From: Mobula hypostoma
Taxonomy: Eukaryota
Direction: 5' to 3'
Assembly: GCF_963921235.1 (NCBI RefSeq)
Contig: NC_086097.1
Location: forward strand, 99,016,001 to 99,080,000
DNA: 64,000 nucleotides
Shown here one piece after another: positions 1 through 64,000 of this stretch. The position numbers and the translations under genes were made by a program. The notes beneath the pieces are model-generated. The model worked only from the letters and a program-made list of their open reading frames with translations, did no database searches and had not been told where the DNA came from. The first letter of the stretch is position 1; every line of letters begins with the position of its first letter.

Positions 1-260
1 GATCTCCTGGGATTTTCACTCACAACAGTCTCCAGAGTTTACAGAGAATGGTGTGAGAAAAGGAAACATCCACTGAGCAACTGTTCTGTGGGCAAGAATG
101 CCTTGTTAATGAGAAAGGTCAGAGAAAATGGCCGAAGTGGTTCAAGCTGACAGGAAGGTGACAGTAACTCAGATAATCACATGATACAATAGTGGAGTGA
201 AGAAGAACATCTCTAACTGCACAACATGTTGACCTAGACGTGAATGGAGTACAAAAGCAG
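1..260 (+). mobile_element. Tc1/mariner transposase fragment (N-terminal DNA-binding region)
   Basis: Frame 1 reads DLLGFSLTTVSRVYREWCEK, followed by the frameshifted RKMAEVVQADRKVTVTQI; resembles vertebrate Tc1-like transposases. Confidence 0.75.
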
Positions 261-299
261 GCACACACTCAGTGGTAGGAGGTACCCAGCAAAGTGGCC

Positions 300-890
300 T
301 CTGAGTGTTCGTACAAAGGAAGAAAAACAGAAAGCAGAACATTGTGTTACAGTTACAGAGAAGGTGCAGTGCAGGCAGACAAATAAAATCTGAGGGCCGT
401 GACAATGTAGATTGAGAGATTAAGAGATCACTTTTAGCATCAAAGAAGCAAATTCATGAGTATTTAAAAACAGGTTGGAAGCTGCACCTGACCCTGATGT
501 TACCTGTTCTCTAGGTTTTGTATTTTTTGTCCGATGGGAGGGAGTGGGGGTGGGGAGAGGAGAAAATGACTGGGATGGGCAGGATGCTTTCTTGAGACAG
601 TGAGGAATGTTGACAGAGCCAGTGGAGGGGAGGCTGGTTTGTGTGATGGACTGGGCTGTGTCCACAACCCTTTGCAATTTCTTGTGATCTCGGCCAGAGC
701 TGTTGCCATAACCAGCTGGGATGCATCGAGGTAGGATGCTTTCGATGGTGCATTTGTAAAAAGTTTGAGAGTCATTAAGGACATATCAAATTCTCTTAGA
801 CTTCTGAGGAAACGGAGGATCTGGTGTGCTTGCTTCCGTCGCATTCACATGGCTGGAGCAGGACAAGTTACATATCAGAACTTGAAGCTC
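300..890 (-). mobile_element. Rex1/Babar-type LINE 3' fragment, decayed
   Basis: LRFLRSLREFDMS and QRVVDTAQSITQTSLPS peptides, typical of the Rex1 RT C-terminus. Confidence 0.7.
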
Positions 891-949
891 TCAACCACCT
901 CCACTGACTCAAAGAGGGTGCTTACTCCAGCTTTTTAACCAGCTCTTTT

Positions 950-1700
950 GTTGGATCTAGTCACCAAGGTGACGCCAAAAGAGATTCGAAAGTAGATTGT
1001 GAAGAGGACATAAGGTGGCTAGAAAGGAATTTTGTATAGTTAGGGGAGTGGACAGAGGTCTGGGAAGCATAATTTGGAAACTGTAAATTTGTCCAATTCC
1101 ACAGGAAAGCTATAAAAAAACATTATTTAAATGATGAGAAATTGCTGACCTCTGCTATGCCCTGTGTACCCAGGGGAAAGGTTTGCAAAAAGCTAAGGTG
1201 CAGGTACCAAAAATAATTATGAGGCATCTTCAAAACAAAGTTTGGAGACTTAGGATTCAGTGACATAGATAAACTGGTGACATCGTATGTGGAGTATTGT
1301 GCTCCCAACTGGTCTACTTACATAAGGAAGGATATAAACACATTGGAAGCTGTCCTGAGGGTTACTGGTCTAATACTTGAAATGGGTGTGTTGCCAAATG
1401 AGGAAAGGTTACAGAGGCAAGCCTGATATCCTCTGGAATTTAGAGGACTGACAGAGACCTGATTGATGGGATAGATGTCAGGAGACTGCCTCCTCTGGTC
1501 GGAGAACTGAAGTGGAGGTGAGGTGCAATCTTTTCTCTGCGGGCCATCAGCCCTCACAACTCTCTTCTTCAAAGGGTGAAGGAAGTGATGTCTCTGACTA
1601 TTTCTAAGGCCATTGTAAATGAACAGTTGATAACCAAGGGGGTGAAGTGTTACAGGAAGTAGACAGGAATGTGGAACTAAGGTTACAATCAGAGCAGAAA
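950..1700 (+). mobile_element. CR1 3' fragment, decayed
   Basis: aaactggtgacatcgtatgtggagtattgtgc... aligns by eye with the 3' part of the CR1 at 55310-55790. Confidence 0.75.
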
Positions 1701-1904
1701 CCTTCCTTTCACCCCCATCCCAATGAGTGGTCTGGGACCCGAAATGCTTTCTGTTCCTCCTTCCCCAGGTGCTGTCCGATCTGCTGAGTGTTTCCTGTAT
1801 TCCTTATTTTTTTTTATCTCAGATCGCCAGCAACTGCAGCTTTTCTTTTGCTTTCTGATTGTAATTCCCATCACCTGTCCAAATACACAAGGCTGAAAAC
1901 CTAC

Positions 1905-1982
1905 CCCATAGTCTTCGTTGGCCAGGAACGCCTCCTTGCTGCTCAGCCAGGTCTCGCTCTGTTCCACGTAGCCATAGAATAC
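1905..1982 (-). CDS. SPTBN5: Spectrin beta V coding exon (VFYGYVEQSETWLSSKEAFLANEDYG), phase 0/0; gene continues beyond the window start
   Basis: ttgcag| acceptor and |gtaggt donor; 78 nt; WxxxxEAFLxxED motif. Confidence 0.92.
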
Positions 1983-2754
1983 CTGCAATGATCCAAGTTC
2001 TGTCTTATCACAGAGCATTCCAAGAGAACTTAGCTCATGTTTACGTCTTGTTATTCGTTGTCCACTCTAAGTTACACGGTTTGTTACTGTGTATTGTGTA
2101 GCTTCTGTCTCCGAGCAGAAGTAAAGGACCCATGTGATATGAGAGGTTACAGTATCGGTTATGTTTGCCAAATAATCCATCCCTGATCCTGCAACTTTGC
2201 TGCGCACACAACGTAGACTGGAAATAAAGTGTGCTCAGAACTGAATGTGAAGCTCGGCCCAGGCAGGCAGCAGCTCAGGTCGCCCCAGAAGCAGCCATTT
2301 TACGACGGCTGCTCACACAGTGTGAAGGAACTTCACTGCAGATACACGCGATGCCTGCACGGCCTCGGCCCCAAGTCAGAAGACTTCTGGAAGTTCACTT
2401 CAAGCCATCAGAGACAGAAAATTATTATTTGCAACATCATCAGCACCTAATCTACCACGTCTCCCCATTCCCCCTACACTGGGTCAGCAAATACCAATCC
2501 TGATCAAGGTTACAATTTATCATGGTTTCCAAAGCTTTACTTGTCATACGTGCAGTGTTAGATTCTCCTGTCTCCAGGGTAGCTGTCACGGGAATATTAT
2601 CTGGTCCAGCTGCATAGGTCAGGGTCTTTAGCCTTTATATAAAATGCAGAATGTTTATCTTTAATTTGCAGGAAGTTTTCTGCCGTTAGGTGAATCCCCT
2701 GAATATACTGGAGAAGGTGAATACAGTTGGCACGCTGCACTGCCTTGCCAGTAC

Positions 2755-2943
2755 CTGTAAATCAAATGCCTCTGCCAGCTTGTTGCTACGATCGCGCCAG
2801 GCCTCACTTAGAGTTGTCCAGGTTTCCTCCACCTTGGAAAGGGACTGCTTGATGTCCAGTGATGCATAGTGTCCTGCAGCTACTAGCTCAACAGCAACGT
2901 TCCTCACAGCATCAAAACGCTCTTCTCTAGCTTGGATCTCAGT
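2755..2943 (-). CDS. SPTBN5: Spectrin beta V coding exon (TEIQAREERF...GHYAS...AFDLQ), phase 0/0
   Basis: tttcag| acceptor and |gtactg donor; 189 nt; GHYAS motif. Confidence 0.92.
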
Positions 2944-4219
2944 CTGAAAGGTAGAAACAAAGGTGGTGACATTCACAAATGCACACAAGCACACACAAAG
3001 ACACACGACTGCACATGAACACACACCAACATTTCTTAAAGGTTATTTCCACCAGCAACACCACTATTTCCCATGAAGTAAAACAGATGGAAAGTGGGAA
3101 TGTGGGAATCTTCCGACTGTTGTAGACGATACATTTTAACTCTCCAATAATTCTACACTTTCGCCACTATTCCAGTCTTTTCCAATTGTTCTTCACAGCT
3201 CATCTCCATTACATTTGACAACACTCTTGTCCTTTTCTGTACGCTCTCCATAGGAACTGCGCTACAATACAGTACAAGCAATGTGCACTGTAGCATTGAG
3301 CCACAGAACAACCTGTGTAGATTCTCTCTTGAACTCCCACAGCCCTCCTTCCCTACGCCATCCATTGTAGCCACATGTGCCAATACGCTGTTTGCTTTAT
3401 TCCTTCTCCAGGCAGCCTTGAGTTTAAGCAATGTTCCTGTCAATCTCAGTGCTATTCTGTCTCTCTCTGCACCAGTTTTTCTCCTTCACTGTTGAATGAA
3501 ACAAACCCAGAAATGCAGGATATGTTTCTTCCTGCTTCAGCGCCCACAGTACCTTAGTATCTGTGTTTGAAGGAAGGCAAAGCACATTTTCAGCTGCATT
3601 GAAACAAGTCATGATCTGATAACTCACGTTGTTAAAGGAACTAACTCTGGGTGAATCGGGACAGTCCTGTGAGGCAGTCCCAGGATGGTGTCAGACCCCC
3701 AACAAGCACGCCATCATTACCAACATCATTTAGTCACCTCATTACAGCAAGAATGTGGAGACTTTGGAGAGGCTACAGAAAAACAGTTTGCCAGGATGTT
3801 GCCTGTATTGGAGGACGTGTGCTGTAAAGAAAGTTTGGACAATTTGTGTTATTTTCTGGAACGTTGGAGGCTGAAGAGATTTATAGAACTATGACAGGCA
3901 TGGACAGGGTAGATCAGAGATCTTTCCTAGGGTGGCTGTGTCAAAGAACGAGTGCAAAGCTTTAAGGTGAGATGGGGGGGAGGGGGGCGGTTTCTTTTGC
4001 ACAGGGAGTGGTAGGTGCTTCCTTGGGTGGTGATAGAAGCAGACATGTAGATAAGGACATGCACAGACAGAGAATGGAGGGACATAGCCCACGTATAGGC
4101 AGATAGATGTAGTTTAATTCAGTATTTATTATGTTCAGCTAAGAGCCCATTCCTTAGCTGTATTGTTTGGTTATGGTGCACTGAGATAGTCTGATCAGCT
4201 TCCTGGGCTGTGATCTTGC

Positions 4220-4382
4220 CTTTCTCTCTTGGTGCTCCTCTAGCATGCTCTCAGCTTCCTGTTTACTCTTTGGCAGTCTCCCTTCTCCCATCAGAGATTT
4301 CACCAACTGTGCCCAGTCCAGCAGCTCTCGGAGTGTTCTGTTGAACTTCTGAAGCTGGTATGAAGCTTCTAGTTTCTCCTTT
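4220..4382 (-). CDS. SPTBN5: Spectrin beta V coding exon ([R]KEKLEASYQLQKF...EEHQERK), phase 2/0, GC donor
   Basis: ttccag| acceptor; AAG|gcaaga donor; 163 nt; the join HQERK|TEIQARE restores the spectrin motif. Confidence 0.88.
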
Positions 4383-4474
4383 CTGGAAAAGAAAGAAATC
4401 AGCAGAAGCTTAACAGTGTGGAGAAAAATAACAAGAGGACACTGGTGGCAGATTAAATTGAATACAGTGATACA

Positions 4475-4875
4475 AGGGTGGTGGGGTGAAGGTAACTTCC
4501 CTACCAAAGGAGGTATAAGGTGTTCCTTCCCTTTGCTAGCCTGCAGGTCACCCTTGGTCAAGGTGTAGCCCCTGCTTAGCAGCCAGCTCTTCCCACAAAA
4601 TAAAATCAGGTCACGAGAACCTATGGGAGCAGGTGGTGGATGATCATATGAGCAGCTGGTGCATATCACAAGTCTTGGTGATGTGACCACTGACGCCAGG
4701 CAGACAATCTCTGAAGAGAAATGATAATGGCTGGGGTCACCCATCTTGTAAAGGCACTGCCCAGAAGAAGGCAATGGAAAACCGCTTCAGTAGAAAAATT
4801 TGCCAAGAACAATCATGATCATGGAAAGACCATGATCAGCCACGTCATATGACACAGCACATAATGAACGAACAA
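4475..4875 (+). mobile_element. Short interspersed repeat with an RTE-like 3' segment (copy 1 of 3)
   Basis: gctagcctgcaggtcacccttgg...cccagaagaaggcaatgg...gaccatgatc; related copies at 15155-15380 (+) and 16760-17135 (-). Confidence 0.75.
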
Positions 4876-5792
4876 AGTGATACAATTTCAAATAAAGAAT
4901 TTCATAGAATTCCAGAAACACTGAGCAGATCAGGCAGTGTCTGCAGAAAGTAGAGCTTTGAACATTTCAGATTGGCAATAATTCATCAGAATTGAGAAAA
5001 AGAGAGATGAAAATGTGTTTTCAGCAGAAGAGAATTGGGAGCTTTGACTATTTCTCTTTCAACAGATGCTGCCTGATCCATTGTGTTTCCCCAGCATTTT
5101 CTGTTTTTGTTTCAGATCTTCAGCATCTGCAGATTTTTTTAGAATGCTCATTTACATGAGAAACAAGATGGGTTGAAGGATGCTCAGGAAGAAAGACCTG
5201 AGTACAGATGTGGAAAGTGATAGGGCATTTTGTGAGCACGTGGGATGATACAGGCACAGAGTAACAGTAACGAAGCTACATTGGCTCAGACACAGTACAA
5301 ATACACCAGCTGGGGACAGAATGGAAAGGGCATAGGGAGAGGAAAGAAAAAAAATTGATCAGCATGGTTCCAGAAATGAAATTGTTTGGCTGATGATGTA
5401 AGGTAGGAGAAAAAGGGTTCATTCTCCTTGGGAAGAGATTTAGTAAAAGTAGAGAAAATCATGTCTAGAGAGACAGAAGCATCTCCAGGTACTGCAAACA
5501 GGAACAACACACAATCTGCTGGAAGGAATCAGCAGGTCGAGAAGCATCGAGCAAGGGAAGTAGTTGTCGCCATTTTGAGAGAGAATAGATGTGATTGGCC
5601 ATCATAGCGAGGAGAGGAAAGCAAAAAGCAACAAGCTGATTGGTGGACTGAGGAGGGGTGTAGCATGATGTGGCTGCCATGTTCCTGATATTGTTTTCAA
5701 GAATCATTTGCCAGTTTTCAGCTCCTACAGGCATGAAAAGACAGAAAATGATTGCCCTCTCTGTGTATCTGTACTTTGGGGTAGGTACTCAC

Positions 5793-5914
5793 CGCTGCTT
5801 GGCTTTCTCCTTTAGCTGAAACCAGCTGTCCTGCATCTCAGCATTCTTCAGGCTGAGCTTGTCTGATAGTGGAAAGTGACACTCGCACAGATGCCGAGCA
5901 TCAGCTTCCAGTGC
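5793..5914 (-). CDS. SPTBN5: Spectrin beta V coding exon (ALEADARHLC...KEKAKQ[R]), phase 0/2
   Basis: aactag| acceptor and |gtgagt donor; 122 nt; helix C tryptophan (DSWFQL). Confidence 0.9.
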
Positions 5915-7124
5915 CTAGTTCAGATACACAAACAAGCAAGTTAATGGCTGTACAGTTCTAGTCGGATCTCAGCTCCAGAGGAAGTGGGGTATGCAGACAC
6001 AGGGTTATCATCCTCAGCATGAGGTAGTGTACAGGACACGGGCCCAGTGCTGTACCCCCTGCCCCTCCCCACTCGAACGCAACAGGAGTCAGTGTACACA
6101 GCACTGTACACGGGCCCATGACTGCAATCCCACCCTTGCACAGTACGAGGTTATTTCATACTTGGCCTTTTGGTGCCTTAGCTGTTCCCACACTAGTTAT
6201 ACAGGCAGTATTGATTAAAGAGGGAAGGGTAGAGGAAAATGAAAGAAATTCCTTTCCCAGCCTTGACCTCATCAATTGACAACAAAATGCTAGATCATGT
6301 GGGCAGGAGTCTGAGGGGAGTTCTGCTGCCCCTCAGTTAATGATAATTGTTCACACTGGATCTCAAGACCATGGTTGGAATCCAGTGTCAAAGGAGGAAA
6401 TGAGAAACTGCAATATTGGCAGGGAATTGTACTGGCAGCACACACTAAACTGAGCCTTCTCAGCAAATATTTGTGTCGCCACTGACTGAGGCTTTTTACC
6501 AGAAACATAATCAGGCCACGATTCACTGGTAACTCTCTTGGCCAGTGGTTTGTGGTTTCAGGTCCCACTGGGGGATAAATCTACGTAAATATATTTGTGG
6601 GCCGAGAGAGTAGGTAGTGTATTTTGCTGGTACTTCCTTTTGAGTAAGACATTAAATAGAGACTGTCTGCTCTCTCAGGTTAAGGGACACTATGACACAT
6701 TATGTTCAGGCCAATATCTAACACCTCATACCAATGACCCTGTACTTATCACACTGCTAATTGCGGGACCTTGTGGTACAGAAGTGTCTTCTGTAGACCA
6801 CATTCCCTGCATTTCAATAGTACGTAATTAGATAAGGAGTGGTTTGGAATACACAGATGTGTTCTTCATTTGTAGATTTTGGTGGTTAATATATATCAGG
6901 TAAGGTTAATATTCAAGTCTGCTGTGATGATCCCCTCTGCTGACATTCACTTTCAAGTCAAACTTGCAGAATACTCAGATGGACAATTTGCTGGCCATTG
7001 TGGAACCACTTCTCAGATATGGGGGAGAGAGAAGTACTGGGTAAAAAAAGGGGGGCATTTTTCTTTGGAACCAAGGCCCCAAGGCTATCTTCACTCCATC
7101 TTTGACTCAGCAGTCAGAATTTAC

Positions 7125-7238
7125 CTCTGTCTTGTCCCAGATAACTTTGATTTCGAGTTCAGTTTCTTTATGTCTCCTTATCAGCTTTTCCACACTTTCC
7201 ACATCCCGGCCATAGTCAAGTCCTTGCATCATCAAACT
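7125..7238 (-). CDS. SPTBN5: Spectrin beta V coding exon (SLMMQGLDYGRDVESVEKLIRRH...WDKTE), phase 0/0
   Basis: tgacag| acceptor and |gtaaat donor; 114 nt; DYGRDxxSVxxLxRRH spectrin signature. Confidence 0.92.
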
Positions 7239-7349
7239 CTGTCAAAAGAAATGGACAATTTCAGCTGGTGTTGTGATACTTGCCATGGGGGCCAATGAAA
7301 GGACCTAAACCAGAGTATGTTGACAAGACGGATTTATTTTGAGATTTGG

Positions 7350-7580
7350 CGATAGCATGGTAGCATAGCAGTTACCATAATGATCTTACATGCCAGCGAG
7401 TAATTGCTGCGTGTCAGGAGATTGTACATTCTCCCCGTGACCGTGTGGATTTCCTCTGGGTGCTCTGGTTTCCTCCCACAGTCCAGAGATGTACAGGTCA
7501 GTAGGTTAATTGGTCACATGGGTGTGATTGGGGGGCAGGAAGGACCTGGTACTGAGCTGTATCTCTACAGCTAAACCTAT
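7350..7580 (+). mobile_element. V-SINE-like element; related copies at ~32030-32320 (+), ~57890-58060 (-), ~11240-11400 (-)
   Basis: Core ttctccccgtgaccgtgtggatttcctctgggtgctctggtttcctcccacagtcca. Confidence 0.7.
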
Positions 7581-8557
7581 TATAGTACAGTAACAAGCCC
7601 TTCTGGCCCAAGGAGCCAGCGTCACCCATGTGATCAAACCAATCTGTGCACATTGGGAGTGTGGGAGCTAACCCTCCCGGCCACGGGGAGAACATACAGT
7701 GGTGGGAACTGTACCCCATTTGCTGGTGCTGTAGTAGCCTTACATTAAGCTCCACATGACTGTACCACCCTAGAATAACAAAACCAGAGGACATTTTACT
7801 GTAACAACAGGGGAAGGGAAACCACCTCTTCCATTTTCCTTGCTCTGGTGGAACAGTAAGCCCTAGGAGCCTTGCTACACAACATGGTGTGAAGTAGAAC
7901 TCAGAAACTAGCACCATCCTCGTCAATGGATGTGGGGGATCTTCTGTGTTCTTTGCAACTGCGGGTCCATGTCCCACATGCAAGAGGTAACTAGATAATT
8001 TTTGGTCTTGCCTCACACGACGTCTTTATACACGTAATGAAATGCTCTCGACATGCGTGGATGAGTTTGGTTTTAACAACACTTAAGAAGAGACTGTTTG
8101 ACAGGCACCCCATTCACTGACACGCAGTAGCAGTTTTTACCAGCTACAGGAAACATTGCAACAACGCAGCAAGGCTCCTTCCACAGCCATGACCTCTACC
8201 AGCTTGAAGGAAAATGGTAGCAAAGACATGGGAACACTGAGACCTGGAAATTGCCCTTGAAGCCATACACCTCTCTGACTTGGAGATGTATTACTGTTCC
8301 TTCATTGGGTCAAAATCCTGGAAGTGACTCCCCAGCAGTGTTGTGGACTTACCCACACCTCAAGGACTGAAGCAATTCAAGAAGGCAGCTCACAGCCATT
8401 TTTTCAAGACCAACTTGAGATGGGCAATTAAAAGCTGGCTCAGGCTGCCAAGCTCACCTTCCTTGAATGAATATAAAACAAATGTGGTTATAGTCTGTGG
8501 GTGGGTGCTGCTCCCAGCTGACAGAGATCGGGCACGATCCAGTCACACGGTTCTCAC

Positions 8558-8672
8558 CTTCTCATCCATTCTTTCTTTAATTTCATCCATTTCTCTGATT
8601 AAGGCATGAACCTCCAAAGCAGCAGCCAGTTGTTTCTTATACTTGTTCAAATTCCCCTGGAACTTGTTCCAC
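8558..8672 (-). CDS. SPTBN5: Spectrin beta V coding exon ([R]WNKFQGNL...ERMDEK), phase 2/0
   Basis: tttcag| acceptor and |gtgaga donor; 115 nt. Confidence 0.92.
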
Positions 8673-10241
8673 CTGAAAGGAATCAGTAGGTAAGACAAGC
8701 TGGAACCGGCAAGCGAGAATGGAGAGTGAGACAATAGATCTCTTCCTCACTTTGCCTTCATGGGGTAGAGAACAACAGGCATGACTGAAGGAGAATGGGG
8801 CAGGGAATGTGGGGACAGGGGAAGTAGAAAAGGAAGGCAGGGCAGAGACATTGTGGGTTGCAGGGAGGGAGGGGATTGTGGCAAAGAGAGGGATGAGGGA
8901 GAGGAAGTGACAAGAGGGTGAAGGAGGGAGTGGGATGGGGGACAGAGGGAGAGGGAGAGCATGGTGATGAGGCATGAAGAGGTTGGGGAGATTCCACAAT
9001 AGGGTTCGTCACAGGGAAAAAATAGAATCTAAGTGGAAGTTGTACTGTGAATCTAGAAGGTGGATTTTTGTAATTTCCCTTTCCCTTCTTGAAAGTGAAC
9101 AGAATTAATTACTTGGATTTGCCTTTGCATCTCTAACACTGTGTAACAATACAAGGATGTTGGTCATCTTGCCTTTCAGTCTGCTCTGCCGTTCAAAAGA
9201 TCGTGGCTGATGTCAGCCCGTTTCTTGGCTGATTTCCCAAAGGCTGTTCTCCTGTATTCCACACATCTATTGATCTCAACCTTGAACATTCTTAATGACC
9301 CCACATCCAGTGTTCTCTGGGGAGGAGAATTCCAGACATTCACCGGCCTTTATAAAAACCTGATTCCATGGCTCTGTTTCAGATTTTCCTACCAGTGAAA
9401 ACATCCTCTCTGTATCTACCTTGATAAAGCTCTTAGTCGCTACAAGATCACGTCTAATTCTAAACTGCAGGCAGCTTAGACCTTAATTGCTCACTGCTCC
9501 CTCAAAATAATCCAGCTTGGTGAATCTCTGCACTGCCAGCTGTGGGTAGCTGGGGTGCATTTGAAGCCCTCTGCCCCTGCTCAGGAAGTGTTAACAATGT
9601 GAACTATGATCATATGGTCTCTGGCTCCTGTTTGAATACACTTGCCTGCCTTTGGCAGAGAGAAACTCTGCACTTCTAATAAATCACTGGGCACTAGGAG
9701 AGGTGGCATCTGCTCGGCTGATGGCCCAGTCTGCTCTCTGGAGTTCATCTGAAAACAGTTGACAGTTCCATAAAAATACTCTGATTATGGACTGTGCAGA
9801 CATCTCCTGGAATTAAGCAAGGAAAAAGAGAGCACTTGAGGCCAAGATCAGATGAGCCAATAATGTTATTGAATGACAGGACTAAATGCCTGTTTCTACT
9901 CTCCATCCTCCGTTTATACTCTAGGGTTAGAAAAATCAGAGTTTCTGAACTGGGATGTTTCAGCACGGTCATATATGACCACGGGGAGAGTCACACCTAG
10001 TCATCACCCAACAACCACATGCGATTGCTTTCTGGAGCTGGTTACTGGATTGCAATTAGGAACAGAGCTCCTCTCTAATTCCCTTCCACTACATCCCCAC
10101 CCTAATTAAGGTCAACCAAAGTTGCTTAATAGCTATCTCAGCACAGACAAGGTAAGGTAGGATCCTAATGGGTATGTGGTAAGCTTTTCTGCAGACTCTG
10201 ACAGCTTGTTTGCAAACAAAATGTGAGGGAGGCAGAGCAAC

Positions 10242-10360
10242 CTTTCATTCAACTGTTGTTTGCGTCGGAGAACCGTTGGGACATCATCTTTATTCTGCCT
10301 CTCCAGGTGGGTGGCCAGGCTGTTGATGGTCCGGATGTGAGCATCGTCCACTGTCACGTC
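10242..10360 (-). CDS. SPTBN5: Spectrin beta V coding exon (DVTVDDAHIR...QQLNE[R]), phase 0/2
   Basis: ccacag| acceptor and |gttgct donor; 119 nt; phase matches the next exon. Confidence 0.88.
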
Positions 10361-11482
10361 CTGTGGGAGATCACAGACTTGGGTCAATACCGGAATAGCA
10401 AGTGATCCATCCCCTGACATGGGTCATTTGTAAAGAAATGTCATTGATGCTGAGCTCCTGGATATTTCCCCTATTCTTATTTTTCAGAAGATGAACAAGG
10501 TATTTTGTAATACTGCTCCCCTCCCCCCCCCAGTTAGATGGCAACTGCTTAAGTTTCACACAAGGAGGGACAGCAACAGTATACTTCCAATGACTGACAT
10601 GGTCATTGACAGGGTCTCAATGAGCAGACTCTACTAAGCTGATCACTGCCCTCAATTTCCCAATCCCAGAGGATACCACTGAGATATCTGGTTAAACAAA
10701 TCACGGGACTTGAACTTCACCGAACCCTGATCGCTCCAGTCATCACTGTACTTGCACCCCACATATTCAGCTAACTGTTCAGAAGTAAACAGTGACTGGA
10801 GAACACATGCTGTAGGTCAGCTTCTCTCAAGAATGCATCACTCATTGGTACCTGGTTCACAACAGCTGAAAGAGAGGAACAAGGTGGAGTTTGGTGGGGC
10901 ATCATAGTGAGAGTTAGAGATGTATCCAGCTCTCTTCCTGATCTATGTTTGTTGCTGCTTGCTGGGTGCAGCAGGTAGGAAAACCACTGAACATTGGCGT
11001 GCGTTACCCTGTTGACCCACGTTTCTGAATGGAATACTTGACACAGGAAGAGACTATACTGGTTCTCAACTGAGCAACGCTCTCCTCTTTCTTTCCAGAT
11101 GAAGCTTCTTGGGCCGAAGCATCACATGTCCATTTCCTTCCATAGATGCTGCCTGACCTGCGGAAATCCTCCAGTGCTTTTTGTGTGAATTCCATTCGAT
11201 CCCATTTCCCAAAGCCCCACAACTCCTCCCTCACATGCCCACTGTCTTCCTTTCAATCCTTTCTTTTCACTTATCCTGTGTGATAATATACAACAGCTAA
11301 TTAACCTGTCTGGTGTGGAAGGAAACCCATGAGACTGTGTGATCTCCACATGGGTCAACTCCAGGTCTCTGTGAGTCTGCCAACTGGTGCACCGTTGAGC
11401 TGCCCTTACCAGCTGATAAGGTTTAGTAAACAGAGGAGTGGCCACACTTGCTATGAAACGATGCACTGAAGCCTGCACCTAC

Positions 11483-11572
11483 CCCTCTTCCATGGAACTT
11501 GTTGAGCTTCTTCTGTAACTGTGAGCAGTGTTCATAGTCTTTGCCAACATCACCCACATTGATCATCACCTC
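11483..11572 (-). CDS. SPTBN5: Spectrin beta V coding exon (EVMINVGDVGKDYEHCSQLQKKLNKFHGRG), phase 0/0
   Basis: aacag| acceptor and |gtaggt donor; 90 nt; the GxDxEHC motif is as I recall it in beta-V/beta-H spectrins. Confidence 0.92.
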
Positions 11573-12344
11573 CTGTTAGCAGACAAAAAGAAACACAGTG
11601 CAATGATAAGTGTAAGAAATTCAGTTCTGATGAAGTAACATTGACTTGCAACACATCACTGCATCTTCCTGCACAAATAGTGCCTGACTTAATGAGTATT
11701 TCCAGCTTTTTCTGCTTTTATTATAGTAGATTAAGTTGTCATTCAGTGAATAAAATGCATTTTCTATCACAACTGAGTCAGAAGTGGGATGGTCACAGTA
11801 TGGACAGTCCCAATTAGCTCTTCCTGAAAGCTGAGAGGATAAGTGGTCCACCCAGGGTGTTAATTCTACAGCCAAAGGCTCACAAGTATATGAAAAGCAA
11901 CCTGCCTTTAGCTCTTTCCCTTTTCCTCACCGCAACGTTGCATTTTAGTTACTGTCACAGGTTCTGCTACCATTCCCAGGACAAATACTTTTCTTTTCCG
12001 ACCAATTTTCTGCATATAGAGCCCAAAATACAAGCAATCAAATACAGTATTTAAAACATTTTGATGAGAACCAAGAGGCAAGTGTGTAGCAATCTACTTA
12101 AAGCCCCAGTAACACTGAATGCTTGTACAATAGTGGGACATTTTGCCCAGAGCTCGGGTTAGCCAGTCACAACCATTCCAGTTAAGTATATCTAACCTAG
12201 AGGCTAAGCTTGTGATTCCCAAGAACTTGAGTGTGCTATGAGGATTGTGCTTCTGTGAATCCTTGTCTCCACCCAAGAATTGCTATGGATCCCCACCAGG
12301 AAGCTGAAGAACTAAAAGTTACAAGGAATTCCCACCACCCTTAC

Positions 12345-12536
12345 CTTATCTCTGATCCATGCTTCAACTTGATCGACTTTTTGCAGGAATTCCAGGAAAT
12401 CCCGGTGTTCTTCCAACATTTTACCACGCACTGCCACTGCCACCTTCAGTTGCTCCCAGCGCTCCAGCAGCTGCCTCATACTACGGCGGATTTCACTGGA
12501 TTTAGGATGATGTCCAGATAGTAGCAACTCGCCCAT
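12345..12536 (-). CDS. SPTBN5: Spectrin beta V coding exon (MGELLLSGHHP...VEAWIRDK), phase 0/0
   Basis: ttaaag| acceptor (AAG, weaker) and |gtaagg donor; 192 nt. Confidence 0.9.
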
Positions 12537-13117
12537 CTTTAAGGTCGCAAAATACAAGGAGCATAGTTAGGGGAACACCCTCAAAGCTAGGTAAATATAT
12601 AACACTGATAGACACCATAAGAAGAACCACAGATACAGGGAGCACTGATTCACAACTGTAATCTCAGGACTGGGAACTAGAACACACAATCTTCTGACTC
12701 AGGGGTGAGGGGGCTACCCAATAGGCCATTGATAATAGATGGGAAGGTCTCTGTGGTAGAAGCCAAACATAGGAATTTTACAGAGGGATTTACAACAAGA
12801 CGTAGGGATTCTATTGCATCTCTATAAACAGAGAAACATTGTGGACTGTACAGGTGGAGAAGATGTAAGGATTTTCCTTACTCTATATTGGGCTGCTTAT
12901 CCGTGTCAGAAACAAGGCTGATCTGCTACTCTATGGAAACAGCTGCAATTGTAACCTTGGGCTGGGTACAAGGTCTAGGCATGAACAACACTAACTGAAC
13001 TAGAAGTGTTCATCAAGGTAGAGGGTGTCACATAAGCGATGCCAGAGAGGAGCAGCAGGGACCTTGCCATGGAAAGGTAACTAGGTTCTCACATGGACGA
13101 TGGAAGAAAATCCTGAC

Positions 13118-13270
13118 CTCTGTAACACTTGTAATAATGGCCTGGTGGGCCATGATTTCAGCCTCAAAGGTTTGGTGTTTCTGCAACAGCTTCAGTTTTC
13201 CCTGCAGGTCACTGATGTCTGTAGAGGTGTCCTTTAACTTCTGCATCCTTTCTGTGATCCAGTCTTCTTC
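13118..13270 (-). CDS. SPTBN5: Spectrin beta V coding exon (EEDWITERMQ...KHQTFEAEIMAHQAIITSVTE), phase 0/0
   Basis: ttttag| acceptor and |gtcagg donor; 153 nt; KHQxFEAE spectrin signature. Confidence 0.92.
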
Positions 13271-13397
13271 CTAAAAAAACAAATGGCAGCAGGCTGAAGT
13301 GGTAGGCCAGAGCAAGGGGTGTATCTTGACACAATTGTGGTCATTCTCTGGACTATCATTATGCACTCCTCCATTCCCTTGCTCTCTCCTGTTTAGT

Positions 13398-13760
13398 AAT
13401 TATACACCAATATTTTGAATGCTCCTCCAAGAAACCCACAACCTTGTCATGGTCTGGAGGCCCATGTGTCTCACTGGCCCCGAGGGCTATGTTGGCTGGA
13501 GTTAGGATCTTGGTAGGGTCACCCATGCCAATCAGGTCAAAGGGTAGAGGCCATACCAAGAGTGGTCCACCAGTCCTCCAGGTTTGTGAGCTCAGCTCAG
13601 GGCTAACAAGCCTGACTGGTCAAACAAAACTGTTATAGAAACAGCAATGAAGAGTACTCTTACATCTGAGTGTGATGGACCAAGGACAGGCAGACATGGA
13701 GGACCTTCATTACTGCCCTCAACATCAGTGGCATAACAGGCAGTAAGTATGTAAGTAATT
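13398..13760 (+). mobile_element. Short interspersed element, possibly RTE-derived, with a (TAAG)-like tail
   Basis: accttgtcatgg...ggtagggtcacccatg resembles RTE 5' ends; tail gtaagtatgtaagtaa. Family assignment is tentative. Confidence 0.45.
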
Positions 13761-15154
13761 TTGAATGCTAAGGTCAACTTAGCTCAAGATTCAACTGGAT
13801 TTTCTCTGTACTTTCCCTTTCTATATCTGAAGATTATGCTGAACTGCCCCTTGCCTTTTAATTTACCAATAAAAATCATCTCAGTTACTTCAACATTAAC
13901 AAGGACTTCAGTGTAGCAAAACATCCTAAAGTGCATCAAAGTGTCAATGAAATCAAGTGCAGAAAGCAATCTGCTGGAGGAAATGAGGGGGTCTGGCAGC
14001 ATCTGTGCAGACAAAGGATGGTTGATGTTTTGGGTCAAGACTGTGCATCATGGCTGAGAGTGTGTAGGGTAGAATGCTGGTATAAAGAGGTGAGAGGGAA
14101 GGGTGAGAAATGGGTGGATCCAGGTACAGAAAGATTAATGGACATATGGGGTGGAGATGGCCACAGAGACTGGCTCTATCCACTCAACACTCTCAGTCCT
14201 AAAGCAGTCTTGACCCAAATGCTGACCCTTTCTTCCTGACCCAGAGTTCCTGCAGCTGCTGGCTTTCCACTCTGGATTCCAGCAGCCCCAGTCCTTTGTG
14301 TCTCAATTAAATCAGGTCAGTCTGCATTCACTTCGGTTGATGGACTGAATGGCCTAATTCTGCTCTTCTGTCTTATAACATCAAAGGGGATATGTGAAAG
14401 TCTAGAGAGGACACAGAGAAGCCTAATGGATCCAGGAATAAGGAGCTTGGATTATCAGGTTAGACATGGCTAAACTGGGGTTCCTTCAGGTTCTCATAGC
14501 TGGGGGGGGAGGGTTCATGAGGGGTTGGTGGTGGAGTATTGGGGATCAACTCCAACTATCTAGTAAATGCTCCCAATGGCGTGTGTCTCAAATAACCTCT
14601 GACAACCAAGTCCAGCTCCTGGCCTTTGTGCATGGCTTATCTAGAGCCAGGCAGAGCTGTTTGTACTGACAGGAGAAGGGCCAAAGGCTTAAAGCCATTC
14701 ACTTCGGGCAGATGGTTGGCAGCTTATCCGGGAGAAGGAAAACTCTGATCTCAGACCTCTGCTGCCCTGTGGCCATACCCTTCATGGGGAAGGCTTGGGG
14801 AGTGAATCCCAGGGAAAAGTCTGAAGCTGGAATCCCGAAGGCAGTCCTACGTTGAGTTCAACGCTGACTCGTAGCTCCTGTAATGCCACTGGTCTCTGCC
14901 CTTGTTTTGGATTCTTCAGCTGAAGTGGGGGCGGGCGGGGGGTAATGTCAGTTGCATGATTAACTGCTTGCTCTCCATATCGTACTGCCCTGGCTTGCGT
15001 ATCGAACGTGGACAGCTGGGACACAGCATTCATTGTTGACCCTGACCAGTAGGGGGCCTAGGTTAAACTAGGGCAATCAAAGGGGCTCCAGAGAAGATAT
15101 GACAGAGGTGGTAAAGATCATGGCAGGTCTAGACTCACGTGGCGAGGATAGAGA

Positions 15155-15380
15155 CTCATGTCTCTACCAAAGGAGGTGTAAGGAGTTCCTTCCCTCCGCT
15201 AGCCTGCAGGTATCCCTTGGCAAGGTGTAGCCCTGCCCTCCCATCCTATGAGCAGCCGGTGCCTAGCACACATCCTAGTTATGTGACCACTGGCGCCAGG
15301 CAGATGATCTCCGAGGGGTCTTGATAAAGACCATGATCGGCCACGTCATATGACACAGCACACGATTATGATGATGATGA
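15155..15380 (+). mobile_element. Internally deleted copy of the 4475-4875 repeat
   Basis: Shares ctaccaaaggaggtgtaagg...gctagcctgcagg and gaccatgatcggccacgtcatatgacacagcac. Confidence 0.75.
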
Positions 15381-16394
15381 AACAGAGAAAAATTGTTCAC
15401 ATCAGCAAATGATTCAACCTTAGTGAATGCAATTTCAAAATATGGACAGAAATAGTTAGTGTGGGTAGGGTTATGAGGGGAAACAGGAGGGACAATCAAA
15501 GGAGAGGACATGGATCAAACAATCGTCACATTGGAAATAATTTTATGTTATTTAAAGGTGGGTTGATGTTCAGGTTGTAACCTTGGCAACATGGAAATTT
15601 CCTTTAGGATCAATAAAGTATCAATCTATCTGTGCAGGAGAACTGCAGACAGATCTGATCAGATGAAGCCTGACTCCTTCAGTGGGTCACTGTAGTGAGT
15701 TGTGCTCAGAACCAGGGTTAGCAATAATTGCATGGGAAATAACATTACAAATACTGTTCAGAGATAAAAACCTTGTAAGATTGTAAAAGTATAACAACTA
15801 TGTCATGACATACAATCCTACAACATCCAGATGAAGGGTCTTGACCCAAACTGTTGACTGTTCATTTCCCTCCACAGACGCTGCCTGATGTATTGATTCC
15901 TCCAGTAATTTGTTTTCTTTTTTCTCTAGATTTCAGCATCTGCAGTCTTTGATGTCTCTTATTTCATTTGATTCCTTTGTAGTTTCTTTTTGGTGATATT
16001 ATCTCTAGTGTTTCAAATTATATTGAAATGTTTACTTGGTTTTGATAAGGGTTGTGGTGCCCTCCCTGAACAGGCTGAGCCTGAGGGGTGTAAGGGAGCA
16101 CTACCCGTGGAAACATTGAGTGTTGGATAGGGATCAGTGCAGGTGGAAACACACTCTGCAGTTTCGTTTCAGACTAAAAGCTGCACCGATACAGTGAGTA
16201 AATGGGAAAAACAACCTGGGCCACGATGGGGATCAGAGCTGAGCTATCAGCTACTGAAACCACTGCTGCTGCTTTGCACATCAGGAAGCACCCGATCAGT
16301 AATTTGTTCCTAAGGCTTGAGCAAAGCTTGATGGTTGTTGTGTGAATGCAGCTGTTTATAATTCTATACTGCTCGGTCTTTCAACAATACCATC

Positions 16395-16580
16395 TGCAAT
16401 GCTACAACACCACCAACAATGCTGCAACACCTACGATGCTGTAACATCACCTACAACGCTACAACACCGCTTACAACACAATAACACCACCTACAATGCT
16501 ACAACACCTACGACACTACAACACCACCTACAATGCTACAACACCACCTACAACACTACAACAGCAGCTACAATGCAACA
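16395..16580. repeat. Degenerate C/A-rich tandem repeat (ctacaacac / ctacaatg)
   Basis: Read directly. Confidence 0.85.
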
Positions 16581-16759
16581 ATGCTTCCGATGTCCATCCA
16601 GTTATGCACAAGCTACTAACACTTTTCCCTTGTATTAACCTGCCTCATACTCCTGCCCAGTGACTGTTACCCTTGCAGACAAACTCTACTCCTGCTTCAC
16701 TGTGAGATATTTATCCTCTATAAATAACAGATCATACCACTGATAGGTCAGAGATACTT

Positions 16760-17135
16760 CATCATCGTCGTTCTATACCGTATTGTATGACATGGTGATC
16801 ATGGTCTCCATGACCTTGAATGTTCTTGGCAAATTTTTGTACACTAGCTGTTTGCCATTGCCTTCTTCTGGGCAGTGTCTTTACAAGATGGGTGACCACA
16901 ACCTTTATCAATACTCTTCCGTGATTGTCTGCCTGCCGTCAGTGGTTGCGTAACCATGATGTGATATGGAGTAGCTGCTCATATGACCATCCACCACCTC
17001 CCAGGGCTTCACATGACCCTGATCAGGGTCTAAGCAAGTGTTACACCTTGCACAAAGGGTGACCTGCAGGCTAGCCAAACCAAGGAGCATTTTACACCTT
17101 CTTTAGGGAAGACGTACCTCCATCCCACCATCCAC
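16760..17135 (-). mobile_element. Inverted copy of the 4475-4875 repeat
   Basis: ccattgccttcttctgggcagtgtctttacaagatgggtgacc and gggtgacctgcaggctagc are reverse complements of copy 1. Confidence 0.75.
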
Positions 17136-17289
17136 AGAGATATTTACCCCATCATAATAGCCCAATTTGTTCAACTATCCGGTTTTACCCCACATCAGGC
17201 CAGGCCTAAAAGAAAAGGATGAACAATGCACTATCTTAGTAGCTAAAATATAAAAACAGCAGAGGTCTAAAGATCTTTGTGGGTGCATT

Positions 17290-17810
17290 CACACAGATCA
17301 TTAAATTATCATGGTCCAGAATTTAAAGCTAATGGAAAATTGGCCTTTAAATCCAAGGAATGAAGAAGTTATTTTCTTGCTGTGTATAGTCCTGCATTAC
17401 TGTGAAGTGTTCTGGGAACCATATCTCGGAAATACGGTACTGGATGCAGAGGGGGTGTGGGGTAGATCAGCCAGAGTGCTGCACGGTTAAGAGAGAGATC
17501 GCATAAACTGGAAACAAACTCCTTGGAATTTAGAAAGGTAAGGGGTAATTCAATTTAAGTTTTCAAAAACGTTACGGAAAAATGAGGATGCAGAGAGGAA
17601 ACCATTGCTGCTGGTTGGGGGTATTGCCAGGTCTCTCAGGACTAGTGTTCAGAAGCGTTTCTGAAAACTGAGTGTGGTGAAAATTCAGAGCACTCTTGCA
17701 AGTGATAACTGATGCCAGGTTAATTAAAACCTGCGATTGATAGTTCTTGTTAACTAAAGATAATAAGGATTTGACAGAAAGGTGTTGTATTGCGCTATGT
17801 CACATATCAG
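17290..17810 (+). mobile_element. Old CR1 3' fragment
   Basis: aaagctaatggaaaattggcctt...ccttggaatttagaaagg aligns by eye with the CR1 3' region. Confidence 0.65.
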
Positions 17811-19109
17811 GTAGGATTCCTGAAGACAAGTAACATTGTATTTCAAACTATTGCTCTGCCTGGTAACACTGGAACAATATCTCAACCTAACACACATGGT
17901 ACTTTAAACCCACTATAACCAATTCAGATCTGGTTAGCAAGAAAAATACACAAAAACACTGTTAACGTGCAAAAGCAGATGTTAACCCACAAACGCTAAA
18001 TGCAATATTACAAATAGTGGAAAAACACTCCCGGAAATATTCAGCAAGTCAGGCAGCATCAGTGATGAGTAAAGGTAAGAGAACATTTCTGGTCAATCTC
18101 TCTTAATCACACATTGCTCTAGTCTGTGTGAGGAGTGGCGCCTCACACAGACTTCCAACTTGCGCCTTGTAAGGCATGAAAATGCCCGACGCAGACCTGT
18201 CATGGTCTGAGTCGATGTTCCCTCCCTCTCTCGTTTCACCAGAACTAGTAACAGATGATTCCTCTCATGCTGATTATTTCCAGCACTTCTGGCTTTATTT
18301 CAGAATTGTAGCATCTGCACTCATTCAATTTTCAGTAAATGCAATGTTATGTTACTTACCATTTTTCCACAGAAATAATTTGGAAATCAATGAATCATGA
18401 GTGTATTTTTAACTGAGTTTGCACCAGTTTAAGAAAAAAACACCCCATATGTTTGAAGATCAATTCATCTCAGCAAGCCAGTTTGTACTATATGGACAAG
18501 TACCACACTATTCATGTGAATCTGAAACAGTGAGGCTATCCCAAGACCTTACCAATTTTGTGAACATCAGGAGATGTCTTTGTGCACTGGAAAATGCAAG
18601 GTGAATTGATGGGCAGGCCTGCTGGTGAATCATGGACCCGGGATGGAATTGATGGGGCAACTGTCTCACCCAATTGTGCTCACTAACCAGGCAGAAAGAA
18701 AAGCCACAGAAAGGCAGGTGGCCAGCAGACTAAGTGACATCGGAGCAAGAGAGGCCTGGAGAGGGATTATTTGTTCAACACAACCATTAAAATTGGGAAG
18801 GCCACCAGGGAGAGATCAGCAGACTTACTAATAGTGTCACTGTTATTTATTACTTGGCTTGTTCGTCAGGAAAAGTTGTACTCCTTCAATGGAAAAAAGG
18901 CAGCAGTGTGGTTTGTTTGCTTCAACCTTCATCTAGATTTGTGAAGTAAGTACAGTATTCATATGAAGTCATCAAATAGATCTGATCAGCAGACTGTGGA
19001 TACATGACAGAAACAGGGTACTCCACCATCTAGATCATTGAGCACCACTGATATAATCAAGGCAACATCCAAAGCAAACGCTGCACACACAAACACACAG
19101 GAATAAGCC

Positions 19110-21400
19110 ATTGCACTCCAAGGCAAGCCTGATGCACTGTTTAATGAGGCAGTTCGATTGCAACCTTAGCTTCCTGTCAATCAACCACTTGCTTATCAGT
19201 GTATCTCTCTGCACCTTAAATAAATTTAAAAACTCTGCTTCCACCAGTCTTTCATAATGAGATTTCCAAAGAGTAAGGGTGCCCCACGAGAAAAAAAGTT
19301 TTGCCTCATTTGTGAGCAGGCCCTCATATTTAAATAGTCATCCTGAATTCAAGGTTTTCCCTTGAGAAAACAACATCTTCACATTTTCCTGTCCAGTGGG
19401 CAAGTGGGACTGACCAGCACGGATATGCTGGGCCAAAGGGCATGTTACTGTGTTGTATTACTCTATGACCCTCAGGATCTCACATGCCTCATTCACCTCT
19501 CCCCTTTACTCTTCTGATCTACAGTCGATACAAGCCTACTCTGTTGTGAGAATGAACCCAGTAAACCTCGGAATTGCTCCCAACATCGTTCTTTAAATAA
19601 GGAGATCAATACCCTACACAGTGCTCCAGGCGTGATCTCTCTCATGTCCTTCTTACTTTTGTATTCAGTTCCTCTTTCAATGAACAATCACGTTTTGTTG
19701 ACTTTCCAAATTATCCATTTCTAATTCCTCTTTATCTCGTACAATAAGATGGAACCTTGACCTCTCAATCTAACCATGTTCTCTATCACCTTGCACTTTA
19801 TTATTTACCTGTGCTTTCTCAGTAGCTTTCACACTTTATTGTTATTGCCTTTACCTTCTTCTACTTCAATGCACATTATAGACTCCAGATTCAAGATTAT
19901 TTAATGTTATTTCCAGTACACAGGAAGTTTGTTACTCAGGATCCAATGCAGCACAAAAAAACACCCAATAACTAAAGATAAGTATAAACACTCACAAATA
20001 TACACACTTACAAATAAATATATAGATAGGTAGGTAGACAGATAGATAGATAGAGATATATAGATTGAATGCATGTTGATAAACTGAGGCTAAGCCCAGG
20101 ACTGTGGAAACATAATGAGCCTCTGACAGGAAATATGAAGTAGTGGTGATGGGGGTGGGAGGTGGTGGTGTGGAGGGGTGGGTTTGTGGGTGAAGGTGTT
20201 ACCACTTGGGGAAAGTAACAGTTTTTGAGTCTGGTGGTCCTGGTGTGGATGCTACGTAGCCTCCCCCCTGACAGTCCATGTGCAGGGTGGGTAGGGTCCT
20301 TCATGAAGCTACTGGCCCTCTTCTGGCAGCCTTCTGTGTGTATGTTCTTGATGATTTGATCTGTATGAACAGTATGCAAGATAAGCTTTTCACTGTATCA
20401 CGGTATAGCACATGCAACAATAATAAACAAATGCCAATACTTGTAAAACCTATATTCCTGCCTTTTTGCAAATCAAGCATTAGGCCACCCAGATCCCTTT
20501 GCATCTCAACAACCTCTCATCATTTAAATAAGAAGCATCCTTATAATTTCTCTGTCAAAATACACAATTTCATATGTCCCCAAGTTATGCTCCATTTGTT
20601 AGATCTATGACCACTCACATGATCTGTCTATATCTCTCTGAAGCCCCCTTATAACTTAGTTTGCCTTTGTGTCATTAGCAGACAAAATGGCATATCTTTG
20701 TGCCCTCATCCAAGTCACTTACATAAATTGGAAAAGGTTGAAGTCCCTGTTCTGATCGTTATGGTGTGGCATTTTACCAACCCAGAAAAAGATCCATTTA
20801 CACTCTCTATTTCCTGTTTGCAGCCAATCTCCTGCTTACAGCAATGTTAACTCAAATACCTTGAGCTTTCATTTTCCATAATATCAACCAGTGTAGCACC
20901 TTAGAAAATGCATTTTAGAAATCTAAAATACATCCACAAATTCCCCTTCATCCACAGCACATTGCTGGTTCAAAGACCTCCCGTACACTGGTCAAGCATG
21001 ATTGCTTTTTCACAATACTATCATGACTTTGCTTGAGCTGCGTTCACCAGGAACTTTGATGTGTGTTGCTTGAATTTCCAGCATCTGCAGAATTCCTCGT
21101 GTTTATGACTTTGCTTGATTATTTTGTATTTTTTCTAAGTGTTTGATACAACGTCAGTATTCACAGCTTTGAATATTTTCTCAGTGACCTGAAGTTTCCT
21201 GCACTTTTAATAAAATAATTGAGTAAAGATTGCTTTCTTCCAAATTAATGGAACCTTTGCCAAATGTGGGGAAGTTTGAAACATCAAAACCCTCAACACA
21301 TCTACTACCTTGCTCAGCACTCATTTAAGACTAGGGTGAAGTTCATCACTATTCAGAGATTTGTCAGCTTATGGTTCCAATAATTTGCTAGGTACTACTT
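19110..21400 (-). mobile_element. Old CR1 fragment interrupted by Rex-type (~19745-20435) and other insertions
   Basis: Reverse-complement similarity to CR1 RT/3' region; Rex-like peptide RASSFMKDPTHPAHGL in ORF 20008..20379. Confidence 0.6.
21037..21104 (+). mobile_element. 68-bp truncated retro-insertion (same repeat family as 44284-44379) with a 14-bp TSD
   Basis: Perfect duplication ATGACTTTGCTTGA at 21023-21036 and 21105-21118. Confidence 0.8.
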
Positions 21401-22825
21401 GCTGGTGTTGTAATTTCCTCAAGAGCTTTTCTCCCAATTGTTGATTTACAACTATTTGGGAAACATTGCTTGAATCCATCGTAGTGTTATTATCTGTTAT
21501 CTGTTTACATTCTTAGTTAGCCTTGTATTTCACTCTGAGTTTTCCTTTATTATGAATCCTTTCAGAATTTGTTCCTGTATTTTGTATTCTGTACAATTTT
21601 GTCACTTATTTACACAATTATACTAATTACACAACCGTGTATAATTTTTTAAGTCTGATTATAATTTATCAGATGGGCACTACATGGACAATTTTAACAG
21701 TCGCTTCCTTCTCCGTTAGACATGTTCTCCAATCATTGGGCATGGGGTAGAATTTCAAGGCTGGACTGAAAACAATTATCCTGATGATGTCTGGGGTTTA
21801 GAGTCCATGACATAAAGTCATTTTGATTGTCTCTGGAAGGGGAAGAATGAGCTCAGCTTCTATCAACAGGAGAGCACACACAAAGAAGATCTGTGAACAC
21901 CGAAGATTAGAACAAAACAAATTGCTGTCCATACTCAGCAGGTCAGGCTGCATCTGTGGGAAGAGAAACAGAATTAATGTCAGGACGAAGACTCTGTTTG
22001 ATTTGTTTCTCTTCCCACAGATGCAGACTGTCCTGCAGAGTATGCTTGGTATTTTCTTCCTTTAACCTGCGTCTCTATGATGGGAAAGAATTTCTAGGAT
22101 GAAGATAACGGCCCCTTTGTTGCACACAAGAGGGAGAAAAGAGCAGTGAACAATTCTCTGTGATGTGATTGCACTGGAGAGGTGCAAAGGTGACTCGGAA
22201 CCTGGGATAGAAAGTTTCAGCTGTGAGGAGAGAATTGATGGCTGGGATTGCTTTCCTTGGAGTGGAGCAGTTTGATGGTTAGATCTGATAGATGTGGTAA
22301 AAATTATGAAGGGCATTGTGATGTGAGTCCTTGACAAGGATGGCTTGAAATGCTGGAATATCTGAGGCTAGGATCGAAACACGGTATGAAACTGGATGGA
22401 GAACTGAGCACAAAACAAAACGGCAGATGATATTGCTGGTTGGGCTTACCATTGAGCACTGAGGCTCTGTTCAGGTGCTCCTAAGATACTCAGTTCTTGG
22501 CTCCCAAAACATGATTGCCAGTTAGTGGGACTGTCCTGATTCATTAAAGGGAATGCACCTGCTATTTATACTCCAGAGAGTTGGAGCATCTGTACCTGGG
22601 AAGCTGGCATGGGTGGGTATGTCTTGTAACAAGATCCTCTCCCCTACAAACGACTCCTGGCTGCTTGGAGAGATGGTGTTGGTAACCGTGGATGAGAACC
22701 GGATCCGAGACTCTCTTTCAGGCACCCAGCACCTTTCCTTGGGTCCAAATCTCTTCCAGGTATTGCCAATCACCCTAAACTGTTTGAGGGTCCAAAAGTC
22801 CTCACCATGAAGACCTGTTCCCAAA

Positions 22826-25800
22826 TGATGGGGTCTGTATTTCTGTTATGGGGAAGTGGAGGTCTGTGTTTCTCTTATGGTGAGACTGAGGTCTGTGTTT
22901 CTGCTATGTGAGGACAGTTCTGTGTTTCTGCTATGGGGAGACTGGGTTCTGTGTTTCTGCTAAGGGGAGACTAGGGTCTGTGTTTCTGTTATGGGGAGAC
23001 TGGGGTCTGTGTTTCTGTTATGGGGAGACTGAGGTCTGTGTTGTTATTATAGGGAGACTGAGATTTGTGTTTCTGCTCTGGGGAGACTGAGATTTGTGCT
23101 TCTGTTATGGGGAGGCTGAAGTCTTTGTCTCACTGTGATTGGGAGACTGATAACTGTTTCTGCTATGGGGAAAATGAGGTCTGTGTTTCTGTTTTGGAGC
23201 GATTGAGGTCTGTGTTTCTGTTGTGGAGAGACTGATGTCTGTGTTTTTCAGTGATGGGGAGCCTGAGGTCTGTGTTCTGGTATGGGGAGCCTGAGGTCTG
23301 TGTTTCTGATATGGGGAGACTGGGGTCTGTGTTTCTCTGTGATGGGGAGACTGAGGTATGTGCTTATGTAATGGGAAGACTGGGGTCTGTGTTTCTGTTA
23401 TGGGGAGACTGGGGTCTGTGTTTCTTCTCTGGGGAGACTGGGGTCTGTGTTTCTGTTATGGGGAGACTGAGGTCTGTGTTGCTATTATAGGGGGACTGAG
23501 ATTTGTGTTTCTGCTCTGGGGATATTGAGGTCTGTGTTTCTATTATGGGGAGACTGGGGCCTGTGTTTCTATTGTGGGGTGACTGAGATCTCCGTTTCTA
23601 TTGTGGGGTGACTGAGATCTCTGTTTCTGCTATGGGGAGACTGAGGTCTGTGTTTCTCTGTGATGTGGAGACTGAGGTCTGTGTTTCTCTGTGATGGGGA
23701 GACTGAGGTATGTGCTTATGTAATGGGAAGACTGAGGTCTGTGTTTCTGCTCTGGGGAGACTGAGATTTGTGTTTCTGCTCTGGGGAGACTGAGGTTTGT
23801 GTTTCTGTTATGGGGAGGCTGAGGTCTTTGTCTCACTGTGATTGGGTGACTGATAACTGTTTCTGCTATGGGGAAAATGAGGTCTGTGTTTCTGTTTTGG
23901 AGCGATTGAGGTCTGTGTTTCTGTTGTGGAGAGACTGATGTCTGTGTTTTTTCAGTGATGGGGAGCCTGAGGTCTGTGTTCTGGTATGGGGAGCCTGAGG
24001 TCTGTGTTTCTGATATGGGGAGACTGGGGTCTGTGTTTCTCTGTGATGGGGAGACTGAGGTATGTGCTTATGTAATGGGAAGACTGGGGTCTGTGTTTCT
24101 GTTATGGGGAGACTGGGGTCTGTGTTTCTTCTCAGGGGAGACTGGGGTCTGTGTTTCTGTTATGGGGAGACTGAGGTCTGTGTTGCTATTATAGGGGGAC
24201 TGAGATTTGTGTTTCTGCTCTGGGGATATTGAGGTCTGTGTTTCTATTATGGGGAGACTGGGGCCTGTGTTTCTATTGTGGGGTGACTGAGATCTCCGTT
24301 TCTATTGTGGGGTGACTGAGATCTCTGTTTCTGCTATGGGGAGACTGAGGTCTGTGTTTCTCTGTGATGGGGAGACTGAGGTCTGTGTTTCTCTGTGATG
24401 GGGAGACTGAGGTATGTGCTTATGTAATGGGAAGACTGAGGTCTGTGTTTCTGCTCTGGGGAGACTGAGATTTGTGTTTCTGTTATGGGGGAGACTGAGG
24501 TTTGTGTTTCTATTATGGGGAGGCTGAGGTCTTTGTCTCACTGTGATTGGGTGACTGATAACTGTTTCTGCTATGGGGAAAATGAGGTCTGTGTTTCTGT
24601 TTTGGAGCGATTGAGGTCTGTGTTTCTGTTGTGGAGAGACTGATGTCTGTGTTTTTTCAGTGATGGGGAGCCTGAGGTCTGTGTTCTGGTATGGGGAGCC
24701 TGAGGTCTGTGTTTCTGATATGGGGAGACTGGGGTCTGTGTTTCTCTGTGATGGGGAGACTGAGGTATGTGCTTATGTAATGGGAAGACTGGGGTCTGTG
24801 TTTCTGTTATGGGGAGACTGGGGTCTGTGTTTCTTCTCTGGGGAGACTGGGGTCTGTGTTTCTGTTATGGGGAGACTGAGGTCTGTGTTGCTATTATAGG
24901 GGGACTGAGATTTGTGTTTCTGCTCTGGGGATATTGAGGTCTGTGTTTCTATTATGGGGAGACTGGGGCCTGTGTTTTTATTGTGGGGTGACTGAGATCT
25001 CCGTTTCTATTGTGGGGTGACTGAGATCTCTGTTTCTGCTATGGGGAGACTGAGGTCTGTGTTTCTCTGTGATGTGGAGACTGAGGTCTGTGTTTCTCTG
25101 TGATGGGGAGACTGAGGTATGTGCTTATGTAATGGGAAGACTGAGGTCTGTGTTTCTGCTCTGGGGAGACTGAGATTTGTGTTTCTGTTATGGGAGAGAC
25201 TGAGGTTTGTGTTTCTATTATGGGGAGGCTGAGGTCTTTGTCTCACTGTGATTGGGTGACTGATAACTGTTTCTGCTATGGGGAAAATGAGGTCTGTGTT
25301 TCTGTTTTGGAGCGATTGAGGTCTGTGTTTCTGTTGTGGAGAGACTGATGTCTGTGTTTTTTCAGTGATGGGGAGCCTGAGGTCTGTGTTCTGGTATGGG
25401 GAGCCTGAGGTCTGTGTTTCTGATATGGGGAGACTGGGGTCTGTGTTTCTCTGTGATGGGGAGACTGAGGTATGTGCTTATGTAATGGGAAGACTGGGGT
25501 CTGTGTTTCTGTTATGGGGAGACTGGGGTCTGTGTTTCTTCTCAGGGGAGACTGGGGTCTGTGTTTCTGTTATGGGGAGACTGAGGTCTGTGTTGCTATT
25601 ATAGGGGGACTGAGATTTGTGTTTCTGCTCTGGGGATATTGAGGTCTGTGTTTCTATTATGGGGAGACTGGGGCCTGTGTTTCTATTGTGGGGTGACTGA
25701 GATCTCCGTTTCTATTGTGGGGTGACTGAGATCTCTGTTTCTGCTATGGGGAGACTGAGGTCTGTGTTTCTCTGTGATGGGGAGACTGAGGTCTGTGTTT

Positions 25801-28445
25801 CTCTGTGATGGGGAGACTGGGGTCTGTGTTTCTGTTGTGGGGAGACTGGGGTCTGTGGTTCTGTTGTGGGGAGACTGGGGTCTGTGTTTCTGTTGTGGAG
25901 AGACTGATGTCTGTGTTTTTTCAGTGATGGGGAGCCTGAGGTCTGTGTTTCTGATATGGGGAGACTAGTGTCTGTGTTTCTGCTATGGGGAGTCTTAGGT
26001 CTGTGTTTCTGATATTGGAAGACTGGGGTCTGTGTTTCTGTTGTGGGGAGAATGGGGTCTGTTTTTCTGATATGGGGACACTGGGATCTGTGTTTCTCTC
26101 TGATGGGAAGCCTAAAGTCTGTGTTTCTGTAATGTGGAGACTGAGGTTTGTGTTTCTGCAATGGGGAGACTGCGGTCTGTGTTTTTCAGTGATGGGGAGC
26201 CTGTGGTCTGTGTTCTGTTGTGGGGATACTGATGTCTATGTTTCTGATATGGGGAAACTGAGGTCTGTGTTTCTCCTTTTGGGTGATTTGGATGTTTGTT
26301 TCTGTTTTGCAGAGACTAAAGTTCGTGTTTCTGCTCTGAAATGACTGAGGTCTGCGTTCCTGTTATACGGAGACAGGTCTGTGGTTCTGTTATGGGGAGA
26401 CTGGGGTCTGTGTGTCTGTTGTTCTGTTGTGGGGAGACTGGGGTCTGTGGTTCTGTTGTGGGGAGACTGGGGTCTGTGTTTCTGTTGTGGGGAGACTGGG
26501 GTCTGTGTGTCTGTTGTTCTGTTGTGGGGAGACTGAGGTCTGTGTGTCTGTTGTTCTGTTGTGGGGATACTGGGATCTGGTGTCTGTTGTTCTGTTGTGG
26601 GGATACTGGGATCTGTGTTTCTGTTGTGGGGAGACTGGGGTCTGTGTTTCTGTTGTGGGGAGACTGGGGTCTGTGTTTCTGTTGTGGGGAGACTGGGGTC
26701 TGTGTGTCTGTTGTTCTGTTGTGGGGAGACTGAGGTCTGTGTGTCTGTTGTTCTGTTGTGGGGATACTGGGATCTGTGTTTCTGTTGTGGGGAGACTGGG
26801 GTCTGTGGTTCTGTTGTGGGGAGACTGGGGTCTGTGTTTCTGTCGTGGGGAGACTGGGGTCTGTGTTTCTGTTGTGGGGAGACAGGGGTCTGTGTTTCTG
26901 TTGTGGGGAGACTGAGGTCTGCATTTTTCAGTGATGGGGAGACTGAGGTCTGTTCTTTTATGGGGAAAATGATGTCTGTGTTTCTCCTTTTGGGTGACCA
27001 GGGTGTTTGTTTCTGTTTTACAGAGACTGCAGTTTGTGTTTCTGCTATGAAATGACTGAGGTCTGTGTTCCTGCTATAGGGAGACAGAGATCTGTGTTTT
27101 TGTTATGGGGAGTCTGCGTTCTGTGTTTCTGGTGTGGGGAGACTGAGGTCTGTGTTCCTGCTATAGGGAGAGAGAGATCTGTGTTTTTGTTTTGGGGAGT
27201 CTGAGTTCTGTGTTTCTGTTATGGGGAGACTGAGGTCTGTGTTTCTGAGATGGGGAAAGTGAGGTCTGTATTTCTCCTTTTGGGTGATCTGGGTGTTTGT
27301 TTCTGCTTTACAGAGACTGAAGTTTGTGTTTCTGCTATAAATGACTGAGGTCTGTGTTTCTTTTATGGGGAGACTGAGTTCTGTGTTTCTGTTGTGGGGT
27401 GACTGGGGTCTGTGTTTCTGTTGTGGGGTGACTGGGGTCTGTGTTTCTGTTGTGGGGCGACGGGTCTGTGTTTCTGTTGGGCGGAGACTGGGGTCTGTGT
27501 TTCTGTTGTGGGGTGACTGGGGTCTGTGTTTCTGTTGGGCGGAGACTGGGTTTTGTGTTTCTTCTGGGTGTTCTGGGTGTGTGTTTCAGTTTTGCAGATA
27601 ACATGTTTCTGCTATGAAATTACTGTGGTCTGTGTTTATGTTGTGGAGAGACTAGGTTCTGTGTTTCTGTTGTGGGGAGACTGAGGTCTGTGTTCCTGCT
27701 ATAGGGAGACTGGGGTCTGTGTTTTTTTATAGGGAGACGGGGGTCTGTGTTTCTGTTATGGGGAAACTGGTCTGTGTTTCTGACATAGGGAAACTGGGGT
27801 CCCTGTTTGATTTGGGGAGAGTGGTGTCTGTGTTTCTGATATGGGGAAGCTGAGGTCTGTGTTTCTTTGTTTGAGTGACCTGGGTGTTTGTTTCTGTTTT
27901 GCAGAGACTGCAGTCCATGTTTCTGCTGTGAAATTACTGTGGTCTGTGTTTATGTTGTGGAGAGACTAGGTTCTGTGTTTCTGTTATGGAGAGACTGAGG
28001 TCTGCATTCCTGCTACAGGGAGACAGAGATCTGTGTTTCTGTTATGGGGGCGGGGTGTTGAGGTCTGTGTTTCTGTTATGAGGAAACTGAAGTCTATGTT
28101 TCACTGTGATGGGGAGTCTGAGATCTTCGTTCTGCTATGGAGCGACTGAGGTCTGTGTTTCTGTTATGGGGAAACTGAGGTCTGTGTTTTTGTTCTGGGG
28201 AAACTGAGATCTTGGTTTCACTGTGATTGGGAGACTGACGTCTGTGTTTCTGCTTTGTGGAAAATAAGATCCATGCTTCCACTATGGGGAGAATGAGGTC
28301 TGTGTTTCTGTTATGGGGACACTGGGATCTGTGTTTCTATTATGGGAAGACTGGGGTGGGGTCTGTGTTTCTGTTATGAGGAGACTGAGGTCTGTGTTTC
28401 TGTTATAGGGAGTCTGTGTTTCATTGACGACGGGAGTGATGTCTG
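22826..28445. repeat. 29-bp minisatellite (GGGGAGACTGAGGTCTGTGTTTCTGTTAT) with a ~705-bp higher-order repeat
   Basis: Tandem units read directly; identical 79-aa ORFs recur at 23251, 23955, 24660 and 25365. Confidence 0.97.
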
Positions 28446-28980
28446 TACCTAACTGCAGACCTACAGTGTGAATGGAACTAAATGAGATCGTAATGGAGTT
28501 TGGGGTTCCTTACAGGCAGGTGTGCTTAATTTGATTCCTTCCTTCTCTGTTGGCAATAACTAGAGGTGTATAATAAAGGATCAAATGAGAATACTGACTT
28601 ATGTGTGGCAGCATAAGAAACTTTCATCATATTTAAAGAATGTTTGTTTATCTACCTAATAGACCATGAGCTGTCACAGTACAGAACCTGTGCCAGAAGG
28701 TGTGAGTAGTCTGGGGAGCTCTATATTGACTAGCACAGATGTGATGGACCAAACAGTCTCTTTGAGTCATGTAAGTGTCCATGATCTACTATGTGTTTGC
28801 GGTAAGCTTTTGGTGATGATGATTTTGAGGACTAAGTACATTCCATAGCCTTGCCACATTGCTGTGGTTGGTACTATCAAATATGGGTGGCTATATTTCA
28901 TCAGGAGGTTGAGAAGATTTGGTATGTCGCCAAAAATATTTGCAAATTTCTACTGATGTACTTTGGAGAGCATCATTGTT

Positions 28981-29475
28981 TGGTACGGGGAGGGAAGGCT
29001 GGCGGGGTTTGTACCCATACGGGGGTGGGAGGGGGTGGGGGGTCGTACCGATACGGGGAGGGGTGGGGAGGGTCATACCGGTATGGGGAGGAGTGGAGGT
29101 TTGTACCGATATGGGGGGGGGGGTGGGGAGGTCGTTCCGATACGGGGAGGGGTGGGGGGGGTCATACCGGTACGGGGCGGGGTGGGGGTTTGTACCGATA
29201 CGGGGGGAGCTGTACTGATACGGAGGGGGTGTACCGATATGGGGGTATGTGGGGGGAGTTGTCCCCATACAGGGAGGGGTGGGGGAGGTTGTCCCGATAT
29301 GGGGGAGGTGGGGGGAGTTGTACCGATACGGGGAGGGATGGGGGGGGTTGTACCAATACGGAGGTGGGGTGGGGGGTGTTGTACGGGGAGCTGGGGGGGA
29401 TTGTACCAATACGGGGGGGGAGTTTGTACGGGGAGGGGTGGGGGGGTCGTACCGATGTGGGGGGGGGTTTGTACT
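28981..29475. repeat. G-run minisatellite (~30 bp; G-tracts around gtaccgatac)
   Basis: Repeated gtaccgatac/gtaccaatac separated by G4-G10 runs. Confidence 0.93.
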
Positions 29476-29479
29476 AAAC

Positions 29480-29920
29480 AGGATCGAAGTAAGCTGCAGA
29501 GAGTTGTTAGCTAAGTCAGTCCCATCACGGGCACTCGCCTCCGTAGTAACCAGGACACCTTCAGGGAGTGATGCCTCAGAAAGGCAGCGTCCATTATTAA
29601 AGACCCCCATCACTCAGGTCATGCCCTGTTCTCATCTCAAGGGAGGTACAGAAGCCTGAAGGCACACACTCCGTGATTCAGGAACAGCTTCTTCTCCTCT
29701 GCCGTCCGATTTCCGAATGGACATTGAACCCGTGAACACTACCACACTACTTTTTTATTTCAATTTCTGCACTACTTATTTAATTTAACTATTTTATACA
29801 TATATATACTTACTGTAATTCCCATTTTTTCTCTATTATTATGTATTGCATTATACTGTTGCTGCAAAGACAACAAGCCTCATGACACATGCTTCTGATA
29901 TTAAACCTGATTCTGATTCC
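29480..29920 (+). mobile_element. Rex1/Babar-type LINE 3' end
   Basis: LQRVVS...ITG peptide remnant; tail attaaacctgattctgattc. Confidence 0.7.
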
Positions 29921-30165
29921 GATCCTAATCTACGTACCGCTGATTCCAGGACACCTTTTATTCATTGGAAGTTTTCCATTTGCTTTGTTAATAACAGATT
30001 GAATTTGAAAGCGGGCAGGCAGCAGGAAACTCCTGCACTCCTGTTCCCTTACACCATATGTTCTTTCTATCAGACATATCAGAATCTGAGTAAATTTTCT
30101 CCAACGCACCATGCGTATAAAGTATCACTACACTGCAGGTAGATTGCCAATACTTGGTGTATGAG

Positions 30166-30176
30166 CATACACATAC

Positions 30177-30222
<46 letters not shown>

Positions 30223-30524
30223 ACGCACACACACACGCAGACACACACACACCCACACACGCACACACCCACACACACACACACACACACATACATACAC
30301 ACGCACACACACACGCACACACACACACGCACACACACACACACACACACACATACATACATACACACGCACACACACACGCATACACACATACATACAC
30401 ACGCACACACACACGCAGACACACACACGCACACACACACACACACACACACATACATACATACACACGCACACACACACGCAGACACACACAGACCCAC
30501 ACACGCACACACCCACACACACAC
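30166..30524. repeat. Compound (CA)n microsatellite with CG/TA/GA interruptions
   Basis: Read directly. Confidence 0.98.
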
Positions 30525-31821
30525 AAGTATTTCAGTGAGTTGCTGCTGAAGCTGGCTTACTCTGCAAACACTCCATCACATCTCACTACTCGTCCTCAGA
30601 GCAGTTAACTTGCCAGCGTACCAACTCTGCAAATGCACTCAGTAGTTCTTCTAGCAAGCAGAGTAATTCTTGCCTCTTCCTCCAGACTGTGCAGCTCAGA
30701 CCCAAGCCATTTTCAATCTCATTTTGGTCTGGTGACATTAACTTGTTCTGGATGAATATTTTCAGTCTGAGCGGAGCTCATCAAACCTATTCTGTACAGA
30801 TTAAGATTGTTTTTTTGAACAGCCATTTCATTCGGGCATATAAGGAATCATACGAAATGGACTTTGCCACTTGAACTTCTGTGAAAGTATCTGTTGCTTG
30901 AATCCCCAGGGTTGTGCAGCCGTCAGGTAGCCTGCAGTACTCTTTAGTTTGCTCCGAGTCATGATCTCATTCTGGAGGTATTGCTGTCTCTGGCCACTCG
31001 CTGCCAGAATGATCTCAGTAACTGAGGCCTACTCCAGCAGCCACATCTGTTCTCAATCTGCCGTCCCGGCTTGCGGTGAGGACGCTGCCACAGAAACTCT
31101 CTGCGAGCGTGGAAACTTAATTTAAAGTTTCCGTGACAAAGAGCTTATATCTGACAGGAAAGACGAAAGAGGCTTTACTATGATCTGATAGCTTTTAAGA
31201 TTTTTAAAGGTTTAGTTGTAATGAGACCAACACCAAAGCCACAAAAATGTCACAACTAAATCCAATCTGGAATTCAGGAGAAGCCTCTTTTCCTAAGGAC
31301 AAATAGCATTGATGTATTTGAGGGAATCTAGGTAGAGTGGATGTAAAGTGCTGTAGGATATCCTGAGGCCGCGAGGGACTCGGTATCGTGTAAACTTCGG
31401 TCATCCAATCATAGTAACCTACAGCACAAAGTCAGACCACTTGGCCCATTGTGTCCGTGCCAGCCAGTGATGGGCGAGGTTAACCCCACCCTCCAGCTCC
31501 TGATTCACAACCCTGCAGGTTAGGGCCCAAGGCTTAGGCTGGATTTTGTTTCTGTTGACAGTAGCAAGTGGGACTGCTCCAATTTCCAGTCATTGCTCTC
31601 TCTCTGCTCCTTTTTCTTTCTCCTCTTGATCTCCCTGGCCTCCATTATCATGTCATTTATCCCTCAGTCCCCACCCCTATCTCCCCCCAACTGTGCCCAA
31701 TTGCTGACCCACCTTCCTCCCGGGATTCCAGCTTCCTTTCCTATCAGATTCTGCCCTCCGCCACCCCCACCTGTTGCCCTTTAAAGACGGCGGAAAGGTA
31801 AGCCGCGAGATTGGATTGTAC

Positions 31822-32013
31822 CTCAGTCAGGTCCTGAGTGAACTGGGCCAACAGGCGGGCAGTGCTCAGGTCTTTCCTACGGCTCTGTGACATCTCCTTA
31901 ATATGGTTCCTCCTTTCCAGGATGGCGTTGAGTTTCTGCTGAATGTGACTGGCATCCTCATGCTTTAAGTTCTCTTCTTTGAGCTTGCCTGCCAGCTTCT
32001 GCAGTGACGTCAC
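31822..32013 (-). CDS. SPTBN5: Spectrin beta V coding exon (VTSLQKLAGK...QFTQDLTE), phase 0/0
   Basis: tttcag| acceptor and |gtacaa donor; 192 nt; lies within ORF 31744..32439. Confidence 0.9.
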
Positions 32014-34149
32014 CTGAAAGAAAAACGGGACAGTATGCACTACAGCACTTGAGTCCTGACCCCTCATTATGGTTGGGCAGCAGGCAGATGTACCTAGCAG
32101 AGGGTGCAGGGACCTGGTTTTCAGTCCTGAACTCCGTGTAGAGATTGCTGTTTGCAGGGGTTCTCCTGGTTTTCTCCCACATTCCAAAGACATGCAGGTG
32201 AGTTGGCTGCAGCCTTCCGAGGGAGGGAAGAAAAATAGGACCTTTGTGTAAATGGGTGTTTGGTGGGTGGCACCAACTTGATGGGCTGAATGGCCCATTT
32301 CCGTGGTGTATTTTCTATCGCTCCCTGTGACATCATCAGAAAGCCACCACTTAAACTTCAAGGCTTTCTCCAGCAGCAAATTGCACCCGATTGACTTCAG
32401 TGAATAGTTAGAGGTAAGGACTTGGATCTGGAGCTCCACTGAGATTAGATTGAATAAGGTTCTTTATGACAAACTACAACCTCATTCTCACTTCACTGCA
32501 AACAGTTTTCAATTTCCACATTTCCTTTAAACTGAGTTCTAAATATCATTCTGCCTCAGTGGAATTTGAACTCACTTTCTTTAAATTTTTAGTCCTGTCA
32601 CAAAAATGACAATACTTTTACAGCGATATCACAATGGCATATTCACTGACTTCATGCAATAGCTTTCCGTTGAGTTAAACATTACACCACCCTTGCGTTA
32701 AACTTTTACACTGATAGTTAAACTACATCCTGGCATATTCAGTCCACATTATTACCCAAATCACTACACACCAGGATCGTTATATTAGTTAGGCAAGTAC
32801 ACTGGAGCTGTATACAATTACACAGAATATTTGCATCATGCTACATAAATGTCTCTTTATTTACAGGTCATCCTGAGGTCAGAATGCCAAACTAAGCTCT
32901 CATAATATTGTTAAATCCAATGTAAATGCGTACGTACCTATGTACATACATTTGTTCCGAGACAGCAGAACATATTTCCTCTGTCTCACCAAGTTGTAAT
33001 TGTTCTTTCCTATGTGCTTTCAATGCCATTCGTTACAATATTGTGGAGGTAGGGTTACCAATTCAATGACTTCTGTGAATTTTCAGACTTATGGGCAAAA
33101 TTGACTCATGGACGTCAGTGAAAATGAAACCTATTTGTTACCTGTATCAGAGCACAGGACTGACTATTGTTTACCACTTTATCCCCTCCCTGATGAACCA
33201 ACCCTTGGTGGGAAGTGCCATCAGCTACACTTCAGTGAACTAACCCACTCTTGATAAACAGAACTAGCTCACTCTTGTAGAATGAACAGCTCCCTAGGGT
33301 GAGACATGGTATGACTCTGGCTTCAGTGAGACAGGGCTTAGAATGAACAGGCCACGAACCTACCCACAAAACTGAAACTGCAGCCTGACCTCTTCCTCAG
33401 ACTGAAAACACCCCACCTCTCCCTCAGAAATAAATGCAGGCCACAGAACAAAAACACAGACATACTCCGTCTCAGAGAGGTTAAAGCAACCCCACCTTCC
33501 CTCAGTCTGACCCTTTCAACAGACCTAAACACAGCCTGATATTCTCTCAGAGATAACACAGCCCCACACCTCAGAGCCAAAAATAGTCTGACCGTTTCAC
33601 AGAATGAACAACACCCCCCATCCTCCCTGAGCGTTACCCAGAATGTCTCAACTGCTTTGGCGAATAAGCCAAGGCTTAACATTCTCAGTACACAACATTT
33701 GGTCCAAACTGGTCCTCAGAGTGAAACTTGGCCCTATTCCTAACCATACAGCACAAAATACACCCTGGCCCACCTACAAGAATGTATTAAGGCAGATCTA
33801 CAGATTTTCTGATAGAAAGGGAATTGGGAATTAGATGATTGCAGTAAGGAGGCGCTAATAAAAGATTGTAATCTTGTGGGTGAGCAGCTACTATGGGGCA
33901 AATGGCCTCCTGTTAATGCTCACAGTGTATGAAATAGACTCTGCAAAGTAGCTTGAGGAAATACACTACCCATCAATGGGAAAGAAAAATGGCTTGAGGA
34001 AAGAGACAATGCAGATACTGGAAAACTGTGTGTGACAAGATTTGGGTATATTTTAGCAGGTTCTTCACTAGTAAAGGCCCCTCCCTTGGCCGGACAGACC
34101 CTGATTCAAACAGACTGACCCAGTCATCAGTGCCAGGATTAGCCTATTC

Positions 34150-37100
34150 CTCTGTGAGGGGGAGATAGTGAAATGTCCCTCTGTGAGGGAGAGATAGTGA
34201 AGTGTCCCTCTGTGAGAGGGAGGTAGTGAAGTGTATCTCTGTGAGGGAGAGATAGTGAAGTGTCCCTCTGTGAGAGGGAGGTAGTGAAGTGTATCTCTGT
34301 GAGGGTGAGATAGTGAAGTGTACCTCTGTGAGGGTGAGATAGTGAAGTGTACCTCTGTGAGGGGGAGATAGTGAAGTGCATCTCTGTGAGGGGGAGATAG
34401 TGAAGTGTATCTCTGTGAGGGGGAGATAGTGAAGCGTCCCTCTGTGAGAGGGAGATAGTGAAGTGTATCTCTGTGAGGGTGAGACAGTGAAGTGTACCTC
34501 TGGGAGAGGGAGATAGTGAAGTGCATCTCTGTGAGGGGGAGGTAGTGAAGTGCATCTCTGTGAGGGGGAGATAGTGAAGTGTATCTCTGTGAGAGGGAGA
34601 TAGTGACGTGTATCTCTGTGAGAGGGAGATAGTGACGTGTACCTCTGTGACAGTGAGATAGTGAAGTGTATCTCTGTGAGGGGGAGATAGCGAAGTGTAT
34701 CTCTGTGAGGGGGTGATAGCGAAGTGTATCTCTGTGAGGGGGAGATGGTGAAGTGTATCTCTGTGAGGGGAGATAGCGAAGTGTATCTCTGTGAGAGGGA
34801 GATGGTGAAGTGTACGCCTGTGAGGGGGAGATAGTGAAGTGTACCACTGTGAGAAGGAGATAGTGACACGTCCCTCTGTGAGAGGGAGATAGTGACAGGT
34901 CCCTCTGTGAGAGGGAGATAGTGAAGTGTCCCTCTGTGGGGTGGAGGCAGTGAAGTGTATCTTTGTGAGGGGGGATGGTGAAGTGTACCTCTGTGAGAGA
35001 AAGGCAGTGAAGTGTATCTCTGGGAGGGGGAGATAGTGAAGTGTATCTCTGTGAGGGGGAGATAGTGAAGTGTATCTCTCTGAGGGGGAGATAGTGAAGT
35101 GTACCTCTGTGAGAGGGAGATAGTGACGTATATCTCTGTGAGGGGGAGATAGTGAAGTGTATCTCTCTGAGGGGGAGATAGTGAAGTGTACCTCTGTGAG
35201 AGGGAGATAGTGACGTATATCTCTGTGAGAGGGAGATAGTGAAGTGTACCTCTGTGATGGGGAGATAGTGAAGTATACCTCTGTGATGGGGAGATAGTGA
35301 AGTGTCAGAGGGAGATAGTGAAGAGTATCTCTGTGACGGGGAGGCTGTGAAGTGTATCTCTGTGAGGGGGAGATAGTGAAGTGTATCTCTGTGAGGGGGA
35401 AATAGTGAAGTGTATCACTGTGAGGGTGAGATAGTGAAGTTTACCTCCGTGAGAGGGAGACAGTGAAATGTATCTCTGTGAGGGGGAGGTAGAGAAGTGT
35501 AGCTCTGTGAGAGGGAGATAGTGAAGTGTACCTCAGTGAGAGGGAGATAATGAAGTGTCCCTCTGTGAGAGGGAGATAGTGAAGTGTATCTCTGTGACGG
35601 GGAGATAGTGAAGTGTACCTCTGTGAGAGAGAGACAGTGAATTGTACCTCTGTGAGGGTGACATAGTGATGTGTATCTCTGTTAGAGGGAGATAGTGAAG
35701 TGCACCTCTGTGATGGGGAGATAGTGAACTGTCAGAGGGAGATAATGAAGTGTATCTCTGTGAGGGGGAGGCTGTGAAGTGTATCGCTGTGAGGGGGAGG
35801 TAGTGAAGTGTATCTCTGTGAGAAGGAGATAGTGAAGTGTACCTTTGTGAGGGGGAGATAGTGAAGTGAATCTCTGTGAGGGGGGGGAGATAGAGAAGTG
35901 TCCCTCTGTGAGGGGGAGATAGTGAAGTGTACCACTCTGAGGGGGAGATAGTGAAGTGAACCACTCTGAGGGGGAGATAGTGAAGTGTTCCTCTGTGAGG
36001 GGGTGATAGTGAAGTGTATCTATGTGAGAGGGAGATAATGAAGTGTACCTCTGTGAGGGGGGGATAATGAAGTGTACCTGTGAGGGGGGGATAGTGAAGT
36101 GTATCTTTGTGAGAGGGAGATAGTGAAGTGTACCTCTGTGAGGGGGAGATAGTGAAGTGTATCTCTGTGAGGGGGAGATAGTGAAGTGTATCTCTCTGAG
36201 GGGGAGATAGTGAAGTGTATCTCTGTGAGAGGGAGATAGTGAAGTATCAGAGGGAGATAGTGAAGTGTATCTCTGTGAGGGGGAGATGGTGAAGTGTATC
36301 TCTGTGAGAGGGAGATAGTGAAGTGTCCCTCTGTGAGGGGGAGATGGTGAAGTGTATCTCTGTGAGAGGGAGATAGTGAAGTGTCCCTCTGTGAGGGGGA
36401 GATGGTGAAGTGTATCTCTGTGAGGGGGAGATGGTGAATTGTATCTCTGTGAGAAGGAGATAGTGAAGTGTCCCTCTGTGAGGGGGAGGTAGTGAAGTGT
36501 ATCTCTGTGAGGGGGAGGTAGTGAAGTGTATCTCTGTGAGGGGGAGAGAGTGAATTGTACCTCTGTGCGGGCGAGATAGTGAAGTGTATCTCTGTGAGGG
36601 GGAGATAGTGAAGTGTACCTCTGTGAGTGGGAGATGGTGAAGTGTATCTCTGTGAGGGGGAGATGGTGAATTGTACCTCTATGAGAGGGAGTTAGTGAAG
36701 TGTATCTCTGTGAGGGGGAGATAGTGAAGTGTCTCTCTGTGAGAAGGAGATAGTGAAGTGTACCACTGTGAGAAGGAGATAGTGACAGGTCCCTCTGTGA
36801 GAGGGAGATAGTGAAGTGTCCCTCTGTGGGGGGGAGGCAGTGAAGTGTATCTTTGTGAGGGGGGATGGTGAAGTGTACCTCTGTGAGAGAAAGGCAGTGA
36901 AGTGTATCTCTGGGAGGGGGAAATAGTGAAGTGTATCTTTGTGAGAGGGAGATAGTGAAGTGTATCTCTGTGAGGGGGAGATAGTGAAGTGTATCTCTCT
37001 GAGGGGGAGATAGTGAAGTGTACCTCTGTGAGAGGGAGATAGTGACGTATATCTCTGTGAGGGGGAGATAGTGAAGTGTATCTCTCTGAGGGGGAGATAG

Positions 37101-40100
37101 TGAAGAGTACCTCTGTGAGAGGGAGATAGTGACGTATATCTCTGTGAGAGGGAGATAGTGAAGTGTATCGCTGTGAGGGGGAGATAGTAAAGTGTCAGAG
37201 GGAGATAGTGAAGTGTATCTCTGTGAGGGGGAGGCTGTGAAGTGTATCTCTCCGAGGGGGAGATAGTGAAGTGTATCTCTGTGAGCGGGAGATGGTGAAG
37301 TGTATCTCTGTGAGCGGGAGATGGTGAAGTGTATCTCTGTGAAGGGGAGATAGTGACATGTCCCTGTGTGATATTGAGATAGTGAAGTGTATCTCTGTGA
37401 GAGCGGGACACTGAAGTGTATCTCTGGGAGGGGGAGATAGTGAAGTGTATCTCTCTGAGGGTGAGATAGTGAAGTGTATCTTTGTGATAGGGAGATAGTG
37501 AAGTGTACGTCTGTGAGGGGGAGTTAGTGAAGTGTATCTGTGAGGGGGAGATAGTGAAATGTATCTGTGAGGGGGAGATAGTGAAGTGTACCTCTGTGAG
37601 GGGGAGATTGTGAAGTGTATCTCTGCGAGGGGGAGATAGTGAAGTGTATCTCTGTGAGGGGGAGTTAGTGAAGTGTATCTGTGAGGGGGAGATTGTGAAG
37701 TGTATCTCTGCGAGGGGGAGATTGTGAAGTGTATCTCTGGGAGGGGGAGATAGTGAAGTGTATCTCTCTGAGGGTGAGATAGTGAAATGTATCTTTGTGA
37801 GAGGGAGATAGTGAAGTGTACGTCTGTGAGGGGGAGTTAGTGAAGTGTATCTGTGAGGGGGAGATAGTGAAGTGTATCTGTGAGGGGGAGATAGTGAAGT
37901 GTACCTCTGTGAGGGGGAGATTGTGAAGTGTATCTCTGCGAGGGGGAGATTGTGAAGTGTATCTCTGTGAGGGGGAGGCAGTGAAGTGTACCTCTGTGAG
38001 AGGGAGATAGTGAAGTGTACCTCTGTGAGGGGGAGATAGTGAAGTTTAACTCCATGAGAGGGAGACAGTGAAATGTATCTCTGTGAGAGTGAGATAGTGA
38101 AGTGTATCTCTCTGACGGGGAGATAGTGAAGTGTATCTCTGTGACGGGGAGATAGTGAAGTGTAATTCTGTGAGAGGGAGATAGTGAAGTTTACCTCAGT
38201 GAGAGGGAGGCAGTGAAGTGCATCTCTGTGAGGGGGAGATAGTGAAGTGTACCTCTGTGATAAGCAGATAGTGAAGTGTATCGCTGTGAGGGGGAGATAG
38301 TAAAGTGTCAGAGGGAGATAGTGAAGTGTATCTCTGTGAGGGGGAGGCTGTGAAGTGTATCTCTGTGAAGGGGAGACAGTGAAATGTACTTCCGTGAGAG
38401 GGAGATAGTGAAGTGTATCTCTGTGAGAGGGAGATAGTCAAGTTTACCTCCATGAGAGGGAGACAGTGAAGTGTCCCTCTGTGAGGTGGAGATAGTGAAG
38501 TGTATCTCTGTGAGAGGGAGATAGTGAAGTGTATCTCTGTGAGAGGGAGATAGTGAAGTGTATCTCTGTGAGGGGGATTTAGTGAAGTGTATCTCTGAAG
38601 GGGAGATAATGAAGTGTACCTCTGTGAGGGGGAGGCAGTGAAGTGCACCTCTGTGATATGCAGATAGTGGTGTATCTCTGTGAGGGGGAGATAGTGAAGT
38701 TTATCTCTGTGAGAGCGAGATAGTGAAGTGTCCTTCTGTGAGGGGGAGGTAGTGAAGTGCACCTCTGTGAGGGGGAGATGGTGAAGTGTATCTCTGTGAG
38801 GGGGAGGTAGTGAAGTGTATCTCTGTGAGGGGGAGGCTGTGAAGTGTATCTCTGTGAAGGGGAGACAGTGAAATGTACTTCCGTGAGAGGGAGATAGTGA
38901 AGTGTATCTCTGTGAGAGGGAGATAGTCAAGTTTACCTCCGTGAGAGGGAGACAGTGAAGTGTCCCTCTGTGAGGTGGAGATAGTGAAGTGTATCTCTGT
39001 GAGAGGGAGATAGTGAAGTGTCCCTCTGTGAGGGGGAGGTAGTGACGTGTACCTCTGTGAGGGGGAGATAGTGAAGTGTATCTCTCTGAGATGCAGATAG
39101 TGAAGTGTCCGTCTGTGATATGCTGATAGTAAATTGTATCTCTGTGATAGGGAGATAGTGAAGTGTCCTTCTGTGAGGGGGAGGTAGTGAAGTGTATCTC
39201 TGTGAGACGGAGAGAGTGAATTGTACCTCTGTGTAGGGGAGATAGTGATGTGTACCTCTGTGTGGGGGAGATGGTGAAGGGAATCTCTGTGAGGGGGAGA
39301 TAGTGAAGGGAATCTCTGTGAGGGGGAGATAGTGAAGCGAATCTCTGTGAGGGGGAGATAGTGAAGTGTATCTCTGTGAGGGGCAGATAGTGAAGTGTAT
39401 CTCTCTGAGATGCAGATAGTGAAGTGTCCGTCTGTGAGGGGGAGGTAGTGAAGTGTATCTCTGTGAGACGGAGAGAGTGAATTGTACCTCTGTGTGGGGG
39501 AGATAGTGATGTGTATCTCTGTGTGGGGGAGATGGTGAAGGGAATCTCTGTGAGGGGGAGATAGTGAAGCGAATCTCTGTGAGGGGGAGATAGTGAAGTG
39601 TATCTCTGTGAGGGGGAGATAGTGAAGTGTACCTCTGTGAGTGGGAGATAGTGACTTGTCCCTTTGAGAGGGGGAGATAGTGAAGTGTACCACTGTGAGA
39701 GGGTGATAGTGAAGTGTACCTCTCTGAGGGGGAGATTTGAAGTGTATCTCTGTGAGGGGGAGATAGTGAAGTGTATCTCTGTGAGAAGGAGATAGTGAAG
39801 TGTATCTCTGTGAGAGGGAGATAGTGAAGTGTACCTCTGTGACAGGGAGGTAGTGACGTGTATCTCTGTGAGGGGGAGATAGTGTATTGTACTTCCGTGA
39901 GAGGGAGATAGTGAAGTGTATCTCTGTGAGAGGGAGATAGTCAAGTTTACCTCCGTGAGAGGGAGACAGTGAAGTGTCCCTCTGTGAGGTGGAGATAGTG
40001 AAGTGTATCTCTGTGAGAGGGAGATAGTGAAGTGTACCTCTGTGAGGGGGAGATAGTGAAGTGTATCTCTCTGAGATGCAGATAGTGAAGTGTCCGTCTG

Positions 40101-41315
40101 TGATATGCTGATAGTAAAGTGTATCTCTGTGAGAGGGAGATAGTGAAGTGTCCTTCTGTGAGGGGGAGGTAGTGAAGTGTATCTCTGTGAGAGGGAGATA
40201 GTCAAGTTTACCTCCGTGAGAGGGAGACAGTGAAGTGTCCCTCTGTGAGGTGGAGATAGTGAAGTGTATCTCTGTGAGAGGGAGATAGTGAAGGGAATCT
40301 CTGTGAGGGGGAGATAGTGAAGCGAATCTCTGTGAGGGGGAGATAGTAAAGTGTATCTCTGTGAGAGGGAGATAGTGAAGTGTCCTTCTGTGAGGGGGAG
40401 GTAGTGAAGTGTATCTCTGTGAGACGGAGAGAGTGAATTGTACCTCTGTGTGGGGGAGATAGTGATGTGTACCTCTGTGTGGGGGAGATGGTGAAGGGAA
40501 TCTCTGTGAGGGGGAGATAGTGAAGTGAATCTCTGTGAGGGGGAGATAGTGAAGTGTATCTCTGTGAGGGGGAGATAGTGAAGTGTATCTCTCTGAGATG
40601 CAGATAGTGAAGTGTCCGTCTGTGAGGGGGAGGTAGTGAAGTGTATCTCTGTGAGACGGAGAGAGTGAATTGTACCTCTGTGTGGGGGAGATAGTGATGT
40701 GTATCTCTGTGTGGGGGAGATGGTGAAGGGAATCTCTGTGAGGGGGAGATAGTGAAGCGAATCTCTGTGAGGGGGAGATAGTGAAGTGAATCTCTGTGAG
40801 GGGGAGATAGTGAAGTGTACCTCTGTGAGTGGGAGATAGTGACTTGTCCCTTTGAGAGGGGGAGATAGTGAAGTGTACCACTGTGAGAGGGTGATAGTGA
40901 AGTGTACCTCTCTGAGGGGGAGATTTGAAGTGTATCTCTGTGAGAGGGAGATAGTGAAGTGTATCTCTGTGAGGGGGAGATAGTGAAGTGTACCTCTGTG
41001 ACAGGGAGGTAGTGACGTGTACCTCTGTGACAGGGAGGTAGTGACGTGTATTTCTGTGAGGGGGAGATAGTGACATTTCCCTCTGTGAGAAGGAGAAAGT
41101 GACGTATATCTCTGTGAGAGGGAGATAGTGAAGTGTACCTCTGTGATGTGGAGATAGTGAAGTATATCTCTGTGAGAGGGAGATAGTGAAGTGTATCTCC
41201 GTGAGGGGGAGATAGTGTAGTGTATCTCTGTGATGGGAGATAGCGAAGTGTCCCTCTGTGATGGGAGATAGTGAAGTGTACGTCTGTGAGAGCGAGATAG
41301 TGAAGTGTATGTCTA
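34150..41315. repeat. 29-bp minisatellite (GTGAAGTGTATCTCTGTGAGGGGGAGATA), ~7.1 kb
   Basis: Tandem units read directly; variant blocks are duplicated at kb scale. Confidence 0.97.
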
Positions 41316-41443
41316 TGCAAGTGATCCAGCCTTAACTGCCATGACCCCACCTGCATAAAAACTCCGGTTACTTTATCATAGCCTGTTCCTCTTTCCTATT
41401 ATCCCCTCTCCACTGATAAGAACTGGACCGGGGTCTGATTTAC

Positions 41444-41548
41444 CTTTTCCTCCTGAGTTGCCAACAGTTTCTCAAAAGCGTCATGCCATTTGATGAAGGA
41501 ATCCACAGTTTCCACAGTCGTTCCCAATTCACTAGATTTCAAGTAAAC
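41444..41548 (-). CDS. SPTBN5: Spectrin beta V coding exon (VYLKSSELGTTVETVDSFIKWHDAFEKLLATQEEK), phase 0/0
   Basis: ttcag| acceptor and |gtaaat donor; 105 nt; LG-x-x-V..V..I..H..FEK spectrin AB motif; too short for the ORF track. Confidence 0.9.
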
Positions 41549-41774
41549 CTGAAATAAGATCACAATGAATTAGAACTTCACTGTCTCTTTGAATATCCAA
41601 CTACAAGTAGACTCTTGCATTTCCAGCCACTTTCCCTTTGCCCTTGAGAATCCGGATCAACCTTCATAATGCCAATAGTGCTTGAGGTTAGAGGGTGACT
41701 TAAAGGAGGCTCCTGCAGAAAACTCCATCACCAAGTTAGTTCATCTGCCAGGAAGAAACAAATCAAAAGCTAAA

Positions 41775-43320
41775 TAAGACCATTAGATATAGGAGCAGAA
41801 TTAGGCCATTTGGCCCATCACGTCTGCTCTGCCATCTCATCATGGCCATTATCCATCTCAGCCGCAATTTTCTGCCTTCTCCCTGTATCCCTCCATGTCT
41901 GAGCAATCAAAAACCTATCAACTTCTGCCAGAAATATTTATAAAGAGTTGGCCTCCACAGCTTCCTGTCGCAAAGAATTCCACAGATTCACCATTGTCTG
42001 CCTAAAGGAATTCTGCCTCATCTCTCTTCCAAAAATTTGCCCCTCTATTCTGAGGCTGTGCCCCTCTCTCACCATAGGAAATGTCCTCTCCACATCCACT
42101 CTATCAAGACCCTTCACTATTCGATGGGTTTCAATTAGGTCACCCCTTATTCTCCAAATTCTAGTGAATACTGGCCCAGAGCCATCAAATGCTCTTCATA
42201 TGACAAGCCGTTTAATCCTGGAATCATTTTTGTGAACCTCCTTTGAACCTTCTCCAATTTCAGCACATTGTTTTTCAAATAAGGTGCCCAAAACTGCTCA
42301 CAATAGTCCTCCAGTGCCTTCTAAAGCACATCCGTGCTTTTGTATTCAAGTCCTCTTGAAATAAATGCTAACATTGCATTTGTCTTTTTCACCACAAATA
42401 TAACTGGCAAATTAATCTTTAGGGAATCCTGCATAAGGACTCCCAAGTCCTTTTGCACCTCGGTTTTATGAATTTTCTCTCCATTCAGAAAATAGTCAAC
42501 CTTTTCAAATTTCTAACAAAGTGCATGACCATACACTTCCCGACACTGTATTCCATCTGCCACTTTTTTGTCCATTCTCCTAATCTAAGTCCTTCTAGCC
42601 TCTCTGTCCTCAAAATTACTTGCCCTTCCACCTACCTTTGTATCATCTGCAAACTTTGCAACAAAGCCATCAACTCCATCATCCAAATCATTAACATATA
42701 ACGTAAAAAGCTCTCCCAACACAGATCCCTGTGGAATACCGCTAGTCATCGGCAGCCAACCAGAAAAGGCTCCCTTTATTCCCACTCTTTGCCTCCTGCC
42801 AATCAGCCAATACTCTAGTCATGCTAGTATCTTTTCAGTTATACCATGGGCTCTTAACTTGTTAAGCAGTCTCACATGTGGCACTTTGTTAAAGGCCTTC
42901 TGAAAATCCAAGTACACAACATCAACTGGTTCTCCTTTGTCTATTCTGCTTGTTATTTCCTCAAAGAATTCCAATGGATTTGTCAGGCAAGATTTCCCCT
43001 TGAGGAAACCATGCTGACTATGGCCTATTTTATCATGTGCCTCCAATTGACTCCAACATCTTCCCAACTACTGAGGTCAGACTAACTGGCCTATAATTTC
43101 CTTCCTTCTCCCTCTCTCCTGTCTTGAAGAGACTGCAAATTTCCAGTCTTTTGGAATCATTCCAGAATCTAGTGATTCTTGAAAAATCATTACTAATGCC
43201 TTCATGATCTCATCAGCCACCTCTTTCAGAACTCTGGGGTGTACACCATCTGGTCCAGGTGACTTATCTGCCTTCAGACCTTTCAGTTTCCCAAGAACCT
43301 TCTCTCTAGTTATGGCAACT
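41775..43320 (-). mobile_element. 5'-truncated CR1 (RT region plus 3' end), decayed
   Basis: SPGPDGVHPRVLKE, QHGFLKGKSCLTN, GIPQGSVLG and KFADDT in minus-strand ORFs; CR1 3' hairpin near 41790-41820. Confidence 0.92.
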
Positions 43321-43606
43321 TGCAGATACTGGAAATCTGAAAGAGAAGCACTCAGCAAACCAGACAGTAACTGTGGAGGGAAGAATGGGGATAGTGGCTC
43401 AGGTTGAGGACTTTGATCAGAATTTGGTGCAAATTTCATTGATCTTAATTAGTTAACCCCGTTTCTCTCTCCGTGAATGCTGCTTGCCATGCTGAGTGTT
43501 TACAGCATTCTCTATTTCCCTTTCAGACTTCCAGCAGCTGCAAGCACTTTTATCTTCAAACAAAACCAAACTGAAAAGGCTGGCCATCTGAAATGTGCCT
43601 GGTTAG

Positions 43607-44815
43607 AACATAGAAGAGTACGACACAGGAACAGGTCCTTAGGCCACAATGTTGTGCCAAACCAAATAAATTAGTAATCAAATGGCCAACTAAACTAATC
43701 CCTTATGTCTACACAATGTCCATATCCTTCCATTTTCCTCATATTCATGTGCCTATCTAAATGTCTCTTAAAAGTCCTTAATGTACGTATCTGTCTCTAC
43801 CACCACCCCAGCCAGCACATTCCAGGCACCCACCACTTCCTGTTTAAAAACATCTTACGCCTCACATCTCCATTGAATTTACTTCACCTCACCTTAAATG
43901 CACGGCCTCTGATATCAGGCATTTCTATCCTGGGAAAAAGATACTGTCTGTCTGCTCTGTCTATAGATTTCATAATCTAATAAACCTCTATTAGGTCTCC
44001 CCTCAGCCTCACCATTCCAGAGAAAGCAACACATGTTTGTCCAACCTCTCGTTATAACACATGCCCTCTAATCCAGGCAGCATCCTGGTAAACCTCTTCC
44101 ACACCTCTCCAAAGCCTCGACATCCTTCCTATAATGGGGTGACCAGAACTGTATGCAATGCTCCAGATGAGGCCTAACCAGAGTTTTGTAAAGCTGTAAC
44201 GTAACCTTCTGACTTTTGAACTTAGTGCCTTGACTTATAAAGGCAAGCATGCCATATGCCTTTTTAACCAGCCTACCACCCTGAGCAACACCACAAAGTG
44301 CTGGAGGAACTCAGCAGGCCAGGCAGCATCTATGGAAAAAAGTACAGGTGACGTTTCGGGCCGAAACCCTTCATCAGGGCTATCAACCTGTGTAGCCATT
44401 TGCAGGGAGCTATGAACCTGAACTCAAAAATCCCTCTGCTCATCAACACCATTAAGGTTCTTGCCCTTAACAATGTACTTCCTCTTTACATCTGACCTAC
44501 CAAGGTGCAACAGTTCACATTTGGCCAGGTTAAACTCCATCCGCCATTTCTCTGCCCATATCTACAAATGATCTATATCCCATTGTATTCTTTGCCAGTT
44601 TTCTACGCTATCCACACCACTAGTCTTCATATTATCCTCAAATTTACAAATCCACCTAACTACACTTCCATCCAGATTATTTACATATATCACAAAAGTC
44701 TCAGTACAGATCCCTGTGGAACACCACTGATCATAGACCCCCAGTCCCTTCGACTTCAATGAACAAGCCAGCTGCGAATACAAACAGCCAATCCAACACT
44801 GACCCCATGCATCTT
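43607..44815 (-). mobile_element. 5'-truncated CR1, a second subfamily, decayed
   Basis: LQLYKTLVRPHLEHCIQFWSPHYRKD; KFEDN at the position of FADD. Confidence 0.88.
44284..44379 (-). mobile_element. Short Penelope-type terminal-repeat insertion carrying a hammerhead core
   Basis: Minus strand CUGAUGA-A-GGGU(UUCG)GCCC-GAAAC-GUC at 44350-44377; flanked by a diverged duplication ctaccaccctg / ctatcaacctg; sits inside an older CR1. Confidence 0.65.
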
Positions 44816-45607
44816 AGTTGGAAACTGAGGTACTTCTCTTTGAGCTTCCATTGAGTTTCATTGAAACAGCGAGAGGTCAAAGACAGGGGTTCAAAGCCAC
44901 TGGAAGGTCAGGCTCATCTCTGTGGACTGAAAGGAAAAGTTCTAAAAGGCAGACACTCAGTTTGCACTTGGTATCTGCAATACAAAGAGCAAGTATTACA
45001 AGCACTGAATGCAGTGTCCTGCATTGGATTAAGATGAAGTGAATCACCTCTGTTTTCATTCGGATCCTACTCTTACACCTCACCCAGGCCTTTCACCCTC
45101 TCTCAGCAGCAACACAGCCACCTGTGAGCATTCTGTCTCTTTAGCTTTCCAGCCAGTCAGAGACATCCCTTTACTGCTCTTCACCTTCTCTGCTACTTAA
45201 AGCATATTGAATTCCTAACTCACATGGCAACTGGTTTGGAACAAGGGAAGTCCACAATGCTACAATGCTTCTGAAGACTGAGGTGTGGGAGGTACAGAGG
45301 AGAGCCTCATTACCCAAAGTATATCATTCTGGCAATACTTTCAACTGACACTCTTCCCAATAAAAGTACAAAATGCTTCTTGAACCTGTACTGTAAAGCG
45401 TTGTGCTAGCCACTACGCTACTGCGACTGTTCCTAACGCCCCAGATCGAAAATCTCTCAACCTTCATTAGCATAAAGCACAAAAACACAGCAGCAACAGA
45501 AATATTCATTGCCCCGGCTGGATCCCGGCACTCCAATGGTTAAACACACTATGACAGATGTCATTACAGCAAGCTTGCCTTGCACTAAGTGCTGGAGGGC
45601 ACAACCG

Positions 45608-47044
45608 TTAAAGAATATTGCTTAGTAAATGTGCTCTGACCTTGAGAAATAAGCTCATTGACTTCCCACAGGACACGTGCAGCACGTTGGGAATGCTGTG
45701 GCTACTCTCTGTGCATCCACCACCGAGACTGACGTTTGGCGGGCTACATGTGTTCATCCTGCGGTGATCTTCACCGCCGCAAGCACACTGCATGGGGAGA
45801 CTTCCCACCTTCTCCATCAGCTGTGGTTTGACTTCGGAAAGTGTGCTGACAAAGTTCTGGGGTGAGCTGCTGATCCTCCGCTCGGGCAGGGTACCGGGGG
45901 CACGCTGGGCATGGTTGCTCGGGGTCAGGCTGATGGAGACCACAGGGCCGCAGCTGTTGGGGAGGGAGGGACTGAAGATGCAGTTCAGGGAGCAGCAGGA
46001 GGGCTTGTCCGGCCAACCGGCCTCTTCCAGCTCAGGCTGCCTGCGTAGCATGAGCACCGTCTGAGAGAAGTGGGCTGGAGGACCCGTGGAGGCAATCACG
46101 CCCTGCGCCCGTGCGGACCTGCACAAGCTGGAGGCAGTGGGCGTGCCACCGACGGGGAGCTGGTGACTTGACGTGCGCACCACGGACAGCGGGGTGACGG
46201 TCAGTGAGGCCACGTGATGCCCTGGCACAGTCCGTGCTGCAGCCAACGTCACCTGCAGTCTGCTCACCCGGTGGGCTGGCTCAGGCGTGCCAGAGGACAG
46301 GCAGCGGAGGCCTGAAGTGCCAGGCTCCATCCGGCCTTTGTCACCTTTCACAACGGTCTTCGGCGCCGAAATAGATGGCAAGGAGAGTGAGGAGACTAAA
46401 GCCGAGGTGGCTTTAGACGCAGGCAGGATCTGGTGCACTGCCACGGTCTTGTTCCTCTTGAGGACGCCAGGTTTGCAGGCCTGGCTGACTGCCGCTCCCA
46501 CGGAGCCGTGGCTCTGAAACTGGGCAGGAGAACTGGGCCCTGGGGAGGGTGTCCTGCCAGAAGCACCTGCACACGGTGAGACCAAATGCTTGCTCTGGGT
46601 AGCACCCGTCACTTGGCCGGCGGAGAGCTCGGGTGCGGGTGGAAGCGGTGGAGCGAATGCCAGCGTGATATCCATTCTGGAGACACAGCGTGGTGCTGGC
46701 TCGGCTGTGGATGCTGTCCCCAGCATTGAGACCGAGCGTGCGGGGAGTACTGTTCCTGGGGGGGCCGGCCAAAGCTTCTTGCAGACCGTGAATCGCTGCA
46801 TTCTGTTGCTGTGCCTCGACATTTTAAACCTCTCATCACCTGGGACTGGCCCTTCGTCCATGAAGTCTGCAAGGACTGACAAGCGCACAAACTCCGCCAC
46901 TGACTGAACACACCCAGAAGTCAGACCACCAGCATCTTGAAGGATGCAATCCACCTCATTAACGGCAAGTGATCCAAACAGCCCCCTGTGTAGCCTACCA
47001 GCAGCAGGAGAAGCAAGCGAGTTAGAGAGGTTAAGACTCCAGTA
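45608..47044 (-). other. Intronic, non-repetitive, Ser/Pro/Ala-rich open frame (candidate unannotated alternative exon or nested ORF)
   Basis: Stop-to-stop frame 47044..45608 (includes ORF 45608..46954); visibly GC/CpG-richer than its flanks; in-phase donor AAG|gtcaga at 45641; no domain recognised. Confidence 0.5.
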
Positions 47045-47959
47045 CTAATCGGACTGCATCTGAACAGCACCTCCAGTGTGAGAGCCTGGCTGGCTCTGAG
47101 TGAGTGCTGATATCCCTTTGAGAGTCTGCTGGATCAAGCCCTCGTTTCTAGAGGAAGATTTTTCTCCTTTAAACACTTGAGCGGCACCAAGCTGTGAGGA
47201 AATTGGCACATTCCTCCACTTTTTAGTCCAGGAGCAAAAAAAAAAGGGAAAAGGATAAAGCTGAGAAAGTATAAGCTCACTGAAACCTTCCTGCCAAAAT
47301 GAAGTCACTTGCAAACAGCAGTACAGTTCTCACTTCAGACTGGTTGTGTGTCAATAGCCACATAGAACTGTTGCTAACTGTGGGATTATGTAGTTCTTTC
47401 TTGAAAACTTTGACTTCCTAATGCTCTGCGCCCTGTTAAATTAAATGCCTCACTAGTTCTATGAGCGATATTAAATTTGCACTGTTCCTGACCTCCTCCT
47501 TCAGCCAAAAAACTGTCACCAGGCATTACCCCTCCCTGAAAGATGAGCACGCGTCAAGGTGGTTGTTAAATCTGGGGGAGACATTTCTATCCTTTTAGTT
47601 TTTTGCTTGAATTAATTCCCCCTAAACTTTGTGCATATCTTGGGGATCTCCTCCAACCTGTTTCTAATGTACTCGGGAGTTGACAGTTCACAAAGATTCT
47701 TTTTCATTCCACGTGAAATGACTGCGAGTCTGTGAGACAACAGAAGCAGGTTTGAGGCCAAGCAACATTTTCAGGCCAGGAGAGCGGAGATAGCATTTCC
47801 TGTCCTGCCAACAAGTGGCACACCACGTAGCAGGGACACAACTCATTCCTAACAACGGAGGTGTACACTAAGAAAGTGGTGCTAATTATACGTGGACTGT
47901 TTGCACCCAAAGGCAACAATGCCAGGTGCACACGCCCAGAGGCGCAAAGGAATATAAAG

Positions 47960-48710
47960 GACAAAGATATACACAGAGTCAGTGATTGAATATACGTAAA
48001 TGGGGGAGAATATACCCAGGAGAGAGCAAAGGAAGATTATTAGGGGTGAGCACACATCTGGAACCACAATGTAATTAAATGAGGGAGTGAAAATAATGTA
48101 AATACATGGGGATCTGTACACACTAATGAATGAGCCTAACATTCAGAGACATGATGTAATGAATGAGGGAGTATTAACAGACAAAGATGGTGATGTAATG
48201 CAATTGAGCGCATACATCTAGAGACAGTGATGTAATATTTATGCACACAGACAGTGACACATGTTGGTATAACCCATATGAGTGCCCACAGAGAGACAAA
48301 TAATGCATGAATTCAAGAGACAATGATGCAAATTAATCAGTGCATACACCCAGAAGTGACAACAAACAAGGGGGAATGTATAGAGAAGGTAATGTAATAT
48401 AGATTGTATACATCCAGAAACACAATACAACATACATAATATGTACCTGGGGCTATGATGAAATATACAGGAGGGCGTGTATGCACTCAAAGGCACAATA
48501 TAACGCACGTGAGAGGGTTGTACATGCATCCAGAGCTTTTACATACTACAGATGGACATGGTGACACAGTGTGATGTAAGTGAGTTTGTGCACCCACAGT
48601 CAGGGAATGTATGCACTTAAAGACGTGATATAAGAAACATGATGATCTAATATCAGGGCTCTGTACATCCAGGCAAAGTGTTGTAATTGGAGTGAGTAAA
48701 GAGCATTGCA
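47960..48710. repeat. Highly decayed tandem repeat (~35-40 bp; cagagacagtgatgtaat-like core)
   Basis: Recurring acacagagtcagtgattgaat, cagagacatgatgtaat, tagagacagtgatgtaat, gacacagtgtgatgtaag. Confidence 0.6.
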
Positions 48711-51539
48711 ACTTAACCCACTATGTTAACCCTCAACCTGCATCCCTAAATTCCTTTTCCTCTCGGAGGTTTTTTGTAGCCTCCCAAATCTGTGCCTGCA
48801 TTATCCAGGTATTTGAAAAAAAAAGTGCACTTAATATCAGAAGATCCTGGTAATACTCAGAAAATCAGGCAGCATCTATGAAGTGAGGAAGAAAGTTAAT
48901 GTTACTTGCCTATGATCATTCATCAGAATTGGAAAAGTGAGAAAAGAAGGCCGTTTTAAACTGCAGAGAGAAAGAGCACAGAAGGAACTAAGAAAATGGT
49001 TGTGATAGAATCGAGACTAACACTGTCCATGTTGGGTATTTAATATTTCAGTAATATTGTAAATATATTGTTTGGTTAAGCATTTTTATTCATTTAAATA
49101 ATTTATTCTCAGTTTTATGTAAAAGTACATGCATGGCATAGGACATTATATCTCATGCGTGTGCCTCACTTAAAGTAACAACAATGTTCAACTCACATTC
49201 CCGGCTCCCTTCTTTTCCTTTCAGTTAGTTTAATGTTTTGGAGTTATTTTTTAAATGAACCTGAGACAACTACCTACCTGTTGAAGCACAGCAAGAAACA
49301 GTCAAGTTAAAAGAAAAGTGCAGCACCTATTTTTTCTTCGTAGTAGCACTTTTTTCACAAAAGGCGATTGTGTTTTAAAAAAGTCAGAAAATGGAAGAAT
49401 TCATGGGTTCATAAACAGTGTGCACTGGATGATAATAATCATTAAGAAAAGATCAGAAATGGCTAGCTACATCAGAAAGATTAATGTGTTTGATTACACA
49501 TCAGATAACTGGATATTGTATATTGAGCAGATTGAGAGGTATTTTCAAGCAAATGAAATAGCTACTGAGAACCGAGTGCCAACTTCACTGAGTGCATTAG
49601 ATTTAAGAGCATACCGTTTGCTTAAAAGTTTGACTGCTTCAACCAAACCAGCTGAAATATGCCTTGCCAATATTTTGAAAGTAATGCAGGAATCAAAACC
49701 ATTGTTGATTGCAGAATGCTTTAGGTTTCTTAAGTAGAATCAAAAAGAAGGGGAATCCATTACAGTATGCATGGCTGAATTGAAGAGATTGTCTGAACAT
49801 TATCAGTTTGGTAACTGTCTTAATGATGCACTGAGAAATCTTTTAGTTTGTGGAATCTCACAAGAAAGCATTCAAAAATGGCTCCTAGGTGAAGCACAAC
49901 TTACATTTGAAAGAGTGTCAATGGAAACAGCAGACGGAGATGCAACTGAATTGCAGTCAGGAATGAAAGTGAGTGTTAACAAAATTACAACGTCTAAACA
50001 GAAACCAGCCTGACTGAACAAATGGTATTACTGTTGTGGCAGGGACTCACATAGACCAGACTAATGCAGATTTAAAGGTGATACTTGCAGAAAATTAACA
50101 AAGTAGGACACATACAAAGAGTATGCTGGGCAGACAAAAATAAATGGACAGCACAGAGAAGAGAAAAAGCCAAAAAGTCAATATTCCAACTGATTCCAAC
50201 TAAGAATTTACACTGAAGAGAAAACTCCTGTGGGAATGATATTTGCAACGGCAAAACACAACAATCAATAAGCCACATTGAGCTTGTATGCGGTAAAAAT
50301 AGAATGACCAGCATTGCAGAGTCACGAGTGGCTGAGACAACTACAGCTTGATTGGAGATCCATCCACCATTTTCATGCCACATCCCCAGCGACAGAGTCA
50401 ACTGAAAGCAAATTAAGTAAGGTCCTGGATGATGCCATGGCAGTGTTCAATGATTGGAAAACTCATACATTTCAAGGGTAAAATAGTGTCAAATGAAAAT
50501 GCCACACCCAAGTTTTACAAAGCCCATCTGGTTCCTTGTACCATCTGTGATAAAGTGAATTAGATTGCATGGAGTCTGAAGGAATTCTTTCCAAGGTTGA
50601 GTGGAGCCCTGGGCAATACCAATGGTCCCAGTAGCCAAGAAGGATGGGTCTGTCAGGATCTGTTGTGATTTTAAGGTCACCATCATCCCAGTACTGAAAG
50701 TAGTTCAATACCATCTGCCCGAGATAGAGGATATCTTTGCAAACCCTTCTGGAGGAAAACACTTCAACAAAATGAACTTAGCTGAGACCTACCTACCGAT
50801 GGACATGGAAGAAGTGTTTCTCACCATAAACACTCACAGTAACAGGCTTATTTCTGAAGTAGCATCTGTATCTGCACTCTTGCAGAAAGCTATTGACCAG
50901 GTGCTGTAAGGCTACACAGGCACTTAGTGTTACCTGGATGACATCATTGTTACTAGTAAAGATGACGACTAACATCTCAAAAATGTCAAGACAGTGTTAA
51001 AAATATCTAAAGATTATGGGCTCAGAGCACATCACAACAAGAATGAATTATTTACACCAAGCATCATTTACTGTGGTAACACCATTGACACACAAGAATT
51101 ACACGTGTGCTGAGAAAATCCAAGGAGTGGTGGATGCCCAGAAGCTAAAGGATGTGTCACATCTGAAATCTTTTTTGGGATTCGTCAATTACTGTAACAG
51201 CTTCCTGCCAAATTTGGCTATGTGCTCTACCCCGTGAAATCATTACTACAGATCGGGAAGAAATGGCAATGGACAAAGCAGTATGAGGTGGCTTTCCAAA
51301 ATGTAAAGGAAATGGTGATGTCAGACACTGTATCCACTTTGTCTAGTGAAGCTTGCTAACACATCCAGAAGAAAGGTATCCAGAGCTGTCAGAACCACTT
51401 CCTGCAGTCTCAGAGTCAACTCCTAAAGCCACAACAGAGGAGGCCCCAGAAACAGAGACTGTTTCACAGCCACAAATCTCAACTGCCAAGCAGAGTCTTG
51501 TTAAGAAAGATGTTATCCCACAAGAGTAAGAAATCATCT

Positions 51540-51834
51540 GAGAGTCTGAGTGGGAGTGCCGAGAAAGACATTTTTGAAATTTTCGTTATTTTTTTTTCTC
51601 CAACGGCGTTCTGAGAGGCGGGACTGCGCAGGCGTGTGACGTCAAGCTGTGCAGCACGGCAGATTTAAAAGGAACAGAGCCTCAGAGAGCGGGCAGCGTA
51701 GTTTGCGGGCTGCGGAGTGAGCCGGGAGCAGAGTGAAGACTTAAGGGCTTCGGCTCAACGGGCTTAGGCGGAAACGGGCGGGGCGAGGAAGGTTTGGTAT
51801 TCATTTTCTGTTGTTATTTGAGGAGAGGGGCAGT
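51540..51834 (+). promoter_or_regulatory. CR1 5' UTR / putative internal promoter
   Basis: CpG-dense; TGCGCAGGCG (NRF1-like, 51625-51634); TGACGTCA (CRE, 51637-51644); TTTAAAA ~51664; GGGCGGGGC (GC box, 51776-51784). Confidence 0.55.
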
Positions 51835-52770
51835 ATGAGTGTGAGGGCAGTTTGCTGTACTCGGTGTCGGATGTGGGAGGCCCTGGAGTCTCCAAGCCTC
51901 CCGGACGTCTACATCTGCGCCAAGTGCATCGAGATGCAGCTCCTAAGGGACCGCGTTAGGGAACTGGAGCTGCAGCTCGATGACCTTCGTCTGGTCAGGG
52001 AGAGTGAGGAGTTGATAGAGAGGAGTTACAGGCAGGTGGTCACACCGGGGCCATGGGAGGCAAACAAGTGGGTCACGGTTAGGAGGGGGAAGGGGAAGAG
52101 TCAGGTAATAGAGAGTACCCCGGTGACTGTGCCCCTTAACAATAGGTACTCCTGTTTGAGTACTGTTGGGGGGGACGACTTACCCGGGGGAAGCGACAGT
52201 GGCCGTGCCTCTGGCACAGAGTCTGGCCCTGTAGCTCAGAAGGGTAGGGCAAGGAAGAGGAGGGCAGTTGTGATAGGGGACTCAATAGTATGGGGGTCAG
52301 ATAGGCGATTCTGTGGACGCAGTCCAGAGACCCGGATGGTACTTTGCCTCCCTGGTGCCATGGTCCGGGATATTTCTGATCGTGTCCAAGATATCCTGAA
52401 GTGGGAGGGTGAGGAGCCAGAGGTCGTGGTACATATAGGTACCAATGATATAGGTAGGAAAAGGGATGAGGTCCTGAAAGGAGAATATAGGGAGCTGGGG
52501 AGGGAGTTGAGAAAAAGGACCGCAAAGGTAGTAATCTCGGGATTACTGCCTGTGCCACGCGACAGTGAGAGTAGGAATGCGATAAGGTGGAGGATAAATG
52601 CGTGGCTGAGGGATTGGAGCAGGGTGCAGGGATTCAAGTTTTTGGATCATTGGGACCTCTTTTGGTGCAGGTGTGACCTGTACAAAAAGGACAGGTTACA
52701 CTTGAATCCTAGGGGGACCAATATCCTGGCAGGGAGATTAGCGAGGGCTACGGAGGTGACTTTAAACTAG
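51835..52770 (+). CDS. CR1 ORF1p (311 aa): N-terminal Cys-rich finger, coiled coil, SGNH esterase
   Basis: CTRC...CAKC; LRDRVRELELQLDDL heptads; SGNH blocks GDS, HIGTND, DRLHLN; frame intact from ATG 51835. Confidence 0.9.
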   Translation: MSVRAVCCTRCRMWEALESPSLPDVYICAKCIEMQLLRDRVRELELQLDDLRLVRESEELIERSYRQVVTPGPWEANKWVTVRRGKGKSQVIESTPVTVPLNNRYSCLSTVGGDDLPGGSDSGRASGTESGPVAQKGRARKRRAVVIGDSIVWGSDRRFCGRSPETRMVLCLPGAMVRDISDRVQDILKWEGEEPEVVVHIGTNDIGRKRDEVLKGEYRELGRELRKRTAKVVISGLLPVPRDSESRNAIRWRINAWLRDWSRVQGFKFLDHWDLFWCRCDLYKKDRLHLNPRGTNILAGRLARATEVTLN

Positions 52771-55700
52771 AATGGTTGGGGGGTGGGAATCAAATTAAAG
52801 AGGCTAGGCGTGAGGAGGTTAGTTCACAACAGGGGGATGGGAACCGGTGCAGAGAGACAGAGGGGTGTAAAGTGAGGGTAGAAGCAAAAAGTACTAAGGA
52901 GAAAGGTAAAAGTGGCAGGCCGACAAATCCAGGGCAAGCATTAAAAAGGGCCACTTTTCAACATAATTGTATAAGGGCTAAGAGAATTGTAAAAGAGCGC
53001 CTGAAGGCTTTGTGTGTCAATGCAAGGAGCATTCGTAATAAGGTGGATGAATTGAAAGTGCAGATTGTTATTAATGATTATGATATAGTTGGGATCACAG
53101 AGACATGGCTCCAGGGTGACCAAGGATGGGAGCTCAACGTTCAGGGATATTCAATATTCAGGAGGGATAGACATGAAGGAAGGGGAGGTGAGGTGGCGTT
53201 GCTGGTTAAAGAAGAGATTAACGCAATAGAAAGGAAGGACATAAGCCGGGAAGATGTGGAATCAATATGGGTAGAGCTGCGTAACACTAAGGGGCAGCAG
53301 ACGCTGGTGGGAGTTGTGTACAGGCCACCTAACAGTAGTAGTGAGGTCGGAGATGGTATTAAACAGGAAATTAGAAATGTGTGCAATAAAGGAACAGCAG
53401 TTATAATGGGTGACTTCAATCTACATGTAGATTGGATGAACCAAATTGGTAAAGGTGCTGAGGAAGAGGATTTCTTGGAATGTATGCGGGATGGTTTTTT
53501 GAACCAACATGTCGAGGAACCAACTAGAGAGCAGGCTATTCTGGACTGGGTTTTGAGCAATGAGGAAGGGTTAATTAGCAATCTTGTCGTGAGAGGCCCC
53601 TTGGGTAAGAGTGACCATAATATGGTGGAATTCTTCATTAAGATGGAGAGTGACATAGTTAATTCAGAAACAAAGGTTCTGAACTTAAAGAGGGGTAACT
53701 TTGAAGGTATGAGATGTGAATTAGCTAAGATAGACTGGCAAATGACACTTAGACGGTGGATATGCAATGGCAAGCATTTAAAGGTTGCATGGATGAACTA
53801 CAACAATTGTTCATCCCAGTTTGGCAAAAGAATGAATCAAGGAAGGTAGTGCACCCGTGGCTGACAAGAGAAATTAGGGATAGTATCAATTCCAAAGAAG
53901 AAGCATACAAATTAGCCAGAGAAAGTGGCTCACCTGAGGACTGGGAGAAATTCAGAGTTCAGCAGAGGAGGACAAAGGGCTTAATTAGGAAGGGGAGAAA
54001 AGATTATGAGAGAAAACTGGCAGGGAACATAAAAACTGACTGTAAAAGCTTTTATAGATATGTAAAAAGGAAAAGACTGGTAAAGACAAATGTAGGTCCC
54101 CTACAGACAGAAACAGGTGAATTGATTATGGGGAGCAAGGACATGGCAGACCAATTGAATAATTACTTTGGTTCTGTCTTCACTAAGGAGGACATAAATA
54201 ATCTTCCAGAAATAGTAGGGGACAGAGGGTCCAGTGAGATGGAGGAACTGAGCGAAATACATGTTAGTAGGGAAGTGGTGTTAGGTAAATTGAAGGGATT
54301 GAAGGCAGATAAATCCCCAGGGCCAGATGGTCTGCATCCTAGAGTGCTTAAGGAAGTAGCCCAAGAAATAGAGGATGCATTAGTGATAATTAACTCGTTA
54401 GATTCTGGACTAGTTCCTGAGGATTGGAGGGTGGCTAATGTAACCCCACTTTTTAAAAAAGGAGGGAGAGAGAAACCTGTGGAATTATAGACCGGTTAGC
54501 CTAACGTCGGTGGTGGGGAAACTGCTGGAGTCAGTTATCAAAGATGTGATAACAGCACATTTGGAAAGCGGTGAAATGATCGGACAAAGTCAGCATGGAT
54601 TTGTGAAAGGAAAATCATGTCTGACGAATCTCATAGAATTTTTTGAGGATGTAACTAGTAGAGTGGATAGGGGAGAACCAGTGGATGTGGTATATTTGGA
54701 TTTTCAAAAGGCTTTTGACAAGATCCCACACAGGAGATTAGTGTGCAAACTTAAAGTACACGGTATTGGGGGTAAGGTATTGATGTGGATGGAGAATTGG
54801 TTAGCGGACAGGAAGCAAAGAGTGGGAATTAACGGGACCTTTTCAGAATGGCAGGCAGTGACTAGTGGGGTACCGCAAGGCTCAGTGCTGGGACCCCAGT
54901 TGTTTACAATATATATTAATGACTTGGATGAGGGAATTAAATGCAGCATCTCCAAGTTTGCGGATGACACGAAGCTAGGCAGCAGTGTTAGCTGTGAGGA
55001 GGATGCTAAGAGGATGCAGAGTGACTTGGATAGGTTGGGTGAGTGGGCAAATTCATGGCAGATGCAATTTAATGTGGATAAATGTGAAGTTATCCACTTT
55101 GGTGGCAAAAATAGGAAAACAGATTATTATCTGAATGGTGGCCGATTAGGAAAAGGGGAGGTGCAACGAGACCTGGGTGACATTATACACCAGTCATTGA
55201 AAGTGGGCATGCAGGTACAGCAGACGGTGAAAAAGGCGAATGGTATGCTGGCATTTATAGTGAGAGGATTCGAGTACAGGAGCAGGGAGGTACTACTGCA
55301 GTTGTACAAGGCCTTGGTGAGACCACACCTGGAGTATTGTGTGCAGTTTTGGTCCCCTAATCTGAGGAAAGACATCCTTGCCATAGAGGGAGTATAAAGA
55401 AGGTTCACCAGATTGATTCCTGGGATGGCAGGACTTTCATATGAAGAAAGACTGGATGAACTAGGCTTGTACTCGTTGGAATTTAGAAGATTGAGGGGGG
55501 ATCTGATTGAAACGTATAAAATCCTAAAGGGATTGGACAGGCTAGATGCAGGAAGATTGTTCCCGATGTTGGGGAAGTCCAGAACAAGGGGTCGCAGTTT
55601 GAGGATAAAGGGGATGCCTTTTAGGACTGAGATTAGGAAAAACTTCTTCACACAGAGAGTGGTGAATCTGTGGAATTCTCTGCCACAGGAAACAGTTGCG

Positions 55701-55796
55701 GCCAGTTCATTGGCTATATTTAAGAGGGAGTTAGATATGGCCCTTGTGGCTACAGGGATCAGGGGGTATGGAGGGAAGGCTGGGGCGGGGTTCTGA
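52761..55796 (+). pseudogene. CR1 ORF2 (APE endonuclease + reverse transcriptase), disrupted
   Basis: NARSI, GITETW, YRPP, GDFN, SDH (APE); QHGF, LDFQKAFD, PQGSVLGP, FADD (RT); frameshifts near 53750 and 54480; stop at 55395-55397. Confidence 0.92.
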
Positions 55797-56352
55797 GTTG
55801 GATGATCAGCCATGATCATAATAAATGGCGGTGCAGGCTCGAAGGGCCGAATGGCCTACTCCTGCACCTATTTTCTATGTTTCTACAGGTAATAAATCTT
55901 TAGGCCTGAATGGGATAATTTAAAATTGACTATGCTGTGGATGTCTATACAGTAGTTGTGTTATATAGAACACTGAATGTACCACCACGTCATATGCGTG
56001 CTTAAAGTAACAACAAAATTCGACTCGCATTCCCAGCTCTCTTGTTTTCCATTCAATTGGTTCAATGGTTTGGAGTTACAAAACATTACAGTCCAGGTCC
56101 CAGTTGCTAAGATTGTCCAAGTGACACAATTGCTTTTATTGTCATCAAAGAGGAACAGGTTAATGAGAGCTCAGGTACCTGAAGAAGATGTAAAAAGAGA
56201 AACCAAATGAAATAACATGTTGGAGCTGAGCAATGAAGAACACACAGCTCTTGGAAATCCAAACTAAAGGGGAAGCAGGAAATACTCAGTAGATTAGAAG
56301 GAGGGAGGGAGAGAGAAACAGAGAGACAGATATGGGAGGGGAAGAGGGAGTG

Positions 56353-56353
<1 letters not shown>

Positions 56354-56400
<47 letters not shown>
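56354..56400. repeat. (GA)n microsatellite
   Basis: Read directly. Confidence 0.97.
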
Positions 56401-56403
<3 letters not shown>

Positions 56404-56959
56404 AGAGATTGATTGAGATTTAAAGTTAGAGGTCTATGACCTTACATCAAAACTGGCCAGTCAAACAAGAATGAATTATTTGTTATTGTTAAGTTGCAAG
56501 GACTGCAATTCACTTATGTGGAAAATGACATGGTGCTTTCAGACTTTAACTAGAACAGTATAGGATGCAAAAGACTACACGGTCATGCAGGACTGGGAGG
56601 AAAATTGAAGTAGCAGGTGACTGGAATGTCAGGATCATCCTGCTATCTTGCAAACTGAATGAAAGAGGCCATCTGTTTTCTCTAATATAGAAGGAACCAC
56701 ATTTGTGAGCACCTAAAGTAGCAAAGAAGAAAAGCAAGTGGACTGCTGTTTTGCTTGGAAGGGCTGTTCAAATCCCAAATGAGGCAAGAGGGCAGACAAT
56801 GCCGAAAGAGAGGTGACCAGTGTTTGAACTTTTCCAGTAGCGATTCCAAAATTATTCTGATTAACATTATTAATAACATCCTTGATGAATTTATTCTTGC
56901 ACCATGCACTTTAATATGCACAGAGTCTTTGACCGAGCTAGGCTGTAAGCTATAGCATC

Positions 56960-57640
56960 CTGCTCTAAAACCTCTCCACCATTGTCTGACTAGATCCATT
57001 CTTTTCTATTGAGTTACAGAAAAAGATTTACTAACCATGGCTAGTCCTCTCACCATTCCTGATGCTGGTCCATTCTAGCTTCCTGCTATTTCTCATCTCA
57101 ATACTACCAATCAGCAATGTCATCAGCAAACATGGTACCAGTCTCCATATAATTGCTGATGACATCCATTTGTACTTCGACAGGAACCTCTTCATTGTTT
57201 GTAAATTTTCTAGCATCCATTTCTACTGAATGAAGAGGTATTCTCTTCAACATTGTGAAGACCTAAGCTATTGTCTTCACTTCCAATTCCTTTTCCTCAG
57301 ACCAACTCCATCTCTTTGTGGCATCAGTTTGAAATGGAATAAACTGTTTCCAACCTTCATATTTTGACTCTGAGTTTACGTACAAACCATATATCTGTGC
57401 CATCTCTAATAACCCCTATTTTCACCTCGTGCTGCTTCTGATCTTCTGCTGACAAAACCCTCATTCAACTTTATTACTTCCGTTTTTATGCAATGGTGGC
57501 AGGCTTCTTTCACGTTGCCATCCTTAAACCCAAAGCCATATGAAACTTCCCTCATCTTGCATGAAATCCCTTCACTTTTGTCCATCGTTTATTGTCCCAG
57601 CTCTCCCAATCCTTGTAACTTTCTCCAGTCTCATCAGCTT
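56960..57640 (+). mobile_element. Ancient L2-like RT fragment
   Basis: Decayed LLFLISILPISNVISKHG...ADDIHLY around 57080-57180. Confidence 0.55.
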
Positions 57641-58404
57641 TTCAGTCACCTGTTTAAATTTTAACCACTTGTAGAAAGCTGAATTTAGTTTCCTTAGCAA
57701 TGGTCATAAAGACATTGAATCCTACAGGACAGAAAAGGCCCTTTGTCCAATTGAGTATGGGTCAACTATCACACATCCATTTATATTAATCCCATTTTAG
57801 TCTCCCCACTTTCCATAAGACCACAAGGTATGGGAGCAGAATTGGGCGATTTGGCCCATTGAATCCTCTCCGATTCCCATTAAGTCCCTCCAGATTCTAC
57901 CACTCATTGCTCATTAGGTGCAATTTACAGTGGCCACTTAGCCAATTACCAGCTCAGACATCTTTGAGATGAGGGATAAAACCAGAGTAGCCAGAGGAAA
58001 TCCATGCAGTCACAGAGAGAGTCTGCAAACTCCACACAGGTAGTACCCAAAGTCAGGAGCAAAAGGGGTTACGGTTTTGACTGCTTTGCCTCTGGAAGCT
58101 ATGGTCACAGGTTCTGGAATTTCCTTCCTAAATCTCTCCACTTTTCCATTAAGATGCTGCTTAAGATCTTTTTGTTTGACCAAGCTTTTGATCATCCACT
58201 CTGAAATCATACGTGAATTGGCCTCAAATTTTGTTTGGTAATGTCCCTGTGAAATGTCCTAGAGGTCTTAAGCAGCATCTTGCTACAATATTTCAGCAGC
58301 TATTGTTCTAGATAGCCAAACAAATGTAGGGGGTTAGATGTAAAAATGTAATTTAAACGAAGGAATGAATATTCCAAGAGGTGCAGAGACAATAACATAG
58401 TATA

Positions 58405-58716
58405 AACAGCAGGCATCTGTTAGTCTTGCAAGACCTTGGATCTGCCCCTGGAAAGTCTTCGCTCTCCAGGGCGCAGGCCTGGGCAAGGTTGTATGGAAGA
58501 CAGGCAGTTGCCCATGCAGCAAGTCAACCCTCTCCATGACACTGATGTTGTCCAAGGGAAGGGCATTAGGATCCATACAGCTTGGCACCGGTGTCGTCGC
58601 AGAGCAATGTGTGATTAAGTGCCTTGCTCAAAGACACGACACGTTGCCTCGGCTAGGCTCGAACTCACGACCTTCAGATCGCTAGTCCAATGCCTTAACA
58701 ACTTGGCCATGTGCCC
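58405..58716 (-). mobile_element. tRNA-derived SINE
   Basis: Minus-strand head ggcacatggccaagttgttaagg...gagttcgagcc with Pol III A-box-like and B-box motifs, followed by a non-tRNA body. Confidence 0.75.
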
Positions 58717-58851
58717 ACACTAACAGCAGGAGAAGATAGAAAATTCATTTATCTAATAAGCGTAGTTGTAATATTTGAAATATTGGGGAATATTAATAGC
58801 CTGGGTTGGCTATTTGGAAGTTTGGTTGATCGCCAAGCTCGGCAAAATGTT

Positions 58852-58893
58852 TGCAGACGTTTCAGCTCCAATCGAGAAGCTATCTTCAGTGCA
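58852..58893 (-). ncRNA. Minimal type-I hammerhead ribozyme motif (Penelope-like-element type)
   Basis: Minus strand: UGCA-CUGAAGA-U-AGCUUC(ucgauu)GGAGCU-GAAAC-GUC-UGCA; full catalytic core, 6-bp stem II, 4-bp stem I, vestigial stem III. Confidence 0.7.
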
Positions 58894-59689
58894 GCAGTCA
58901 GGAGAGCTGTTCTTCAGATGAAAATTAAAGGACACTCTGATTGTTTAATCACTCTATCTGTTTAAAGTTTTGATCACCATTCAAAGATGACCTTGAAGGG
59001 AGACACACAATAGTGTTCATGATTCTGACTCAGACAGCCAACAGTTCCAGTCTCAGTTCACACTGCAGCACCCAACCCCAACTTAGGCTGACACTATGGA
59101 ACAATAACTTGGGATGAGACAGTGATGATAAAATAACATAAAAGGACCCCTGGCACAATATTGGGAAGTTCTTTCTGCCCAAAAACACCAACCAGTTCAG
59201 AGTCAATTCAATATCACATCGCTATCTCAGTGGTGTATTTCCATCTGCAAATTAGCAGCAGCATTTCATACAATACGAGAGGACTGACATTTCTGAAGTA
59301 CTTCTCAAACTGCGAGGAGGATCGTAATGGACGTAAGTGAAAACTGTGTCATGGAGTCATAGTGTAGGATCTTTGGGTCATCCAGTCCATACTGATGACA
59401 GTGCCCACCCAGCCAATCCCAGTTTCCATATCCTGCTAAGCCCTGCCCCTCCATGGATCAATGCAAGGGCTTCATAAGTGATACTATTGAACCTGCCTCG
59501 ACCACTTCCTTGGGCTGTGCTTCCTTTTCTGATGAGGTGAGGGAATGTTTCTTGAGTGTCTGGAAGGGCAGCATAGCTCCGCAAGGGACAACTGAAGCCA
59601 AAATCACAACCCTGGGCTCGCTGCCTGGGCACACTTGGTGGTGAAGGGACAAATCCTACATCTTGCCTTGCCATTATGATCTCACCCAC

Positions 59690-59839
59690 CTCCTGTGAAT
59701 TCATGATTGTTTCCATGTGCGCCGCGTCTCTGAAGAAAATCTGCTCCTGGTGCATCCTCTCCAGCCAGCCCTTCTTCAGCTCCCACTGACTGTACAGATC
59801 CGATCTCTCCTTCTGCAGACTATCAACTTTGTCTTTGAC
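59690..59839 (-). CDS. SPTBN5: Spectrin beta V coding exon (1st in window; VKDKVDSLQK...TIMNSQE), phase 0/0
   Basis: ctctag| acceptor and |gtgggt donor; 150 nt; spectrin-repeat helix C/A pattern (W at ELKKGWLE, IFFRD). Confidence 0.88.
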
Positions 59840-60371
59840 CTAGAGGACAACACAAGGGGTGGATTAGACCCGGACACAGGGGACTGCTGGACAAAGAAAG
59901 CAGAGGCAGGAGTGGTCATCTGATGCATGTCCCTGCTTTACCATTAAGCCAACCGATCTTTTACCTCAGCATCACTTTCCAGCATTAGCCACACGCCTGG
60001 ACTCCAGCTGAGGAGCCATCCCTCCGAGAGCAAAGGTAGAGACAGAGTGGGAGTGGGCAAGGCGAAGGGTAGAGATGGAAATGGAAAGGCAGAAGGGAGA
60101 AACGGAGGTAAAGAGTGGAGAAGGAAGGCAACGAGGGTCAGGAGAGGGGTTGTGGACAGACGGATGGTGGTGCAAGGGAACAGTCATAGAGTAAATAATA
60201 ATGATGATTGCTTATTCAGATAGAGCACTTCTCACATAGGCAACGTAACTTTACAATGGGATAAAGTTCAGAGGGTGGACAGACTGATGAGGGGGGTGGA
60301 AGAGATGGGAGGACAGACCCAGAGTGGATGGATGATGAAGGAGCAAGGACAGACTGGGAGGAGTGGAGGTG

Positions 60372-63300
60372 CTGGACGGAGGAAGTGAGACAGGTGAAGG
60401 TATGCAGCGCGTGGACAGGAGGAGAATGAGACAGGTGAAGGTATGCAGCACGTGGACAGGAGGAGAATGAGACAGGTGAAGGTATGCAGCGCGTGGACAG
60501 GAGGAGAATGAGACAGGTGAAGGTATACACCGCGTGGACAGGAGGAGAATGAGACAGGTGAAGGTATGCAGTCCGTGCACAGAGGAACTAAGTCAGGTGA
60601 AGGTATGCAGCGCGTGGACAGGAGGAGAATGAGACAGGTGAAGGTATGCAGCGCGTGGACAGGAGGAGAATGAGACAGGTGAAGGTATGCAGCGCATGGA
60701 CAGAGGAAGTGAGACAGGTGAAGGTATACACCGCGTGGACAGGAGGAGAATGAGACAGGTGAAGGTATGCAGTCCGTGCACAGAGGAACTAAGTCAGGTG
60801 AAGGTATGCAGCGCGTGGACAGGAGGAGAATGAGACAGGTGAAGGTATGCAGTGCGTGGACAGAGGAAGTGAGACAGGTGAAGGTATGCAGCGCGTGGAC
60901 AGGGGAGTGAGACAGGTGAAGGTATCACGCGTGGACAGGAGGAGAATGAGACAGGTGAAGGTATGCAGGCGTGGACAGGAGGAGAATGAGACAGGTGAAG
61001 GTATGCAGCGCATGGACAGAGGAAGTGAGACAGGTGAAGGTATACACCGCGTGGACAGGAGGAGAATGAGACAGGTGAAGGTATGCAGTCCGTGCACAGA
61101 GGAACTAAGTCAGGTGAAGGTATGCAGCGCGTGGACAGGAGGAGAATGAGACAGGTGAAGGTATGCAGTGCGTGGACAGAGGAAGTGAGACAGGTGAAGG
61201 TATGCAGCGCGTGGACAGAGGGAGTGAGACAGGTGAAGGTATGCAGCGCGTGGACAGAGGAAGTGAGACAGGTGAAGGTATGCAGCACGTGGACAGAGAA
61301 AGTGAGACAGGTGAAGGTATGCAGCGCCTGGAGAGGAGGAGAATGAGACAGGTGAAGATATGCAGCGTGTGGACAGAGGGAGTGAGACAGGTGAAGGTAT
61401 GCAGAGCGTGGACAGTGGAAGTGAGACAGGTGAAGGTATGCAGCGCATGGACAGGAGGAGAATGAGACAGGTGAAGGTATACAGCGCGTGAACAGGAGGA
61501 GAATGAGACAGGTGAAGGTATGCAGCGCGTGGACAGAGGAAGTGAGACAGGTGAAGGTATGCAGCGCGTGGACAGAGGAAGTGAGACAGGTGAAGGTATG
61601 CAGCGCGTGGACAAAAGAAGTGAGACAGGTGAAGGTATACACCGCATGGACAGGAGGAGAATGAGACAGGTGAAGGTATGCAGCGCGTGGACAGGAGGAG
61701 AATGAGACAGGTGAAGGTATGCAGCACGTGGACAGAGGAAGTGAGACAGGTGAAGGTATGCAGCGCGTGGACAGAGGGAGTGAGACAGGTGAAGGTATGC
61801 AGCGCGTGGACAGAGGGAGTGAGACAGGTGAAGGTATGCAGCGCATGGACAGAGGGAGTGAGACAGGTGAAGGTATGCAGCGTGTGGACAGGAGGAGAAT
61901 AAGACAGGTGAAGGTATGCAGCGCGTGCACAGAGGAACTAAGTCAGGTGAAGGTATGCAGCGCGTGGACAGGAGGAGAATGAGACAGGTGAAGGTATGCA
62001 GCGCGTGTACAGAGGGAGTGAGACAGGTGAAGGTATGCAGCGCGTGGACAGAGGGAGTGAGACAGGTGAAGGTATACAGCGCGTGGACAGAGAAAGTGAG
62101 ACAGGTGAAGGTATGCAACGCGTGGACAGAGGAAGTGAGACAGGTGAAGGTATGCAGCGCGTGGACAGAGGGAGTGAGACAGGTGAAGGTATGCAGCGCG
62201 TGGACAGAGGAGGTGAGACAGGTGAAGGTATGCAGCGCGTGGACAGAGGGAGTGAGACAGGTGAAGGTATGCAGCGCGTGCACAGAGGAAGTGAGGCAGG
62301 TGAAGGTATTCAGCGCGTGGACAGGAGGAGAATGAGACAGGTGAAGGTATGCAGCGTGTGGACAGAGGGAGTGAGACAGGTGAAGGTATGCAGTGCGTGG
62401 ACAGAGGAAGTGAGACAGGTGAAGGTATGCAGCGCTTGGACAGAAGAAGTGAGACAGGTGAAGGTATACACCGCGTGGACTGGAGGAGAATGAGACAGGT
62501 GAAGGTATGCAGCGAGTGGACGGGAGGAGAATGAGACAGGTGAAGGTATGCAGTGCATGGACAGAGGAAGTGAGACAGGTGAAGGTATGCAGCGCGTGGA
62601 CAGGAGGAGAATGAGACAGGTGAAGGTATGCAGCGCGTGGACAGGAGGAGAATTTGACAGGTGAAGGTATGCAGTGCGTGGACAGAGGAAGTGAGACAGG
62701 TGAAGGTATACACCGCGTGGACAGGAGAAGAATGAGACAGGTGAAGGTATGCAGCGCGTGGACAGGAGGAGAATGAGACAGGTGAAGGTATGCAGCGCGT
62801 GCACAGAGGAAGTGAGTCAGGTGATGGTATGCAGCGCATGGACAGGAGGAGAATGAGACAGGTGAAAGGTATGCAGCGCGTGGACAGGAGCAGAATGAGA
62901 CAGGTGAAGGTATGCAGCGCGTGGACAGGAGGAGAATTAGACAGCTGAAGGTATGCAGCGAGTGGACAGAGGAAGTGAGACAGGTGAAGGTATGCAGCGC
63001 GTGGACAGAGGAAGTGAGACAGGTGAAGGTATGCAGCGCATGGAAAGAGGAAGTGAGGCAGGTGAAGGTATGCAGCGCGTGGACAGGGGAAGTGAGACAG
63101 GTGAAGGTATGCAGCGCGTGGACAGAGTAAGTGAGACAGGTGAAGGTATACAGCACGTGGACGGAGGAAGTGAGACAGGTGAAGGTATGCAGCACGTGGA
63201 CAGGAGGAGAATGAGACAGGTGAAGGTATACACTGCGTGGACAGGAGGAGAATGAGACAGGTGAAGGTATGCAGCGCGTGGACAGGAGGAGAATGAGACA

Positions 63301-64000
63301 GGTGAAGGTATGTAGCGCGTGGACAGAGGAAGTGAGACAGGTGAAGGTATGCAGCGCGTGTACAGAGGGAGAGAGACAGGTGAAGGTATGCAGCGCGTAG
63401 ACAGAGGGAGTGAGACAGGTGAAGGTATGCAGCGCGTGGACAGAGGGAGTGAGACAGGTGAAGGTATGCAACGCGTGGACAGAGGAAGTGAGACAGGTGT
63501 AGGTATGCAGCGCGTGGACAGGAGTAGACTGAGACAGGTGAAGGTATGCAGCGCGTGCACAGAGGAAGTGAGACAGGTGAAGGTATGCAGCGCTTGGACA
63601 GGAGGAGAATGAGACAGGTGAAGGTATGCAGCACGTGGACAGAGGAAGTGAGACAGTTGAAGGAATGCAGCGCGTGGACAGAGGAACTGAGACAGGTGAA
63701 GCTTGGCAGCGCGTGGACAGGAGGAGAATGAGACAGGTGAAGGTATGCAGCACGTGGACAGAGGAAGTGAGACAGGTGAACGTATGCAGCGCGTGGACAG
63801 GAGGAGAATGAGACAGGTGAAGGTATGCAGCGCGTGGACAGAGGAAGTGAGACAGGTGAAGGTATGCAGCACGTGGACAGAGAAAGTGAGACAGGTGAAG
63901 GTATGCAGCGCCTGGAGAGGAGGAGAATGAGACAGGTGAAGATATGCAGCGTGTGGACAGAGGGAGTGAGACAGGTGAAGGTATGCAGAGCGTGGACAGT
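60372..64000. repeat. 39/41-bp minisatellite (GAGACAGGTGAAGGTATGCAGCGCGTGGACAG + AGGAAGT or GAGGAGAAT); runs off the window end
   Basis: Two interspersed unit lengths read directly. Confidence 0.97.

Follow-up and report, generated by a model that had tools for sequence, protein, structure and literature searches.

A CR1-type LINE family in the genome of the ray Mobula hypostoma probably relies on programmed −1 ribosomal frameshifting to translate ORF2, which would yield a fusion of ORF1, APE endonuclease and reverse transcriptase (RT); we put the probability of this reading at about 0.8. The anatomy of the junction between the two ORFs, its conservation, its phase and the change of the slippery heptamer in relatives can be read directly from the sequences, and together they point to a slip, a fusion protein and a putative role for a G-rich motif. 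In the proposed mechanism, a minority of ribosomes would slip back by one base at U_UUA_AAC, directly before the ORF1 stop codon, and would continue in the −1 frame into the AUG-less ORF2, producing an ORF1(esterase)-linker-APE-RT protein of roughly 1300 residues, while the majority would end at UAG and release ORF1p, giving a ratio like that of Gag to Gag-Pol. Two features are predicted to cause the pause, namely the adjoining stop codon and the G-rich motif lying 10 nt past the heptamer. The motif would most likely work by binding a protein or by adopting a non-canonical G fold, and not as a hairpin.

The element lies in a window, by which we mean the whole stretch of DNA analysed, of 64,000 nucleotides (contig NC_086097.1, positions 99,016,001 to 99,080,000), and its features are as follows, in window coordinates.

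51537..55885, + strand: full-length copy of a CR1-type LINE, 4349 bp; genomic copies align across the whole span at 96–97%
51835..52770, + strand: ORF1, 311 aa, with a Cys-rich N-terminus and an SGNH/GDSL esterase (Pfam PF13472), ending ...VTLN-stop
52761..52767, + strand: slippery heptamer U_UUA_AAC in ORF1 phase, the commonest form in 10/10 families
52768..52777, + strand: 10-nt spacer, made up of the ORF1 stop TAG and 7 variable bases; its length is fixed and its letters vary
52778..52787, + strand: conserved G-rich motif GGGGG-NN-GGG, a candidate frameshift stimulator, with GGG at both Gly positions of the −1 frame
52771..53003, + strand: linker without Met, open in the −1 frame only (5, 9 and 0 stops in frames 0, +1 and −1)
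53004..53750, + strand: APE endonuclease part of ORF2 (Pfam PF03372, E 1e-10), with the first in-frame ATG at 53406
53751..53752, + strand: first break in ORF2, a frame change where the window copy is 7 bases shorter than others (copy comparison)
54444..55397, + strand: reverse transcriptase piece of ORF2 (Pfam PF00078, E 4e-33)
55843..55885, + strand: 3′ end with a short inverted repeat and a TTTCTATG-type terminal repeat (from the sequence and a comparison of 3′ ends)

Architecture and motifs mark the element as a CR1-type LINE with an esterase ORF1: the SGNH esterase scores above the Pfam cut-off (E 1e-15, residues 146–294), ORF2 has the order APE then RT by Pfam, and a length of 4349 bp goes with dispersed copies and a short 3′ terminal repeat. 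A 3′ end with a short inverted repeat and a TTTCTATG-type terminal repeat is typical of CR1. As a yardstick of size, PMC2734521 gives about 4.5 kb for CR1. The APE part found no match among PDB sequences. The copy is full-length yet broken, with ORF2 interrupted, and is a dead member of a young family; a search for copies of the junction returned 1608 candidates, and the matches among the 40 that were scored are 98–100% identical there.

An earlier note on this DNA had proposed the frameshift from the letters of the sequence, and its reading of the junction largely stands. ORF1 ends acT TTA AAC, with the heptamer in ORF1 phase and TAG at 52768–52770, and the ORF2 frame, open from 52713 to 53849, is −1 relative to ORF1. 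The ATG at 53406, which the note placed some 210 codons in and inside the endonuclease, follows the heptamer by 215 codons and falls roughly 117 residues inside the Pfam match. The slip had been read as giving F-K-L; a tandem slip would instead give the peptide T-L-N-L-E-W. There is indeed a G-rich segment downstream, but its conserved part begins 10 nt after the heptamer and not 6 nt as noted. The AUG at 52772 belongs to the +1 frame, where it starts a stretch of just 8 open codons. The pattern of heptamer, stop, seven nucleotides and GGGGG occurs once in the window and in 0/100 shuffles. The site is an in-phase X_XXY_YYZ heptamer, followed in F1, the window family, by an open ORF in the −1 frame without a start of its own; some other families do have such a start.

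Conservation of the site was followed through 144 loci assigned to 10 ray-genome families, by query and by eye, using an anchor blind to the last 8 codons of ORF1; the families share ancestry. TTTAAAC immediately precedes the ORF1 stop in 116 of the 131 copies with a stop at the expected place, and in all 10 families sampled the combination of heptamer and stop outnumbers every other form. In the alignment of junctions that the note had called for, heptamer, stop and −1 phase are kept in 30/30 close copies, and neither an upstream in-frame AUG nor a loss of heptamer or phase, either of which was to count against the proposal, was found in F1. TTTAAAC also precedes the stop in six amniote-like loci (L062, L064, L065, L069, L070 and L072). 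The stop is TAA or TAG in every multi-copy family, TAA in 6/10. The residues L-N are invariant at the ORF1 end among vertebrate-type proteins; at control columns with an invariant residue, a single codon is used in only 4/101 (nine ray families) and 1/24 (13 lineages). Between ray families, the median identity at fourfold sites is 0.36–0.50, TTA makes up 14–18% of Leu codons and AAC 39–49% of Asn codons, and T ends 25% of fourfold codons. Nucleotide conservation at the site thus exceeds what coding needs, far beyond the controls. Mismatch rates within families were set aside, given that copies decay neutrally once inserted and that those compared had been pre-selected, and one locus (L031) was excluded since what it matched best was a nested copy of F1.

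Outside the ray genome, 46 metagenome and genome-contig loci (L061–L106) were mostly partial or other esterases, and the junction is visible in nine (L061–L065, L069, L070, L072 and L090). Viral contigs held no relatives and no matches to the pattern, plasmids held no relatives, and prokaryote genome contigs gave four distant, uninformative loci; own-genome searches with P0018, P0236 and P0228 gave 0 matches at strict E cut-offs.

More distant relatives carry other heptamers. L063, at 32% identity, has G_GGA_AAC-UAG, with the −1 frame open into the APE domain; it is the sole locus with DNA for a changed heptamer, the other changes being read from protein ends. Those of distant ORF1 proteins fit A_AAA_AAC and G_GGU_UUU. 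LN, GN or KN ends 59 of 93 scorable representatives of 50% clusters (150 listed), against 3.0 in shuffles, and the codon before LN can end in T and that before GN in G (17:1 versus 0:9; Fisher p 2e-6, with lineages that are not independent). The end types LN, GN, KN, GF and FF are interleaved on a FastTree tree. In the KN family, two database proteins fit one DNA in frames 0 and −1 over 14/14 codons, a result that fixes AAA AAC and leaves no Met on the way to the APE motif; the candidate site of the KN clade lies 10–14 codons upstream of the stop. Teleost-like esterase ORF1s are without such ends. The esterase-APE-RT fusion suggested earlier gains support from synonymous-site conservation and from the other canonical heptamers of relatives, from which we infer the frameshift itself.

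The distance from stop to APE domain ranges from 95 to 308 nt, yet the −1 phase results from 10 of the 12 distinct modal distances and is seen in 94 of 124 ray copies; the phase is blurred in old families (F5 2/9, F9 4/8, F10 0/1). In copies that are in phase, the linker is open in the −1 frame in 28/30 (F1), 20/22 (F2) and 8/9 (F4), and we rely on these family counts since representatives were picked for open linkers, which biases shuffle P values. Upstream of the heptamer, the −1 frame is open for only 1–2 codons in F9, L062 and L069, so the ORF2 frame must there be entered at the junction. The claim that ORF2 lacks an early AUG holds for F1 (no Met before APE in 30/30 copies) but not across the clade. 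Met before APE is seen in 1/22 copies of F2, 0/1 of F6 and 1/5 of F7, and junction codons are variable and mostly not start-like; F3, by contrast with the other nine ray families, has UAAUG at the junction in 16/16 copies. Among amniote-like loci with an APE domain, 3/4 have an AUG near the junction, two codons past the stop (L062, L064 and L070), while L063 has one in frame 13 nt upstream of its heptamer. The −1 phase is equally that of UAAUG and AUGA stop-start sites.

That frameshifting is old and that lineages with a junction AUG produce free ORF2p through reinitiation, in addition to it or in its place, is unlikely overall, though the strongest of the competing readings. These lineages retain the full heptamer and the G motif, and F4, F5, F8 and F9 have a Met deeper in the linker at varied positions; however, the position of the AUG is not conserved, and it is absent there in the sister lineages L069, L072 and F5, as would be expected of a free coding position.

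Termination-reinitiation alone, in which ribosomes would restart beside the ORF1 stop in the −1 frame, at AUG or another codon, to give free ORF2p, with the conserved letters as a reinitiation or termination signal, we consider improbable. Its stop-start geometry is compatible with the −1 phase, the UAAUG of F3 and the AUGs of the amniote-like loci suit it, the LINE SART1 is an established case of UAAUG coupling (PMC2699510), and mammalian L1 is regarded as likely to initiate without an AUG (PMC5009743). It predicts neither an in-phase X_XXY_YYZ heptamer nor a swap to other slippery heptamers that alters the encoded residues, nor does it account for nine of ten ray families without a junction AUG, in which the codons there vary freely, or for the KN site well before the stop. 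Moreover, established reinitiation elements operate from upstream of the stop, whereas the conserved G motif is downstream, and the window family, unlike SART1, has no AUG that overlaps or adjoins the stop in the ORF2 frame.

It is very improbable that the letters are kept as ORF1p C-terminal residues, as an internal-promoter DNA site or as a splice signal for an ORF2-only RNA: L-N is invariant, the site is nearly palindromic, and G runs can enhance splicing, but protein selection fixes neither codons (4/101 control columns) nor the third base of the variable codon, a DNA site does not require codon phase, TAA in 6/10 families leaves no conserved AG acceptor, 0 of the 15 joints listed (of 37) is a GT..AG skip over the junction in runs that are contigs and perhaps DNA, and an ORF2 RNA from an internal promoter or splicing would still be AUG-less in F1, F2, F6 and F7. 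On expression or splicing, four contig sets from sequencing runs yielded nothing usable.

The candidate stimulator is the G-rich motif, which starts exactly 10 nt after the heptamer in ray families and amniote-like loci (the spacing differs in the G-rich stretch of L063) and has GGG at both Gly positions though GGG makes up only about 30% of Gly codons. Folding the downstream RNA, as the note had advised, revealed no 3′ structure: local folding of the window gave no hairpin or pseudoknot above shuffles (z −0.3 to +1.8), z came near −2 in only 2 of 14 lineages, no stem-loop or pseudoknot was found 5–9 nt downstream, and Rfam had no match at the junction. A search of the whole element in 23 ray copies and 4 amniote-like loci yielded no conserved long-range partner of the motif; the top bins were Pro/Leu-coding stretches, none prominent. 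Of all downstream partners in F1, the 3′ end pairs best with the motif (−20 kcal/mol; p 0.04 against shuffles); as a general mechanism this pairing was rejected, since across 8 families own pairs average −14.6 versus −15.2 for foreign ones, and F2 and F7 have a different 3′ end. Four G runs for a three-tier quadruplex are not present (2–3 runs of at least 3 G in 45 nt); a quadruplex appears in the predicted fold in 4/14, and the G4Hunter window ranks in the top 0.1–8% of each element. According to a 2016 review, natural G-quadruplex stimulators of frameshifting were not known.

As in retroviral and coronaviral sites (Rous sarcoma virus gag-pol; IBV U_UUA_AAC), the upstream structural ORF has a canonical X_XXY_YYZ heptamer at its end and the polymerase ORF is in −1; U_UUA_AAC is among the most shifty heptamers (PMC5009743). 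In contrast, CR1 is a non-LTR element without a downstream stem-loop or pseudoknot, for which the spacer rule is 5–9 nt (PMC7618472), and without an encoded protease to cut the fusion. Another parallel is the −2/−1 frameshift of PRRSV nsp2, whose stimulators are nsp1beta and poly(C)-binding protein; there, unstructured RNA carries a conserved motif, CCCANCUCC, at a 10-nt spacer, and shifting is efficient only at 9–11 nt (PMC4937337, PMC7618472). Unstructured downstream RNA, a short homopolymer-rich motif and the 10-nt spacer recur in the ray families and amniote-like loci, though not in L063; the likeness is one of layout only, since the CR1 candidate motif is G-rich, the heptamer differs and a stop follows immediately.

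Frameshifting by −1 is not in itself new for LINEs: a review legend (PMC5911963) already states that Dictyostelium TRE5-A and TRE3-A need it for ORF2 translation, and these are APE-type non-LTR elements like CR1, but of another lineage and with another ORF1. SART1 and mammalian L1 likewise have bicistronic RNA and low ORF2 output, and F3 shares the UAAUG of SART1; they make free ORF2p by reinitiation, whereas the window family is AUG-less and has a slippery site. For vertebrate esterase CR1 (subgroup 7 with ORF1 type IVB, chicken CR1, and the esterase of ZfL2-1), PMC4120745, PMC2734521 and PMC3905857 describe a zinc-finger/leucine-zipper-like N-terminus with esterase, an APE-RT ORF2 and about 4.4 kb, as two separate ORFs; the word "frameshift" occurs in none of them, one using "frame-shift" for mutations. 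No report of it in CR1 was found in the literature covered, which did not extend to the original CR1 papers.

Reinitiation has so far been the answer to how LINE ORF2 is translated for only a few elements, and slippage would account for how CR1 makes its copying enzyme. CR1 is abundant in cartilaginous fish. About 12% of the DNA of the chicken genome consists of CR1 (PMC11835228). If the frameshift reading is true, CR1 ORF2 is mis-annotated, the enzyme at work is a fusion of ORF1 and ORF2 whose esterase could bring it to membranes, and mobilising an "intact" CR1 requires the junction. A short, unstructured, deeply conserved candidate stimulator would be new ground for the recoding field; should the G motif act as proposed, it would represent a natural stimulator of a new class, mirroring the C-rich PRRSV motif, and a switch by which a host could control retrotransposition. 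Only tentatively do we extend the proposal to all esterase-ORF1 CR1, which dominate among the LINEs of sharks, rays, reptiles and birds: throughout their history these may have relied on −1 frameshifting for an esterase-endonuclease-RT fusion that stays uncleaved. In vertebrates, an unstructured G-rich motif at a constant 10-nt spacing would then drive the shift, either as the binding site of a protein from the host or the element or by adopting an unusual G fold. A weak search found no natural ORF1-ORF2 fusion at the family level; the longer homologues comprised five matches, all gene-model chimeras, one of which joins esterase and APE.

The CR1 copy in the window closes its first open reading frame on a slippery heptamer, U_UUA_AAC (TTTAAAC, 52761–52767), and from the sequence we consider it probable (roughly 80%) that the ORF1/ORF2 junction of these elements supports programmed −1 frameshifting, with a minority of ribosomes producing a fusion protein. 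The element and its first frame are:

51537–55885, plus strand: CR1-type LINE, 4349 bp
51835–52770, plus strand: ORF1, 311 residues, SGNH esterase

The nearest named ORF1 comes from a ray (91% identity), and in a Pfam profile search pieces of ORF2 matched families of the endonuclease (APE) and of the reverse transcriptase (RT). The junction of 40 scored copies matched at 98–100%, so the family of this copy (F1) is young; the window copy's own ORF2 is broken, first at 53751. The 3′ end of ORF1 reads acT TTA AAC TAG, and the in-phase T TTA AAC TAG described in the earlier note recurs in all 30 F1 copies fetched. As the same note held, ORF2 lies in the −1 frame relative to ORF1 (open from 52713) and has no AUG until 53406, inside APE, an arrangement with which 30/30 fetched copies agree. 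Because 215 codons separate this ATG from the heptamer and the first half of the endonuclease match already lies 5′ of it, normal initiation is ruled out as a source of the whole ORF2 protein of the window copy. Under frameshifting, most ribosomes would finish ORF1 at its stop, while a minority would slip by −1 on the heptamer to yield an ORF1p-linker-APE-RT fusion.

Since close copies are unable to reveal selection, the M. hypostoma genome was queried with ORF1 protein homologues to gather diverged families, metagenome loci were added, and the junction was anchored on ORF1 minus its last 8 residues. This comparison, of the kind that the earlier note had proposed, bears out conservation of TTTAAAC-stop: across ten ray families (F1–F10) the stop lies at the expected place in 131 of 144 loci, TTTAAAC precedes it in 116 of those 131, and it is the most frequent form in every family. 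It is also found in six loci that we take to be amniote-like, from their likeness to the database protein P0087 and from recall. Esterase identity between ray families is 50–89%, and median fourfold-site identity is 50% in the esterase and 36% in APE. As a control, one codon was kept at 4 of 101 invariant-residue columns (9 families) and at 1 of 24 (13 lineages); at the junction a Leu codon and an Asn codon are fixed, and so is the third base in a codon that otherwise varies. The junction feature is real and deeply conserved.

Stop and APE lie 95 to 308 nt apart, and the −1 phase follows from 10 of 12 distinct modal distances; the exceptions are F5, which is old and indel-rich (−1 phase in 2 of 9 copies), and F10, known from one copy, with F9 divided (4 of 8 copies in −1). 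In the young families most in-phase copies have a linker free of −1-frame stops (28/30, 20/22 and 8/9), and in three lineages a stop ends this frame within 1–2 codons 5′ of the heptamer, which places entry into ORF2 at the junction. The lack of an early AUG, likewise to be compared across families, held in part: Met before APE is essentially absent in F1, F2, F6 and F7; the F3 junction reads UAAUG, three amniote-like loci carry an AUG two codons past the stop, and Met turns up here and there along the linker in F4, F5, F8 and F9. For AUG-bearing lineages a mixture of frameshifting and reinitiation, compatible with the frameshift reading, can be entertained tentatively. Reinitiation alone would account for both the −1 phase and the AUG-bearing families but fails to explain a slippery heptamer that is in phase and exchangeable, and we regard it as rather improbable.

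This exchange is seen in distant relatives. A locus at 32% identity (L063), whose relatives include crustacean-named proteins, reads CAG GGA AAC TAG, another canonical heptamer, with the −1 frame open into APE; it has an in-frame AUG 13 nt 5′ of the heptamer and a differently placed G stretch. Of the 150 cluster representatives of ORF1 proteins that were listed, 100 carry the anchor motif and 93 could be scored. The residue pairs LN, GN or KN end 59 of these 93, where 3.0 would be expected, and a slippery-compatible pair lies within the last five residues of 70, where 11.6 would be expected. The residue preceding the pair fits the base required by the heptamer, its codon being able to end in T before LN (17:1) and in G before GN (0:9); before GF the codon could end in G in 11/11 cases, Met and Trp included. 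For a KN family, a single DNA read in frames 0 and −1 accounts for two database proteins (14/14 codons), a fit that fixes AAA AAC and not the first heptamer base, and the path to the APE motif is Met-free. The end types alternate on a quick tree, where labels in long tails may be chance, and the four types correspond to the four heptamers called most shifty in a passage of one review (PMC5009743). Teleost-like ORF1s showed no such ends. That protein, promoter or splice reasons explain the conserved letters is very unlikely.

TGA CTA A closes ORF1 in two distant elements with an esterase ORF1 (L086, 1326–1331; L080, 1642–1647, the latter truncated). In L086, ORF2 follows in ORF1's own frame, open for >138 codons into the APE motif with its first Met 35 codons on. 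TGA CTA is presumably a readthrough context, and the arrangement looks like stop-codon readthrough, which would yield the same fusion by a different route.

In ray families and amniote-like loci the heptamer is followed by the stop, 7 variable bases and then GGGGG-NN-GGG (52778–52787 in the window), beginning exactly 10 nt past the heptamer. GGG is the modal codon at the first Gly position in 14/14 lineages and at the second in 13/14, against a background usage of ~30%, which argues that the motif is preserved as nucleotide letters. The earlier note had suggested folding this region; neither the window nor other lineages gave a hairpin at the motif, no conserved distant pairing partner was found, and the region has too few G runs for a three-tier quadruplex. 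RNA-structure stimulators usually lie 5–9 nt from the slippery site, according to part of PMC7618472, and the protein-bound C-rich motif of PRRSV lies 10 nt away and functions at 9–11 nt, according to parts of PMC4937337 and PMC7618472. Because the CR1 spacing equals that of PRRSV and falls outside the range of RNA structures, our preferred guess, by analogy, is that a protein bound to the G motif is the candidate stimulator. In the window's family the G motif, within 52771–52790, is able to base-pair with the 3′ end of its element at 55850–55875 (13 pairs, −20 kcal/mol, copy L210), a pairing for which covariation was not seen in other families. Ray CR1 3′ ends (L192–L211) are of two types, F2 and F7 versus F1, F3, F4, F5, F8 and F9; the junction signal is common to all.

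A full-text literature search found no frameshifting proposal for CR1; the first full descriptions (Haas 1997, Kajikawa 1997) were outside its scope, and an earlier remark is possible there. Among non-LTR elements, a −1 shift is stated for TRE5-A and TRE3-A in a portion of PMC5911963 and a frameshift for HeT-A gag in a portion of PMC5009743; for Paramecium LINEs, excerpts suggest a +1 shift, reinitiation or readthrough. Recoding by −1 is itself known, and CR1 is most likely a new host clade for it.

The CR1 is enclosed by a decayed LTR-retrotransposon-like element (49170–51536 and 55890–56090), with gag- and pol-like pieces recognised by eye; four pieces had no Pfam match, and 56001–56078 matches 49169–49246 at 85%. 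Other features of the window are:

22832–28416, strand-skewed: satellite array, period 29, 190 copies
34150–41314, strand-skewed: satellite array, period 29, 249 copies
60373–63999, strand-skewed: satellite array, period 39, 91 copies
59378–59839, minus strand: open frame whose start resembles, by eye, a spectrin-repeat protein exon

The open frame had no Pfam match; the CR1 may lie within an opposite-strand intron. A database CR1 ORF1 (P0022) that shares 59% identity with that of the window bears the name of a Pseudomonas aeruginosa SGNH hydrolase, probably through host contamination of a public record.

Follow-up and report, generated by a model that had tools for sequence, protein, structure and literature searches.

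The complete minimal hammerhead ribozyme motif described here, which lies in an intron of a spectrin-repeat gene, is very probably an inactive fossil left by a Penelope-like retroelement (PLE) whose catalytic core would have survived by chance. The inactivity that we infer is likely because the motif belongs to a 145-base scrap of an element with several hundred copies, no partner copy lies close by, and in three relatives a core letter is changed. Throughout the text, the window is the whole 64-kb stretch of DNA that was analysed.

The motif and its intron

Read on the minus strand from 58893 to 58852, the sequence is a complete minimal type-I hammerhead, both by direct reading and with a type-I descriptor (Table 1). 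Stem I has four pairs (UGCA/UGCA) and is followed by CUGAAGA and a single bulged U; stem II has six pairs, one of them G-U, and a loop of 6 nt; and in the 3′ part, GAAAC-GUC, the palindrome ACGU stands where stem III would be, with no room for stem III itself. The core letters C3, U4, G5, A6, G8, A9, G12, A13, A14, A15.1, U16.1 and H17 are all present, so that the first-pass annotation, which had described paired stems I and II, every core letter, and ACGU for stem III, was exact on this strand. The predicted cut would fall between 58856 and 58855. Stem II is computed to be well formed within a 220-nt context (pair probabilities 0.94–0.98), and stem I, at 4 bp, exceeds that of most copies of the family by one pair.

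No other match of the type-I descriptor is found in the window with both strands scanned. When the window was simulated 300 times with a first-order Markov model, no simulation gave a strict match, with a stem I of at least 4 bp and a stem II of at least 6 bp, and 8/300 gave a relaxed one. The bare core pattern, for its part, is unremarkable, with 4 matches in the window against 1.54 expected. On these simulations the motif is not a product of chance; a comparison with shuffled sequence had been proposed with the original description.

Table 1. Coordinates of the motif, of the element that carries it and of the host gene.
Feature	Positions	Strand	Basis
Minimal type-I hammerhead	58852..58893	-	Sequence, descriptor scan, chance simulation
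5′-truncated 3′ end of putative Penelope/Poseidon type (pseudo-LTR and tail), 145 nt	58774..58918	-	Alignment to copies
ORF remnant, first 37 codons, beginning at stem II	58774..58883	-	Match to P0004 N-terminus
Optional PLE tail, ~40 nt (border approximate)	58774..58811	-	3′-end clusters, inverted pairs
Upstream exon, spectrin-repeat gene	59690..59839	-	Splice signals AG/GT, open frame, deep X9 contig; no Pfam match alone
Host intron, 18.1 kb	41549..59689	-	X9 contig passes from exon 59690 directly to exon 41548
Downstream exon, spectrin-repeat gene	41444..41548	-	Splice signals; Pfam Spectrin E=5e-4, below gathering score

The host gene was recognized from seven candidate exons, three of which match Pfam Spectrin, one above its gathering score. 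In a contig of run X9 with a depth of 811 the upstream exon continues straight into the downstream exon, the join lying at a loose end, and from this join it follows that the motif lies 796 nt inside the intron and in the sense direction; the X9 join and the splice borders thus agree with the earlier placement, some 0.8 kb after the exon and sense to spectrin. The X9 contigs of the intron itself have depths of 3–5. One of them (58843–59222, depth 4.6, 0 differences) reaches 13 letters past the predicted cut, too few for it to be called bridging.

The element and its family

A genome search with 231 nt around the motif returned at least 461 candidate copies, 40 of which were scored and gave 47 matches. 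The copies have their 3′ end in common, their 5′ ends are ragged, and the candidates fall in number on walking upstream, to 331 and then to the only 46 that reach 1.2 kb upstream. The longer copies, to which the window copy is about 80% identical, carry broken reading frames in which a reverse transcriptase (RT) core is followed by a GIY-YIG-type domain. In Pfam, RVT_1 is matched by all three RT pieces (E=2e-5 to 3e-3) and GIY-YIG by 3 of the 6 pieces covering that domain (E about 0.01), in both cases below gathering scores. One protein piece finds 14 longer homologues that contain RVT_1 or are named as GIY-YIG proteins, the best of them 50–61% identical; P0004, a full-length relative of 824 aa, has 57% identity across the RT piece and matches RVT_1 with E=3e-11. 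No Cys-rich linker between RT and endonuclease (EN) was seen by eye in the 208-aa L026 linker piece or in P0004, and this absence separates the family from Neptune. No full-length element of the family was found, every long copy seen being broken.

The RT followed by a C-terminal GIY-YIG, the 5′ truncation, the inverted 5′ copy and the tail on one side are the marks of the EN+ Penelope/Poseidon elements, and the last three, with a tail of 30–40 nt, have been published as such in the portions consulted of PMC8557442 and PMC3846280. The aligned 3′ ends form two clusters, at 61–79 nt (31/90) and 107–119 nt (55/90) from the ATG in stem II, and in 24 of 26 inverted pairs the tail is carried by one member only. 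On domain order, tail and homologues, the motif is to be typed as part of the pseudo-LTR of a Penelope/Poseidon-type PLE, a classification made at the level of sequence. The proposal that it is a PLE relic is thereby borne out by the repeat family, its remains of RT and GIY-YIG, its constant 3′ end and its one-sided tail, and its flanks do match a hammerhead-bearing repeat, with the 461 or more candidates given above.

The 5′ border of the window copy is placed only to within about 10 nt, and no target-site duplication of 6–12 nt was found for this copy. Its 37-codon remnant retains 13 of 34 identities with the N-terminus of P0004 (pairwise E=0.002). At the two start places an ATG is present in 71/84 and 58/84 sister copies, and the window copy has neither.

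How the copy would have arrived

The ends of the family agree with the internal-initiation model of the anole Poseidon, in which reverse transcription has been shown in vitro to begin on uncut RNA, 111–118 nt into the ORF (PMC11167929). Among 35 ORF-selected copies, counted with one copy serving as the ruler and four duplicate loci excluded, none ends at the cut site, 28 cross it and 7 stop short. The element protein would have begun to reverse-transcribe its own uncut RNA from an internal point some 110 nt past the start codon and would have halted after 145 nt, leaving a truncated copy in the spectrin intron before organisms A, B, C, E and F diverged. From then on the copy would have been transcribed passively with the spectrin pre-mRNA; stems I and II would fold, stem III could not form alone, no partner would be met, and the motif would depart, uncut, with the spliced intron.

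The resemblance to the Poseidon element PAc of Anolis carolinensis (Frangieh et al. 2024, PMC11167929) extends to an RT followed by a C-terminal GIY-YIG, an ORF that runs from stem II, an optional tail, copies whose ends lie some 110 nt inside the ORF (111–118 in PAc), and a template RNA that would likewise be uncut. PAc, however, is intact and has been tested in vitro, whereas all copies seen of the present family are broken, and the distance from cut site to ATG position is 28 nt here against 26 in PAc.

A run-off product ending at the transcription start was also considered for the window copy and not adopted. Its 5′ end lies 28 nt before C3 and the 5′ ends of the family are spread: in a biased sample, those of tailed copies fall 9/41 in the interval −45..+20 (three of them from one tandem), and 11, 11 and 10 in farther bins. 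The family also includes short fold-back insertions (e.g., L046, L050, L017 and L018) in which the turn comes just upstream of the hammerhead.

An intact core among decaying copies

If the core were under selection, its letters should be better kept than those around them. Two sets of sister copies were compared, 38 chosen via the upstream ORF and 51 others chosen by likeness to the window copy. In the 38 ORF-selected copies, 52/418 cells (12%) of the non-CpG core and 70/722 (10%) of the flank hold a letter other than the commonest, a difference with p=0.16; for CpG letters the share is 39%. The core, in other words, decays as fast as its flanks, from which some four complete copies are to be expected by chance; independent decay predicts 0.85% of complete copies, about 4 of 461. 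Those observed were 0/38 in the ORF-selected set and 3/51 in the window-like set, or 3/89 overall, and a 34-letter pattern of the intact core occurs at 8 places in the genome, that of the window included, and at 0 with the control. A complete motif is kept by about 1–2% of the copies, that of the window included.

Nor, judged by its letters, is the window copy younger than its sisters: it counts 11 departures, and the median over 54 copies is 14 (range 7–26). Position 10.1 is G in 76/89 sister copies; a compensatory change at 10.1–11.1 was looked for and rejected, the pairs A-C (8), A-U (3) and A-G (1) giving no covariation. Read from these comparisons, the intact core is what the neutral decay of several hundred copies would yield.

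Could the motif still cut?

The most serious of the alternatives to a silent fossil, although an improbable one, is that the motif still cuts a small share of the pre-mRNAs, without any selected role, either in trans, with a family transcript or a second pre-mRNA, or aided by a protein. The motif has a complete core and forms stems I and II; the spliced-looking run X9 includes, in one contig (record 29), a sister copy with 4 differences over 90 nt; and PLE hammerheads can cleave in such circumstances: according to the excerpts consulted, a single schistosome minimal hammerhead (min-HHR) gave no cleavage in vitro and its dimers cleaved weakly (PMC4209133), while the anole Poseidon hammerhead cleaved only with the protein of the element (PMC11167929).

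Against this, the encounter would be an unfavourable one. No second copy of the family that could act as partner was found in the window or in the 20 kb upstream, and two 42-mers folded as a double hammerhead reach a computed −19.3 kcal/mol where the two monomer ensembles reach −23.7, so that the active dimer, which depends on three 4-bp helices, would lie 4.4 kcal/mol uphill in nearest-neighbour energy, a figure without tertiary or protein terms. A dimer in cis with the core of a second family at 44350–44377 of the same intron was rejected, as every cross pairing offers 0 bp of stem I. Moreover, only 3 of the 89 sampled sister copies are complete, the family looks dead, all the long copies seen being broken, and the anole RNA-seq, in the account of PMC11167929 consulted, has no ends at the cut site. 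The suggestion that the motif might cut the intron is therefore not supported, since no partner copy was found in the window or the 20 kb upstream, the dimer is computed to be unfavourable, the core is as neutral decay predicts, and A6 is changed in three orthologues.

A narrower form of the same idea is more doubtful still: that in this lineage the fossil, with its full core and a gained, self-complementary 4-bp stem I, pairs in trans or is folded by a protein and in this way cuts part of the spectrin pre-mRNA. If this were true, scattered single intronic PLE hammerheads would be live cut sites for trans dimers. A demonstration that single intronic copies cleave in trans or with protein would matter, since the genomes of fish, amphibians and reptiles hold thousands of them.

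Orthologous sites and the question of function

If, instead, the motif had been domesticated as an intronic ribozyme shaping the processing of the spectrin pre-mRNA, like the hammerheads of amniote RECK and C10orf118, its core should be kept among relatives. It is in sense, 796 nt from the donor site, with a complete core, and the amniote cases offer a precedent: as far as the material consulted goes (PMC6155905, PMC3088659), they too are type-I hammerheads in introns of protein-coding genes. Those, however, have been kept from species to species, and at least one of them shows robust self-cleavage, whereas the motif of the window lacks stem III and any recognisable tertiary loops, shows no covariation at 10.1–11.1, and has a changed core in relatives only 6–8% apart.

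The comparison was made with 7 contig runs of the 24 listed, organism D being left out, and differences were taken from contig tables by depth and by distance to the contig end, and not from printed sequence. Contigs linking the insertion to unique intron sequence were found in organisms B, C, E and F, and in organism G (X16) no orthologous contig was found. Organism C differs from the window in 69/1085 letters and organism E in 82/1079. The state of A6 (58886) was read in C, E and F, the contig of B, a close relative, giving no reading at the motif, and it is changed in all three of these more distant relatives, to G in C and E and to C in F; the free position 7 also differs in orthologues. 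In the tables the A6 difference lies 37 letters in from the end of the aligned piece, with depths that fit (7.78 alone in F, 14.2 plus 17.3 in C), and it is assigned to the orthologous contigs because paralogous pieces stop by 58893. By subtraction, the 44-nt stretch holds 2–4 differences in C and 2–6 in E, against 6–8% over the intron as a whole.

Since these contigs carry the insertion with A6 changed, the insertion predates these species and the core is not conserved; changes of A6 lower hammerhead activity, according to the part consulted of PMC3088659. Conservation at the orthologous site, which the first-pass annotation had named as a check, thus fails at a core position in C, E and F, and by this change a domesticated ribozyme, of very small probability in any case, is already largely refuted.

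As for the hammerhead consensus being matched by accident in unique intron sequence, for which one might cite the lack of any Rfam hammerhead at E≤10 in 56000–62000 and a folding z of −0.08 for the 66-nt stretch at the motif (no better than shuffles), both expected of a motif without stem III, its probability is close to nil, as it is refuted by the simulations, none of which gave a strict match, and by the repeat family, whose modal state is this motif, placed where PLE hammerheads sit.

Relation to known systems

The preferred reading, that of a silent PLE fossil, makes of the motif something real but, in all likelihood, ordinary, of a kind already published. In the portion consulted of Cervera and De la Pena (2014, PMC4209133), the min-HHRs of metazoan PLE pseudo-LTRs are type I, with a short stem I (4–5 bp), a long stem II, a bulged base before stem II, a palindromic 15.2–16.2 and no stem III, and are mostly single motifs from truncated PLEs; the window motif shares all of this, its bulge following A9, but has A-U at 10.1–11.1 in the place of their G-C, which is highly conserved though not obligatory. 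The same portion gives counts in the thousands for the genomes of fish and frogs, and cartilaginous fish are not named in it as hosts.

The non-LTR retrozymes of animals (bioRxiv 10.64898/2026.07.22.740005; see also PMC7229834) likewise have, according to the former, a type-I hammerhead from a PLE pseudo-LTR and scattered monomers. Many of these monomers are intronic, 44% in X. tropicalis, and hammerhead-bearing retrozymes, often intronic, are reported in a cartilaginous fish, again in the part consulted (bioRxiv 10.64898/2026.07.22.740005). The window copy, unlike a retrozyme with its tandem units, is single in the window and the 20 kb upstream; this, and the long ORF-bearing copies of the family, make it a truncated PLE and not a tandem retrozyme unit. 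A literature search, with most subscription papers and Repbase outside its scope, found no publication on this PLE family or locus. The case is of use in that it provides a clean worked example of how a complete-looking intronic hammerhead can exist without function.

The family does have one retrozyme-like arrangement, at L069:1750-2130 (G000:C1:43329254-43329626), where three 120-nt units stand in direct tandem; two of them keep the core letters and ACGU, and one is complete. For a dimer in cis, this tandem would be a more promising candidate than the single copy of the window.

Neighbouring repeats and distant relatives

Other repeats accompany the PLE piece in the spectrin gene. The core at 44350–44377 (minus strand), in sense in the same intron, belongs to a second and far commoner hammerhead family with at least 1,716 exact cores genome-wide; it lies within a LINE-like stretch and has lost stem I. 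A tRNA-derived SINE-like repeat, with a weak tRNA match and very high contig depth, begins some 60 nt after the PLE piece (~58715–58420, minus strand), and long minisatellite arrays with units of about 30 nt occupy introns of the gene at 60400–64000 and ~34100–41400.

With regard to the element protein, the closest named relatives of the piece L026:1792-2415 (minus strand), among its homologues P0004, P0008 and P0009, include trematode proteins at 50–61% identity, which equals or exceeds the 50% of a named shark protein. As far as sequence comparison goes, this closeness could reflect either slow evolution or horizontal transfer.
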